A stretch of DNA of 32,511 nt from a virus. The notes under the pieces were generated by a model. The model was not told the origin of the DNA, searched no databases, and saw only the letters and a list, made by a program, of their open reading frames with translations. Both the position numbers and the translations under genes were made by a program. Each line of letters opens with the position of its first letter. Within the stretch, counting starts at the first letter, position 1. Shown here piece by piece: positions 1 through 32,511 of the stretch. The stretch lies in the IMG/VR virus record IMGVR_UViG_3300025632_000008; one strand, given 5' to 3'.

Positions 1-127
1 ATCATACACCTGTTCGATCAGAATGTTGAGCTAATCATTGAAGGCTTGGCTGCTCGGTCGGGCCGAGAGTTTCAGGAAGTTCTTTTACTTTTACAGAAAG
101 GTAGGAAACTACATGGCACACACGGTA
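1..127. repeat. Terminal direct repeat, copy 1 (identical to 32385..32511)
   Basis: Read base by base: atcatacacctgttcgatcag...catggcacacacggta occurs at both window ends. This implies a 32,384-bp unit. Confidence 0.9.
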
Positions 128-364
128 TTAGATAATTGGAAAGTGCTGCCGCGCCTGATGATGCTGGCAGTCACTGTGCTGACCTATCAGGCGGTGCATT
201 GGTTCATGGGGTTAGATGATCCCAGCGTTGCACAATCAGGGCTTGTAAGCGTCTGTATGGGCGCCCTGACAGGGTGCTTTGGCATATGGATGGGTAAAGA
301 GTCCAAGACTACAGTTACAAACACAGCTTCATCGTCTAAGGTAGAGTATGAGGTAGACAAATGA
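113..364 (+). CDS. Holin-like membrane protein, 83 aa, two predicted TM helices and a charged C-terminus
   Basis: The ATG at 113 is preceded by aaaggtagga. Hydrophobic segments are LMMLAVTVLTYQAVHWFMGL and GLVSVCMGALTGCFGIWMG, with tail KESK..EYEVDK. It lies two genes upstream of the endolysin. The track's TTG start at 38 is less likely. Confidence 0.6.
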   Translation: MAHTVLDNWKVLPRLMMLAVTVLTYQAVHWFMGLDDPSVAQSGLVSVCMGALTGCFGIWMGKESKTTVTNTASSSKVEYEVDK

Positions 365-705
365 TCGCTCAAATTATTGGATCTCTTGGTGGACTAGCAT
401 CTACTTATCTCGATAGCAAAGCTGTCGTTAAGAAGGCAGAGGCAGAAACTAAAATGAAGATTGCTACTGGTGAGATTAGCTGGGAGCAGGCTGCTATACA
501 GGCAAGCAATAACTCTTGGAAGGATGAGGCTTGGACTGTAGCTTTCATAGCCATAATCATGTGTTCGTTTGTGCCTCCGCTTCAGCCCTATATGAAGGAG
601 GGCTTCGCTAATATTTCAGCTGCACCTGAGTGGTTTCAGTGGGCTTGCTTTAGCTCAATTGCTGCCAGCTTTGGTATTCGTACAATGAAGGGGTTTAAGA
701 AATGA
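361..705 (+). CDS. Membrane protein, possible second holin (reminiscent of 3TM/GTA-type holins)
   Basis: ATGA overlap with the upstream gene. N-terminus IIGSLGGLASTYLDSK, then a helical region and hydrophobic segments AWTVAFIAIIMCSFVPPL and WFQWACFSSIAASFGI. Family resemblance is from memory only. Confidence 0.5.
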   Translation: MIAQIIGSLGGLASTYLDSKAVVKKAEAETKMKIATGEISWEQAAIQASNNSWKDEAWTVAFIAIIMCSFVPPLQPYMKEGFANISAAPEWFQWACFSSIAASFGIRTMKGFKK

Positions 706-1157
706 GTTATAAGTTAGGTAAGCGCAGCCTTGATAGGTTGATCGGTGTTGATGAGCGCATGGTTGCTATTGTTAAGTATGCAATCAATGTAACTAAGCAG
801 GACTTTTCTGTGATCTGTGGGCTGCGCACCATCGAGGAGCAGAGAGCATTGGTTGCTAAGGGTGCAAGTCAGACAATGAAGTCAAAGCATATTGATGGAT
901 TGGCTGTTGATCTTATGGCTTACGTTGATGGCGGCAGATGGGAACTCAATCTCTATGACGAGATTGCTGACGCTATGGCAGAGGCCGCGCGTGAGGTAGA
1001 TGTTCCTATTCGTTGGGGTGCAGCTTGGTCTGTGCCAAACATTGCTCAGTACAGTGAGGGGAACATGGAAGATGCAATGAATAGTTACATTGATTTGCGC
1101 AGATCGCAGGGTCGAAGACCATTTATTGATGGACCTCACTTTGAGTTAGTTGTATAA
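702..1157 (+). CDS. Endolysin, peptidase M15 (VanY / L-Ala-D-Glu peptidase type)
   Basis: Motifs GLRTIEEQRALVAKGAS, SKHIDGLAVDL (H..D zinc ligands) and C-terminal DGPHFEL. ATGA overlap with the upstream membrane-protein gene. Confidence 0.85.
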   Translation: MSYKLGKRSLDRLIGVDERMVAIVKYAINVTKQDFSVICGLRTIEEQRALVAKGASQTMKSKHIDGLAVDLMAYVDGGRWELNLYDEIADAMAEAAREVDVPIRWGAAWSVPNIAQYSEGNMEDAMNSYIDLRRSQGRRPFIDGPHFELVV

Positions 1158-1278
1158 GATTCGAGTGGGTGGCTATCATCACAAGTAAGATCGACTTACC
1201 GCGGGACGGTGGTTGTTTAGCCTAAGATGACGTTGCTACCAAATGTGCCAACATTCAAATCAACGGCCACCCACACGA

Positions 1279-1965
1279 TTACTTTCTGCTGTAATGATAG
1301 ACACTGTTCTTTTTATTAGTGCCTACCTGCACTCGTTCTCTAGTAAGCACTCCATCCCGGTACATGAGGTCTAGCATCTGGCTAGCTATACGGAGTCCTA
1401 GTTTAGTTTCTCTGTTTATATCTTCAGCTACTCTAGTTTGTTTTTTACTGAAGCAGGACATTATCATTTGACGCCTAGCTATAGATTGTTCTCGTTGCTT
1501 TCTGATTGAAGCGTTTGTTGCTGTCTCAGGTGTGTATTTTTTTTGTTCAGGAAATGCTGGCCGCATCTTCAGGTCGATCATCTTCTGTTCAAAGCTACGC
1601 CATGTTTCTGCATAGAGAAGCTCATACTTCTCTGCCCTTGGTAGCTTGCTGTTGTAGATCTCGTCTATTCTTTTTGCGCTATCTGTATCAGTGCTTTTAT
1701 TTCTTCTAGTTCTTGCTTTAGGTTGTGGCGCTGCTTGCTGTCCGCTATTAACACCATAGTTTTCAGCAGACGTTTGGCTCTGTTTAAGGCGATCTTCCCT
1801 TCTTCTTTCATTTGCTTTTCTCCTTGGACATACAAATTTAATTTCATATTTCTTGGTTAGTCTTTGTACTTCTGCATATGGTATATCAAGTAAGGTTGAT
1901 GCTTCGCGTTGAGTTAGTCCCATTTCCGCTGCGTTGATACACTTGCTTATGTCTGACTTCTGCAT
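1279..1965 (-). CDS. Putative DNA-binding protein (N-terminal HTH-like, basic linker, C-terminal winged-helix-like)
   Basis: GLTQREASTLLDIPYAEVQRL near the N-terminus and an R/K-rich middle. C-terminus is TRVAEDINRETKLGLRIASQMLDLMYRDGVLTRERV. RBS taagagg upstream. Last gene of the leftward block, downstream of a terminator. Confidence 0.55.
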   Translation of the reverse strand: MQKSDISKCINAAEMGLTQREASTLLDIPYAEVQRLTKKYEIKFVCPRRKANERRREDRLKQSQTSAENYGVNSGQQAAPQPKARTRRNKSTDTDSAKRIDEIYNSKLPRAEKYELLYAETWRSFEQKMIDLKMRPAFPEQKKYTPETATNASIRKQREQSIARRQMIMSCFSKKQTRVAEDINRETKLGLRIASQMLDLMYRDGVLTRERVQVGTNKKNSVYHYSRK

Positions 1966-1983
1966 GTGTGCCTCTTATTAGTT

Positions 1984-2012
1984 AAAAAAAGGGACAGCCC
2001 TAAGACTGCCCC
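1984..2012 (-). terminator. Rho-independent terminator after the SSB-like gene
   Basis: Minus strand reads GGGGCAG-tcttaggg-CTGTCCC (7-bp stem with one G-U) followed by TTTTTTT. It lies between the stop at 2036 and the next start at 1965. Confidence 0.7.
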
Positions 2013-2035
2013 AGTTGTCGGAGAACACCTCCTTT

Positions 2036-2407
2036 CTAAAACGGTATGTCATCACCTTGCAAGGGGTCGGTTGTTGGCGCTGCGCCTCCCGACATCTTGT
2101 CGCTCACTTGGAATGACATATAAGGCTTACCATCTTTCATCTTCTTCCATCCGGCAAGGCGTTTGCTGTCACCAAATGGGCCACTGTAATCAGGAGCTGA
2201 CTCGTTCCCCTTCTTATCGTTCTCAAAGAAGGTTCCTGCTTTTTCGTAAACCTCGATGATCTGCTTGCCATCACGGGTTTGGTCGCGCACCAGCATCACC
2301 TTTTTATCTGCGCCCTCGACGTTGAGCTTGCCTTGCAGGATCATCTGCTGCGTAGGAAATGGGGTGAAGGCTGCGCCTCGGTTAGTGTCGTCGTATTGTT
2401 CTGCCAT
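2036..2407 (-). CDS. Putative ssDNA-binding protein, non-canonical, with an SSB-type acidic C-terminal tip (..GDDIPF)
   Basis: The ATG at 2407 is preceded by caaaggagcc. The C-terminus PTTDPLQGDDIPF matches the bacterial SSB tip DDDIPF. Adjacent to erf and the exonuclease. The longer 143-aa track ORF lacks an RBS. Confidence 0.6.
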   Translation of the reverse strand: MAEQYDDTNRGAAFTPFPTQQMILQGKLNVEGADKKVMLVRDQTRDGKQIIEVYEKAGTFFENDKKGNESAPDYSGPFGDSKRLAGWKKMKDGKPYMSFQVSDKMSGGAAPTTDPLQGDDIPF

Positions 2408-2434
2408 GCTTCTGGCTCCTTTGATTAAGTTAGT

Positions 2435-2461
2435 GAGGCGGTTCGTGGAACATGCCGCCTC
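2435..2461 (-). promoter_or_regulatory. Stem-loop in the leader of the SSB-like gene
   Basis: GAGGCGG-13 nt-CCGCCTC, a perfect 7-bp stem between the erf terminator and the SSB-like RBS. Confidence 0.35.
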
Positions 2462-2470
2462 GGTCATGCT

Positions 2471-2502
2471 AAAAAACTGAAGACGGTGGTATAATCTTCA
2501 GT
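2471..2502 (-). terminator. Rho-independent terminator after erf
   Basis: Minus strand reads ACTGAAGA-ttataccaccg-TCTTCAGT (8-bp stem) followed by TTTTTT, 12 nt after the erf stop. Confidence 0.7.
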
Positions 2503-2513
2503 ACCCACAATTC

Positions 2514-2954
2514 CTACCATCCGCCCGGTCCGGATGTATCTCCCGATGTTAAGCCCTTCGTGACTTGAACACCGCTCGATTGCTTGGCGGCTATGTTGCC
2601 GTCATCATCTTCTGTTGCAAGGCAAGCCATACCTAGCAAGCCGTAGCGTCTAGCGTACGTTATAGCGCTGCCTAAACCCTGCATGTCCTGCTTACTCAAG
2701 ACTAGGTAAACCTTGCTTGAGAAGGCTTCTCCTGAAGTGTGAAGTAGCTTTGTTTCTACATACACACCCAGCTCGTCACGGCCACAGGGTTGCATGACTA
2801 CGAACCCGTTGTCTTGGAACACGCTTGACGTAGCGTCAATTACTGCATCGAGAGATGCGTATTTGTTCTTGAAGTGTGGGTTTACGCTATCTTTCTTTAC
2901 CGTTTCCATAGCTTGCTGCGCTTTGAGTAGCGCCTTGATTGCTGTGTCACTCAT
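2514..2954 (-). CDS. erf: ERF-family single-strand annealing protein
   Basis: NPHFKNKYASLDAVIDA and GSAITYARRYGLLGMACLATEDDDG are typical ERF-superfamily motifs. Overlaps the exonuclease gene by 8 nt. Confidence 0.85.
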   Translation of the reverse strand: MSDTAIKALLKAQQAMETVKKDSVNPHFKNKYASLDAVIDATSSVFQDNGFVVMQPCGRDELGVYVETKLLHTSGEAFSSKVYLVLSKQDMQGLGSAITYARRYGLLGMACLATEDDDGNIAAKQSSGVQVTKGLTSGDTSGPGGW

Positions 2955-3753
2955 TGGTTGTTCTCCTTGTTATGCGGATGGCTCCGCGTTTGTCACGTTT
3001 AGCTGTGAGCTGATCGCAGTAAACTTCACGTTCATTGTCACCAACCATATCTTTGATTTGTTTTTTGGCTGACTCGAATGTCTTAGCTGCCGCTTCATTT
3101 TCTATGTATGTAATAGCGGCGTCCACAAATTGGTTGTCACTTGTGGCGTTGCGCTTGACCATGTTGTCCACCGACACCTTGTCAATGCTAAGTTGTATCG
3201 GCTGGTCATTACCAATTGGCTCTTCATCGCGAAGCACGTAACCCCAGAAATCTGACACCACTGCCCACATAGAATTGAAATACTCTTTGTTCCTGCTGAC
3301 ATAGGCTGACTCCCATTTGTTGTTGCCGAAGATAACAGATAAATACGCACCTTCTGCACCTGCAAGCTCTATGTACAGCTGCACTTGCGGCATGTAGTAT
3401 TCAATTACTTTGTCTAAAGTATTGTAGGCATTGGTGTGCTTGGCTTCGACAATATGTGCATCATTTATTTTGGTTTCGTTGTCTGTGTAAACCATGCCAT
3501 CAAACGTACCTTTAGCTGGTACGCCGTCAATCATATCGTTTTCAGTTAGCTGCTTGTTGTATAGGTTGAAGCCATACTCATGGGCAAACCACTCTAGATT
3601 AAAGTCCTCAGTGTAAACGCCCATCTGCACAGCGATGTTACGAGACAGATCTTCGGGCTCAACTCTCCCTGTCTTGACTTGCCATAACTCCAACCAGTTC
3701 CCCTGCATTATTTTTACGCAGTCGGAACCACCTATGAAACCCTTGCGTTCCAT
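2947..3753 (-). CDS. YqaJ-like (lambda Exo-type, PD-(D/E)XK) recombination exonuclease
   Basis: N-terminus GFIGGSDCVKIMQGNWLELWQVKTGR and later IVEAKH are typical of YqaJ viral recombinase exonucleases. Strong RBS aaaggagaacaac. Confidence 0.85.
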   Translation of the reverse strand: MERKGFIGGSDCVKIMQGNWLELWQVKTGRVEPEDLSRNIAVQMGVYTEDFNLEWFAHEYGFNLYNKQLTENDMIDGVPAKGTFDGMVYTDNETKINDAHIVEAKHTNAYNTLDKVIEYYMPQVQLYIELAGAEGAYLSVIFGNNKWESAYVSRNKEYFNSMWAVVSDFWGYVLRDEEPIGNDQPIQLSIDKVSVDNMVKRNATSDNQFVDAAITYIENEAAAKTFESAKKQIKDMVGDNEREVYCDQLTAKRDKRGAIRITRRTTNE

Positions 3754-3813
3754 GTTGTTCTCCTTTGTTATCTGATACTAGCCTATCGCTTATGTGCGAC
3801 TTAGGCAATATGA

Positions 3814-3830
3814 AGTGACGTTACGTCACT
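3814..3830. promoter_or_regulatory. Palindrome AGTGACG-TTA-CGTCACT (GTGACG-N3-CGTCAC motif, instance 1)
   Basis: Perfect inverted repeat 60-75 nt upstream of the exonuclease start. On the minus strand it is followed by CATATTGCC. Confidence 0.45.
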
Positions 3831-4092
3831 CGTACTTTCCGTACTTCTCAAAGTCTTCTTCGCTGAGGTGTTGGAATTTCTTGAGCCGCTGTTTTGTTAT
3901 ACCCTTAAGATATGGCTCACCTACCGCTTCGCCATTACGAATACGCTGCGCAATAATCTTATCGCTGTCCAGCACATAGCCAGACCTCTTGTACTCACGG
4001 GCCATGACAGGAGAGCTTGCTGCCTTACTGACATGAGCGTCCCATACAGATGGTCTTGCTGCATCACTGAGCTTGGTTGTTTTATATGTCAT
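3826..4092 (-). CDS. Hypothetical protein, 88 aa
   Basis: ORF with an ATGA overlap to the upstream 59-aa ORF. No recognisable motif. Confidence 0.6.
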   Translation of the reverse strand: MTYKTTKLSDAARPSVWDAHVSKAASSPVMAREYKRSGYVLDSDKIIAQRIRNGEAVGEPYLKGITKQRLKKFQHLSEEDFEKYGKYE

Positions 4093-4268
4093 GGTCTACC
4101 TACATCCATAAGGGTAACTGCTACCTGATCGTCACCCTTCAGTTCACTTATAAATTCTTCTTTGGCTATGCGTTCTGCGTTAGCAAGGGAGTCAGATACA
4201 ATCGTAATGTCCCTGAATATAATCCCTTCTACTCTGAGCGTATAAGCTATTGGATGTGCGCGACTCAT
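4089..4268 (-). CDS. Hypothetical protein, 59 aa (below the ORF-track cutoff)
   Basis: Hand translation gives MSRAHPIAYTLRVEGIIFRDITIVSDSLANAERIAKEEFISELKGDDQVAVTLMDVGRP. ATGA overlaps at both ends fill an otherwise empty gap. Confidence 0.55.
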   Translation of the reverse strand: MSRAHPIAYTLRVEGIIFRDITIVSDSLANAERIAKEEFISELKGDDQVAVTLMDVGRP

Positions 4269-4480
4269 GTTCGTACCTTCGATGGGCTGTAATACTGTGC
4301 AATGCGAGTGCCGCTAGCGGTCTTGACCATTACCTTGTCGATCTCCATGCCTTCGTCTTTGAGGTCTTTGATTCGCGCCGCTAATCTAAAGCATCCGAAT
4401 GTTTGCAGTGCATCAATTGCTGTGATGCGATAGCCTTGCTTGAGATACGCTTTAATCTCATCTGTTTGTTTTATAGTCAT
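4265..4480 (-). CDS. Small winged-HTH DNA-binding protein
   Basis: The pattern ITAIDALQTFGCFRLAARIKDLKDEGMEI..G.RIAQYY resembles small phage wHTH proteins (HTH_39-like, from memory). RBS aaggagaacaca. Confidence 0.6.
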   Translation of the reverse strand: MTIKQTDEIKAYLKQGYRITAIDALQTFGCFRLAARIKDLKDEGMEIDKVMVKTASGTRIAQYYSPSKVRT

Positions 4481-4490
4481 TGTGTTCTCC

Positions 4491-4961
4491 TTAGACTAAG
4501 TTTTCTTTTGCATACAATCCAATGAGTGCGGCTTCTGCTCGTCCGTCATCTTTAACTCGTTTGAAATAGTGTGCATGGTTAGGGAAGCAGAGCTTCGCTA
4601 GTCTTCTACTTTCACCCTTGTCTCTTGAAAGGTCAAAGTATTTCTTCCACTGACGTGGCGTCACATATTTTATAGGTAGCTTTGAAGCAACGATACCCAT
4701 CTCTAGCTGACCAAAGCCCTGTCCGAATCTGAATGTACTGCTAACACCTTGATTAGGCATAGCATTTACACTCTCGATCACAGCTAAGGCTGGTTTGTTT
4801 CTTTGGTTAGATAGGATTGAAAGTAACTCAGGTAAGTTAATTAATGTCTTACCCTTTGGTGATTGGGCTACTGGAATATCGTAGATAACTAAGCTGTCTG
4901 TTTCTGTTTCATATATGCTGACTGCTCCTGTAAATCCGGGGTCGATTCCATAAATGAGCAT
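4491..4961 (-). CDS. RuvC-like Holliday junction resolvase
   Basis: GIDPGFTGAV at the N-terminus, VIESVNAMPNQGVSSTFRFGQGFG, VTPRQWKK and DDGRAEAALIG follow the RuvC-fold catalytic layout. Confidence 0.8.
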   Translation of the reverse strand: MLIYGIDPGFTGAVSIYETETDSLVIYDIPVAQSPKGKTLINLPELLSILSNQRNKPALAVIESVNAMPNQGVSSTFRFGQGFGQLEMGIVASKLPIKYVTPRQWKKYFDLSRDKGESRRLAKLCFPNHAHYFKRVKDDGRAEAALIGLYAKENLV

Positions 4962-4971
4962 GTCATTCTCC

Positions 4972-5247
4972 TTACCAGTCGGTTGGTGGCTTTGCGTTTG
5001 ACTCGATGCTAGATTCCCACGCGCCAGCCTGTAGCTTGACGCTAGGTTTCTTTAATCGTTTCTTGTTTGGTTTTGTCTTTGATGTTGGCTCTTGCCATTT
5101 GTCATTTACATAACAGCTCATGCAAATGAACCAGTGCTTCTCCATTGAGCGACCACTGTTTGTTTTAAGTACTGCTACAAAGAAATGTGTTGCCACTTGG
5201 CAAGCTACGCATATAGCTGCTTTACCTTTTAGTGATCGTGATGTCAT
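4972..5247 (-). CDS. Hypothetical protein with a CxxC...CxxC (zinc-ribbon-like) signature
   Basis: CVAC and CMSC pairs lie 26 residues apart, with a basic C-terminal half. The RBS is weak. Overlaps the upstream gene by 26 nt. Confidence 0.45.
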   Translation of the reverse strand: MTSRSLKGKAAICVACQVATHFFVAVLKTNSGRSMEKHWFICMSCYVNDKWQEPTSKTKPNKKRLKKPSVKLQAGAWESSIESNAKPPTDW

Positions 5248-5470
5248 AGCCTAAAGCATCCAACCAACAGTTGAGCATAAAGCCAGAGGGTATTCGTTTG
5301 TGTGTTTCCCACTTGTGTATTAAGGATTCTGTGCATCCTATTTTATAGGCTAATTTTTCTTGACTTAACTTTTGCTTTGATCGAGCGGCGCTCAACATTT
5401 CTACCATTAGCTCGTAGTTCTTTGGTATTTTCAACGGCGTCTTGTATCTGTCTAACTTGCTCGATGGCAT
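5222..5470 (-). CDS. XRE/Cro-type HTH transcriptional regulator
   Basis: KLSQEKLAYKIGCTESLIHKWETHKRIP is a classic HTH_3 core. RBS gaggataagtt precedes the ATG at 5470. Confidence 0.75.
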   Translation of the reverse strand: MPSSKLDRYKTPLKIPKNYELMVEMLSAARSKQKLSQEKLAYKIGCTESLIHKWETHKRIPSGFMLNCWLDALGYDITITKR

Positions 5471-5627
5471 AACTTATCCTCAGCGCAGTATAAAACCTCA
5501 ACTCCGTATCTTTCTTTATGGTTCTGTAGTAGGTAGAACGTGGGATATTAGCGCGACTAAAAGCTTTAAGCAGAGACACGTTAGCTGCCTCCGCTTGTTC
5601 AGTTATTGTTTCAAGATACGATTTCAT
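5343..5627 (-). CDS. Putative small HTH protein; its C-terminal 42 codons overlap the XRE gene out of frame
   Basis: AANVSLLKAFSRANIPRSTYYRTIKK resembles a resolvase/excisionase-type HTH. There is no clear SD upstream, only the palindrome gcattaatgc. Confidence 0.45.
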   Translation of the reverse strand: MKSYLETITEQAEAANVSLLKAFSRANIPRSTYYRTIKKDTELRFYTALRISYAIEQVRQIQDAVENTKELRANGRNVERRSIKAKVKSRKISL

Positions 5628-5646
5628 GCCGCATTAATGCAGCAAT

Positions 5647-5832
5647 CTATTCGTCGAAGTCAACATCCCAGACTTCGATTTCTCCTGATCCGTTGCAGTT
5701 GTCGCATGGTTCTGACTCAAAGTATGGCTCAGGTGCATCGTTGTATGATGTCCTTACTGGCATTGACTCCACTTCAATGAAGCCATCACCACTACATTCT
5801 TTGCAAGCCACTGTGATTCTGTACTGTTTCAT
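5647..5832 (-). CDS. Small DnaJ-type zinc-finger protein (two CxxCxGxG repeats)
   Basis: CKECSGDG and CDNCNGSG are present, with an acidic C-terminus. ATGA overlap with the upstream gene. Confidence 0.7.
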   Translation of the reverse strand: MKQYRITVACKECSGDGFIEVESMPVRTSYNDAPEPYFESEPCDNCNGSGEIEVWDVDFDE

Positions 5833-6035
5833 TGGTATGGTATTTCATCCTCTACAATTGGGGCTACATAGTTCTCCTCCCATGCAGCTGTGCCTCTGCG
5901 GATAAACTTATCTCGATCAAACTTTGGATTAGTTTTCTCAAGTTCATCTGCAATGCTATGAAGGTGAGTGGGCCACGGTACAAGTGGCCCTAATGTATCT
6001 GCTAAATACTCAAAGTGTTGTCGTGACATACGCAT
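5829..6035 (-). CDS. Hypothetical protein, 68 aa, acidic tail ..VEDEIPYQ
   Basis: ORF tightly packed in the operon. No known motif. Confidence 0.55.
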   Translation of the reverse strand: MRMSRQHFEYLADTLGPLVPWPTHLHSIADELEKTNPKFDRDKFIRRGTAAWEENYVAPIVEDEIPYQ

Positions 6036-6038
6036 TAC

Positions 6039-6233
6039 TTAATCCTCCATTATCTCATCTAAAGTTGTTTCAGTATTTAGCGTGTGCTTGTTGCGCATCT
6101 CATCAAACACAGAAGCGGGGCTTTCTTTAAAGAGATGCTCATATATGCCCTCATCCTTTACATAGTCAGGCACTTCATATTCTGGATACCAAGTGTCTGT
6201 GCGTGTAAGTTTCAGTTTAATTGTCCTAGTCAT
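6039..6233 (-). CDS. Hypothetical small acidic protein, 64 aa
   Basis: RBS taaggagatggcgta. Rich in D and E. Confidence 0.6.
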   Translation of the reverse strand: MTRTIKLKLTRTDTWYPEYEVPDYVKDEGIYEHLFKESPASVFDEMRNKHTLNTETTLDEIMED

Positions 6234-6245
6234 TACGCCATCTCC

Positions 6246-7094
6246 TTAGATTACGTTCTCACCTACCATTGAGGTAAACAGTTTGTGATTCATTGCATTG
6301 CTGATTGCTATCTCGCGATTGTAACGTGCAATCTGTGGTGACTTAAGGTCATTGGTATGCGTGGCCCAGTGGGTCAGGCAGTTATACAATGCCCACTTGT
6401 TGTGACCGAGATCCATCTTCTCACGATCCCAACCTGAGATAAGATTCTCAAGTTGCTTCTCGTTTGTCTTGGTCACTTGCTGCTGCTTGGTTACTACCTT
6501 GCATATGGTTGACCGAAAGAACTGCTCGACCTGATCGTTGTTTAATCTTGTCTGCATCCATGATTGCCACTGCTTGCTCCGTCCCATGAAATGTTCCGCA
6601 CCACCTATGATCTTGGCAGCGCTCCCGTCTACGTTAACTGACGCTGTGTGCTTGAAGCGTGACTTCGCAATAGCATCTGGTGTTGTGCATCCATTCAAGC
6701 ACCACAGTCTGAGACCATTGGCTTGCTGAGAAAAGGACCATGATCCGTCATAGCTATTGAAGAAGCTGACACGGAACTGAACGTAGTCACCTACTGCTGG
6801 CTGCTGCACTAGATCAGGAAAGATGATCTCACCTCGTAGCTTACGGCCATCTTCGATTACATCTACGTTGACCTCATAGTCACTGGTCAGCTTGCTTGCT
6901 TTAACTCCATCAAGGATAGAGTTGACTACATCATCGTGCGGTATCATTCGATAGCGTGACCCATGCAAGCCGAGTGTCTTGCCTGTGTCTGTGCGTACGA
7001 TGCACTTGTGATCTGGAATAAGCTCACCGTCTTGAGTAAAGACTGGCTGCTCTTCTACTGGAAAGTTGTAGCTGTTGGATTGAAAGTCTAGCAT
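6246..7094 (-). CDS. DUF932/DUF945-like phage/plasmid protein
   Basis: The patterns GSRYRMIPHDDV, FFNSYDGSWSF and GLRLWCLNGC match the DUF932 family layout as I remember it. Confidence 0.7.
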   Translation of the reverse strand: MLDFQSNSYNFPVEEQPVFTQDGELIPDHKCIVRTDTGKTLGLHGSRYRMIPHDDVVNSILDGVKASKLTSDYEVNVDVIEDGRKLRGEIIFPDLVQQPAVGDYVQFRVSFFNSYDGSWSFSQQANGLRLWCLNGCTTPDAIAKSRFKHTASVNVDGSAAKIIGGAEHFMGRSKQWQSWMQTRLNNDQVEQFFRSTICKVVTKQQQVTKTNEKQLENLISGWDREKMDLGHNKWALYNCLTHWATHTNDLKSPQIARYNREIAISNAMNHKLFTSMVGENVI

Positions 7095-7282
7095 AGCGCG
7101 TTCTCCCTTGCGTCTATTGTTTCTGAGATCATAAACCTAAGATCGTTCCTATCTTTGCCGAACATTTTGATGTTCATTTCATTGCCATTACCATCAACAA
7201 AGCTGATTTCTTTGACGGCAAAGTTGTCATGGATTGTTACTTTAACCCTGACGTTTGTTACTCTGTGTGCTGATACTTCCAT
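7088..7282 (-). CDS. Hypothetical protein, 64 aa; first gene of a leftward operon
   Basis: Strong RBS aaggagaacaca. Overlaps the next gene by 7 nt. Confidence 0.6.
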   Translation of the reverse strand: MEVSAHRVTNVRVKVTIHDNFAVKEISFVDGNGNEMNIKMFGKDRNDLRFMISETIDARENALC

Positions 7283-7312
7283 TGTGTTCTCCTTAGAAGT
7301 TTATTTAAAGTT

Positions 7313-7346
7313 TATACTATAGTATATGGCGGGACGCTTTCTGCAA
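7313..7346 (-). promoter_or_regulatory. Candidate leftward promoter (TTGCAG-16-TACTAT) overlapping the 14-bp perfect palindrome TATACTATAGTATA (7313-7326)
   Basis: The minus strand reads ttgcagaaagcgtcccgccatatactatagtataaac. The palindrome covers the -10 candidates. It lies 30-60 nt upstream of the start at 7282. Confidence 0.3.
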
Positions 7347-7376
7347 CATTTGGAATGAATCCATTCATAAGTTTGG

Positions 7377-7463
7377 TTAGCCCAGCGCAACGAAACCTGT
7401 TACAGAAATTACCAGAACCGCGATATACATAACGAAGATTAGCTTGTCCTCATGGTCGCCCAT
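7377..7463 (-). CDS. Possible 28-aa membrane micro-protein
   Basis: aagggggcttcaacATG, then MGDHEDKLIFVMYIAVLVISVTGFVALG (one TM). The 78-aa track ORF upstream of this ATG runs through a hairpin and repeats and looks spurious. Confidence 0.4.
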   Translation of the reverse strand: MGDHEDKLIFVMYIAVLVISVTGFVALG

Positions 7464-7478
7464 GTTGAAGCCCCCTTG

Positions 7479-7505
7479 TTGATAGAGTTGATAGAGTTGA
7501 GAGTG
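7479..7505. repeat. Tandem 9-bp repeat: TTGATAGAG x2 plus degenerate TTGAGAGTG
   Basis: Read directly. Related copies are GATAGAGTTGA at 6915-6925 and TTGATAGAGT at 8382-8391. Confidence 0.7.
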
Positions 7506-7507
7506 GT

Positions 7508-7525
7508 GAGGGGCCGAAGCCCCTC
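7508..7525 (-). terminator. GC-rich hairpin with a UUCG tetraloop after the 137-aa gene (no U-tract)
   Basis: The minus strand reads GAGGGGC-TTCG-GCCCCTC, 7 nt after the stop at 7532. The missing T-run makes it a stabiliser, processing site or weak terminator rather than a canonical one. Confidence 0.4.
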
Positions 7526-7531
7526 TGAAGG

Positions 7532-7945
7532 TTATGATGCGAGGATGCGCTTGATTTCGGTGTCGAGGCCAAGGCCGTCTGAAGTGAAGGTGCGCTTGGG
7601 CTTGTGTTGCCACACTTCGCCTTGGGTAACGATGGTATAAACTTCTAGGTCAGCATTGTGACGCTCAGTAAGTTCATCCATCTCGCGTTCCATCGAAAGA
7701 TAGAGGCGAGCTTTCTTTTCAATGCGGATGTCTACGACCTCTGAGCCTTTGGCTGGAGCGAGTTCAGCCATGTCGTTCTTGACGATCGACATCTGTTCGC
7801 CCTTCCATTCGATTGAATTGAAGCTGGTGTAGCAAGCGTCCTTGGCAATTTGAGTGCGAAGGTATTCATTGTCAGAACCTTTATGATGGTTAATTACATC
7901 TAGTTTGAGTTGAACGAGTGTCGGTGATGTGTTCTTCTTAGTCAT
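7532..7945 (-). CDS. Hypothetical protein, 137 aa; first leftward gene next to the non-coding island
   Basis: The ATG at 7945 is preceded by acaggagaactagac. The track's longer 169-aa version would read through this RBS. Confidence 0.65.
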   Translation of the reverse strand: MTKKNTSPTLVQLKLDVINHHKGSDNEYLRTQIAKDACYTSFNSIEWKGEQMSIVKNDMAELAPAKGSEVVDIRIEKKARLYLSMEREMDELTERHNADLEVYTIVTQGEVWQHKPKRTFTSDGLGLDTEIKRILAS

Positions 7946-8555
7946 GTCTAGTTCTCCTGTAGAATCGAGAGGTCCGTCCCCTCGGTGAAGACCCAGAGAC
8001 ATGCCCACAAATCCCAGCTTGCTGGGGCTTGACGTTCGCAACTGCTTTCCTCACCAGACGCAGGCTGGACTAAGCACAGAAGAGCCACACACACTCAGAT
8101 CTGAGCCGCCAATGGAAAGTAGTTGCGAATGTTTTGTGGAGCTTGTCACGCAGGGCAAGACGAGGGGCGGCCGAGCGATACAGGAGAACGGCAAACATGG
8201 CTAAGACAGAACACTGAGCCGTAAGCGAGTTCAACTTAAACTTGATGTTTTTTAGTAGGCCATCATTTTAGAAGGTTCTGACAATGGATGCCTTTGCCGA
8301 AGATTGCAGGACGTTGGCTACCCAGCTGAGATTCAAGAGGATGGAGGGGTGAGCAGTTGGAGGGAGGAAGGGGCGATATGGTTGATAGAGTGATCCAAAG
8401 GTGTAGAGGTTGTAGACATTGAAAAGAGAGCTTGCAGATAGCTTGTGGTGGAGCGTGAGACTTACTGAGTGTCGCAAGGATGACTTGGAGTTTAGAGCAT
8501 TGTTAGACAAGCGTGGCAACCAGCCCAAGTGGATCTTTCTTTAGCGGGCTTGGCC

Positions 8556-8585
8556 TTGACGCTGAAGCTATGCTCATACTTTAAT
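8556..8585 (+). promoter_or_regulatory. Weak candidate rightward promoter TTGACG-18-TTTAAT
   Basis: Hexamers read by eye, with an 18-nt spacer. The CTGAAG/CTTCAG inverted repeat (8562-8567 and 8586-8591) brackets it. Confidence 0.2.
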
Positions 8586-8654
8586 CTTCAGAGAGCTTTG
8601 GCCGCTAAACGCTGTCAACAGCTAAACGAGGTACTATGATACCTAAATGAGGTA

Positions 8655-8678
8655 GTGACGCTGCGTCACATATTGACA
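8655..8678 (+). promoter_or_regulatory. Palindrome GTGACG-CTG-CGTCAC (instance 2) abutting a perfect TTGACA hexamer
   Basis: Perfect 7-bp arms at 8655-8661 and 8663-8669. TTGACA at 8673-8678, about 80 nt upstream of terS. No good -10 at a 17-nt spacing. Confidence 0.4.
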
Positions 8679-8756
8679 TAGATCAACGAAATAGTGCTGT
8701 GTGGGGGGAGAGAGGGAGAGGGGGGCAAGCATGAGGATAAAGGATAGAAAGTACGG

Positions 8757-9137
8757 ATGACTAATGTTCCGAATATAAGAAAGCTGACTGAGAAACAGAC
8801 AGCGTTAGTTGACACCATTGTAGCAAACGGGTGTACGATAGCTAAGGCAGCAGAGCTAGCTGGATATAGTAGCGGTGAGTCGGGAAGAGTAACTGCAACC
8901 AAGACGATGAAGCTACCACATGTGCAACAGTATCTGATGCAGAGGATGAATGAGGAATTTGGGCTAAGTGCTACCTTGGCAGCTGGGACAGTGAGACGGC
9001 TAGCTACGGGGGCTAAGTCTGAGTACGTTCAGCTAGAGGCTAGCAAGGATTTACTGGACCGTGCTGGGTACAAGCCGATAGACAGGTCACAGGTACAGGT
9101 TGCTGGTGACATTAAGGTGTCAATAGATCTCGGCTAG
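8757..9137 (+). CDS. terS: Terminase small subunit (Terminase_2-like)
   Basis: LTEKQTALVDTIVANGCTIAKAAELAGYSSGES...LDRAGYKP follows the LTxKQ..F...N...A...AGYS pattern of small terminases. Confidence 0.8.
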   Translation: MTNVPNIRKLTEKQTALVDTIVANGCTIAKAAELAGYSSGESGRVTATKTMKLPHVQQYLMQRMNEEFGLSATLAAGTVRRLATGAKSEYVQLEASKDLLDRAGYKPIDRSQVQVAGDIKVSIDLG

Positions 9138-9282
9138 GTAAATTGGTTGTAGGTAGCCTGATATATGGCACAGGGGGTTAAAAACTCCGACAGTATTACT
9201 AGCTAGTGGTCCCCCACTCTAGCAATATGCAAAAAAGGCTCTATGCTGCTGCTAATATTTTTTTTGTCACAGGGTGTTTGAG

Positions 9283-9600
9283 ATGGCGACCGAGGCTTGG
9301 ACTAGGAAAGAAGGTAAGAACCCGAAGGGTGGATTAAACGCGAAGGGCCGTGCGTCTTATAAGAAGGGTACGTTGAAGGCTCCTGTTAAGGGCGCACCTT
9401 CTGGTCCTACTGAGATGCGCAGGAAGGGATCGTTTCTTTCTCGTATGGGTAATATGAAGGGTCCAGAGCGTGACTCTAAGGGTAAGCCCACCCGTCTTCT
9501 TCTTAGCCTTCAAGCATGGGGCGCGTCTTCCAAAGCTAGCGCAAGAAAGAAGGGTAAGAGCTTACTTGCTCGTTACGAGAGGACCAAGAAGAATGGCTAA
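9283..9600 (+). CDS. Hypothetical lysine/glycine-rich basic protein
   Basis: ORF in the late operon. The start could be ATG 9283 or GTG 9274, and the SD is weak. Composition is very basic. Confidence 0.55.
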   Translation: MATEAWTRKEGKNPKGGLNAKGRASYKKGTLKAPVKGAPSGPTEMRRKGSFLSRMGNMKGPERDSKGKPTRLLLSLQAWGASSKASARKKGKSLLARYERTKKNG

Positions 9601-9642
9601 GTCTAGGGTTAATAAGGTATTGTTGAAGAAGGGATACAAGTA

Positions 9643-9882
9643 ATGGCGTTTTACACAACGGATGGTGAGCTTTACACTGGCGATACTCATTTTCTTGCTG
9701 GTGTTACTTACAGCGGAAAGACTCATACGCCTACATCACGGCGTTTAGTTGAGGGCGAAGAGCCTGTTCGAGCCCGTAAGTCCGATGGCAAGCTGTCTGG
9801 GGATGATCCATCTACACCAGATGTGAATGAGGCTTACTCTAAGCCTAAGAAAAAGAAGGCCAAGGCCAAGACAGGGAAGTAA
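9643..9882 (+). CDS. Hypothetical protein, 79 aa, with a K-rich tail
   Basis: RBS gaagaaggg. GELYTGDTHFLAGVTYSGKTHT resembles a motif I recall from small aquatic-phage proteins (unverified). Confidence 0.55.
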   Translation: MAFYTTDGELYTGDTHFLAGVTYSGKTHTPTSRRLVEGEEPVRARKSDGKLSGDDPSTPDVNEAYSKPKKKKAKAKTGK

Positions 9883-9886
9883 GACC

Positions 9887-10168
9887 ATGAGTGAGAAGCA
9901 CAAGACACTGCTCAAGAAGTACAAGATGCTTGAAGGCCAGCTCATTTCTATGCAGAGCGGGATTGAACGCATGGAGGACAAGCCCAATGCAACATTGTTG
10001 GACAAATCCCTGCGTTGGTACACGAATAAGATGGCGGATCTTGGCGACAGCTTGAACCAAGCCAACCCTCATTACAGATCAATTGAGAAAAAGCTGCGTA
10101 CAGTTGAAGATAGGCTAGACACAGAGTCCCAAAAGATTAGCCGCATGAGAGCAAAGGCTTCCAAATGA
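9887..10168 (+). CDS. Hypothetical coiled-coil protein, 93 aa
   Basis: The ATG at 9887 (MSEKHKTLLKKYK..) follows the stop of the previous gene. The track's longer start overlaps that gene. Confidence 0.55.
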   Translation: MSEKHKTLLKKYKMLEGQLISMQSGIERMEDKPNATLLDKSLRWYTNKMADLGDSLNQANPHYRSIEKKLRTVEDRLDTESQKISRMRAKASK

Positions 10169-10365
10169 GCTTTATTAGTACACTAAAGCCAATGGAGCTT
10201 TCCCTTCTTCGCGGCATAGTAAGAAAGACTGAGTTTGCTTACGTTGAAGCAAAGCACGGCAAGTCATTTATTACTGACGCTGAGTGCGACAAGCTGATTG
10301 AAAGCATTGGCCCCGAAGTTGTTGAGCGTATGATTAAGTTTGGTGTAGATAAGGGACTACGATAA
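10165..10365 (+). CDS. Hypothetical protein, 66 aa
   Basis: ATGA overlap with the upstream gene. Confidence 0.55.
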   Translation: MSFISTLKPMELSLLRGIVRKTEFAYVEAKHGKSFITDAECDKLIESIGPEVVERMIKFGVDKGLR

Positions 10366-10508
10366 TGAGCCTGTATGAGAACATGAACGCGCGTAAGAAA
10401 AAAGGCATTAGTCGCTCTAAGAAGAACTCTACAATTAGCGACAAAGCCTACAAGAATATGAAGGCTGGCTTCCCAAAGAAGAAAAGCCTATTGAAGAAAA
10501 ATGGTTAA
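10365..10508 (+). CDS. Hypothetical 47-aa lysine-rich peptide (below the ORF-track cutoff)
   Basis: Hand translation gives MSLYENMNARKKKGISRSKKNSTISDKAYKNMKAGFPKKKSLLKKNG. TAATG overlap upstream and an 8-nt overlap with the terL start. Confidence 0.45.
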   Translation: MSLYENMNARKKKGISRSKKNSTISDKAYKNMKAGFPKKKSLLKKNG

Positions 10509-12021
10509 CTTCAAATACAAGCCAGATGGTGATGTCCTCAAGGGCTTCATGAAAGACGATACTTTCTTTCGTGGCATAAGAGGCCCCGTTGGCTCTGGCA
10601 AATCCGTTGCTTGCTGTGTCGAAGTATTCCGCCGCGCCTTACAACAGGAAAAATCTCCTGATGGAACTCGCAAGAGTAGGTGGGCGATCATAAGGAACAC
10701 TAACCCACAGCTCAGAACTACCACGATTAAGACATGGCTTGACTGGTTTCCTGAGTCTGACTGGGGAAAGTTTACTTGGTCTGTCCCATACACCCACAAT
10801 ATTAAAAAAGGTGACATTGAACTTGAGGTTCTCTTCCTTGCACTCGACCGCCCAGAAGATGTCAAGAAACTCCTATCTTTGGAGCTTACTGGTATTTGGA
10901 TTAATGAAGCGCGTGAAATACCTAAGAGTATTATTGATGCCTGTACTATGCGTGTGGGTCGTTATCCTTCTATGCGTGATGGCGGTCCTTCTTGGACTGG
11001 CGTCATTGCCGATACCAACGCTCCTGAAGAAGATCACTGGTGGCCGATTATGTCTGGAGAAGTACCAATCCCAGATCATATACCGCGTGAGCAAGCTAAG
11101 ATGCTGGTCAAACCAGATAACTGGAGTTTCTTTACGCAGCCCGCTGGCATGGTCGAAAAAAAGTCCCCGGAAGGTGAGATAGAAGACTACGTTCCTAGCA
11201 AAGATGCTGAGAATCAAAAGAATATGATGAAGAGTTACTACCCCAACCTAGTGCGGGGTAAAACTAAGTCTTGGATTGATGTCTATGTTATGAATAGACT
11301 AGGGCATATCCAAGAAGGAAAGCCTGTGTATCCAATGTTTGCAGCCGAAGTACACGTTGCTAAGGAAGAAATACCAGTAGCCGCTAATGTTCCGCTTTAT
11401 GTGGGCGTAGACTTTGGATTGACGCCAGCCGCAGTTATCGGACAGAAAGTTCGAGGCAGATGGTTCGTGCAGTCAGAGATTGTTGCTGTAGATATGGGCA
11501 TTGTGCGCTTCTCTGAAGTGCTAAGACAAGAATTGGCGACTAGGTTCGCCGCTGCCGGAGAAGTCATTATATATGGCGATCCGTCAGGAGATTTCCGCGC
11601 GCAAACTGATGAGTCAACTCCCTTTCACATCATGCGCGGAGCTGGCTTGAGGGCTTTTCCTGCGCCCTCCAACTCTGTTGACCTTCGACTTGAGGCGGTT
11701 TCCTCCCAGTTGACGAAGATGGTTGAAGGTAAGCCAGCATTATTAATAGATCGGCGCTGTCCACAGCTAATAAAAGGCTTTGAAGGCGGGTATGCCTACA
11801 AAAGGATGCAAGTTTCCGGTGAAAGATTCGATGACAAGCCAGATAAGAATATGTTCTCGCACGTTCACGATGCTGCGCAGTACCTATTTCTTGGCGCGGG
11901 GGAGGGACGAGCCCTAATGAACAACCAAAAGCCAGCAAAAACTGTAGTGGCTGGACGTTCATTCGATGTTTTTGCTAAGAAGAGGCCAGATCGTAGGCAA
12001 GGACTTTGGTCAAGGATGTAA
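10501..12021 (+). CDS. terL: Terminase large subunit
   Basis: Walker A GPVGSGKS, Walker B-like LTGIWINEARE, and nuclease-domain motifs VGVDFGLTP and HVHDAAQY. 506 aa. Confidence 0.9.
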   Translation: MVNFKYKPDGDVLKGFMKDDTFFRGIRGPVGSGKSVACCVEVFRRALQQEKSPDGTRKSRWAIIRNTNPQLRTTTIKTWLDWFPESDWGKFTWSVPYTHNIKKGDIELEVLFLALDRPEDVKKLLSLELTGIWINEAREIPKSIIDACTMRVGRYPSMRDGGPSWTGVIADTNAPEEDHWWPIMSGEVPIPDHIPREQAKMLVKPDNWSFFTQPAGMVEKKSPEGEIEDYVPSKDAENQKNMMKSYYPNLVRGKTKSWIDVYVMNRLGHIQEGKPVYPMFAAEVHVAKEEIPVAANVPLYVGVDFGLTPAAVIGQKVRGRWFVQSEIVAVDMGIVRFSEVLRQELATRFAAAGEVIIYGDPSGDFRAQTDESTPFHIMRGAGLRAFPAPSNSVDLRLEAVSSQLTKMVEGKPALLIDRRCPQLIKGFEGGYAYKRMQVSGERFDDKPDKNMFSHVHDAAQYLFLGAGEGRALMNNQKPAKTVVAGRSFDVFAKKRPDRRQGLWSRM

Positions 12022-12081
12022 TTGTGCGTTGATTTATTGTTTATCTTGTGCATATCCAGAAGGTAGATAAAGGAGATTAGT

Positions 12082-12465
12082 ATGTGTTTTCCGGACCGTG
12101 GCGGCCAAGAACCAGCGCAAGCAAAAGAAGATACTAAAGAACTGAGTATTTTTGAAAAGCAAGAAGAGGCAGTGAAAGAAGCGAAAGCGGCAGAGCAAGC
12201 TGCGGTAGTAGCAGCAAGAGCAGACGAACTTGAACGCGCTAGAGTAGACGCAGTAGAGGCGTACAAAGCTGAACAGGAAGTAAAGCGTCAAGCCGAAGCT
12301 GATAAGATTGTAAGTTCTGCGAATATCCGTCAGGAACGTATCTCTAAGTTTGGACCTGTTTCTACTGCTGGTCGTGCATCTAGGCGGTCTGGATCAAGAG
12401 GGCGCAGAAGCCTTATCACAGGACTCGGCGGCGGTATTGGTTATTATGATAGGTTCAGCAGCTAA
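12082..12465 (+). CDS. Hypothetical protein (A/E/K-rich coiled coil, G/R-rich C-terminus)
   Basis: RBS aaaggag. TAATG overlap with the portal gene. C-terminus is GRRSLITGLGGGIGYYDRF. Confidence 0.6.
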   Translation: MCFPDRGGQEPAQAKEDTKELSIFEKQEEAVKEAKAAEQAAVVAARADELERARVDAVEAYKAEQEVKRQAEADKIVSSANIRQERISKFGPVSTAGRASRRSGSRGRRSLITGLGGGIGYYDRFSS

Positions 12466-14009
12466 TGGATAATGTAGCGCAAAAATACATGAAGCTCTAT
12501 GAATCGGCTAAAGCAAAGCGTGAAAACTTTGTGCCGTTATTCGATGAGTGCTATGAGTACGCGCTACCACAGCGTGAATCCTTCTACCATGAAACACCGG
12601 GACAGCGCAGAGACGATAAGATCTTTGATGAAACTGCTGTTGTCGGTGTACAAGAGTTTGCTTCTCGTCTGCAATCAGGGCTTGTCCCTAATTTTGCTAG
12701 GTGGGCAGACTTAACAGCTGGCTCAGAAATCCCTAAAGATCAAAGGGATGCGGTTAATAACGACCTTGATGAAGTTACTGACTATGTGTTCGAGGTCTTA
12801 CAGAACTCAAACTTCTCACAGGAAGTACATGAATCCTTTATGGATTTAGCAGTTGGTACTGGTGTATTGGTTTGCGAAGAAGGGGATTCAGTTAATCCCG
12901 TTAACTTCTCTGCTATTCCGTTGCCTCATGTTGTTCTTGATACTGGCCCTGATGATAAGATCGACCATGTATTCCGTGAGCGTAAGGATATAAAGTTTGG
13001 TCAGATAACCATTCTTTACCCAAAAGCGAAGATGTCTCCTGACTTGATGAACCAAGTCCAAAACTCACCTGAAAAGACAACTACTATTCTTGAGATAGTT
13101 TGCCGTGATTACAGCAAAATAAATGAAGAGGCTTACGTTAGTTATGCAATCTGTATGACTACAAAAAGCGTAGTCTATTCTAAAGAAATGAAGGGCGTTG
13201 GATCTAATCCATTTATATGCTTCCGTTGGTCCAAGTGTGCTGGTGAAGTTTATGGTCGCGGCCCTCTGATTAACGCCCTATCCGCAATCAAGACAACCAA
13301 CCTTACGATAGAACTAATCCTTGAAAATGCTCAGATGGCTATCTCTGGCATCTATCAGATGGAAGATGACGGAGTAATTAACCCGGATACTATTAACTTG
13401 GTCCCCGGCACGATCATTCCCAAAGCAATGGGTTCAAGCGGATTGCAGCCTATTCAAGCTGCTGGGAGTTTTGATGTAGCCCAATTAATTCTTTCAGATA
13501 TGAGATTGAATATTAAACGCGCTCTCTACAACGACATGCTTGGCAACCCTGACCGAACACCAGCCTCCGCAACTGAGGTTGCTGAACGTATGGCTGATCT
13601 GTCTCGCCGTGTAGGTTCAGCCTTTGGCCGATTGCAAGCAGAGCTTGTGCAGCCAGTATTGCAGCGCGTCATTTATATCCTTAAAAAACAAGGGCGTATA
13701 GATATACCCACTGTCAACGGGCGTGAGGTAAAAGTTAAGTCCGTTTCGCCTCTCGCACAGGCGCAATCAAATGCAGATATTACATCTGTTTCTCGCTTTA
13801 TGGAGCTTGCTCAATCAGCGTTTGGACCTGAGCTTACTCAAGTATTGGTCAACTCAGAAGAGACCGCTGCATACCTTGCGAAAAAATTTGGTGTACCTGA
13901 CACCTTGATTCGTGACGAATCAGAGCGTAGAGAAATAGTTGCAATGATGCAGCAAATGTCACAGCAGCAACAAGCTGCACCAGAGGCTGCACCACAACCG
14001 TTGGAGTAG
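12465..14009 (+). CDS. Portal (head-tail connector), T7 gp8-like
   Basis: EVYGRGPLINAL..ENAQMAISG and TATEVAERMADLSRRVGSAFGRLQAELVQPVLQRV parallel T7 gp8 segments ESYGRSYIE..ENLQEAIVKMS and ERVTAEEIRYVASELEDTLGGVYSILSQELQLPLVRV. Confidence 0.85.
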   Translation: MDNVAQKYMKLYESAKAKRENFVPLFDECYEYALPQRESFYHETPGQRRDDKIFDETAVVGVQEFASRLQSGLVPNFARWADLTAGSEIPKDQRDAVNNDLDEVTDYVFEVLQNSNFSQEVHESFMDLAVGTGVLVCEEGDSVNPVNFSAIPLPHVVLDTGPDDKIDHVFRERKDIKFGQITILYPKAKMSPDLMNQVQNSPEKTTTILEIVCRDYSKINEEAYVSYAICMTTKSVVYSKEMKGVGSNPFICFRWSKCAGEVYGRGPLINALSAIKTTNLTIELILENAQMAISGIYQMEDDGVINPDTINLVPGTIIPKAMGSSGLQPIQAAGSFDVAQLILSDMRLNIKRALYNDMLGNPDRTPASATEVAERMADLSRRVGSAFGRLQAELVQPVLQRVIYILKKQGRIDIPTVNGREVKVKSVSPLAQAQSNADITSVSRFMELAQSAFGPELTQVLVNSEETAAYLAKKFGVPDTLIRDESERREIVAMMQQMSQQQQAAPEAAPQPLE

Positions 14010-14012
14010 CTT

Positions 14013-14279
14013 TTGGAAAAAGCCAAGATCAACGTGGGCGTAGATGGTATTCAGCGCCCACAGGCAAAAGACAGAGAGATCAGCCTTAATGTTGCTGAAG
14101 TATTTAGCAAGCCAGCAGGTAAGGCTGTCCTTCAATACCTTCGGTCTATAACTATTGAAATGGTTAATGGGCCACATGTTTCAACAGAAGAGCTTCGACA
14201 CTTAGAAGGCCAGCGTTATATCGTTGGCCTTATTGAGTCTCGTATAAATCATTCCCATAAGGTGAAAAACAATGTCTGA
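14013..14279 (+). CDS. Hypothetical small head-module protein
   Basis: The only in-frame starts are TTG 14013 and GTG 14034. Overlaps the scaffold start by 8 nt. Confidence 0.5.
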   Translation: MEKAKINVGVDGIQRPQAKDREISLNVAEVFSKPAGKAVLQYLRSITIEMVNGPHVSTEELRHLEGQRYIVGLIESRINHSHKVKNNV

Positions 14280-15009
14280 AGAAAACACACTTCTCGATAC
14301 TGAAGCCACTACTGAAGCACCAGCAGAGGATCAGGTAGAAACTACAGGGCAAAGCGCAGAAGCAGATGCTGCGGAGGAATTACTTGCTGGTAAGTACAAG
14401 ACAGCAGAAGATTTGGAGAGTGCTTATAAAAGCCTTGAGTCAAAGATTGGCGAAAAAGAAGACGCCATTCGTGAACGGCTAAAAGAAGAAATGAGTCAGC
14501 CCAAAGAGGGCGTGCCTTTAAGTGCTGGTGAATATGAACTCCCTGACTTTGTAGACGAGTCGGAAGCTGTAGGAAACGAAGCACTAAAGAGTTGGTCAGA
14601 GCATTGCTTTGAGAATGGTTACAGCAACGAAGAGTTCCAAAGGGGATTGGAGCTGTACATGAACTCAATGCCACAACAGCCAGACCTTGAGAAAGAAGCT
14701 AGTAGCCTTGGTGACAATGCAACTGCTCGAATTGAATCAGCTTCATTGTTTGCAAATAAGTTCTTCCCAGAAGAAGCTATGCCAGCAATCGAGCGTATGT
14801 GTGAAGGCGCAGATGGTATTATTGCACTTGAAGCAATCATGGCGGCAATGAAGGAGCCATCAATGGGTACGCCCACTGGAACCGCAGATGCAATTAGTGA
14901 GGCATCGTTGAATGAAATGATGCGTGACGAGCGTTATTGGAACCCACGGACAAGGGATGATAACTTTGTTAAGCAAGTAGACTCTGGCTTCAAGAAACTT
15001 TATGGCTGA
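14272..15009 (+). CDS. Putative scaffolding protein
   Basis: Very acidic and helical, 245 aa, between portal and capsid. RBS aaggtg. Confidence 0.6.
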   Translation: MSEENTLLDTEATTEAPAEDQVETTGQSAEADAAEELLAGKYKTAEDLESAYKSLESKIGEKEDAIRERLKEEMSQPKEGVPLSAGEYELPDFVDESEAVGNEALKSWSEHCFENGYSNEEFQRGLELYMNSMPQQPDLEKEASSLGDNATARIESASLFANKFFPEEAMPAIERMCEGADGIIALEAIMAAMKEPSMGTPTGTADAISEASLNEMMRDERYWNPRTRDDNFVKQVDSGFKKLYG

Positions 15010-15526
15010 AATCAAAGTCTTAACTAGAGGTAAGTATTATCTTACTCCATTTTCTGAGGCGCATGTTGAAGAACTGTGCGCCTCGCTATCTGCTGAAAGC
15101 AAACATGAGTTAGCTTGCTTAGGATACTCCACTGTTACCGAGGCACTTGAGGACATTATAGATCAGTCTGAGTGCTATGTAGCAAAGTCAGAGGGTGGAC
15201 CTATCATCTGCATAAGCGGATTATTTATAGGATCAAGTATACAATGCCCTCAAATGTTTACAATGTTTACGGACGAAGTGCGTACAAACTTTCAGGTAAT
15301 GGCGCGTGGCTCTAAGATGTTAGTAAACTTCTTTGACCAAACATATCCATCTATGCGTATGTCTATACTTAGCGACTTTACCAGTATGTTGGATTGGGCC
15401 GCTTGGCTTGGGTTTGCAGTTAAGGGAACTGTAACCTACAATAAAAACACATATATTGAATTTGTGCGTTGCAATCCTAAACAAAAGGATGTTTCACATA
15501 AACCATCAAGGCCCGTAATGCACTGA
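15002..15526 (+). CDS. Hypothetical protein between scaffold and capsid (possibly acetyltransferase-fold / DUF2833-like; uncertain)
   Basis: 174 aa. The pattern ..VEELCASLSAESKHEL...GGPIICISGL....MLDWAAWLGF loosely recalls small GNAT-like phage proteins. Weak RBS, 8-nt overlap upstream. Confidence 0.5.
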   Translation: MAEIKVLTRGKYYLTPFSEAHVEELCASLSAESKHELACLGYSTVTEALEDIIDQSECYVAKSEGGPIICISGLFIGSSIQCPQMFTMFTDEVRTNFQVMARGSKMLVNFFDQTYPSMRMSILSDFTSMLDWAAWLGFAVKGTVTYNKNTYIEFVRCNPKQKDVSHKPSRPVMH

Positions 15527-15612
15527 GAAGCCCGAAAGGATACCTTCAATGACGATGTTGAGCGGATACCCAAGATGCAAAACTAAATGAACTCTAACAA
15601 AGGACTGTTCAA

Positions 15613-16422
15613 ATGGCTAACACAATTGACGTAGCATTTATCAAACAGTTTGAAACCGATGTGCATCTTGCCTACCAGCGCATGGGTTCCAAACTTCGCA
15701 ATACAATTCGTACCACAAACACTTCTGCTTCTGTTTCTCGCTTTCAGAAGATTGGTACAGGCGCAGCCTCCACTAAGTCACGCAATGGTAACGTGAGCAC
15801 TATGGAATTGGCGCACACCACAGTTGAAGCAACAATGGCTGACTTCTACGCTGCTGAGTACATTGATAAGCTCGACGAGCTAAAGATCAATATCAACGAG
15901 CGTCAAGCTGTTGCTGAATCTGCTGCTTCTGCATTGGGTCGTAAGACTGATGAAATCATCATCACTGCAATGGACGCGGGTGCAAACACTACTCAAATCG
16001 CTGATACAACTGGCGCATTGGGTAAAGCTGACTTGCTTACATTGTTCCAAACTTTTGGCGCAGCCGACATTCCAGAGGATGGACAGCGTTATCTTGCTAT
16101 GTCCCCTGCTGGTTTTGCTGACTTGTTCAACATTAACGAGTTTGCTTCTTCGGACTATGTAGGTCCACAGCAACTTCCGTTTGCTGGCGGCATGACAATG
16201 AAAGAGTTCTTGGGCTTCAAGATCTTCTCAACGTCTGCTGTAGCTGGTGGCAAAAACTTTGCTTACCACATGCGAGCTGTTGGCTTGGGTGTTAACTCTG
16301 ACGTTAAGACTGAAGTTAACTATGTACCTGAGAAAGTCGCACACCTTGCCACATCAATGATGTCAATGGGTTCTGTTGTCATTGATGACAATGGCGTCTA
16401 CGAGGTTCTCGACAATAACTAA
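15613..16422 (+). CDS. Major capsid protein, T7 gp10-like (HK97 fold), 269 aa
   Basis: FIKQFETDVHLAYQR...SVSRFQKIGTGAA...ESAASALGRKTDEIIITAM parallels T7 gp10 FLKVFGGEVLTAFAR...SAQFPVLGRT...ESLAMAADGAVLAEI. Followed by a strong terminator. Confidence 0.8.
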   Translation: MANTIDVAFIKQFETDVHLAYQRMGSKLRNTIRTTNTSASVSRFQKIGTGAASTKSRNGNVSTMELAHTTVEATMADFYAAEYIDKLDELKININERQAVAESAASALGRKTDEIIITAMDAGANTTQIADTTGALGKADLLTLFQTFGAADIPEDGQRYLAMSPAGFADLFNINEFASSDYVGPQQLPFAGGMTMKEFLGFKIFSTSAVAGGKNFAYHMRAVGLGVNSDVKTEVNYVPEKVAHLATSMMSMGSVVIDDNGVYEVLDNN

Positions 16423-16429
16423 GTTGATT

Positions 16430-16455
16430 GGGGGAGCTTAGTCTCCCCCTTTCTT
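16430..16455 (+). terminator. Rho-independent terminator after the capsid gene
   Basis: GGGGGAG-cttagt-CTCCCCC followed by TTTCTT, 8 nt after the stop. Confidence 0.75.
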
Positions 16456-16473
16456 GCAGCTTGGAGCATTTAC

Positions 16474-17067
16474 ATGGCCGTACTAAGTACATCTGCTAAT
16501 ACCCCAATTGACGTATCAAGTAGGGCTCTCATCTTAATCGGTGCAGACCCTATTACTTCTTTTGAGGATGGGACAAGTGAGGCTCTTATTGCTGCAAATA
16601 TGTATGAAGACATTGCACGATCAGCATTAGTTAACAGCCGTTGGCGATTTGCAACTAATCAATCTGTACTAAATAGATTAAGTGAAGCGCCTACAGGGCG
16701 TTACACTGCTGCATATCAAGCGCCATCTGATTCTCTTATGTTTCATGCAGTGACAGTTAATGACTTTAACATTGAATACCAAACCTACGGCAACAAGATA
16801 TATTGCGATACGGACACAACGTCTGAGGTTGTTCTTGACTACACGTTCAGGGCCAGTGAGCAAAACTGGCCTTCATATTTTGTAGTGGCTGTACAGTATG
16901 AGCTTGCTTCAGTGTTTGCCGCAGCACTAGCGCAAGACGCTTCGTTAGCGCAGCTAATGGGACAGCAAGCACAGCTTGCAATGATGAAAGCCAGAACGCT
17001 TGACTCACAACAGCAAACAACTCGCAAGCTATCTACATCAAGGTTTATTGCTGAAAGGCGCAGTTAA
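16474..17067 (+). CDS. Tail tubular protein A / adaptor, T7 gp11-like
   Basis: 197 aa (T7 gp11 is 196 aa). SSRALILIGADPITSFEDGTSEALIAANMYEDIARSALVNSRWRFA parallels gp11 [40 protein letters not shown]. Confidence 0.65.
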   Translation: MAVLSTSANTPIDVSSRALILIGADPITSFEDGTSEALIAANMYEDIARSALVNSRWRFATNQSVLNRLSEAPTGRYTAAYQAPSDSLMFHAVTVNDFNIEYQTYGNKIYCDTDTTSEVVLDYTFRASEQNWPSYFVVAVQYELASVFAAALAQDASLAQLMGQQAQLAMMKARTLDSQQQTTRKLSTSRFIAERRS

Positions 17068-19304
17068 TGCAGAAGGTTCGTGTTCCAGTAACAAACTTTT
17101 CTTACGGAGAGGTTAGCCCTTCTCTGTACTCACGAACTGATTCAGCGGTCTACACTGGTTCAGCCCAACGTATTGAGAACTTCTTTCTTCGTGCAGAAGG
17201 TGGGGTTATCAAACGTGCTGGCCTAAGAAGTATTTATCAAAACGATATTGTCTTGGACCCAACTAGAACACAGCAATCACGTTTGCTGCCATTTATCTTT
17301 TCCGATGACGAGCGTTACATCATTTCGCTTGAGCATCAAAAGTTAAAGATATTCTTCATTGACCCTTTGACAGGGGCATTGAGTTTAATAAATACAATTA
17401 CTCAGGACATAAACGGTAATACGTTAAAGTTTACCCATCAGTTTATGCACGAGTTTACGTTTGCTCAGGCTGGCGATGTCATGTTCATATGTCATCCAAC
17501 TTTTATTCCGCAACAAATTGTTAGGATTTCTCTTAGTACGTTCCAAGTAGAGCCTTTTGTATTTGACGCTAGGTCAGATTTAACAAAAATATATCAGCCG
17601 TATTACACATTTCAACGGCAAGGAACAACGCTTGCTGTCTCCGCAACAACTGGAAATGGAGTTACCATTACGACTTCAGATCCTTACTTTGATACAACCG
17701 GAGAACATGATGGGATCACTCTTCGTTATCATGGGGCCGAGCTTGAAATAACTTCAGTGCAAAGCACAACTAGCGCAACTGCAAACATCTTGGACGAATT
17801 AATTGTTCGTCTAGGCATAAACTCATTTAGTACAACAGAAGGTCAGGCTGATATTGAAGTTACTCTTGTTCGTCATGGGCTGCGTGTAAATGATTCAATT
17901 GTAGTATCTCATGCTGGCAGTGTTGGCGGGATTTCTGCAAACCAAATTAATGGCACACGAACTGTTGCAACCATAATAGATGACGATAAGTTTACTATAG
18001 TAGCTGGCTCAAATGCTAATGCGTCTGAAATTGGTGGCGGTAGCCCAAAGATAAGCACAAACGCACCGACAACCTCTTGGGAAGAGCAATCATATTCTGT
18101 ACTTAGAGGCTATCCGTCTGCCGTAACCTTTCATCAAAACCGATTGGTGTTCGGTGGTAGCTTATCCCAGCCCGATTCCTTATGGTTTAGCAAGAGTGGA
18201 TACTATTATAACTTTGATGTTGGCACCGCTAAGGATGATGAGTCAATTCATATTACCGCGAGTGTTGGTGATATTAACCAAATACGTCACTTAGTTTCTA
18301 ATCGTGATTTGCAAGTCTTTACTGCAACGTCTGAGATGTATGTTCCATCATTTACTAATCAGCCAATAACTCCAACTAACATTCAGATACGGAGGCAGAC
18401 TCCGTTTGGCTGTGACTTTGTTAGGCCACAGGCTTTGGATGGTGCAACTTTGTTTGTTCAAAAGGGCGGGGCTATTGTTCGAGAGTATGTGTTTGCTGAT
18501 ACAGAAGCAGCTTATGTAGCTTCACCAATATCGCTCATTTCTTCGCATCTTATTAAGACGCCAATAGAAATGAACACAATGTATGGCGCTATGAGCAGGT
18601 CAGAAAGCTATGTTTTTGTTGTAAACTACTTTGGCACAGTCTCTGTCTTTAACTCCAATCGTGGAGAAGAAAGAGCAGGCTGGACTGAGTTTACAACCAA
18701 TGGTTACTTTAACTCTACAGTAACTATTGATGATCGCGTGTTTGCTAGCATTATCTATGACCAAGGTGACGGAACTCAAAAGTTTGCTATATGCGAGTTT
18801 GACGAGTCTTATAACACAGACGTTGCTGGCATTTACACTGGAAGCAACGGCGTATTCGATGTTTCTGACTTCTATGCTGATGGCGCAGTCCTTAACGTAA
18901 TTGATGGCAACAACTATGTTGGAGAGTTTACTGTGTCCGGTGGCAACATTGATGTGTCTGCAATTGTTCCTGATCTTACTGAAGCAGAAATTGGAATGAA
19001 GTTTAACGTTACTCTTACTACTAATCCATTAGATATTGCGACAGGTTCTGGTCCTGTTACTGGCACTCCCCGAAGAGTAGGGAGTGTTGTCGTTGACCTT
19101 AACGATACTTTGTCAGCTACTGTAAACGGAGCAAACTTAGTTCTAAGAAATGTAACTGATGATTTATCACAAGAAGTTTCTTCGTTCACAGGAAAGAAGG
19201 AGTTTCGTCTAATGGGATACAGTCGTGACCCACAGATTACAGTTACACAATCCGCCCCCTTGCGCTTGCAAGTTAATGGCATAGTTGCGGAGTTAACATT
19301 CTAA
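17067..19304 (+). CDS. Tail tubular protein B / nozzle, T7 gp12-like
   Basis: N-terminus NFSYGEVSPSLYSRTD....ENFFLRAEGGVIKRAG parallels gp12 NLKGGISQQPDILRYPDQ...NGWSSETEGLQKRP. 745 aa, follows the gp11-like gene. Confidence 0.65.
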   Translation: MQKVRVPVTNFSYGEVSPSLYSRTDSAVYTGSAQRIENFFLRAEGGVIKRAGLRSIYQNDIVLDPTRTQQSRLLPFIFSDDERYIISLEHQKLKIFFIDPLTGALSLINTITQDINGNTLKFTHQFMHEFTFAQAGDVMFICHPTFIPQQIVRISLSTFQVEPFVFDARSDLTKIYQPYYTFQRQGTTLAVSATTGNGVTITTSDPYFDTTGEHDGITLRYHGAELEITSVQSTTSATANILDELIVRLGINSFSTTEGQADIEVTLVRHGLRVNDSIVVSHAGSVGGISANQINGTRTVATIIDDDKFTIVAGSNANASEIGGGSPKISTNAPTTSWEEQSYSVLRGYPSAVTFHQNRLVFGGSLSQPDSLWFSKSGYYYNFDVGTAKDDESIHITASVGDINQIRHLVSNRDLQVFTATSEMYVPSFTNQPITPTNIQIRRQTPFGCDFVRPQALDGATLFVQKGGAIVREYVFADTEAAYVASPISLISSHLIKTPIEMNTMYGAMSRSESYVFVVNYFGTVSVFNSNRGEERAGWTEFTTNGYFNSTVTIDDRVFASIIYDQGDGTQKFAICEFDESYNTDVAGIYTGSNGVFDVSDFYADGAVLNVIDGNNYVGEFTVSGGNIDVSAIVPDLTEAEIGMKFNVTLTTNPLDIATGSGPVTGTPRRVGSVVVDLNDTLSATVNGANLVLRNVTDDLSQEVSSFTGKKEFRLMGYSRDPQITVTQSAPLRLQVNGIVAELTF

Positions 19305-19789
19305 TGGACCCTTTTACCGTCTTTACAATTGGAACCACTCTCCTTGGTATGTCTGCTCAAAACAAGGCAGCATCCGCTCAAGAGTTGCAATCTCAACAGC
19401 AAGCAAGGCAAATGGAAATTGATCGGCAGGTAGCCGAAGTGCAAGCTATGCAGCAGCGCAATCAAAGGATTGCTGACTACAACACCGCGCGATCTACAAA
19501 TAATGCTCAGTTCTCTTTCCAGCTTGGGGGTGGAGAAAGCTCTAGCCTTGCAGCGTTTGAGCAAGAGCAGGGATTAGTCAAAAGTTCTGACCTTGCAGCT
19601 AGCCAGTTCCAATCTTTCCTAGATCAAAGCAGCAGAAGCGTTGCCTCAAGAATTGAAATACAACGCGGTATTAATGCAAGCAGGGTTGGCAGCATAAACA
19701 GCTTAACGATGCTTGCTAAACTAGGTGCAGATCTTTCTAAGACATATACTCCAACACCTGCTCCCGCCCCTGTAACGCCTGTAAAATAG
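19304..19789 (+). CDS. Internal virion protein (gp13/gp14 position)
   Basis: Hydrophobic N-terminus FTVFTIGTTLLGMSA and a Q-rich coiled coil. Assigned by synteny only. Confidence 0.45.
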   Translation: MDPFTVFTIGTTLLGMSAQNKAASAQELQSQQQARQMEIDRQVAEVQAMQQRNQRIADYNTARSTNNAQFSFQLGGGESSSLAAFEQEQGLVKSSDLAASQFQSFLDQSSRSVASRIEIQRGINASRVGSINSLTMLAKLGADLSKTYTPTPAPAPVTPVK

Positions 19790-19801
19790 AGAGCTATCAC
19801 A

Positions 19802-22800
19802 ATGCCGATAATAAGAGAGCAACGAAGAATCTTTAATCAGCCAATCGGTGTGCGTAGCTTTGACACTGGCGAAGCTCAAGTTGGCAACGCTGTCTCAAGA
19901 CTTGCAAATACAATGGGCAAGGAGTTTTACGAGAAGGCTGCAACAAACGCTGAAAAGTTTGGTGCGGAAGCGGCTCAGTCAATTTCTGCAAGCGATTTAA
20001 AGGCATTTGATTCTAGCACTGGTAAGCCAGAAGTTCTTTCTCAGATGAAGGGCATGGGTAGCATTGCCTCTGCTTCATTTGAACGTGTTGTTGAGCGCCG
20101 CTTTGTAGATTCAATTGATAAAGACATACGGCTAAAATCTGCGGAGCTTGCTTCTAAGTATGAAGATCCAGTTCAGTATCAAAGCATGTTTGAGTCTTAT
20201 CTTAGCTCAATGTCTACTGGTGCTGGTGATCGCTTTAAAAACATAATCGTTGATTCTGGCTCCTATGTTATGGGGCAGACTAAAATTAGGTTAGCAGATG
20301 CCGCTAGAGCCAAGGCAAGAGCAAGTGCAGCTCAAGCAGTTGGCACAACTAACATAGAGTATGCAGAAACAATTTATGACGCAGCTTCCGCCGGGGACTT
20401 CACTACATCCGTCGCCTACATTGAAGAGCGCGTCACAGCCTCTCTAGAGGCCGAGAACGCAGAGCTTTATGATAAAGGGTATGCACAGAAGGTAAGGTCG
20501 GAACTTGGCTCACAGGCCATGTCAGGGGCTCTGGAGGTAGCACTGAAAGGTGCGACTCCAATACAGCAGGCTTCGATAAGGGTTTACGTTGGTAGCCAAG
20601 GTAAAGCTGGTGGCGAAAGCCTTAGCGAAAAACAGCTAGAAGCACTTAAACCTTTTATAGGTTACGTTGACCGCACCAACACAGCAGCTTTGCTTTCTCA
20701 AGCAAATGTTATTTCCTCCAACTATAATTCAGTAACGGCTGCAAAGGTTGCTGAAGAAAAAGCAAAATATGAAGCAAGTAAGGCGAGGTTTTTAGCTAGC
20801 GTTACTGCTATAGAGTATGCTGCAAGTGCTCAAGCAGAGCAACAAAATCAAAGTAAAGAAGATTACGTAGCAGGCTTTTCTTTAAACTTTAAAGATACTA
20901 CTATTCTTTCAAATCGTTTTGCAAATACTACTGCTATAAGTCAGGCTTGGGGTTCAGGAAGTCTTGAGAGTATTGCTGGCTCAATACAATCCGCTCAAAC
21001 AACATATGAAAAAAGTTTACAACAGATTGTAAACGCAAGAACTCTTGGCTTGGGTGCAGATGAATATAAATCCCTCAAGCAAGATGCTCGTCGCGCTGGG
21101 CTTGATGCAGTTATTTTGAGTATGGCAAGTGACGGAAACATTGGGGCTCTAAAGGTGGCGTTAACTACAAACTCACCCGCAGACATTGCGAAGCTAAGTC
21201 CTCGTCAACAAATAGCAATTCAAGAGCTAACACAAACTAGGCTTTACGATCCTACTGAAGATAGGAATTATGTTTCTACCCTTATCTCTGGCACACAAGA
21301 CGAAGTACAAAACAAAACTGATAGAGAGATGCGAAATGCTAATCTTTTTGTAAGCGTTGATAATGCCTCAACATACTTTGCTAATGGTGTTTTTGATTTA
21401 GAAACTCTTAAAGCTACTGAAAAATTAGCAGAAAGTGCTTTGGAAAACGGAGACATTACTAGCACTGAGTTTGGTTCTTTGTCTGACAGTTTGCGTCTCT
21501 CTGCTGGGAAAGGCATAGTTAACATTGTTGCGGGTAACATGTCTTCTAAAGAACTAAACGACCTTTCTCTCTACGTTAAAGGTGGAGGTGAGGTAAAAGG
21601 AGATGCCAGCCCTCACGTTATTACTGCTGGGGATTCTATTCTTGCAGTTGTTCCGGCAGGCCAGTTGAGCAGCGTTAGCCAACACGCTAATAGCATAAGA
21701 GAAAAAGTCGCTAGAAACGAGGCTATTAAAGAAAACGAACGTAAAAAACAAGATTTGCAAAATGTACTTGCTGCAAACGGCGGCAATCATTTTGATAAAA
21801 CTCATCGAGTTGCTCAAGATGAGCGACTTAAAAATCTTGGATTTGACCCCGCTAATCCAAGCACCTATGCAGCAGGTGAAAGGTCATTGAAATTCTTTAA
21901 TGCTTTGCGTTCAACAATGCCTCAATCAGTAATTGATAACTTAAATGCTATTGCGACTGGCATTGAAACAGATAACACAGATGCGTATTTGAACATATTT
22001 GCGTCTATGCAAAACGATGTTACAACAGAAGGCTTATTTGTAAGCAGATTTGGATCGGGTGAGGGCGCATTAATTAGTCCCAAAACACAGGCGTTATTAA
22101 AAGATATTTTTGAAATATACAAAAGACAACCTGTAAGCGGTGTAAGGAAAAGCGCATCTGAAATTGCTATGGGTTTAATTGAAATGCGCAACGAAGAAAA
22201 ATCCAAACTTGCTATTTCGAATGTGCTTGGAGGGTTAAAACCGAATGAATACGTTGCAGATCGTTATGGAGATTTGATTGCAGCAGATTTAGATGGTGTT
22301 GCAGAATACTTAGCTGGTACAAACAAAACAAAAGAAGAAATAGATGCCAGACTCAAAGAGTTGGTAGATCAACATTACGGCCAATCAAGACTTGTTATTG
22401 ACCCAAGGTTCCCAGTAGGAGGACTTAACAGAACTTCGTATAGTCTTGAGAAAACATTTCCAGATGAAGATCGAAGAAATGCTTTTAAAGATTACATTGC
22501 CTCTCAATTGCCAGAGGGTTACAGGCTTGCAACATATATAGCCCCAAAAGAAACGAATCTTATTGAAAACATTGTTGAGCAAGGCCCGGTAATGGGCTCA
22601 ATAACTTCAGCAACTGCCGCAATAACGGCAGCATTTGTAGGCGATAAACCCAGAGATAAAACGGTTTACCTAGTTCCTAATGAGAATACTCGAGGAGTAG
22701 CTTATTATGCTTTCTATGTAGATGAAAACAACGAACTTCGTCCGTTAATTACAGAGATAAATAATGAGCCATATCTCCCAACATTTACAGAAAGAGATTT

Positions 22801-22945
22801 AGCTAATTATGATCGAGAAGTTATGCTTGCTGAAAGAGAAGCCTTACAGGAGCAAACGAAAATAAATCAAGCACTTCAGGACTACAGCGAAAGTCCTCGA
22901 CCAACCTCATTTGAATCTATTCGCAATTTTTTAGGGGCAAACTAA
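19802..22945 (+). CDS. Internal virion / ejection protein (gp15 position), 1047 aa
   Basis: Size, alpha-helical A/E/K/Q-rich composition and synteny. Confidence 0.5.
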   Translation: MPIIREQRRIFNQPIGVRSFDTGEAQVGNAVSRLANTMGKEFYEKAATNAEKFGAEAAQSISASDLKAFDSSTGKPEVLSQMKGMGSIASASFERVVERRFVDSIDKDIRLKSAELASKYEDPVQYQSMFESYLSSMSTGAGDRFKNIIVDSGSYVMGQTKIRLADAARAKARASAAQAVGTTNIEYAETIYDAASAGDFTTSVAYIEERVTASLEAENAELYDKGYAQKVRSELGSQAMSGALEVALKGATPIQQASIRVYVGSQGKAGGESLSEKQLEALKPFIGYVDRTNTAALLSQANVISSNYNSVTAAKVAEEKAKYEASKARFLASVTAIEYAASAQAEQQNQSKEDYVAGFSLNFKDTTILSNRFANTTAISQAWGSGSLESIAGSIQSAQTTYEKSLQQIVNARTLGLGADEYKSLKQDARRAGLDAVILSMASDGNIGALKVALTTNSPADIAKLSPRQQIAIQELTQTRLYDPTEDRNYVSTLISGTQDEVQNKTDREMRNANLFVSVDNASTYFANGVFDLETLKATEKLAESALENGDITSTEFGSLSDSLRLSAGKGIVNIVAGNMSSKELNDLSLYVKGGGEVKGDASPHVITAGDSILAVVPAGQLSSVSQHANSIREKVARNEAIKENERKKQDLQNVLAANGGNHFDKTHRVAQDERLKNLGFDPANPSTYAAGERSLKFFNALRSTMPQSVIDNLNAIATGIETDNTDAYLNIFASMQNDVTTEGLFVSRFGSGEGALISPKTQALLKDIFEIYKRQPVSGVRKSASEIAMGLIEMRNEEKSKLAISNVLGGLKPNEYVADRYGDLIAADLDGVAEYLAGTNKTKEEIDARLKELVDQHYGQSRLVIDPRFPVGGLNRTSYSLEKTFPDEDRRNAFKDYIASQLPEGYRLATYIAPKETNLIENIVEQGPVMGSITSATAAITAAFVGDKPRDKTVYLVPNENTRGVAYYAFYVDENNELRPLITEINNEPYLPTFTERDLANYDREVMLAEREALQEQTKINQALQDYSESPRPTSFESIRNFLGAN

Positions 22946-22946
22946 A

Positions 22947-25900
22947 ATGGAAAATGGGTTAACTTTTATGCCAGACATTGAAGTAGGAATGGATACTGTT
23001 TCTGCTCCTGATTTTTATGAAACTGTTGGTGCTTCTCTTGCTTACAAGTATAACCCATTACTAGATTTTGTTTCTGAAACTTTTCAGTTTAGAGAGCCGT
23101 ATCAATTTGGCAGTCGTGCGCAGCCAAGATCTGATTATAATGCTAGACAAAATATTCCAGAAGACTTGCTACCATATAGCTCTTCGCTTCTTGACGCAGA
23201 CAGTCAAGCTCACATGGATTTTAAAGTAAAGAATCTTAGAAGAGGTCTTAAAACTAGAGAAACAAACGCTCGTTCTGGTTTAGGCGCTTCATTCCTTGCT
23301 GAAGCATTTGACCCTGTTAACTACATTGCAATTCCTTTGCGTTTTGTTGGCCTTACAAAAACTGCTTTAAAGACTGGCGCTCAAAGTGCTGCTATTGTAT
23401 CCGCTCAAGAATCTATTAGAGCGCCAATCGATCCTTTAGGTACAACGTCTGAAACCGCAATTAACATTGGCTCTGCGTTTGCTTTTGGCACAGCAATAGG
23501 TCGTCTTACGAATATACCGGCGGCTCGTAGAGCAAAAGCCATGCAAGAAATTAAAGAAGTTGAAGTTGAGATTGAAAATCTACGTCAAGCAATTGAGCCT
23601 TTAGAGGGCGTCGAAATAGATCCTTCTATTGCTAGTAGCGCGTTTACTGACTCATGGCTGTTTAAGTCTGTAACCACACCAATGAAGCGCGTACTTCAAG
23701 ATGAAGCAGTTCCCAACACTGTTAAGTTAACTATGCTTGATATTGCTAATGATGCTGGCATTTTGCTCAATGCAAACAAGCAAGGATTTGCAATAAAGAA
23801 CTCTGTATTTCAAAATGCAAAGCTGCGAGATGGTGAGTGGGTTCAAGCCTATGACGAGATTGTTTCTATTTGGGGCGAGTCTCACGGCAAAGGTGTAACT
23901 CAACCATTAGATTATATGTACAAGCGAAAAGACTTTGAGCAGTGGCTTACAGAAGTAGACTCAAAAGCGATTCGTGGACAGAAGCCTGCCGATGATTTTG
24001 AAGCTAAGGCTATGGATGCGTTAAACAATTTCTATAGCAAGTGGGAATCACGACTAAGTGAAAGGGGGCTAATTGGCAATAAAGGTTTTTACCTAAACGA
24101 TATTGCCAAGCGCCAATCAAGAATTGATACTATTAATGGGACAATTGAGCGTTATCGTGGCACTCCTGAGTTTGATCGCTTGCAAGGTATTGTGTCTCGC
24201 AACTCAGATATTATTGACCTACACAAAGCTACACTAGAAGATTTGGATTCGGCTGCTCCCATTCTGCCTGCTAACGAAGATATATTTCGTCCTCGATACT
24301 GGGACAAAGATGGGATTAAAAAAGATCGTGCTGGGCTTGAGAAGATTTTATCTGATTGGTTTAGGCAAAACCCAGAAGGTTATGGCATAAGTCCAACAGG
24401 TAAGTGGGAGAAAGTTACTTACTCAACTTCTGAAGAGGCTATCGCAAAACGAGCTTCTGACGCAGTTGACTCTATTCTTGGCCTTAAAGATGTTACTGAT
24501 GTAGATGTTGCAACCTTTGGGTACGGCAAGTCTAAGCACCTAAAGCACCGTGGGATCGACATTCCTAATAAACTTGTACTTGATTACATTCATCGCAATC
24601 CAGTTTCCATTATGAAAGCATACACTGCGCGTACAGCTCCACGCTATGAGTTTGCTGCTAAGTTTGATGGACAGGAGATTGACGACATACTTGATGACAA
24701 GATGTCTGAAATGCTTGCATCCGGGATGTCGTTAGAAAAAGCCAACGCTGCGTCTAGAGATATACGCCATATGTATGATCGAGTTGCTGGTACAGTTCTT
24801 CGTGAGCCAGATGCTCTTAATCAAAAGGTTGCTGAAGTTCTTCGTACCGCTGCTCAACTTGGTTATCTTGGTAAGGCTGGGTTATCTACTATTTCAGAGC
24901 CAGCAAAGATTATGATGGAACACGGCATTGGTAAAACAATGAAGGGTTTGTTTAGTATTCTTGATGACAACCAATTAAAGTTAGGCGCTAAAGAAGCAAG
25001 GATTGCTGGTGAGGCATTGGAAATCCTAATGGGCTCTTCTCATCTTCGCTTAGTAGATGACATGGGCAACAATCCATTGCGCTCTAATCTTATGGACAAG
25101 TCCAAGAACGCTTTCTATTTGCTTAACGGCTTGGCCCCTATCACTCGTATATTTAAAGACTTTGATGGGATGATGCGCAGCCACACAATCATTGATTACT
25201 CAGTGCGCTTGACGCAGGGTAAAGCCACTAAGATGGAGCAAGAGTATTTGCTTCGCTATGGTATTGACTTTGATACCGCTGGCAAGATTGCCAACGCGCC
25301 TTGGCAGAAGTCTAAGTCCGGCATGTACATGGCTAACACTGAGTCATGGAGTAATACAATTGAGTTCCCCTCTACGACTGCCGACATTGTAACAGGGCCG
25401 ACTAATACATATGCAAAGAGCGGTCGCTATAAACCAGCGTTTTACCGTGACAAAGACAAAACAATCTACATTGATGAAGACTATATTCGAGATACAATGT
25501 GGGCTGAACGTGGGTGGGAAAATCCGCGTGTTGAAGGTGTAAAGCCTATTGAAGAAGGGATCATTAATACACCAGACGATTATGTCACTTTTATTAAAAT
25601 GCACGAAATTATGCACACAATACATTCATCGAAGTCACTAGGTTTTGATAAGCGTACTAAGCAAGGTTTGGCTGATTATGAGAACGCTATTAATGACATG
25701 GCTGTTGCTGAGATAAAGAAGCAGGCTAGAGTTGATCCTGAAACAGTTAAGTCTTTCCGCAATGCTCTTAGCTCTGGGATTGCTAATACCATTCTTATGG
25801 GTACGCCTGCTGATAAGCCGATCATTACTGACGGTATAGCTTACATTCCTATGCACGTTGCTAGCAAGTTTGGAATGAAGGAAGACAGTAAGTACAAAGG

Positions 25901-26474
25901 GTACGCTAGAATAGAAAACGGATTGCTTGGTATGCCGTTCCAGTTCTACAGCTACGCTCTTGCAGCAACAAACAAAACATTAGCTGCTTATGGTCATGGA
26001 CAATTAAAGAATCAATTCCTGGGTACAGCAATTGCTATGGGTCTTGGTTATATTTCTCTAGAATTAAAGACACCTGACTTTGTTGAGCTTTCTCCGCAAG
26101 ATAAGTTTGCTAGAGCATTTGATTACTCAGGTGTCGCCGCTCTGTACTCAGATCTTTTTTACACAGCAATGAGTACAAGCCTTGCATTGGGTGGGCCAAA
26201 CATTACGGGTGGTGCGCTGCAACCTAGATACCCGCAAGAGGCTAGTACGAGTGACGCTATCACTGGGCTTCTTGGTGCTGGCCCTTCTATTGGCATGGAG
26301 TATGTCAACGGTATGGCTAATATGCTGACGGGAAATATTGGAAAGGGAAGCAAGGAATTTATAAGAGCTTTGCCATTTTCTAATGTTTGGATGTTTAATG
26401 ACACGGTTAATAGATTAACCAATATGCTTGAAAGTGAGCTTGATGATGGGCCGTCTGGATTCGGTAGATACTAA
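22947..26474 (+). CDS. Internal virion / ejection protein (gp16 position), 1175 aa, with an HEIMH zincin-like motif
   Basis: Size and synteny. HEIMH at nt 25602-25616 (res 886-890) with E912 downstream. Hydrophobic C-terminal segments. Confidence 0.5.
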   Translation: MENGLTFMPDIEVGMDTVSAPDFYETVGASLAYKYNPLLDFVSETFQFREPYQFGSRAQPRSDYNARQNIPEDLLPYSSSLLDADSQAHMDFKVKNLRRGLKTRETNARSGLGASFLAEAFDPVNYIAIPLRFVGLTKTALKTGAQSAAIVSAQESIRAPIDPLGTTSETAINIGSAFAFGTAIGRLTNIPAARRAKAMQEIKEVEVEIENLRQAIEPLEGVEIDPSIASSAFTDSWLFKSVTTPMKRVLQDEAVPNTVKLTMLDIANDAGILLNANKQGFAIKNSVFQNAKLRDGEWVQAYDEIVSIWGESHGKGVTQPLDYMYKRKDFEQWLTEVDSKAIRGQKPADDFEAKAMDALNNFYSKWESRLSERGLIGNKGFYLNDIAKRQSRIDTINGTIERYRGTPEFDRLQGIVSRNSDIIDLHKATLEDLDSAAPILPANEDIFRPRYWDKDGIKKDRAGLEKILSDWFRQNPEGYGISPTGKWEKVTYSTSEEAIAKRASDAVDSILGLKDVTDVDVATFGYGKSKHLKHRGIDIPNKLVLDYIHRNPVSIMKAYTARTAPRYEFAAKFDGQEIDDILDDKMSEMLASGMSLEKANAASRDIRHMYDRVAGTVLREPDALNQKVAEVLRTAAQLGYLGKAGLSTISEPAKIMMEHGIGKTMKGLFSILDDNQLKLGAKEARIAGEALEILMGSSHLRLVDDMGNNPLRSNLMDKSKNAFYLLNGLAPITRIFKDFDGMMRSHTIIDYSVRLTQGKATKMEQEYLLRYGIDFDTAGKIANAPWQKSKSGMYMANTESWSNTIEFPSTTADIVTGPTNTYAKSGRYKPAFYRDKDKTIYIDEDYIRDTMWAERGWENPRVEGVKPIEEGIINTPDDYVTFIKMHEIMHTIHSSKSLGFDKRTKQGLADYENAINDMAVAEIKKQARVDPETVKSFRNALSSGIANTILMGTPADKPIITDGIAYIPMHVASKFGMKEDSKYKGYARIENGLLGMPFQFYSYALAATNKTLAAYGHGQLKNQFLGTAIAMGLGYISLELKTPDFVELSPQDKFARAFDYSGVAALYSDLFYTAMSTSLALGGPNITGGALQPRYPQEASTSDAITGLLGAGPSIGMEYVNGMANMLTGNIGKGSKEFIRALPFSNVWMFNDTVNRLTNMLESELDDGPSGFGRY

Positions 26475-26529
26475 TTGTGCGTTGAAGTGCTTGCTTTAGC
26501 TTGCTAGTCGATAAAAAAAGGAATGTGAC

Positions 26530-28164
26530 ATGACGATTAACCTTGCCGATAACTCGCCTCGAATATCATATTCGGTAGCGCAGGGCGTAACTCAGTCCAC
26601 GTTTACTGTGCCGTTTGAGTTCTTTGCTGAAGAAAGCCTTAACGTATATGTTGATGGTGTTCTCAAGGCTTTAACTACTGATTACACTGTAACTGGTGGT
26701 GACGGCTCTACTGGCTCGGTTGCTATATCGGTTACAGGCGCATCCGGTGGCTCAACGGTTGTTATCACTAGGGAAATTTCACTTGAGCGTACGGCAGACT
26801 TTCCAACATCTGGGCCTTTTCAGATTGCCGCACTCAATACAGAACTTGACCGCATCATAGCTATTGCTGCTGACTTGAATGATGGTGTAGCGCGTTCCCT
26901 TCAGCTTACAGATTTTGATATTGCTGCTAACTTAACGCTTCCAACCGTTGATGATCGCAAGGGTAAGACGCTTGCATTTAATTCAGTAAGCGGCGCTGTT
27001 GAAGCTGGTCCATCTATCTCTGATACACAAACTGTATCTAACGCATCGGCAGACATTGCGTTGCTTGCTGACACTCAAGACGGAACATTAGCTACTAATG
27101 CAATTACTAATCTAAATAGCATTCGTACTGATGTAACTACAGTTTCGGGCATATCTGCAAATGTGACTACTGTAGCAAGCAATAATGCTAATGTTACTAC
27201 AGTAGGAACTAACATTGCTGACGTGAATACAGTTAGCGGCATATCAGCGAATGTCACAACAGTTTCAGGCATAAGCGCAGATGTTTCAACTGTAGCATCA
27301 AACTATACAGATGTTGTTACAGTCTCTGGTATTTCAGGGAATGTAACTATTGTTGCAACAAACCTTACAGATGTAAATAACTTTGCTAACCGCTATCAAA
27401 TAAGTGCGACAGAGCCAAGCCCTGCTAGTGAAGGCTTGCTTTGGTACGATAGCGCGAATGACATTATGAAGGTTTACAATGGCGGCTCATTCCAAAATGC
27501 TGGATCATCGATCAATGGTACATCGGAGCGCCAAACATACACAGCCACGGCAAGCCAAACGACATTTGCGGCAACATATGATTCTGGTTTTGTGGATGTT
27601 TATTTAAACGGCGTTAAGCTAATTGATGGCACTGACTTTACTGCAACTGATGGGTCTAATGTTGTTTTGTCATCTGGCGCGGCGGCTGGCGATAGCGTTG
27701 ACATCGTTGCTTATGGTACGTTTAATCTGGCTGACGTTTACACGCAGGCGCAATCTGATGCTCGATATGTTAATGTGTCGCATACTGGTGATGTAGGAAT
27801 TACCGGGGATCTAGGAATTACTGGGGAACTTATAGCCGACAGCTATAACGAGACCTACGCGGCGCTTACTGCTGCTGCTACGGTAGATGTAGACTGTGAG
27901 ACGGGAAACGTGTTTGCTCTTACGACAGATCAAAACACCACGTTTACATTTAGCAACCCACCAGCGACAGGCACTGCCTATGGCTTTACCCTGAAGCTCA
28001 CGGCTGGCGGCACGCATACGATCACATGGCCTGCATCCGTTGACTGGGCTGGGGCTACTGCACCTGACGCTCCCGCTAGTGGCGAGACTAATTTGCTTGT
28101 CTTTATTACTCACGATGGCGGCACAACGTGGTACGGCTTCCAAGGTGGGGCGGCAATGGCATGA
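26530..28164 (+). CDS. Tail fibre with a T7 gp17-like N-terminal adaptor domain, decapeptide repeats and a C-terminal tip domain
   Basis: The N-terminus (FTVPFEFF..LNVYVDGVL..DYTV...VVITRE..FPTSGPFQIAALNTELDRI) follows the podovirus fibre N-domain pattern. Nine xVxTVxxxxx repeats follow. RBS aaggaa. Confidence 0.8.
   Translation: MTINLADNSPRISYSVAQGVTQSTFTVPFEFFAEESLNVYVDGVLKALTTDYTVTGGDGSTGSVAISVTGASGGSTVVITREISLERTADFPTSGPFQIAALNTELDRIIAIAADLNDGVARSLQLTDFDIAANLTLPTVDDRKGKTLAFNSVSGAVEAGPSISDTQTVSNASADIALLADTQDGTLATNAITNLNSIRTDVTTVSGISANVTTVASNNANVTTVGTNIADVNTVSGISANVTTVSGISADVSTVASNYTDVVTVSGISGNVTIVATNLTDVNNFANRYQISATEPSPASEGLLWYDSANDIMKVYNGGSFQNAGSSINGTSERQTYTATASQTTFAATYDSGFVDVYLNGVKLIDGTDFTATDGSNVVLSSGAAAGDSVDIVAYGTFNLADVYTQAQSDARYVNVSHTGDVGITGDLGITGELIADSYNETYAALTAAATVDVDCETGNVFALTTDQNTTFTFSNPPATGTAYGFTLKLTAGGTHTITWPASVDWAGATAPDAPASGETNLLVFITHDGGTTWYGFQGGAAMA
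27130..27399 (+). repeat. Nine tandem 30-bp (10-aa) in-frame repeats within the tail fibre
   Basis: DVTTVSGISA NVTTVASNNA NVTTVGTNIA DVNTVSGISA NVTTVSGISA DVSTVASNYT DVVTVSGISG NVTIVATNLT DVNNFANRYQ (res 201-290). Confidence 0.85.
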
Positions 28165-29435
28165 GCGTAACAAGTAAACTTACAGTTATTGGTGCGGCTG
28201 GAGGTCAGTCAGGGCCAGAATATTGGGCTTCAAGGATTGAGAGAACAACAAATGACGACATATTCTTTCTGGGTGTTTGTTGTGATAGTGCCGACAATAT
28301 TATTGCTGTTGGCCATAGGGATTACTCAAACCCAAAAGGATTTATTATAAAATATGATAAGTTTGGGGACGTTCAGTGGCAAGTAGAGTTAGATGTAGGG
28401 GTTACAGCCCAATGCCTTAAGGTGGCTACTGATAGCAATGATAATATTTACGTTACTGCGGGTGGCTTTTACAGCAATTACAATAGAAGTTTTCTTTTGA
28501 AGTATGACGCTGCTGGGAATTTCCAGTGGTCTAGGTCGTATTCAAATAATCAGTTTTATGTTTTTAGAAATGTTGACGTAGACGATAATGACTACATTTA
28601 TGTGTCAGGAAGCGATGCTTCTTCTCGTTGTATGTGGGCGAAATACGATGCAAGCGGAACATTGCAAAACAGCAAAAGTCTCTACAATGGGACTCTTTAT
28701 TCCGAAAGTTTTAGGCAAGGCGTTGTGGTTCCATCCACTGGTGAATGGATACAAGCTGGGAATACAAGTCAAAGCGGCGTTGACTCAGACGGGACTATGG
28801 TCAAGATAAACAGTAGTGGAGGAATATCTTTTCGCAAAAGATATTTTGGAACAAACACTCAGATTTGTTATAGTGCTGGGGCTAAGAGCGATGGGTCAGC
28901 GTTTTACACTTTTATTTTTGACCTCAACGGCGGCCCAACAACATACTACCGCATAGTAAAACTAAATTCTTCTGGCTCTCTTGTGAGATCGGTTTATACT
29001 GCTGAGCCATATACTGGAGATATGGCAGTTGACAGCAATACCCGTGTTTTAATCGCTGGATCAACTGGCTTTATATCTTGTGATGAATACTTAAATGCTG
29101 GAAGCACTTTTTCTCGAAGTTTTAGCGGCTTCAATCCAAACGCAATAGCTGTGGACAGTAATAATAACATCATATTTGCTGGTAAGACTGGCGCATCAGC
29201 CTTTCGTGCCGACGAAGGTGCTGTGATTAAATTGCCTGCCGATGGGTCGGGAACAGGCACTTGGGATTGGCTTACTTATAGCACTGGAACAGGAGGCATA
29301 TCTGGAACGGTAGGTGTGTCAAACACAAGCACAACTGCCTATATGAACACGCCCAATGGCTCTTTTTCAAGCATAGACCCCTTCACAAAAACTGACCCAG
29401 CTTACACAACTGAACTTTATGAAATAGAGCCATAA
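28161..29435 (+). CDS. Beta-propeller repeat protein (SBBP-like), probable distal receptor-binding protein
   Basis: ATGA overlap with the fibre stop. Five to six repeats of D.(N/D)DNIYV.G...(x)..KYD..G...W, for example DSNDNIYVTAGG..LLKYDAAGNFQWS. Confidence 0.6.
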   Translation: MSVTSKLTVIGAAGGQSGPEYWASRIERTTNDDIFFLGVCCDSADNIIAVGHRDYSNPKGFIIKYDKFGDVQWQVELDVGVTAQCLKVATDSNDNIYVTAGGFYSNYNRSFLLKYDAAGNFQWSRSYSNNQFYVFRNVDVDDNDYIYVSGSDASSRCMWAKYDASGTLQNSKSLYNGTLYSESFRQGVVVPSTGEWIQAGNTSQSGVDSDGTMVKINSSGGISFRKRYFGTNTQICYSAGAKSDGSAFYTFIFDLNGGPTTYYRIVKLNSSGSLVRSVYTAEPYTGDMAVDSNTRVLIAGSTGFISCDEYLNAGSTFSRSFSGFNPNAIAVDSNNNIIFAGKTGASAFRADEGAVIKLPADGSGTGTWDWLTYSTGTGGISGTVGVSNTSTTAYMNTPNGSFSSIDPFTKTDPAYTTELYEIEP

Positions 29436-29445
29436 GGAGACTGCA

Positions 29446-29901
29446 ATGCTAGTCAAAATTACAAACGGTAATGTAGACACATACCCCTATTCCGCAGGGC
29501 AACTACGCCGTGATAATCCTAACACATCGTTTCCCAAGCGCATCCCAGATGAGATGCTTGAGAGCTATGGCTTATACACTGTTGTATATACCGACATGCC
29601 TAGCATTGATGACCGTACACAGAAGGTCGAGCAAGAGGCCACACCATCTTTGGTCTCTGGGGCTTGGACTATTGGCTGGTCTACTTCAGATAAGACTACT
29701 GAGGAGATAGCAGAGTATGATGCTGATGCAGCTGCAAATGTTCGTGCGGAACGTGATGGTCTACTAGCGCGATCAGACTGGACGCAAGTAGCTGACGCCC
29801 CTGTAGATGCTACAGCATGGGCAACCTATCGTCAGGCACTGAGGGACATTACAGACCAAGCTGGTTTTCCTAATGACATCAACTGGCCCACACAACCTTA
29901 A
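29446..29901 (+). CDS. Tail fibre assembly chaperone-like protein, copy 1
   Basis: C-terminus RDGLLARSDWTQ....AWATYRQALRDIT...FPNDINWPTQP matches the phage tail assembly chaperone pattern. Paralog of 31069..31527. Confidence 0.7.
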   Translation: MLVKITNGNVDTYPYSAGQLRRDNPNTSFPKRIPDEMLESYGLYTVVYTDMPSIDDRTQKVEQEATPSLVSGAWTIGWSTSDKTTEEIAEYDADAAANVRAERDGLLARSDWTQVADAPVDATAWATYRQALRDITDQAGFPNDINWPTQP

Positions 29902-29916
29902 TCAGGAGATAACACT

Positions 29917-30324
29917 ATGAGCAACGCAAGACTTCTCAGTGACATTATTTCCACTGATGGTTCCATCCAACCTTTGTCGTATTCTGAGACTTATGCCGCA
30001 GTAACGTCTACTTCTAACGCTACTACAGTAGACTGCGAAGCTGGTAATACGTTTGGTCACACGCTGACAGAGAACACTACGTTCACCTTCAGCAACCCAC
30101 CTGCAAGTGGCATAGCTTACACGATGAGCATTGAGATCATCCAAGATGCAGGTGCTTCTGGCTTTACAGTTACATGGCCTACGTCTGTGGACTTCCCTGC
30201 CGCTACAGCACCCACACTAACGGACACTGCCAGCGCGGTAGATGTGTTCGTATTTTCCACCCATGACGGTGGCACAACTTGGTACGGCTTCACGGCAGGT
30301 CAAGCAATCGCAACACCAGCATAA
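29917..30324 (+). CDS. Stand-alone paralog of the tail-fibre C-terminal tip domain
   Basis: SETYAAVT..VDCEAGNTF..NTTFTFSNPPASG.AY...TVTWPTSVD..ATAP...VFVFSTHDGGTTWYGF aligns with fibre res ~438-540, about half identical by eye. Confidence 0.7.
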   Translation: MSNARLLSDIISTDGSIQPLSYSETYAAVTSTSNATTVDCEAGNTFGHTLTENTTFTFSNPPASGIAYTMSIEIIQDAGASGFTVTWPTSVDFPAATAPTLTDTASAVDVFVFSTHDGGTTWYGFTAGQAIATPA

Positions 30325-30336
30325 GGAGCTATAAAT

Positions 30337-31041
30337 ATGGCGACTAAGAAAAAGATGCTGCAAGCTGCTGCTGGTGGTGTTTCTCCTGTAGAGTATGTCT
30401 ATAGTGGAATTACATCCCAGATTAATGGCCTATCAATGACCAGACCTATATCTAACGTAAAAGCTGGTGATTTAATTCTTGTATTTCACTCAGCGGCGTC
30501 AGGTACTAGTGGTAGTCAGTTGGGTGTTATGAGTTTGAATACTACTGGGTACACTCTTCTTAGAGCTTACTTTACATCAAATTCAAACAACTATGACACT
30601 AACCTAGAGATATACGGTAAAATAGCCGATGGTACTGAAACATCTGTTGTCTCTAATGGTGGATTAAATAGTTTGTTTGGTTCAGCTTTAACTGTTGGTG
30701 TCTACAGAGGAACAGATGGTACTCTACCAGATACTTCTCGTTTTACTGTTAATGACAGTGGAAACAACGATGATGTTATCTTCCCAACTACAACAACTAT
30801 TGAGGGAGGGGATTTACTAGTTGTCTTTGGCGCTAATGCCACAAACGTCCCAAGTTTTACTGCGCCAACTGACTTGGACGAGTGGATATACAAAGGTGCT
30901 AATGATACATATGATAACACTTTCGGTCTTGGTTCTATTTTAATTACAGACCAAACATCCTTTACTGCAAACACATGGGTTGGCGGAAGCAATTCAAATT
31001 CGTTTACTCATGTTGGCGGCTACGTCAGACTAAGGCCATAA
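30337..31041 (+). CDS. Hypothetical protein, probable second receptor-binding / distal tail protein
   Basis: Its position mirrors 28161..29435. The N-terminal AAGGVSPVEYVYS resembles AAGGQSGPEYWAS of that protein. S/T/N/G-rich. Confidence 0.5.
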   Translation: MATKKKMLQAAAGGVSPVEYVYSGITSQINGLSMTRPISNVKAGDLILVFHSAASGTSGSQLGVMSLNTTGYTLLRAYFTSNSNNYDTNLEIYGKIADGTETSVVSNGGLNSLFGSALTVGVYRGTDGTLPDTSRFTVNDSGNNDDVIFPTTTTIEGGDLLVVFGANATNVPSFTAPTDLDEWIYKGANDTYDNTFGLGSILITDQTSFTANTWVGGSNSNSFTHVGGYVRLRP

Positions 31042-31068
31042 ACTAGCAAACTCAAGGAGAGCACAACG

Positions 31069-31527
31069 ATGTATGCTAAAATCACAAACGGTCAAGTCGA
31101 TCAATACCCATACACAGTGGGTAATCTACGCCGTGACAATCCTAATGTATCTTTTCCAAAGACCATCCGCACAGCAACTATGGCTGGATACGGTATGTAC
31201 CCTGTTAGCTACGAGGCTGCGCCAGACTACGATCCGTTGACGCACCGCCTACAGCACAGCAGTATTCCTTCGTTGGTGGATGGCGAGTGGAAGCTGACCA
31301 AGACTGTCGTTGCCCTTACTGAAGATCAGATCGCAGCGGCCACTGCTGCTAAAGCCAAGGAGATGCGCAGTGATCGTGATGCAAAGCTGGCAGACACAGA
31401 TTGGATGGCGCTTTCAGATGTGACCATGAGCGCAGGCATGACAACCTATCGTCAGGCTTTGCGTGACATTACTGCGCACGCTAACTGGCCTAATTTGGAA
31501 GAGGCCGACTGGCCGACTAAGCCCTAA
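31069..31527 (+). CDS. Tail fibre assembly chaperone-like protein, copy 2
   Basis: KITNGQVDQYPYTVGNLRRDNPNVSFPK ... RDAKLADTDWMA ... YRQALRDITAHANWPN..DWPTKP. Paralog of 29446..29901. Confidence 0.7.
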   Translation: MYAKITNGQVDQYPYTVGNLRRDNPNVSFPKTIRTATMAGYGMYPVSYEAAPDYDPLTHRLQHSSIPSLVDGEWKLTKTVVALTEDQIAAATAAKAKEMRSDRDAKLADTDWMALSDVTMSAGMTTYRQALRDITAHANWPNLEEADWPTKP

Positions 31528-31537
31528 GGAATAAGAC

Positions 31538-31732
31538 ATGGATAAACGTACAGTAGCCTCCGCGCATGATCGCATTGATGGCCTTGAGAAGGAGGTTATC
31601 GCTATAAAAACTGAAGTAAAAATCCAATTCAAAGATCTGTTCGGTCGCGTCAAGCGCATGGAAAGCATCATGATTGCAGCAACCGCCTCGATCATTGGCT
31701 TGCTGGTCGCTGTGTTGACGAAGATGGGGTGA
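31538..31732 (+). CDS. Small tail-anchored membrane protein (XhlA-like architecture)
   Basis: N-terminal coiled coil HDRIDGLEKEVIAIKTEVK and C-terminal TM IMIAATASIIGLLVAVL. The family call is inferred from architecture only. Confidence 0.45.
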   Translation: MDKRTVASAHDRIDGLEKEVIAIKTEVKIQFKDLFGRVKRMESIMIAATASIIGLLVAVLTKMG

Positions 31733-31905
31733 TGATCTGTGTGCTTGCCTTTGTCTCATTCAACCACGCTTGGACAGAAGGCGGGAACCAGTTGTTCCAA
31801 TACTGTTTCTATAACTGCGGCGCTGCAAAGAATGGCTTGTGGTACGATAGGGTCTATCGTGTCAGCTACTTGTTTGTCTGCCCAGCAAGGTTCGTTGAAA
31901 CATGA
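31732..31905 (+). CDS. Hypothetical 57-aa Cys/aromatic-rich protein (below the ORF-track cutoff)
   Basis: Hand translation gives MICVLAFVSFNHAWTEGGNQLFQYCFYNCGAAKNGLWYDRVYRVSYLFVCPARFVET. TGATG and ATGA overlaps with both neighbours. Confidence 0.45.
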   Translation: MICVLAFVSFNHAWTEGGNQLFQYCFYNCGAAKNGLWYDRVYRVSYLFVCPARFVET

Positions 31906-32369
31906 TTGATCCTATCTCAGCCCTTTCCATCGCAGCATCCGCTGTATCAAGCGCTAAGACTTTACTGGCTGCTGGCCGGGATGCGTCAGGCGCATTGAGC
32001 AAGTTTGCTGGAGCGGTGAGTGACGTGAATTACGCGGCCGAGAAGGCCAAGAACCCGAGCGTCTTTGCATCATTGACTGGCTCTGCTGAACAAGCTGCAA
32101 TAGATGCTTTCTCTGCGCAAAAGCGTATGCAGGCTATGAAGAAAGAGATTGAAACAATCATCATGTTTCAGCACGGCCCGAAAGGTTTAGAAGAATACAA
32201 GGACACTCTCCGCAAGATCAGGGCGCAGCGCAAGAAGACTGCGTACCGCAAAGCTGAGATCAAGGAGGCTTTGATAATGTGGGTTGTCGGCGGGATTATT
32301 GTTTTGGCTGGGGTCGCTGGATTGGCGGCTACACTTTGGCTCATCGGTAAGCAACAAGGCAAATGGTAG
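31902..32369 (+). CDS. Hypothetical C-terminally membrane-anchored protein, 155 aa
   Basis: A-rich helical N-terminal part, basic stretch, and C-terminal TM IMWVVGGIIVLAGVAGLAATLWLIG. Confidence 0.55.
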   Translation: MIDPISALSIAASAVSSAKTLLAAGRDASGALSKFAGAVSDVNYAAEKAKNPSVFASLTGSAEQAAIDAFSAQKRMQAMKKEIETIIMFQHGPKGLEEYKDTLRKIRAQRKKTAYRKAEIKEALIMWVVGGIIVLAGVAGLAATLWLIGKQQGKW

Positions 32370-32511
32370 ATGAAGGACGCAGAGATCATACACCTGTTCG
32401 ATCAGAATGTTGAGCTAATCATTGAAGGCTTGGCTGCTCGGTCGGGCCGAGAGTTTCAGGAAGTTCTTTTACTTTTACAGAAAGGTAGGAAACTACATGG
32501 CACACACGGTA
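32370..32511 (+). CDS. Junction-spanning 49-aa ORF (continues to the stop at nt 133-135 of the window start)
   Basis: TAGATG coupling to the upstream gene. Translation is MKDAEIIHLFDQNVELIIEGLAARSGREFQEVLLLLQKGRKLHGTHGIR. It is complete only if the genome is circularised. Confidence 0.4.
   Translation, partial: MKDAEIIHLFDQNVELIIEGLAARSGREFQEVLLLLQKGRKLHGTHG
32385..32511. repeat. Terminal direct repeat, copy 2 (identical to 1..127)
   Basis: See copy 1. Confidence 0.9.

Follow-up and report, generated by a model that had tools for sequence, protein, structure and literature searches.

What does a packed podophage genome keep in 811 bp without a gene? The window analyzed here, the whole stretch of 32,511 nucleotides, holds a circular marine podophage genome of 32.4 kb, whose circular assembly is based on a 127-nt overlap sited away from the palindrome described below. 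The gap (7946 to 8756) is bounded by the ATG of a minus-strand gene (7945) and the start of terS (8757), and at 811 bp it is by far the largest in the genome, the runners-up being ~250, 137, and 136 bp. An earlier note on this DNA described the gap as non-coding, a description that is borne out: the coordinates were confirmed, and when relatives were searched for a conserved protein-coding gene at this position, no intact gene was found and the architecture proved to be strongly conserved. The four mechanical open reading frames (ORFs) within the gap (54 to 86 aa) have no PHROG match, and no stop-free frame is kept across the gaps of relatives, the longest stop-free stretch being 37 to 112 aa in a frame that varies.

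A mirror copy of the first early gene

On the + strand, positions 8197 to 8590 align end to end with the sense strand of the neighboring gene (7532 to 7945, minus strand), with ~70% identity (blastn E value of 4e-31). This gene, the first of the early block, encodes 137 aa and is designated gene137; its degenerate inverted copy is designated psi. The similarity includes the SD and the terminator and is broken by stops and indels, so that the earlier statement that the gap has no protein-like translation stands as regards conserved ORFs but misses the broken gene copy. The mirror-image nature of half the island is indeed absent from the earlier reading, and the functional unit reaches beyond the gap, from 7508 to 8620. 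We are confident that this unit is a conserved quasi-palindrome of ~1.07 kb (7508 to 8620), composed of gene137, an apex, and psi and followed by the promoter P_R and the terS 5' leader, that the island supplies its non-coding half, that psi tracks the gene, and that the + strand is competent to form a hairpin. Psi has neither a conserved frame nor a protein family match, and tblastn of relatives recovers no second copy of gene137 at the protein level, bar one weak 30% match in one lineage.

The base of the left arm is a terminator-like GC hairpin, GAGGGGC-TTCG-GCCCCTC (7508 to 7525, minus strand), directly 3' of the gene137 stop codon. It occupies this position in every lineage, with a T run after it in most, and is mirrored in the psi arm. 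The antisense of gene137 (7532 to 7945) forms the rest of the left arm. The apex (7946 to 8196) is GC-rich and palindromic and opens with a helix between 7951 to 7961 and 8179 to 8189, paired at 11/11 positions, which covers the AGGAG that is the SD of gene137 (7954 to 7958). The enclosed spacer (7962 to 8178), a 217-nt palindrome that the earlier note had seen as a hairpin-rich left part, is GC-rich and self-complementary, with ~70 Watson-Crick pairs and equal folding on both strands; within it is a conserved apical inverted repeat (8032 to 8050 and 8114 to 8132; ..GTTCGCAA..TTGCGAAC..).

The right arm is psi (8179 to 8620, + strand), a G/T-enriched copy of gene137 in inverted orientation that takes in its SD, ORF, terminator, and 3' flank. 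A tract previously described as C-depleted and G-rich exists and is the middle of this decayed copy, while an AT-rich patch with a T6 run corresponds to two TTTTAG boxes (8250 to 8271, + strand; 8250 to 8255 and 8266 to 8271). These boxes, of general form YTTNTAGTA and in two copies, are insertions relative to the gene, are the only invariant block in psi and in the island, and are predicted to bulge from the psi arm. The direct repeats of GCTAAACG exist as reported and bracket the mirrored 3' flank of the gene, but they are unconserved as repeats and were dropped as a feature of their own.

Homologues of gene137 number 25, with identity down to 37%, and share invariant DACYTS and RH.AD motifs. 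The AlphaFold model (pLDDT 89.7) is an all-alpha helical hairpin. No significant family or structure match was obtained; PDB sequence search and Foldseek returned only generic helical hairpins (best E value, 0.3 in PDB and 1.4e-3 in BFVD, the latter to uncharacterized proteins), and tblastn against cultured phages gave no match.

Folding of the two strands

As the differences between gene137 and psi are mainly C>T and A>G, the + strand folds as one nearly continuous hairpin and the early-mRNA strand much less so. RNAfold gives -604.1 kcal/mol for the + strand as one hairpin and -429.5 kcal/mol for the mRNA strand, a difference of 175 kcal/mol; DNA parameters give -278.3 and -209.9 kcal/mol, respectively, a difference of 68 kcal/mol. 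The late-sense strand is the more stable in 21/21 lineages, by 94 to 238 kcal/mol (RNA parameters). From this folding, the island could yield a large structured single strand, in line with the earlier suggestion of a large non-coding RNA. A curated RNA family was sought and not found: Rfam 15 has no match at gathering score in the window and gives only chance-level matches (E > 0.5) at permissive E values across 7700 to 9000. A scan for tRNA and tmRNA found none, and blastn and megablast against INPHARED gave no match. A scan of a genome collection returned one match, a metagenome-assembled contig labelled Methanobacteriota, which is taken to be mis-binned.

Conservation and coevolution of the arms

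Nearly every relative with enough upstream DNA carries the inverted copy, even at 39% protein identity. Identity between the arms stays within a narrow band of 68 to 77%, and there are no young copies (>80%) in >30 lineages. The longest exact match between arms is 9 to 16 nt (21 lineages); recent gene conversion was dropped as an explanation because this match never exceeds 16 nt. Arm length varies even among close relatives, being 0, 50 to 90, 282, or 460 to 565 nt where terS is 70 to 95% identical, and in short-arm lineages the arm stops exactly at the TTNTAGTA box. A cultured phage, Pelagibacter phage Hodr, has a kb-scale palindrome at the equivalent position that extends into the terS coding sequence; its arms lie in two coding regions and are without strand bias. 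Methylophilales phage MEP301 was considered as a second cultured case and dropped, as its gene layout differs.

Transitions from gene to psi at 28 loci are strongly asymmetric, with 595 A>G and 388 C>T against 45 T>C and 39 G>A, that is, 983 compatible with G.U pairing against 84 of A.C type (~12:1). The bias is even along the arm and is also present in short-arm lineages. The G/(G+A) ratio of psi is 0.53, and four-fold-site proxies give 0.22 to 0.48. Simple mutational drift is inadequate, as psi exceeds every proxy, and a general mutational bias toward G/T was dropped because silent sites are G-poor. The G.U-type changes have no codon-position bias, which indicates that they arise on the psi side and led us to drop a robustness ratchet by synonymous toggling on the gene side. 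Transversions and indels, at ~10% each, are far better tolerated than transitions of the A.C type, a pattern that would not follow from selection for + strand pairing alone; additional selection against pairing of the mRNA strand fits it better.

The two arms also change together. Across 14 lineages, psi is 68.5 to 76.7% (~73%) identical to its own gene, whereas psi copies are 55.9% identical to one another against a random background of 52.8%. Orthologous psi copies are thus less alike than each is to its own gene, unlike what a simple decaying pseudogene would give. In nine pairs of close genomes, 64 paired sites changed on both arms against ~10 expected (odds ratio, 14; p = 2e-38). Covariation, a check that the earlier note had proposed, exceeds all controls in an unguided MAFFT alignment: paired cells make up 63.8%, against 55.6% in shuffles and 39 to 45% in slid registers, and cells changed on both sides number 1122 against 609 +/- 20, a value that 0/500 shuffles reach. 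Apex helices 35 to 41 of this analysis likewise have changes on both sides.

A promoter with two G runs before terS

To the right of psi lies P_R, a rightward sigma70-type promoter with a G tract (8673 to 8725, + strand), with a -35 TTGACA (8673 to 8678), a TG (8695 to 8696), and a weak -10 (8697 to 8702), directly followed by G6 (8703 to 8708), AGAGAGGGAGA, and G6 (8720 to 8725). A palindromic operator, GTGACGCTGCGTCAC (8655 to 8669), lies just upstream of the -35 box. The palindrome plus TTGACA and the homopurine G tract listed earlier are therefore real, the former being the operator and the -35 box of a promoter present in all relatives and the latter the two G6 runs. The architecture in the window is TTGACA-N18-(-10)-G6-N11-G6; TTGACA-N17/18-(TG)-10 followed by two G runs (G5-7 N3-13 G5-7) is found in all lineages examined, and it occurs only once in the genome. 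Even phages with gene137 proteins of only 40 to 60% identity share the same 23-nt G tract. One or two copies of the operator occur in the lineage of the window (WIN) and in L001, L008, L003, L019, L021, and L029. As this conserved rightward promoter and operator belong to the terS operon, the island lies within the early/late control region, as a structured control element and no ordinary spacer, which partly supports the earlier idea of an early/late switch.

A 9-codon upstream ORF (uORF), MRIKDRKYG* (8731 to 8760, + strand), read from the sequence, begins 5 nt downstream of the second G run and ends in a TGA that overlaps the ATG of terS (ATGA), an arrangement that suggests coupling to terS. 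L001 has the same layout; in L008, L012, and L003, the G run is followed by an ATG. The small terminase gene terS (8757 to 9137, + strand; PF03592, phrog_2538) is the first of the rightward operon. The G runs have equally good alternative explanations: the first may be a discriminator element for sigma region 1.2, and a short leader may use the second as its SD.

Other promoters were sought. No conserved sigma70-like promoter that would give + strand RNA across the hairpin was found in the window or 11 relatives, no leftward sigma70 promoter is positionally conserved, and the spacer and arms contain no promoter-like site. Sigma54, Bacteroidetes-, T7-, and N4-type promoters do not fit the spacer when the alignment is inspected by eye, and no phage RNA polymerase gene was found.

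DISCUSSION

The earlier note recognized no replication initiator, primase, helicase, or polymerase gene and named the island as the prime candidate origin; with PHROGs, Pfam, and NCBIfam, none of these genes was found. Recombination-type genes are present, namely, Erf, a YqaJ-type exonuclease, an SSB-like protein, and a RuvC-like resolvase. We tentatively propose that the single-stranded late-sense hairpin and the G-tract promoter P_R form a host-dependent replication start, a function that we infer from the arrangement of the locus; regulation of the early gene by an RNA is almost equally likely. For a replication start, host RNA polymerase would initiate at P_R, and the two G6 runs, which stand at the transcript 5' end and on the non-template strand, would favor a persistent RNA:DNA hybrid, as in ColE1 and mitochondrial CSBII. 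The hybrid would prime rightward synthesis with displacement of the + strand, and the displaced strand spanning 7508 to 8620 would snap into a hairpin that would mark or initiate synthesis of the complementary strand, with the T-rich TTNTAGTA bulges as candidate entry sites. Synthesis primed from P_R would displace precisely the strand of the wobble-tolerant hairpin. A difficulty is that leading-strand synthesis would start immediately downstream of the hairpin, whose exposure would have to await completion of a full round or rolling-circle replication. Hairpin formation during replication would also account for the mirror copy: template switching at inverted repeats homogenizes and lengthens the arms, and the variable arm length (0 to 565 nt) is as expected for such growth (PMC8604942, PMC13100816). 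Other points against an origin are that four-fold sites have no C>T or A>G gradient along the genome, which long + strand exposure would predict, and that a bias of the G.U type is a feature of RNA more often than of DNA. The cumulative GC-skew minimum, which the earlier note had suggested locating, does fall near 7000 to 7500 but coincides with the switch of coding strand.

Several known systems share parts of this design. Single-stranded DNA (ssDNA) promoters and single-strand origins, such as the sso of rolling-circle plasmids, the M13 minus-strand origin, and F-plasmid Frpo, are 70 to 330 nt long, carry promoter-like -35/-10 boxes in the stem, and act on known ssDNA. Like them, the present element is a non-coding imperfect palindrome with stability on one strand (the + strand, in 21/21 lineages) and reliance on host enzymes, but at ~1.07 kb it is far outside that size range, contains a coding gene, has no recognizable stem promoter, and resides in a tailed double-stranded DNA (dsDNA) phage. 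ColE1 RNA II and mitochondrial LSP-CSBII are R-loop-primed origins, the G runs of CSBII being G6AG8, and mitochondrial OL is a stem-loop. With these, the locus shares a promoter followed by clustered non-template G runs (in all lineages), a nearby strand-specific hairpin, and an initiator-less replicon; it differs in the absence of a compositional gradient at four-fold sites, and here the hybrid, the dependence on RNase H/Pol I, and strand displacement are putative. Long palindromes are also found in insect and nematode mitochondrial control regions (PMC1762429). Quasi-palindromes kept by template switching have in common with ours an imperfect inverted repeat, concerted arms, variable length, and overlap of one arm with functional sequence (PMC8604942, PMC13100816, PMC7202029), whereas here the arms are ~430 nt with a 217-nt apex, persist across 39%-identical proteins within a narrow identity band, and carry a 12:1 strand-specific wobble bias and invariant boxes of their own.

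HDV, viroids, and obelisks likewise form unbranched rods of ~1 kb with a coding arm paired to a non-coding, ~70 to 75% complementary arm, but the present rod has a fixed syntenic site in a dsDNA phage, no ribozyme or Rfam match, and its ORF on the less structured strand. The P1/P7 c4 anti-SD leaders resemble it in having upstream, same-strand sequence complementary to the first gene's ribosome-binding site (here, 8179 to 8189 with 7951 to 7961, 11/11); in our case, however, complementarity spans the whole gene and terminator, the 12:1 wobble bias favors the opposite strand, and no conserved leftward promoter lies upstream. A diversity-generating retroelement was rejected, as the repeat is inverted and of whole-gene length, the differences include C>T and transversions, and no reverse transcriptase is among the annotated genes. 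A type I toxin-antitoxin system was rejected because it needs a direct repeat in DNA; the repeat being inverted, a + strand psi RNA would be sense-like. Hairpin telomeres or inverted terminal repeats were rejected because >100 independent contigs and one cultured genome read through the apex, the assembly is circular, and no protelomerase or terminal-protein gene was found. The literature that we searched contains no description of such an element. We consider it an even call whether this is an undescribed class of phage element, a kb-scale strand-specific hairpin made of a protein-coding gene and a non-coding mirror that has stayed complementary to it through deep evolutionary time, acting as a rod-like RNA or as a displaced-strand DNA origin.

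That the hairpin works as RNA is possible, if doubtful. A late-sense transcript would then carry early-gene antisense, apex, and psi as an imperfect duplex of ~500 bp; it could come from read-through of the terS operon round the circle or a concatemer, or from an unrecognized promoter, and the duplex could mask or deliver early-gene antisense in an early-to-late switch, insulate or terminate before P_R, or persist as a stable rod bound at its UUUUAG bulges. The 12:1 excess of G.U-type over A.C-type changes in all lineages is what a structured RNA classically leaves in its transcribed strand, and the 94 to 238 kcal/mol strand difference with RNA parameters, covariation beyond all controls, the intact SD/anti-SD helix (11/11), U-rich boxes conserved directly after long helices in the manner of a terminator or protein-binding bulge, and the absence of a strong terminator after the last late gene (1157 to 1279) agree with such a role. 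HDV and obelisk RNAs provide a precedent for the maintenance of rods of kb length that carry an ORF in one arm. However, a conserved + strand promoter is lacking to the left of the hairpin in the window and 11 relatives, P_R points away from it, no Rfam family matches, and the Hodr arms, in two coding regions, have no strand bias. The wobble bias also continues unaltered past the U-rich boxes, which argues against efficient termination there, and we dropped the idea that the TTTTAG boxes efficiently terminate the functional species. That the early mRNA carries a cis-antisense leader seems very improbable: leftward transcription begun near P_R would give a ~650-nt leader complementary to psi that represses translation of the first early gene by folding back on its SD and coding region. 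The 11/11 helix that closes the apex hairpin is what such a leader would use, the GC-rich and promoterless spacer suggests that the early transcript may begin beyond psi, several lineages have, on the mRNA strand, a -10-like CACAAT/TACAAT beside the -35 box of P_R, and the mRNA strand is still predicted to form a hairpin (-430 kcal/mol); yet the wobble bias is on the wrong strand, so that variable positions are A.C mismatches in the mRNA, the leader has an excess of C and A, which pair least promiscuously, and no leftward sigma70 promoter is positionally conserved.

The long arms might also be mostly a mutational by-product around a functional core of apex hairpin, SD region, TTNTAGTA boxes, and P_R, which we judge unlikely. 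In this account, template switching at the core would repeatedly recopy the gene into the other arm and homogenize short patches, protein selection would purge gene-side changes, and anti-palindrome selection (SbcCD, recombination) would hold identity at ~70 to 75%. Published work documents that template switching homogenizes and expands inverted-repeat arms (PMC8604942, PMC13100816, PMC7202029) and that SbcCD cleaves long palindromes (PMC3315005, PMC4245961). Arm lengths from 0 to 565 nt among phages with 70 to 95% identical terS, arms that end at the TTNTAGTA box in short-arm lineages, exact matches of only 9 to 16 nt in 21 lineages, and the psi-side origin of the G.U-type changes implied by their lack of codon-position bias are all consistent with this account. 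It leaves unexpected the retention of a useless 440-nt insert in many deep lineages of a packed 32-kb genome and the narrow 68 to 77% identity band with no copy above 80% in >30 lineages, and the 12:1 bias, with a G enrichment contrary to the silent-site bias, needs selection on one strand. It is scarcely credible that psi is a common pseudogene in decay since a single ancient inverted duplication, or a real gene read by recoding or frameshift. Full-length similarity, including the SD and, in many lineages, the ATG, would suit a pseudogene, and the TTTTAG boxes resemble slippery-stop sites, but psi copies are no closer to one another (55.9%) than random sequence (52.8%) against 68 to 77% with their own genes, stops and indels differ in every lineage, no PHROG matches, and tblastn finds no second copy except the weak match (30%) in one lineage.

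The element class appears widespread in an abundant marine podophage group that includes a cultured SAR11 phage; in IMG/VR, the group comprises at least 596 relatives by terS and at least 152 by gene137. Spurious ORF calls in the mirror arm are present in existing annotations, annotation pipelines will go on making them, and assemblers and cloning hosts may break at the hairpin. If the arms are kept by selection, this would be a rare case of a kb-long nucleic-acid structure in a dsDNA virus, and non-coding sequence must follow every change in the neighboring gene, a new constraint on phage genomes. Pelagibacter phage Hodr on HTCC1062 offers a cultured model in which direct testing is possible. 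If the locus is an origin, it would explain how very abundant small marine podophages replicate without an initiator or polymerase gene.

Results

A quasi-palindrome joins the intergenic island to the first early gene

The 811-bp island at 7946-8756, between the minus-strand early block and the plus-strand late block, is confirmed and is the largest gap in the genome by gene coordinates. Mechanically called ORFs in it have no family match and are not conserved in relatives, and every sub-feature named in the earlier note was recovered at its position. An inverted-repeat search reveals concentric pairs between the island and the 5' end of gene137, the first early gene (7532-7945, minus strand, 137 aa). 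By direct alignment, the plus strand from 8197 to ~8590 matches the gene137 sense strand from end to end, as a degenerate copy with ~70% identity that is interrupted by indels and stops (e.g., ATG GCT AAG ACA GAA CAC TGA). This inverted copy, designated psi (8179-8620), also mirrors the Shine-Dalgarno (SD) region (8179-8189 versus 7951-7961, 11/11 paired), the GC hairpin 3' of the gene137 stop codon, and ~25 nt of flank 3' of the gene. The apex, a 217-nt stretch separating the arms, is itself a near-perfect GC-rich palindrome carrying the conserved apical repeat GTTCGCAA..TTGCGAAC. Judged from sequence, the functional unit is a quasi-palindrome of ~1.07 kb (7508-8620) centered near 8078, of which the island covers only the right half. 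A scan against Rfam returned no family match for the element.

The only invariant block of psi is TTTTAG at 8250-8255, followed by a second copy at 8266-8271; the AT-rich patch described earlier does exist and corresponds to these two boxes. Across relatives the motif is YTTNTAGTA, mostly in two copies 9 to 18 nt apart. It lies exactly at the distal arm end in short-arm lineages, while in long-arm lineages the boxes are insertions relative to gene137, predicted as bulges in the helix. Public gene calls of 74 aa and 81 aa fall within the mirror arm and apex of the related locus L003 (5427-5651 and 5737-5982), as also in L004 and L005; such calls probably reflect the sense-like pseudo-copy and not real genes.

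Gene137 itself represents a genuine conserved family of ~137 aa that carries no annotation, with invariant motifs H-K-G, (N)EY, A.DACYTS, Q(M), R-H.AD..VY, and GE.W..KPKR in the family alignment. The predicted fold is all-alpha with a long helical hairpin, and neither sequence nor structure searches gave an informative match. Two highly divergent members, L110 and L116, are undetected by tblastn. The family has a sole match in genome collections, a 15-kb contig (PBGS01000047.1) assigned to a Methanobacteriota MAG, probably by mis-binning of phage DNA.

The arms evolve in concert

Searching IMG/VR with the gene137-family profile identified 152 relatives, and 80 of these were retrieved; terS, the first late gene, has at least 596. 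Nearly every relative with enough upstream DNA carries an inverted copy of its own gene, starting 170 to 280 nt upstream with 68 to 76% identity across 420 to 480 nt, and the copy is retained even where the protein has only 39% identity to gene137 of the window. In some lineages the arms are just 50 to 200 nt, spanning the SD and first codons, and in a few no arm is detectable by blastn. Among 14 lineages, every psi is nearest to its own gene (68.5 to 76.7% identity), whereas psi-to-psi identity across lineages is at background (55.9% versus 52.8% shuffled) and that of orthologous genes is 61.5%. The closeness of each psi to its own gene, together with this background psi-to-psi identity, rules out one ancient duplication that has since decayed.

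Paired changes across related loci exceed their shuffle and slid-register controls. In nine independent close genome pairs, 64 paired positions changed on both arms versus ~10 expected and 11 to 29 in slid registers, and 45 of the 64 were Watson-Crick before and after. When the window's own long-range pairs were applied to an unguided MAFFT alignment of 26 sequences, 63.8% of cells were paired versus 55.6% in shuffles and 39 to 45% in slid registers. Both-side changes affected 1,122 cells versus 609 ± 20, and none of 500 shuffles attained the observed values. The arms evolve in concert.

Pairing is biased to the late-sense strand

With RNA parameters, region 7520-8600 forms a single continuous hairpin of -604.1 kcal/mol on the plus strand, versus -429.5 for the mRNA (minus) strand; DNA parameters give -278.3 and -209.9, respectively. 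The late-sense (plus) strand is the more stable one in 21 lineages, by 94 to 238 kcal/mol. This difference arises from the gene-to-psi substitution spectrum, which, summed over 28 loci, comprises 595 A>G and 388 C>T changes versus 45 T>C and 39 G>A. The spectrum is even along the whole arm, independent of codon position, and unchanged in short-arm lineages. G enrichment in psi opposes silent-site composition (G/(G+A) of 0.53 versus 0.22 to 0.48 at four-fold sites), and the apex, in which both arms are non-coding, is nearly all Watson-Crick without strand bias. At G/T sites of the gene there are 433 transversions versus 84 transitions of the missing type, while A/C sites show 983 transitions versus 763 transversions (28 loci). 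Selection on plus-strand pairing alone fails to explain this pattern; it fits best with plus-strand pairing being kept and mRNA-strand pairing being disfavoured.

A conserved rightward promoter lies beyond the hairpin

Between psi and terS (8757-9137), all lineages have TTGACA, a 17- to 18-nt spacer (often with TG), and a variable -10, directly followed by two G5-7 runs 3 to 13 nt apart. The palindrome with TTGACA and the G tract of the earlier note are thus both present and are now read as this rightward promoter region, P_R (8673-8725, plus strand). A 23-nt sequence, GGGGGGAGAGAGGGAGAGGGGGG, which occurs once in this genome, is unchanged between phages whose gene137 proteins are only 40 to 60% identical; the window's clade has in addition a palindromic operator, GTGACG-N3-CGTCAC, just 5' of the -35 box. 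No consensus promoter other than P_R occurs in the region, and the P_R transcript begins downstream of the hairpin and excludes it. Neither a conserved sigma70-type promoter for a plus-strand RNA across the hairpin nor a leftward early promoter was found. An extended -10 promoter-like site (TTAGCT-N17-TGcTACAAT, 8815-8850, minus strand) within the terS 5' coding region is directed leftward, facing P_R. Only L001 and L008 conserve this site, which may represent the missing early promoter or merely reflect coding conservation. A nine-codon uORF (8731-8760) starts 5 nt past the second G6 run, and the overlap of its TGA stop with the terS start (ATGA) suggests translational coupling of terS. Similar uORFs occur in L001, L008, and L003.

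Genome context and a cultured relative

The first and last 127 nt of the window (1-127 and 32385-32511) are identical, indicating a circular assembly and a genome of 32,384 bp. Its gene content is that of a small podophage with a T7-like structure: terS, terL, T7-type portal, major capsid, tail tube, internal virion proteins, and fibre. The late operon runs on the plus strand from 8757 across the circular junction to the endolysin at 702-1157, and the early block on the minus strand from 7945 down to 1279. The latter encodes a DUF932 protein, an HTH_3 regulator, a winged-helix protein, a RuvC-like resolvase, a YqaJ-type exonuclease, Erf, and an SSB-like protein. The DUF932/TIGR03299 "phage/plasmid-like protein" gene lies at 6246-7094; this family is frequent on plasmids and integrative elements too. 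Searches of PHROGs, Pfam, and NCBIfam detected no replication initiator, primase, helicase, DNA polymerase, or RNA polymerase.

At the convergent operon junction (1158-1278), a long-range GC stem, GTGGGTGGC..GCCACCCAC (1163-1276), encloses smaller hairpins. As no clear T-run terminator is seen there, late transcription may run into the antisense of early genes. The second-largest gap (7283-7531, ~250 bp), downstream of the gene137 terminator, holds tandem AACTCTATC repeats and, before the next early gene, an AT-rich stretch that resembles a promoter (TTGCAG-N17-TACTAT). In many relatives that gene begins 20 to 40 nt past the gene137 terminator, which must therefore be leaky or an attenuator.

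INPHARED holds no nucleotide match to the window. The nearest cultured phage by portal protein, Pelagibacter phage EXVC031P Hodr (OQ414635; 62.8% amino acid identity), has the same divergent layout, with concentric inverted repeats between 3787-4032, in terS, and 4544-4844, in the annotated first early ORF. For Hodr 3780-4850 the folding energies of the two strands are -407.7 and -405.4 kcal/mol versus -264 shuffled, with 265 to 340 pairs across the center. Both arms touch coding sequence, and strand bias is absent. Either the terS 5' coding region and the 147-aa first early ORF are mutually constrained to complementarity, or the ORF call is spurious. Since Hodr has one, a kilobase-scale palindrome at the control region extends beyond a single gene family and is not confined to metagenomic assemblies.

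Discussion

The anatomy, conservation, concerted arm evolution, and strand bias of the element are established, while its mechanism is what we infer. We tentatively favour a DNA-level role of the hairpin linked to replication, short of an even chance, because the phage must rely on host enzymes, because clustered non-template G runs come after P_R, and because synthesis primed from P_R would displace exactly the strand bearing the wobble-tolerant hairpin. Non-template G runs clustered directly behind a promoter, the arrangement seen at P_R, promote persistent RNA:DNA hybrids at both ColE1 and mitochondrial CSBII. However, the G runs equally fit a discriminator plus SD, four-fold sites show no compositional gradient, known single-strand origins are far smaller, and a G.U-type bias is more characteristic of RNA. 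That bias and the U-rich boxes would be accounted for naturally if the hairpin worked as RNA, a doubtful but possible reading that lacks a promoter.

A further reason for favouring the replication role is that a hairpin formed during replication offers a known mutational route, template switching, by which inverted-repeat arms become homogenised and longer (PMC8604942, PMC13100816); this would account for the mirror gene as well as for arms of variable length. Arm-length variation is also explained if the arms are mostly a mutational by-product around a small functional core; this we consider unlikely, and it leaves the narrow identity band and one-strand bias unexplained. The bias runs opposite to what an anti-SD function in the mRNA leader would require, and that reading is very improbable.

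Our literature search found no description of an element of this type, in pelagiphages or in any other phage. Closest in concept are template-switch quasi-palindromes, single-strand origins and ssDNA promoters, R-loop-primed origins, and rod-like RNA replicons, each of which shares some features with the element but fails on others. We file it as a quasi-palindromic control or origin region, and give about even weight to its being a functional element of a kind hitherto undescribed.

Follow-up and report, generated by a model that had tools for sequence, protein, structure and literature searches.

A conserved helix between the early and late blocks of a marine podovirus is the core of a fold-back element that most likely controls the first early gene

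In the genes e, soc, 49 and I-TevI of phage T4, as well as in the fold-back inhibition of IS10, the translation start is masked on long transcripts and free on those that start internally. Leader hairpins processed by RNase III are known from the R0.3 site upstream of gene 0.3 in T7 and from the N leader of lambda. Long hairpins are also found in ssoA of rolling-circle plasmids and in Frpo/ssi of the F plasmid, that is, in replicons with an obligatory single-stranded DNA stage and a Rep nickase, and a hairpin has likewise been proposed for the processing of the T7 concatemer junction. In T4-type phages, the PeSLs (promoter-early stem-loops) are motifs of about 100 bp, present in about 50 copies per genome, each combining a stem-loop that acts as a terminator with a strong promoter of the sigma-70 type (Arbiol et al. 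2010, PMC2839356).

The window analyzed here, the whole 32,511-nucleotide stretch of the IMG/VR virus record IMGVR_UViG_3300025632_000008, is a circular assembly of about 32.4 kb with an exact 127-nt end overlap (1-127 equals 32385-32511), and consequently its start is arbitrary and coordinate 1 is not a physical end. It carries a T7-type portal (PF12236), a small terminase gene (terS, 8757-9137) and a rightward structural block, together with a leftward early block in which Erf, a YqaJ-type exonuclease, a RuvC-like resolvase and DUF932 were recognized by Pfam and PHROGs searches of the scanned ORFs. No polymerase, primase, initiator, Rep, relaxase or reverse transcriptase was detected among these ORFs with the same two resources, several small ORFs still having no annotation. 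Among cultured phages, Pelagibacter phage EXVC031P Hodr (hereafter Hodr) comes nearest, with a portal identity of 63%; literature searches on Hodr and on the T7 junction hairpin gave nothing usable. The core of the element described here sits in the 811-nt gap between terS and the first leftward early gene, designated G, for which Pfam and PHROG searches returned no match. The AlphaFold model of G (pLDDT 85) consists of two long helices arranged as a helical hairpin, and a Foldseek search of this model against the PDB gave no significant or informative fold match. Distant homologues of G are found in the same position in two further loci (L038 and L034). The gene is a hypervariable cassette, as the window and three relatives (L121, L119 and L116) illustrate: where the flanking DNA is 90-93% identical, the encoded G proteins agree at no more than about 30% of their residues. 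Across the family the alleles differ by 40-70% at the protein level, and some are recognizable solely by profile comparison.

A preliminary description of the gap had singled out a 20-bp helix and several local structures around it. A pair table bears out the helix, in which 8031-8050 pairs with 8114-8133 through 17 Watson-Crick and three G-U pairs and encloses 63 nt, and the palindrome CTCAGATCTGAG (8094-8105), the hairpin CCCAG-cttg-CTGGG (8013-8026), a mini-ORF (8197-8217) and a T6 run (8248-8253) were all located where they had been placed. Two details needed correction: the AGGAG motif is present, at 8182-8186, one base off the position 8183-8187 given for it, and the hairpin at 7966-7984 is present and covarying, its stem containing one A.C mismatch. 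Folding of the stretch 7960-8260 yielded -109.4 kcal/mol on the plus strand (z -4.3, with 0 of 100 shuffles as good) and a less clear -102.6 kcal/mol on the minus strand (z -2.1). The wider stretch 7890-8255 folds as a single giant hairpin on both strands (z -10.8 plus, -9.5 minus), and in its minus-strand fold, at -153 kcal/mol, both the Shine-Dalgarno sequence and the AUG of G are paired. As had been supposed, the region could not be assigned to any known family: Rfam 15 gave no match in the whole window at gathering thresholds, and at E<=10 the stretch 7800-8900 returned only noise (best E 0.48, a eukaryotic miRNA model). A tRNA/tmRNA search found none, and a blastn search of the gap against 50,697 phage records found no match. 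The features on which the following argument relies are listed below.

7496-7961: left arm of a 1.1-kb inverted repeat, comprising G, its ribosome-binding site (7951-7961) and a 3' GC hairpin; from inverted repeats and arm alignment
7532-7945, minus strand: gene G, first leftward early gene, 137 aa; from the ORF and the family alignment
7962-8174, plus strand: core element of eight helices, including the 20-bp helix; from the covariance model R1 and an RNAalifold consensus of 62 pairs
7966-7984: GC-rich local hairpin adjoining the ribosome-binding site, left arm only; stem kept through many double changes across lineages
7973-7984 with 8161-8171: helix 1, long-range; double changes at 11 of 11 pairs
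8012-8027: side hairpin CCCAG-cttg-CTGGG (helix 5), left arm only; all six pairs covary
8031-8050: 5' arm of the 20-bp helix, carrying the family-wide conserved motif GTTCGCAA
8051-8113: apical domain (63 nt) whose sequence and length both vary in the alignments, containing the palindrome 8094-8105
8114-8133: 3' arm of the 20-bp helix, carrying the conserved motif TTGCGAAC
8175-8619: right arm, a non-coding, frameshifted inverted copy of G, 445 nt; from repeats and alignment
8179-8189: mirror ribosome-binding site, in the right arm
8197-8217: mirror ATG and six-codon remnant, in the right arm
near 8585-8610: mirror 3' hairpin, in the right arm
8612-8640, plus strand: promoter-like block cTGTCA-17-TATGAT where the right arm ends; from a promoter scan and conservation across loci

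In order to place the core in a wider context, relatives were gathered by a terS-based scan of IMG/VR, which found at least 596, of which 80 loci were kept, and a covariance model (R1) was built from nine close copies. Of 82 loci from related marine podoviruses, 31 are matched by R1, and in every one of them the match has the same orientation with respect to terS; in the window R1 matches a single site, on the plus strand. The core begins about 16-20 nt from the start codon of G and usually lies 220-330 nt before terS. The core comes in a long form, of 210-265 nt, and a short one, of about 150 nt; both carry the motif pair GTTCGCAAgg / ccTTGCGAAC, and in the short forms a loop of 16-20 nt replaces the apical domain. 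In an alignment of 28 distinct homologues, which was fitted to the model and therefore leans towards structure, 93.6% of the cells are paired, the share being 72% for shuffles and 30-42% for slid controls, and double changes occur at 52 of the 62 consensus pairs. The alternative pairing of 7978-7984 with 8161-8167, proposed earlier from the window by itself, covaries, and so does the competing local pairing 7966-7972:7978-7984; with this conservation and covariation in relatives, the claim of a real structured region with alternative folds holds. Likewise, the side hairpin shows an A-U to G-C double change in three loci (L008, L009 and L010). The 12-bp palindrome is not conserved and falls in the variable apical domain. 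The helix arms of the window type are found exactly in 19 IMG/VR contigs and the short-form core in 25, and the core is better conserved than the adjoining coding sequence. The best inverted repeat lies at the position of the element in approximately 51 of 67 loci with enough upstream DNA, including groups missed by R1, this being a rough count made without a per-locus control. The terminal loops of several short forms share the sequence GCGnAGCGT (for example L043 2605-2752, L004 581-731 and L013 2625-2773), in which AGCGT resembles the CS-6 motif of ssoA, possibly by coincidence.

The two arms of the 20-bp helix are the innermost well-matched portion of a much larger structure, a single imperfect inverted repeat of 1.1 kb (7496-8619) whose arms are 77% complementary in the window. 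A search for repeats turned up five inverted ones in collinear order (I1-I4 and I7) with their center near 8070, and alignment of the reverse complement of 7500-8082 with 8062-8660 placed about 40 indel breaks between the arms over 519 aligned columns. The ribosome-binding site of G, TACAGGAGAAC, has a perfect 11-nt complement in the right arm (7951-7961 versus 8179-8189), and a close relative (L127, 96.7% identical) retains the entire right arm. The AGGAG motif, the MAKTEH mini-ORF and the T6 run had been read as an RNA leader module; they are the first 70 nt of the decayed inverted copy of G. The proposal of a discrete RNA of 200-290 nt ending at the T6 run had to be abandoned as well, since there is no terminator and the run lies inside the mirror arm, where it follows no stem. 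In fact, no terminator-like site was found in 7946-8756 on either strand and no sigma-70-like promoter inside or next to the element of the window, and a terminator-ended small RNA was rejected because neither signal stands beside the element. A leader peptide was discarded on the grounds that the mini-ORF has 2-19 codons of unrelated sequence in the relatives and aligns to the start of G. As to the traits of a riboswitch or attenuator, the two mutually exclusive pairings of 7978-7984 do both covary, there is no terminator, the leader peptide is not conserved and no known aptamer is matched. A G-rich, C-poor tract (8331-8510) lies wholly within the mirror arm, and its skew belongs to the general gain of G and loss of C in that arm. 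The helix is no isolated motif but the core of a conserved fold-back element of the first early gene, and it most likely acts in the control of this gene and not as a free-standing small RNA.

The same plan recurs across the family. In each of the 20 lineages tested, the non-coding flank to the right of the core mirrors the ribosome-binding site, the ATG and at least the first 15-25 codons of the lineage's own G, with z values of 7-29 against shuffles for the translation start. A mirror of the whole gene is also present in five other lineages (L023/L029, L038, L071 and L081) at 80-85%, and in others about two thirds of the gene is mirrored. Arm lengths range from 60 to more than 500 nt among lineages. 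The arms never extend beyond the 3' end of G, and on the other side they stop at the conserved promoter-like block, the distance from arm end to terS being 148-210 nt in most relatives and 138 nt in the window. In 12 loci the two arms agree at 77-89%, and this identity does not fall off along the arm; the mirror stays about 80% complementary to the G of its own phage, and each mirror is nearest to its own G allele (75-86%). Mismatches and bulges are spread through the arms, leaving no long perfect duplex; the longest perfect runs, of 10-19 nt, are never above those of shuffles and are significantly shorter in three loci. Recent gene conversion between the arms was rejected on this basis, there being no tracts, and the complementarity thus appears to be maintained and deliberately imperfect. 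A comparison of two loci (L041 and L049) points the same way, double changes keeping the pairing in 15 of the 19 cases that start as a pair. Where relatives have flanks that are 93% identical, both the G allele and its mirror can be different ones, from which it follows that G, hairpin and mirror move as a cassette. In Hodr (L083, 12160-12420), the corresponding sequence is AT-rich and unalignable, and the plan is the same: a gene start, a long hairpin, and a mirror ribosome-binding site with a mini-ORF, located between the terS-side gene and the first early gene. A diversity-generating retroelement was rejected, the repeats being inverted, differences at A, C and T being alike, indels being many and no reverse transcriptase having been detected.

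Since the repeat is inverted, the complementarity lies within one strand, and the only RNA certain to exist at the element is the mRNA of G. As the best of the readings considered, although one that we would not yet call probable, we tentatively propose that the element is a fold-back RNA leader which acts in the leftward RNA and masks the translation start of G; the proposal is based on the location of the ribosome-binding site and AUG in the stem, on where the arms end, and on the left-arm hairpin with its switchable half. Long leftward transcripts would arise from the conserved promoter block to the right of the arm, with the mirror arm as their leader, and this leader would fold onto G and bury its Shine-Dalgarno sequence and AUG, while the downstream early genes could still be expressed. 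Translation of G would occur only from RNA without the outer arm, produced either from a promoter inside the hairpin or through endonucleolytic cleavage of the long duplex by an RNase III-type activity. Once the outer arm is gone, 7978-7984 would switch partner from 8161-8167 to 7966-7972, forming a small 5' hairpin upstream of the freed ribosome-binding site. Masking of G is favored by the same-strand complementarity over the start of G in 20 of 20 lineages, by its conservation despite the divergence of the alleles, and by its recurrence in Hodr, where a promoter-like TTGCCA-16-AATAAT inside the right arm, pointing at G, fits an internal promoter. On the other hand, promoter searches by consensus, which covered the window and family alignments, gave no clear call: in the window no convincing leftward promoter turned up to the right of the arm or within the hairpin, and a leftward TTGACA-12/14-TATAAC at the arm boundary has non-canonical spacing. 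Two further points stand against masking: lineages with long arms would duplex the whole coding sequence, which would appear excessive for hiding a start site, and there is an asymmetry in wobble pairs and folding energy towards the plus strand, considered below, which compositional drift weakens but does not remove.

The element, as read from its sequence, would work like the known masking hairpins, and what sets it apart is its scale, its coding arm and its long-term co-evolution with a hypervariable gene. As in T4 and IS10, the Shine-Dalgarno sequence and AUG, here those of G, have their complement in a segment that lies further upstream on the same strand. In contrast to the purely intergenic pairings of about 10-20 bp in those systems, the masking arm spans 60-500 nt, mirrors coding sequence, co-evolves with the hypervariable gene and encloses a structured core of 150-260 nt; the internal promoter of the T4 and IS10 cases is hinted at here only in Hodr. 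With R0.3 of T7 and the lambda N leader the element shares a long irregular hairpin, containing at least 20 bp of duplex, placed between the early promoter region and the first early gene of a phage with a T7-type virion, and by analogy processing could free the ribosome-binding site. It differs from these leaders in having no sequence or Rfam relationship to them, in its much larger size and in one arm being coding, and the 20-bp helix of the window has three A.C mismatches on the minus strand. The position of a stem-loop at the start of a variable early orphan gene, swapped as a cassette between related phages, is reminiscent of the PeSLs (PMC2839356), but unlike them the present element is single-copy, measures 300-1100 nt, has no recognizable promoter or terminator and pairs with coding sequence.

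The preliminary description had taken the three G-U pairs of the 20-bp helix as evidence for a rightward transcript. The plus strand does give the better fold here, as it does for 28 of the 31 full spans compared across relatives, with a minimum free energy of -637 kcal/mol for the full span of the window against -447 kcal/mol on the minus strand; compositional bias, however, confounds this, and the argument from the wobbles is weak. The three G-U pairs amount to three C-to-T differences between the arms, which would all fall on one strand by chance in 1 of 4 cases, and in the short forms the same helix is a perfect 13-bp palindrome. Over eight long-arm loci, wobble mismatches number 236 on the plus strand and 56 on the minus strand, and in the short flanks the corresponding counts are 74 and 15. 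Among the recent changes between the window and its relative L127, 14 interconvert Watson-Crick and plus-strand G-U pairs, the latter being A.C mismatches on a minus-strand RNA, against four for minus-strand G-U pairs. The substitution matrix of the mirror arm shows a general gain of G and loss of C that extends to transversions (T to G 24 versus 6, C to A 18 versus 1), and owing to this compositional drift the family-wide excess of plus-strand wobbles is not readable as selection on a rightward transcript. A call of the strand from wobble pairs was accordingly rejected, since the local hairpins have no wobble asymmetry and that of the arms is confounded by composition. As regards the strand on which the fold might act, we would go no further than a lean to plus.

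It is conceivable, although doubtful, that the mirror is a maintained anti-gene of up to 500 nt, co-evolving base by base with G, and that its plus-strand fold acts either as RNA or as single-stranded DNA for the priming or loading of replication; if true, this would be a principle of control or replication undescribed for tailed phages. Taken separately, each of these two forms is unlikely. In the first, a rightward transcript would run antisense over G and through the mirror arm and form the giant hairpin as a plus-strand RNA, arising from read-through of the late operon round a circular or concatemeric genome or from a dedicated promoter; the hairpin would then be a structure for processing or stability where the late operon begins, or would neutralize the antisense segment. 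The excess of plus-strand wobbles in every long-arm lineage and in the short flanks, together with the more stable plus-strand folds of 28 of the 31 spans, is consistent with such an RNA, as is the tendency of both arms to be rich in G and T on the plus strand, the GC skew of the coding strand of G being -0.14 when that of the other annotated early genes is 0 or above. Nevertheless, the bias also appears in transversions and is thus at least partly compositional, and no rightward promoter was seen left of or inside G, nor is there a terminator or an Rfam-like motif. The start point of this RNA would moreover have to differ between short-arm and long-arm lineages, and there is no obvious reason for it to mirror the translation start of G.

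The second form, a hairpin of plus-strand single-stranded DNA serving replication as a priming or primosome-loading site or as a fold-back primer, we regard as quite unlikely. It would be exposed on the lagging-strand template, on a displaced strand or through 5'-3' resection by the YqaJ-type exonuclease, and a single-stranded state would indeed be needed, because central spacers of 16-130 nt make extrusion of a cruciform from duplex DNA unlikely. The gene content of the window is compatible with this use, Erf, the YqaJ exonuclease and a resolvase being present and polymerase, primase and initiator not being recognized among the scanned ORFs; so are the strand asymmetry of the fold, the location at the point of early/late divergence beside the conserved block next to terS, and the likeness to CS-6 seen in several short-form loops. 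With ssoA, Frpo and ssi the element shares a long imperfect hairpin that seems to favor one strand and conserved unpaired motifs, but those elements do not overlap the translation start of a gene, and no Rep nickase is seen here. Priming needs neither a ribosome-binding site nor coding sequence, nor a stop exactly at the gene end; neither a rolling-circle Rep nor a nick site turned up, known ssi/sso elements measure 60-330 nt compared with 1.1 kb here, and the contigs that end near terS do so through assembly breaks within a polypurine tract and not at termini.

Action as duplex DNA is improbable. Here, mirrored promoter-operator units, divergent or face-to-face, would be bound by a symmetric regulator with GTTCGCAA and TTGCGAAC as half-sites, in keeping with the strong primary-sequence conservation of the inverted motif pair, with the divergent control region and with the promoter-like hexamers found on both strands inside the arm of Hodr. 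Yet the spacing of the motifs, from about 23 to more than 130 nt, is unsuited to a fixed dimeric site, the covariation over 62 core pairs and 60-500 flank pairs goes far beyond an operator, and the element of the window contains no sigma-70-like promoter. Finally, a passive relic, in which an inverted duplication of G arose through template switching at the hairpin and is now decaying, with a helix devoid of function, would explain the many indels, the clearly non-coding copy and arm lengths that vary from 60 to over 500 nt, but is highly improbable given that the arms of 12 loci all stay within 77-89% identity, with neither a young nor a fully decayed pair among them, that the mirrors track their own alleles over deep divergence with compensatory double changes, that the coding sequence next to the core is less conserved than the core itself, and that the layout recurs in Hodr with unrelated sequence.

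The group of T7-like podoviruses concerned is common in marine viromes, as indicated by the at least 596 terS relatives in IMG/VR and by a cultured Pelagibacter phage with the same layout, which makes Hodr a usable experimental model for the arrangement of hairpin plus mirror. The fold-back element accounts for 300-1100 nt of seemingly empty DNA, the largest non-coding island of the group, in otherwise tightly packed genomes, and mini-ORFs in this gap should be annotated as mirror relics and not as genes. It is also a natural setting in which to study compensatory evolution, on a large scale, of a coding and a non-coding sequence. Should the masking of G prove true, translational masking of the T4/IS10 type would extend to a much larger scale; should the plus-strand RNA or the single-stranded DNA hairpin be the functional form, the element would bear on the start of replication or on the separation of early and late expression in podoviruses lacking a polymerase.

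Several other features were noted in the vicinity of terS. Hodr displays a near-consensus late promoter, TTGACA-17-TATACT, 45 nt beyond its mirror arm. In the window, a polypurine tract of 23 nt (GGGGGGAGAGAGGGAGAGGGGGG, 8703-8725) lies 30-50 nt upstream of terS and is near-invariant across very divergent relatives; it might serve as a packaging signal, give rise to an R-loop or a G-rich RNA, or belong to the leader of the late operon. The tract is also where several IMG/VR contigs break, and one shows a poly-C artefact there. A genome terminus beside the hairpin was rejected in view of the circular assembly, the excess of contig ends near terS being an assembly artefact in the tract. Between the right arm and the tract, a palindrome GTGACG-N3-CGTCAC is followed by ATATTGACA before terS (8655-8678), and further sites lie at 3815-3829 and 4650-4664. 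At up to two mismatches, the palindrome occurs in four copies in the window against 0.64 expected, it is duplicated in two relatives (L081 and L078), and it is likely to represent an operator/promoter module used in both directions.

Follow-up and report, generated by a model that had tools for sequence, protein, structure and literature searches.

A proposed modular docking kit at the fibre locus of a marine T7-like phage that probably lets marine phages swap and stack host-binding proteins

The window analysed here is the whole 32,511-nt stretch of the record IMGVR_UViG_3300025632_000008, from a marine, T7-like phage with two related three-part gene cassettes. The six ORFs placed there by a first-pass annotation were confirmed, coordinates included; all lie on the + strand, are close-packed and are preceded by a Shine-Dalgarno-like sequence or an ATGA overlap. 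The tail fibre gene (26530..28164) comes after T7-like genes for the tail tube and the internal virion proteins. Its 544-aa product, which matches phrog_21412, phrog_9017 and phrog_1640 (tail fibre/tail protein), has a weak T7-type N-terminal anchor (Pfam PF03906 Phage_T7_tail, E = 3.3e-4, under the cutoff), a repeat-rich shaft and a C-terminal domain, referred to below as socket 1 (type B; residues 437-544, nt 27838..28161), in which the alignment revealed an APDAPASGE segment. The start of the next gene overlaps the fibre stop as ATGA. Its product, middle protein 1 (424 aa, 28161..29435), is candidate adhesin 1, and consists of a short N-terminal peptide, plug B (MSVTSKLTVIGAAGG, nt 28161-28205), followed by a body with SBBP repeats; the beta-propeller originally suggested for it was borne out by a sequence profile match above the Pfam gathering score (PF06739, E = 5e-8, 33.2 bits versus a cutoff of 20.5). 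Chaperone 1 (151 aa, 29446..29901) carries a PF16778 domain at residues 96-151. The second cassette begins with a stand-alone 135-aa adaptor (29917..30324), comprising a putative anchor peptide (residues 1-14, nt 29917-29958) and socket 2 (type A; residues 21-132, nt 29977-30312). It continues with middle protein 2 (234 aa, 30337..31041), candidate adhesin 2, in which plug A (MATKKKMLQAAAGG, nt 30337-30378) precedes a body from a small, diverged family of unknown fold, and ends with chaperone 2 (152 aa, 31069..31527; PF16778 domain at residues 96-152).

The two modules had been described as a tandem duplication. This holds for gene order only. The domain common to the fibre C-terminus and the 135-aa protein is a single homologous domain, as proposed (fibre residues 432-544, 51% identity over 118 aa, E = 4e-32), and the chaperones are related over their full length (45% identity, E = 5e-43). 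The middle proteins, initially considered unrelated, display no significant overall similarity, but have a short N-terminal ..AAGG.. motif in common. At the DNA level, the modules share only patches of 70-85% identity, each of no more than 91 nt, and their longest common exact word is 16 nt. Socket 2 is closer to the tips of other phages (75-80%) than to that of its own fibre, and phages with other backbones, siphovirus-like ones among them, have the two-cassette layout too, which argues against a recent local duplication. Most two-cassette genomes keep two different pairs; of the 20 distinct two-tip arrangements, 15 combine plugs of types B and A, and the sockets concerned are 46-60% identical. 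On these sequence comparisons, the modules represent two distinct types that were paired long ago and that also co-occur on the backbones of other phages.

The socket was recovered by our tip HMM in both the fibre (E = 3e-44) and the adaptor (E = 3e-56). Both copies in the window match phrog_9017 (E = 9e-16 for the fibre and 6e-15 for the 135-aa protein), and a match to phrog_7760 was also obtained (E = 7e-16). In most other two-cassette phages, socket 1 has 69-94% identity to that of the window (46% in the relative L011). Homologues number more than 2000 and 927, and 183 BFVD fold matches were found at fibre C-termini. Fusions of the domain to at least 10 distinct families of N-terminal fibre anchor were seen, in phages that differ in morphotype and probably in host. 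No match was found for it in a Pfam profile search, PF26209 (Phage_phiTE_241_C) being a faint precomputed match for the family, and a PDB sequence search returned nothing at E≤10. The AF2 model of the adaptor has a pLDDT above 90 for residues ~30-130. A T4gp10-like branching domain was considered as a possible identity for the socket and was ruled out by this PDB search, by a Foldseek search of the PDB with the pLDDT>90 socket model (no gp10 or CBA120 TSP chains at E≤10) and by hhalign with a 15-sequence socket profile (probability of 0.08% for KP32 gp37 and 0.33% for T4 gp10). The only solved structure with any fold likeness to the model is the C-terminal TNF-like knob of the capsid spike gp52 of Pseudomonas phage Pa223 (PDB 9ny6; Foldseek E = 0.058, probability 0.91, TM 0.40, identity 14%), a match under significance that provides a lead only. 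Like the socket, this knob forms the C-terminus of a fibre-like, trimeric phage protein; unlike the proposed socket, it has no described docking function (bioRxiv 10.1101/2025.06.11.659172). Sequence and model together indicate that the socket is a ~110-aa fibre-end domain without a solved homologue.

The genes directly downstream of sockets encode unrelated bodies with folds of ligand-binding kinds: SBBP, SGL/lactonase, FG-GAP and WD40-like propellers, Gp38 adhesin, Lcl_C, 6x Laminin_G_3 and DUF7483. The plug motif of middle protein 1 is common to post-socket genes of relatives, in which the body is 24-34% identical or unrelated. The first 13 residues of middle protein 2 are identical to those of CRP-4 gp52, the remainder being unrelated. 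Middle protein 2 has no Pfam or PHROG family match; two homologues were found in a word-indexed search and 101 diverged representatives by exhaustive HMMER, the latter carrying other plugs (B-like) or none. A natural swap was also observed, in which a body 88% identical to that of middle protein 2 is joined to another plug and follows a socket of a third type. The Gp38 family (PF05268) was not matched by either middle protein in Pfam, but was matched by a 326-aa post-socket protein with the same plug in the relative L011 (E = 9.4e-8, 32.6 bits versus 25).

The plug, a conserved peptide of 13-16 aa, reads MATKKKMLQAAAG or MSxxSKLxxxAAAG and is followed by a Gly-rich linker and then by unrelated lectin, propeller or Gp38-like bodies. 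The motif is present in 90 of 123 post-socket genes versus five of 1561 background ORFs, four of these five being post-socket genes overlooked by gene calling, and a plug HMM search retrieved only additional true post-socket genes. When plug-A genes were identified by DNA pattern alone, 99 of 100 had a socket directly upstream; the sole exception shares a contig with L049, in which the tip gene is followed by an endonuclease VII ORF. Conservation of the plug is at the protein level rather than the DNA level (27 DNA versions, pS 0.66). Sockets and plugs co-vary in identity (Mantel r 0.70, 0/999 permutations), a result that is not proof of contact, since adjacent genes co-vary by linkage alone. 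The MATKKK plug followed 51 of 70 type-A sockets and none of 16 type-B sockets. All frequencies given here are biased, because the loci were ascertained via type-A sockets or plug A. The order socket, body and PF16778 chaperone is also found in dozens of metagenomic phages and in three roseophages, CRP-4, CRP-9 and CRP-603.

The domain here called the socket had been annotated as a tip, and a first alternative takes it for the true receptor-binding tip: the downstream proteins would be unattached (accessory enzymes, assembly factors or soluble proteins) and their N-terminal peptide would serve otherwise. The extreme C-terminus of a fibre is indeed the usual site of receptor-binding domains, and about 10% of sockets precede genes without a plug-like peptide (e.g. 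in rV5-like phages, CRP-603 gp58 and L048/L052). Likewise, when a single chain joining the adaptor, its natural spacer and the plug was modelled with AF2, the plug came out as a helix of low confidence (pLDDT about 57) that was not confidently docked, and a first run gave a poor model overall; both were weak tests, being monomer predictions in which the plug had no alignment depth. However, no other part of the cassette is as conserved as the domain, and its neighbours vary, the opposite of the pattern for a receptor-binding tip. Its distribution over at least 10 anchor types, differing morphotypes and probably differing hosts is unlike that of a specificity determinant, the downstream bodies resemble lectins, propellers or Gp38 adhesins, and plug type and socket type co-vary. 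We consider this alternative unlikely, and the tip designation was not borne out. The broader proposal that a small conserved domain presents interchangeable distal binders, in a modular and probably dual-specificity apparatus, is supported by the comparative evidence, namely the anchor fusions and the post-socket genes with a conserved peptide and a variable body.

Both proteins annotated as chaperones matched PF16778 (Phage_tail_APC; gathering score 26.6), with 80.5 bits (E = 8.2e-23) for chaperone 1 and 46.2 bits (E = 4.1e-12) for chaperone 2, and both belong to PHROG tail fibre assembly families (phrog_4912, tail fiber assembly, for chaperone 1); neither matched PF02413 (Caudo_TAP) at E≤0.1. 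Their chaperone activity is a putative function derived from these annotations. Chaperone 1 is 42-86% identical across two-cassette relatives. Chaperone 2 is 66-77% identical to chaperones following “AWDLS” propeller bodies, its C-terminal ~45 aa are nearly identical to those of CRP-9 gp43, and its C-terminus matches the NMR structure 2KZ6 (E = 2e-4). Fibre chaperones of the Tfa/gp38 type commonly act on specific fibre segments, and a PF16778 chaperone follows 46 of 52 plug genes; the N-terminal peptide might, on these grounds, be a recognition tag for the chaperone or a start signal for trimerisation or assembly, its adjacency to a socket reflecting conserved gene order only. Nevertheless, chaperones of both N-terminal types accompany plug A, and these types track body family, and some plug genes, such as those in the second cassettes of L011 and L012, have no chaperone. 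These findings indicate that the plug goes with the socket rather than with the chaperone; the near-invariable upstream socket and the dependence of plug type on socket type also weigh against a tag, which we regard as improbable.

The free-standing copy had been thought to lack a virion-anchoring N-terminus, but it is not anchorless: its first ~12-14 residues (MSNARLLSDIIS) fit a conserved peptide class, M[ST]xAR[DL]LxDxI[SA], with which full-length fibres, such as CRP-9 gp42, and longer proteins bearing either type of socket also begin. This peptide is not plug-like, according to the plug HMM. Adaptor orthologues (132-135 aa, 76-93% identical) were found in many metagenome clusters, and across two-cassette relatives the adaptor is 78-93% identical while both bodies are replaced. 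Module 2 could be a recombination scar, with the 135-aa ORF as the functionless 3' end of a donor fibre gene imported with its adhesin cassette, given its 75-80% identity to the fibre ends of the roseophages CRP-4 (gp53) and CRP-9 (gp45) and the possibility that conserved sockets and plugs act as homology arms for cassette exchange, but this is very improbable and largely refuted by the signature of purifying selection (median dN/dS 0.09, dS up to 1.5), its maintenance at 132-135 aa on several backbones, across at least 12 distinct genomes, the ORF's own ribosome-binding site and the N-terminal peptide in common with intact fibres. The adaptor is, judging from these comparisons, a conserved, selected protein with its own N-terminal peptide, which partly answers the question of how a free copy is incorporated.

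We propose that the ~110-aa domain is a docking socket rather than a receptor binder, and that the real distal binder is the product of the gene directly after each socket. The ~13-aa N-terminal plug and Gly-rich linker would dock non-covalently onto the cognate socket, everything beyond them being a freely exchangeable ligand-binding body that the PF16778 protein, next in order, may help to fold or assemble. The beta-propeller protein, with plug B, would dock on socket 1 of the T7-like fibre. The 135-aa protein would be a fibre cut down to its two ends, its anchor peptide presumably attaching to a virion partner and its socket 2 taking the plug-A 234-aa protein, such that the virion would display two different adhesins without cross-docking. 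That the window encodes two orthogonal sets of socket, plug-adhesin and chaperone, with the middle proteins as the real adhesins, is in our judgement the probable reading, by a modest preponderance. A wider generalisation is put forward more tentatively, at slightly less than even chances: marine podo-, sipho- and myovirus-like phages would share a standard in which mutually orthogonal types of socket bind ~13-aa N-terminal peptides, unrelated adhesins are hot-swapped and stacked, and an adaptor of 135 aa adds a second independent adhesin port, chains being possible because some bodies carry a socket of their own.

Should plugs dock on sockets as proposed, the gene after the fibre, not the fibre, would set host range in a large group of abundant, mostly uncultured marine phages, including relatives of the roseophages and pelagiphage-like podoviruses, and the choice of receptor-binding proteins for host prediction would change. 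Phages would have a second docking standard, structurally unrelated to the T4gp10-like/conserved-peptide system; it would be short and defined by sequence, with at least two types that are apparently orthogonal. Testable sets exist in culturable phages, as CRP-4 gp53/gp52/gp51 and CRP-9 gp45/gp44/gp43.

The cassettes can be grouped, as a variant, with the fibre systems already known to be branched or adhesin-tipped. In podoviruses of Klebsiella and E. coli and their relatives (KP32, K11, KP34, K1-5/SP6, G7C and CBA120), a T4gp10-like branching domain on RBP1 is combined with a conserved N-terminal docking peptide on RBP2 (PMC6872550; PMC13352976). On the proposed reading, these systems and the window have in common a conserved docking domain on the primary protein, horizontal exchange of bodies, two specificities per virion and adjacent genes. 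The KP32-type branching domain directly follows the N-terminal anchor, a layout resembled by the adaptor, with its socket directly after the anchor peptide, whereas in the 544-residue window fibre the domain lies beyond the shaft and takes up the final 108 residues. The short conserved N-terminal peptides of KP32-type secondary RBPs and post-socket genes are analogous only, the start of KP32 gp38 (MLDNFNQPKG) being unrelated to the plug. In the window system, each body usually has a PF16778 chaperone gene and the second port is on a separate minimal adaptor; docking is experimentally proven for the KP32-type systems and predicted for the window. In the long tail fibres of T2/T6/S16, a separately encoded Gp38 adhesin sits on the distal end of gp37 (PMC3157838; PMC12032242). 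There too, a modular, highly variable distal adhesin is encoded directly downstream of the fibre gene and its N-terminal part attaches to the C-terminal tip of the fibre, but through a folded attachment domain rather than the ~13-aa peptide and Gly linker proposed here. Neither middle protein of the window is a homologue of Gp38, gp37 and the socket are unrelated, and the window, unlike these phages, has two cassettes in tandem.

Mu, P2 and lambda have cassettes of fibre and tail-fibre-assembly chaperone, with alternative S-U and S'-U' pairs in Mu. As in the window, a variable distal specificity element is followed by a small chaperone gene, and two alternative cassettes adjoin. The window chaperones differ in belonging to PF16778, without a Caudo_TAP match, and specificity in the window would lie in a protein separate from the fibre, not in the fibre C-terminus itself. 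Given their same orientation and own start signals, the window cassettes are probably co-expressed, not inversion-switched as in Mu.

The two cassettes of the window comprise six closely spaced ORFs, all on the plus strand, encoding the 544-aa fibre (26530-28164; weak T7-fibre N-terminal domain), a 424-aa middle protein with SBBP beta-propeller repeats identified by Pfam (28161-29435), a 151-aa chaperone (29446-29901), a stand-alone 135-aa protein (29917-30324), a 234-aa middle protein (30337-31041) and a 152-aa chaperone (31069-31527). A Shine-Dalgarno-like sequence precedes each gene except that of the 424-aa protein, whose start codon overlaps the fibre stop (ATGA), and a promoter/terminator scan over both cassettes remained at chance level. 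Fibre residues 432-544 and the 135-aa protein were 51% identical (E 4e-32), the two small proteins were 45% identical over their full length (E 5e-43), and both of the latter passed the Pfam threshold for PF16778 (Phage_tail_APC), confirming, far beyond chance, the twice-repeated module order with related tips and chaperones put forward in the first-pass annotation. The middle proteins had been described there as unrelated, which holds for the whole sequences, with no significant overall similarity, but not for the N-terminus, where they carry a common peptide. Chaperone 1 and the 135-aa gene lie in one reading frame, common to four of the six cassette genes, with one TAA stop and five codons between them (29899-29919). 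Within the fibre, an 18-nt tandem repeat (2.1 copies, 27790-27827) encodes GDLGITG repeats immediately N-terminal of the tip domain, and the shaft has imperfect (V)SGISANVTTV-like peptide repeats (residues ~195-270).

The tip domain of ~110 aa (hereafter, the socket; type B at the fibre C-terminus, type A in the 135-aa protein) is followed in each cassette by a gene whose product begins with a short peptide, the plug. Type-specific socket residues lie in a QDAxASG loop and in a segment reading APTLTATASA or APDAPASGET. The 424-aa protein starts with MSVTSKLTVIGAAGG and the 234-aa protein with MATKKKMLQAAAG, the latter matching residues 1-13 of gp52 of roseophage CRP-4 exactly. Across all loci, a gene starting -3 to +17 nt from the stop of a socket gene was nearly always plug-headed, with plugs of type A (MATKKK[ML]LQAAAG) and type B (MS-x-x-S-[KR]-L-x-x-x-AAAG) followed by a Gly-rich linker and then by unrelated bodies. 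A simple plug motif was present in 90 of 123 post-socket genes and in 5 of 1561 other ORFs, four of these five being post-socket genes overlooked by the ORF caller, and the additional matches of a plug HMM were all true post-socket cases. Conversely, IMG/VR was searched for plug A alone with a degenerate DNA pattern; this yielded more than 100 loci, and a socket lay directly upstream in 99 of the 100 with enough upstream sequence. The sole exception (L143) shares its contig with L049, in which a 147-aa endonuclease VII family ORF (7351-7794; PF02945, E 5e-27) lies right after the socket gene and looks like a homing-endonuclease-type insertion between the socket and plug genes. The 13 plug-A codons occurred in 27 DNA versions with a pS of 0.66, and conservation is therefore at the protein level; the corresponding pN is biased, as the loci were selected by peptide. 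Reading the plug as a signal peptide (KKK plus AAAG) was rejected on sequence inspection, the hydrophobic stretch being only ~6 residues long and followed by the Gly-rich linker.

Socket and plug identities were correlated over 99 unique pairs (Mantel r 0.70, 0/999 permutations). Type-B sockets, with their ...APDAPASGE... segment, never preceded a MATKKK plug (0/16), as against 51 of 70 type-A sockets, and 15 of the 20 distinct two-tip arrangements had a B plug and an A plug in one genome, with sockets mutually 46-60% identical. This pairing pattern fits two orthogonal ports, i.e. sockets able to take an adhesin, with adjacent-gene linkage contributing to the correlation. The best-supported mechanism, in which our confidence is only somewhat better than even because we infer binding, virion incorporation and receptor recognition alike, is one of plug and socket, in which the conserved domain would dock the peptide that heads the protein encoded by the next gene, the bodies would be the actual adhesins, assisted by the chaperones, and the window phage would have two orthogonal ports.

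The bodies are a catalogue of ligand-binding folds, with propellers (SBBP, SGL/lactonase, FG-GAP and WD40-like), a T-even Gp38-adhesin domain, Lcl_C, six Laminin_G_3 domains and DUF7483, the last of which is mentioned in no paper found in the literature search. Across two-cassette genomes both bodies were replaced, with socket 1, at the fibre end, kept at 69-94% (46% in L011, a contig with an SU10-type adaptor), the 135-aa protein at 78-93% and chaperone 1 at 42-86%. Set against this pattern, the conserved domain is unlikely to be the receptor binder itself; on the side of that alternative stand the ~10% of sockets that have no plug-bearing neighbour and the 183 BFVD matches of the socket model, mostly phage fibre protein ends. 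For docking by the socket, an AF2 single-chain surrogate (135-aa protein and plug, joined by the natural 5-residue spacer in which X replaced the stop) reached a pLDDT of 52 from 31 near-identical sequences. When the alignment comprised 126 sequences covering both socket types, residues ~30-130 formed a beta-rich domain with pLDDT above 90, and the N-terminal peptide and appended plug were low-confidence helices, the plug being undocked; as a surrogate for a complex, this predicted model is evidence neither for nor against docking. The Foldseek comparison suggested in the first-pass annotation gave no significant PDB match for the socket model; the best, the Pa223 capsid spike, whose own C-terminal knob is TNF-like, was below significance (E 0.058, TM 0.40). 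PDB sequence searches with the tip (single sequence and profile) were also without a match. A T4gp10-like branching domain was rejected, because hhalign comparisons of the socket profile with KP32 gp37 and T4 gp10 were negative, as was Foldseek.

The 234-aa protein had 2 matches in 5.8 billion in a word-indexed search and 101 diverged representatives in an exhaustive HMMER search, with none in a PDB sequence search. Plugs in this family are B-like, or absent in longer proteins, and the common body begins at a ...(E/Q)(Y/F)VGG motif. At one locus (L210) the body is 88% identical, yet its plug is MSLLSSLMG... and the socket it follows is of a third type (~40% identical), which is the C-terminal end of a body-like protein. 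The body of this partial protein (L210:3-602) resembles the 'AWDLS' family of middle proteins, the protein has its own socket at the end, and its gene overlaps, at an ATGA, that of the 234-aa-family protein. The socket on a body-like protein suggests chains of distal proteins, and some distal proteins may carry a socket for a further layer, in daisy chains.

A still more doubtful alternative is that the N-terminal peptide is a chaperone or assembly tag. A PF16778 protein does follow 46 of 52 complete plug genes; the two types of chaperone N-terminal half, however, track the body family, not the plug, MSEYRNR... going with DUF7483 bodies and M[FY][AV]KxTNG... with propeller, 'AWDLS' and 234-aa-family bodies.

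The tandem duplication proposed in the first-pass annotation is contradicted as a recent event: the 135-aa protein matches the C-termini of CRP-4 gp53 and CRP-9 gp45 at 75-80% identity, against only ~51% for the window's own fibre, and the two modules have in common only short DNA patches (70-85%), with a longest exact common word of 16 nt. These comparisons indicate that the modules are not a recent duplication. The roseophages CRP-4, CRP-9 and CRP-603 have an identical three-gene order (a domain-ending protein, a 650-900-aa protein and a PF16778 chaperone; gp53/gp52/gp51 in CRP-4 and gp45/gp44/gp43 in CRP-9), and the complete two-cassette layout also occurs on other phage backbones, including that of L011. 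Siphovirus-like contigs with a tape-measure gene encode a 372-aa socket protein, a 424-aa SBBP protein and a 151-aa chaperone in cassette 1, and a 135-aa protein, a 663-aa DUF7483 protein and a 166-aa chaperone in cassette 2. The proposed survey of cassette copy number in relatives yielded 137 socket ORFs in 96 sources, 41 of them with two sockets, counts that carry the ascertainment bias of loci gathered via type-A sockets and plug A. The rV5-like phages have the socket behind a Tail_spike_N (TSP1/Gp66) N-terminal domain, as in a 222-aa protein of Escherichia phage DrSchubert (bas50_0025, L004:6617-7285) annotated 'sialidase domain protein'; the gene after it encodes a lateral tail fibre that does not begin with a plug-like peptide.

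That module 2 is a scar is highly improbable: across dozens of marine clusters its stand-alone socket protein keeps a length of 132-135 aa, almost always 3' of the first cassette's chaperone, and its pairwise dN/dS has a median of 0.09 (dS up to about 1.5). The first-pass annotation described this protein as lacking a virion-anchoring N-terminus; its first ~12 residues instead fall in a peptide class, M[ST]xAR[DL]LxDxI[SA], that heads socket proteins of 132-233 aa (type A, 50/120; type B, 18/120) and full-length fibres, among them CRP-2 gp51 and CRP-9 gp42 (MSKARDLADFISTG..., then fibre repeats). In L209 a 187-aa protein has this peptide ahead of the window's own fibre-type socket (92% identity at the DNA level). 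Since this class also heads longer socket proteins and full-length fibres, the 135-aa protein looks, by sequence, like a fibre reduced to a putative anchor peptide and a socket. Docking of its N-terminus on socket 1 as a plug was rejected, the plug HMM score not exceeding background. The short socket proteins of CRP-4 (gp53, L001:3210-3827), L049, L050 and L055 start with MANIKISQMTAAASASG..., which the plug HMM scores as plug-like (12.6 bits, its top non-plug class), and may serve as plug-to-socket adaptors; in CRP-4, the gene preceding gp53 showed no socket.

The window represents the structural region of a T7-like podovirus, encoding a terminase, a portal-type protein (PHROG label, head-tail adaptor), a major head protein, tail tubular proteins A and B, an internal virion protein and then the fibre. 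No close or near-identical genome was found in the phage collection, where megablast gave one 165-nt match, to CRP-13. Backbone and adsorption module differ in their nearest relatives: the capsid (15613-16422) is closest among cultured phages to Pelagibacter phage EXVC031P (52.6%), and the socket, plug and chaperone parts (27838-31527) are nearest to phages of Roseobacter RCA strains. A search for prophage or host clues in 185,579 species genomes found the tip on only two MAG contigs, giving no host assignment; these (L207 and L208) are labelled Verrucomicrobiales and Methanobacteriota, a type-B homologue (P0179) is recorded on a 72.5-Mb contig, and all three records are probably mis-binned or contaminating phage DNA. 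Two ORFs follow chaperone 2 (31538-32369), one of 64 aa that is hydrophobic at its C-terminus and one of 155 aa (phrog_32327; weak Phage_holin_8, E 0.008). In relatives a Peptidase_M15_4 endolysin gene lies directly 3' of the second chaperone; none was seen in the window's last ~1 kb. The early region (1-8000) is mainly on the minus strand and includes a RecE-like exonuclease (2947-3753, phrog_434), with a GC/AT skew sign change near 7.5-8 kb, at the switch in gene orientation.

Roseophage papers annotate these cassette genes only as fibre or hypothetical, and the literature search found no paper describing plug-and-socket cassettes. The proposed plug-and-socket system functionally resembles the branching-domain/conserved-peptide systems of KP32, K1-5, G7C and CBA120 (PMC6872550, PMC13352976) and the gp37-gp38 arrangement of T2/S16 (PMC3157838, PMC12032242). 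It differs from both in how the docking domain folds and where it lies, in the plug sequence, in the accompanying PF16778 chaperone and in having a second port from a minimal adaptor.
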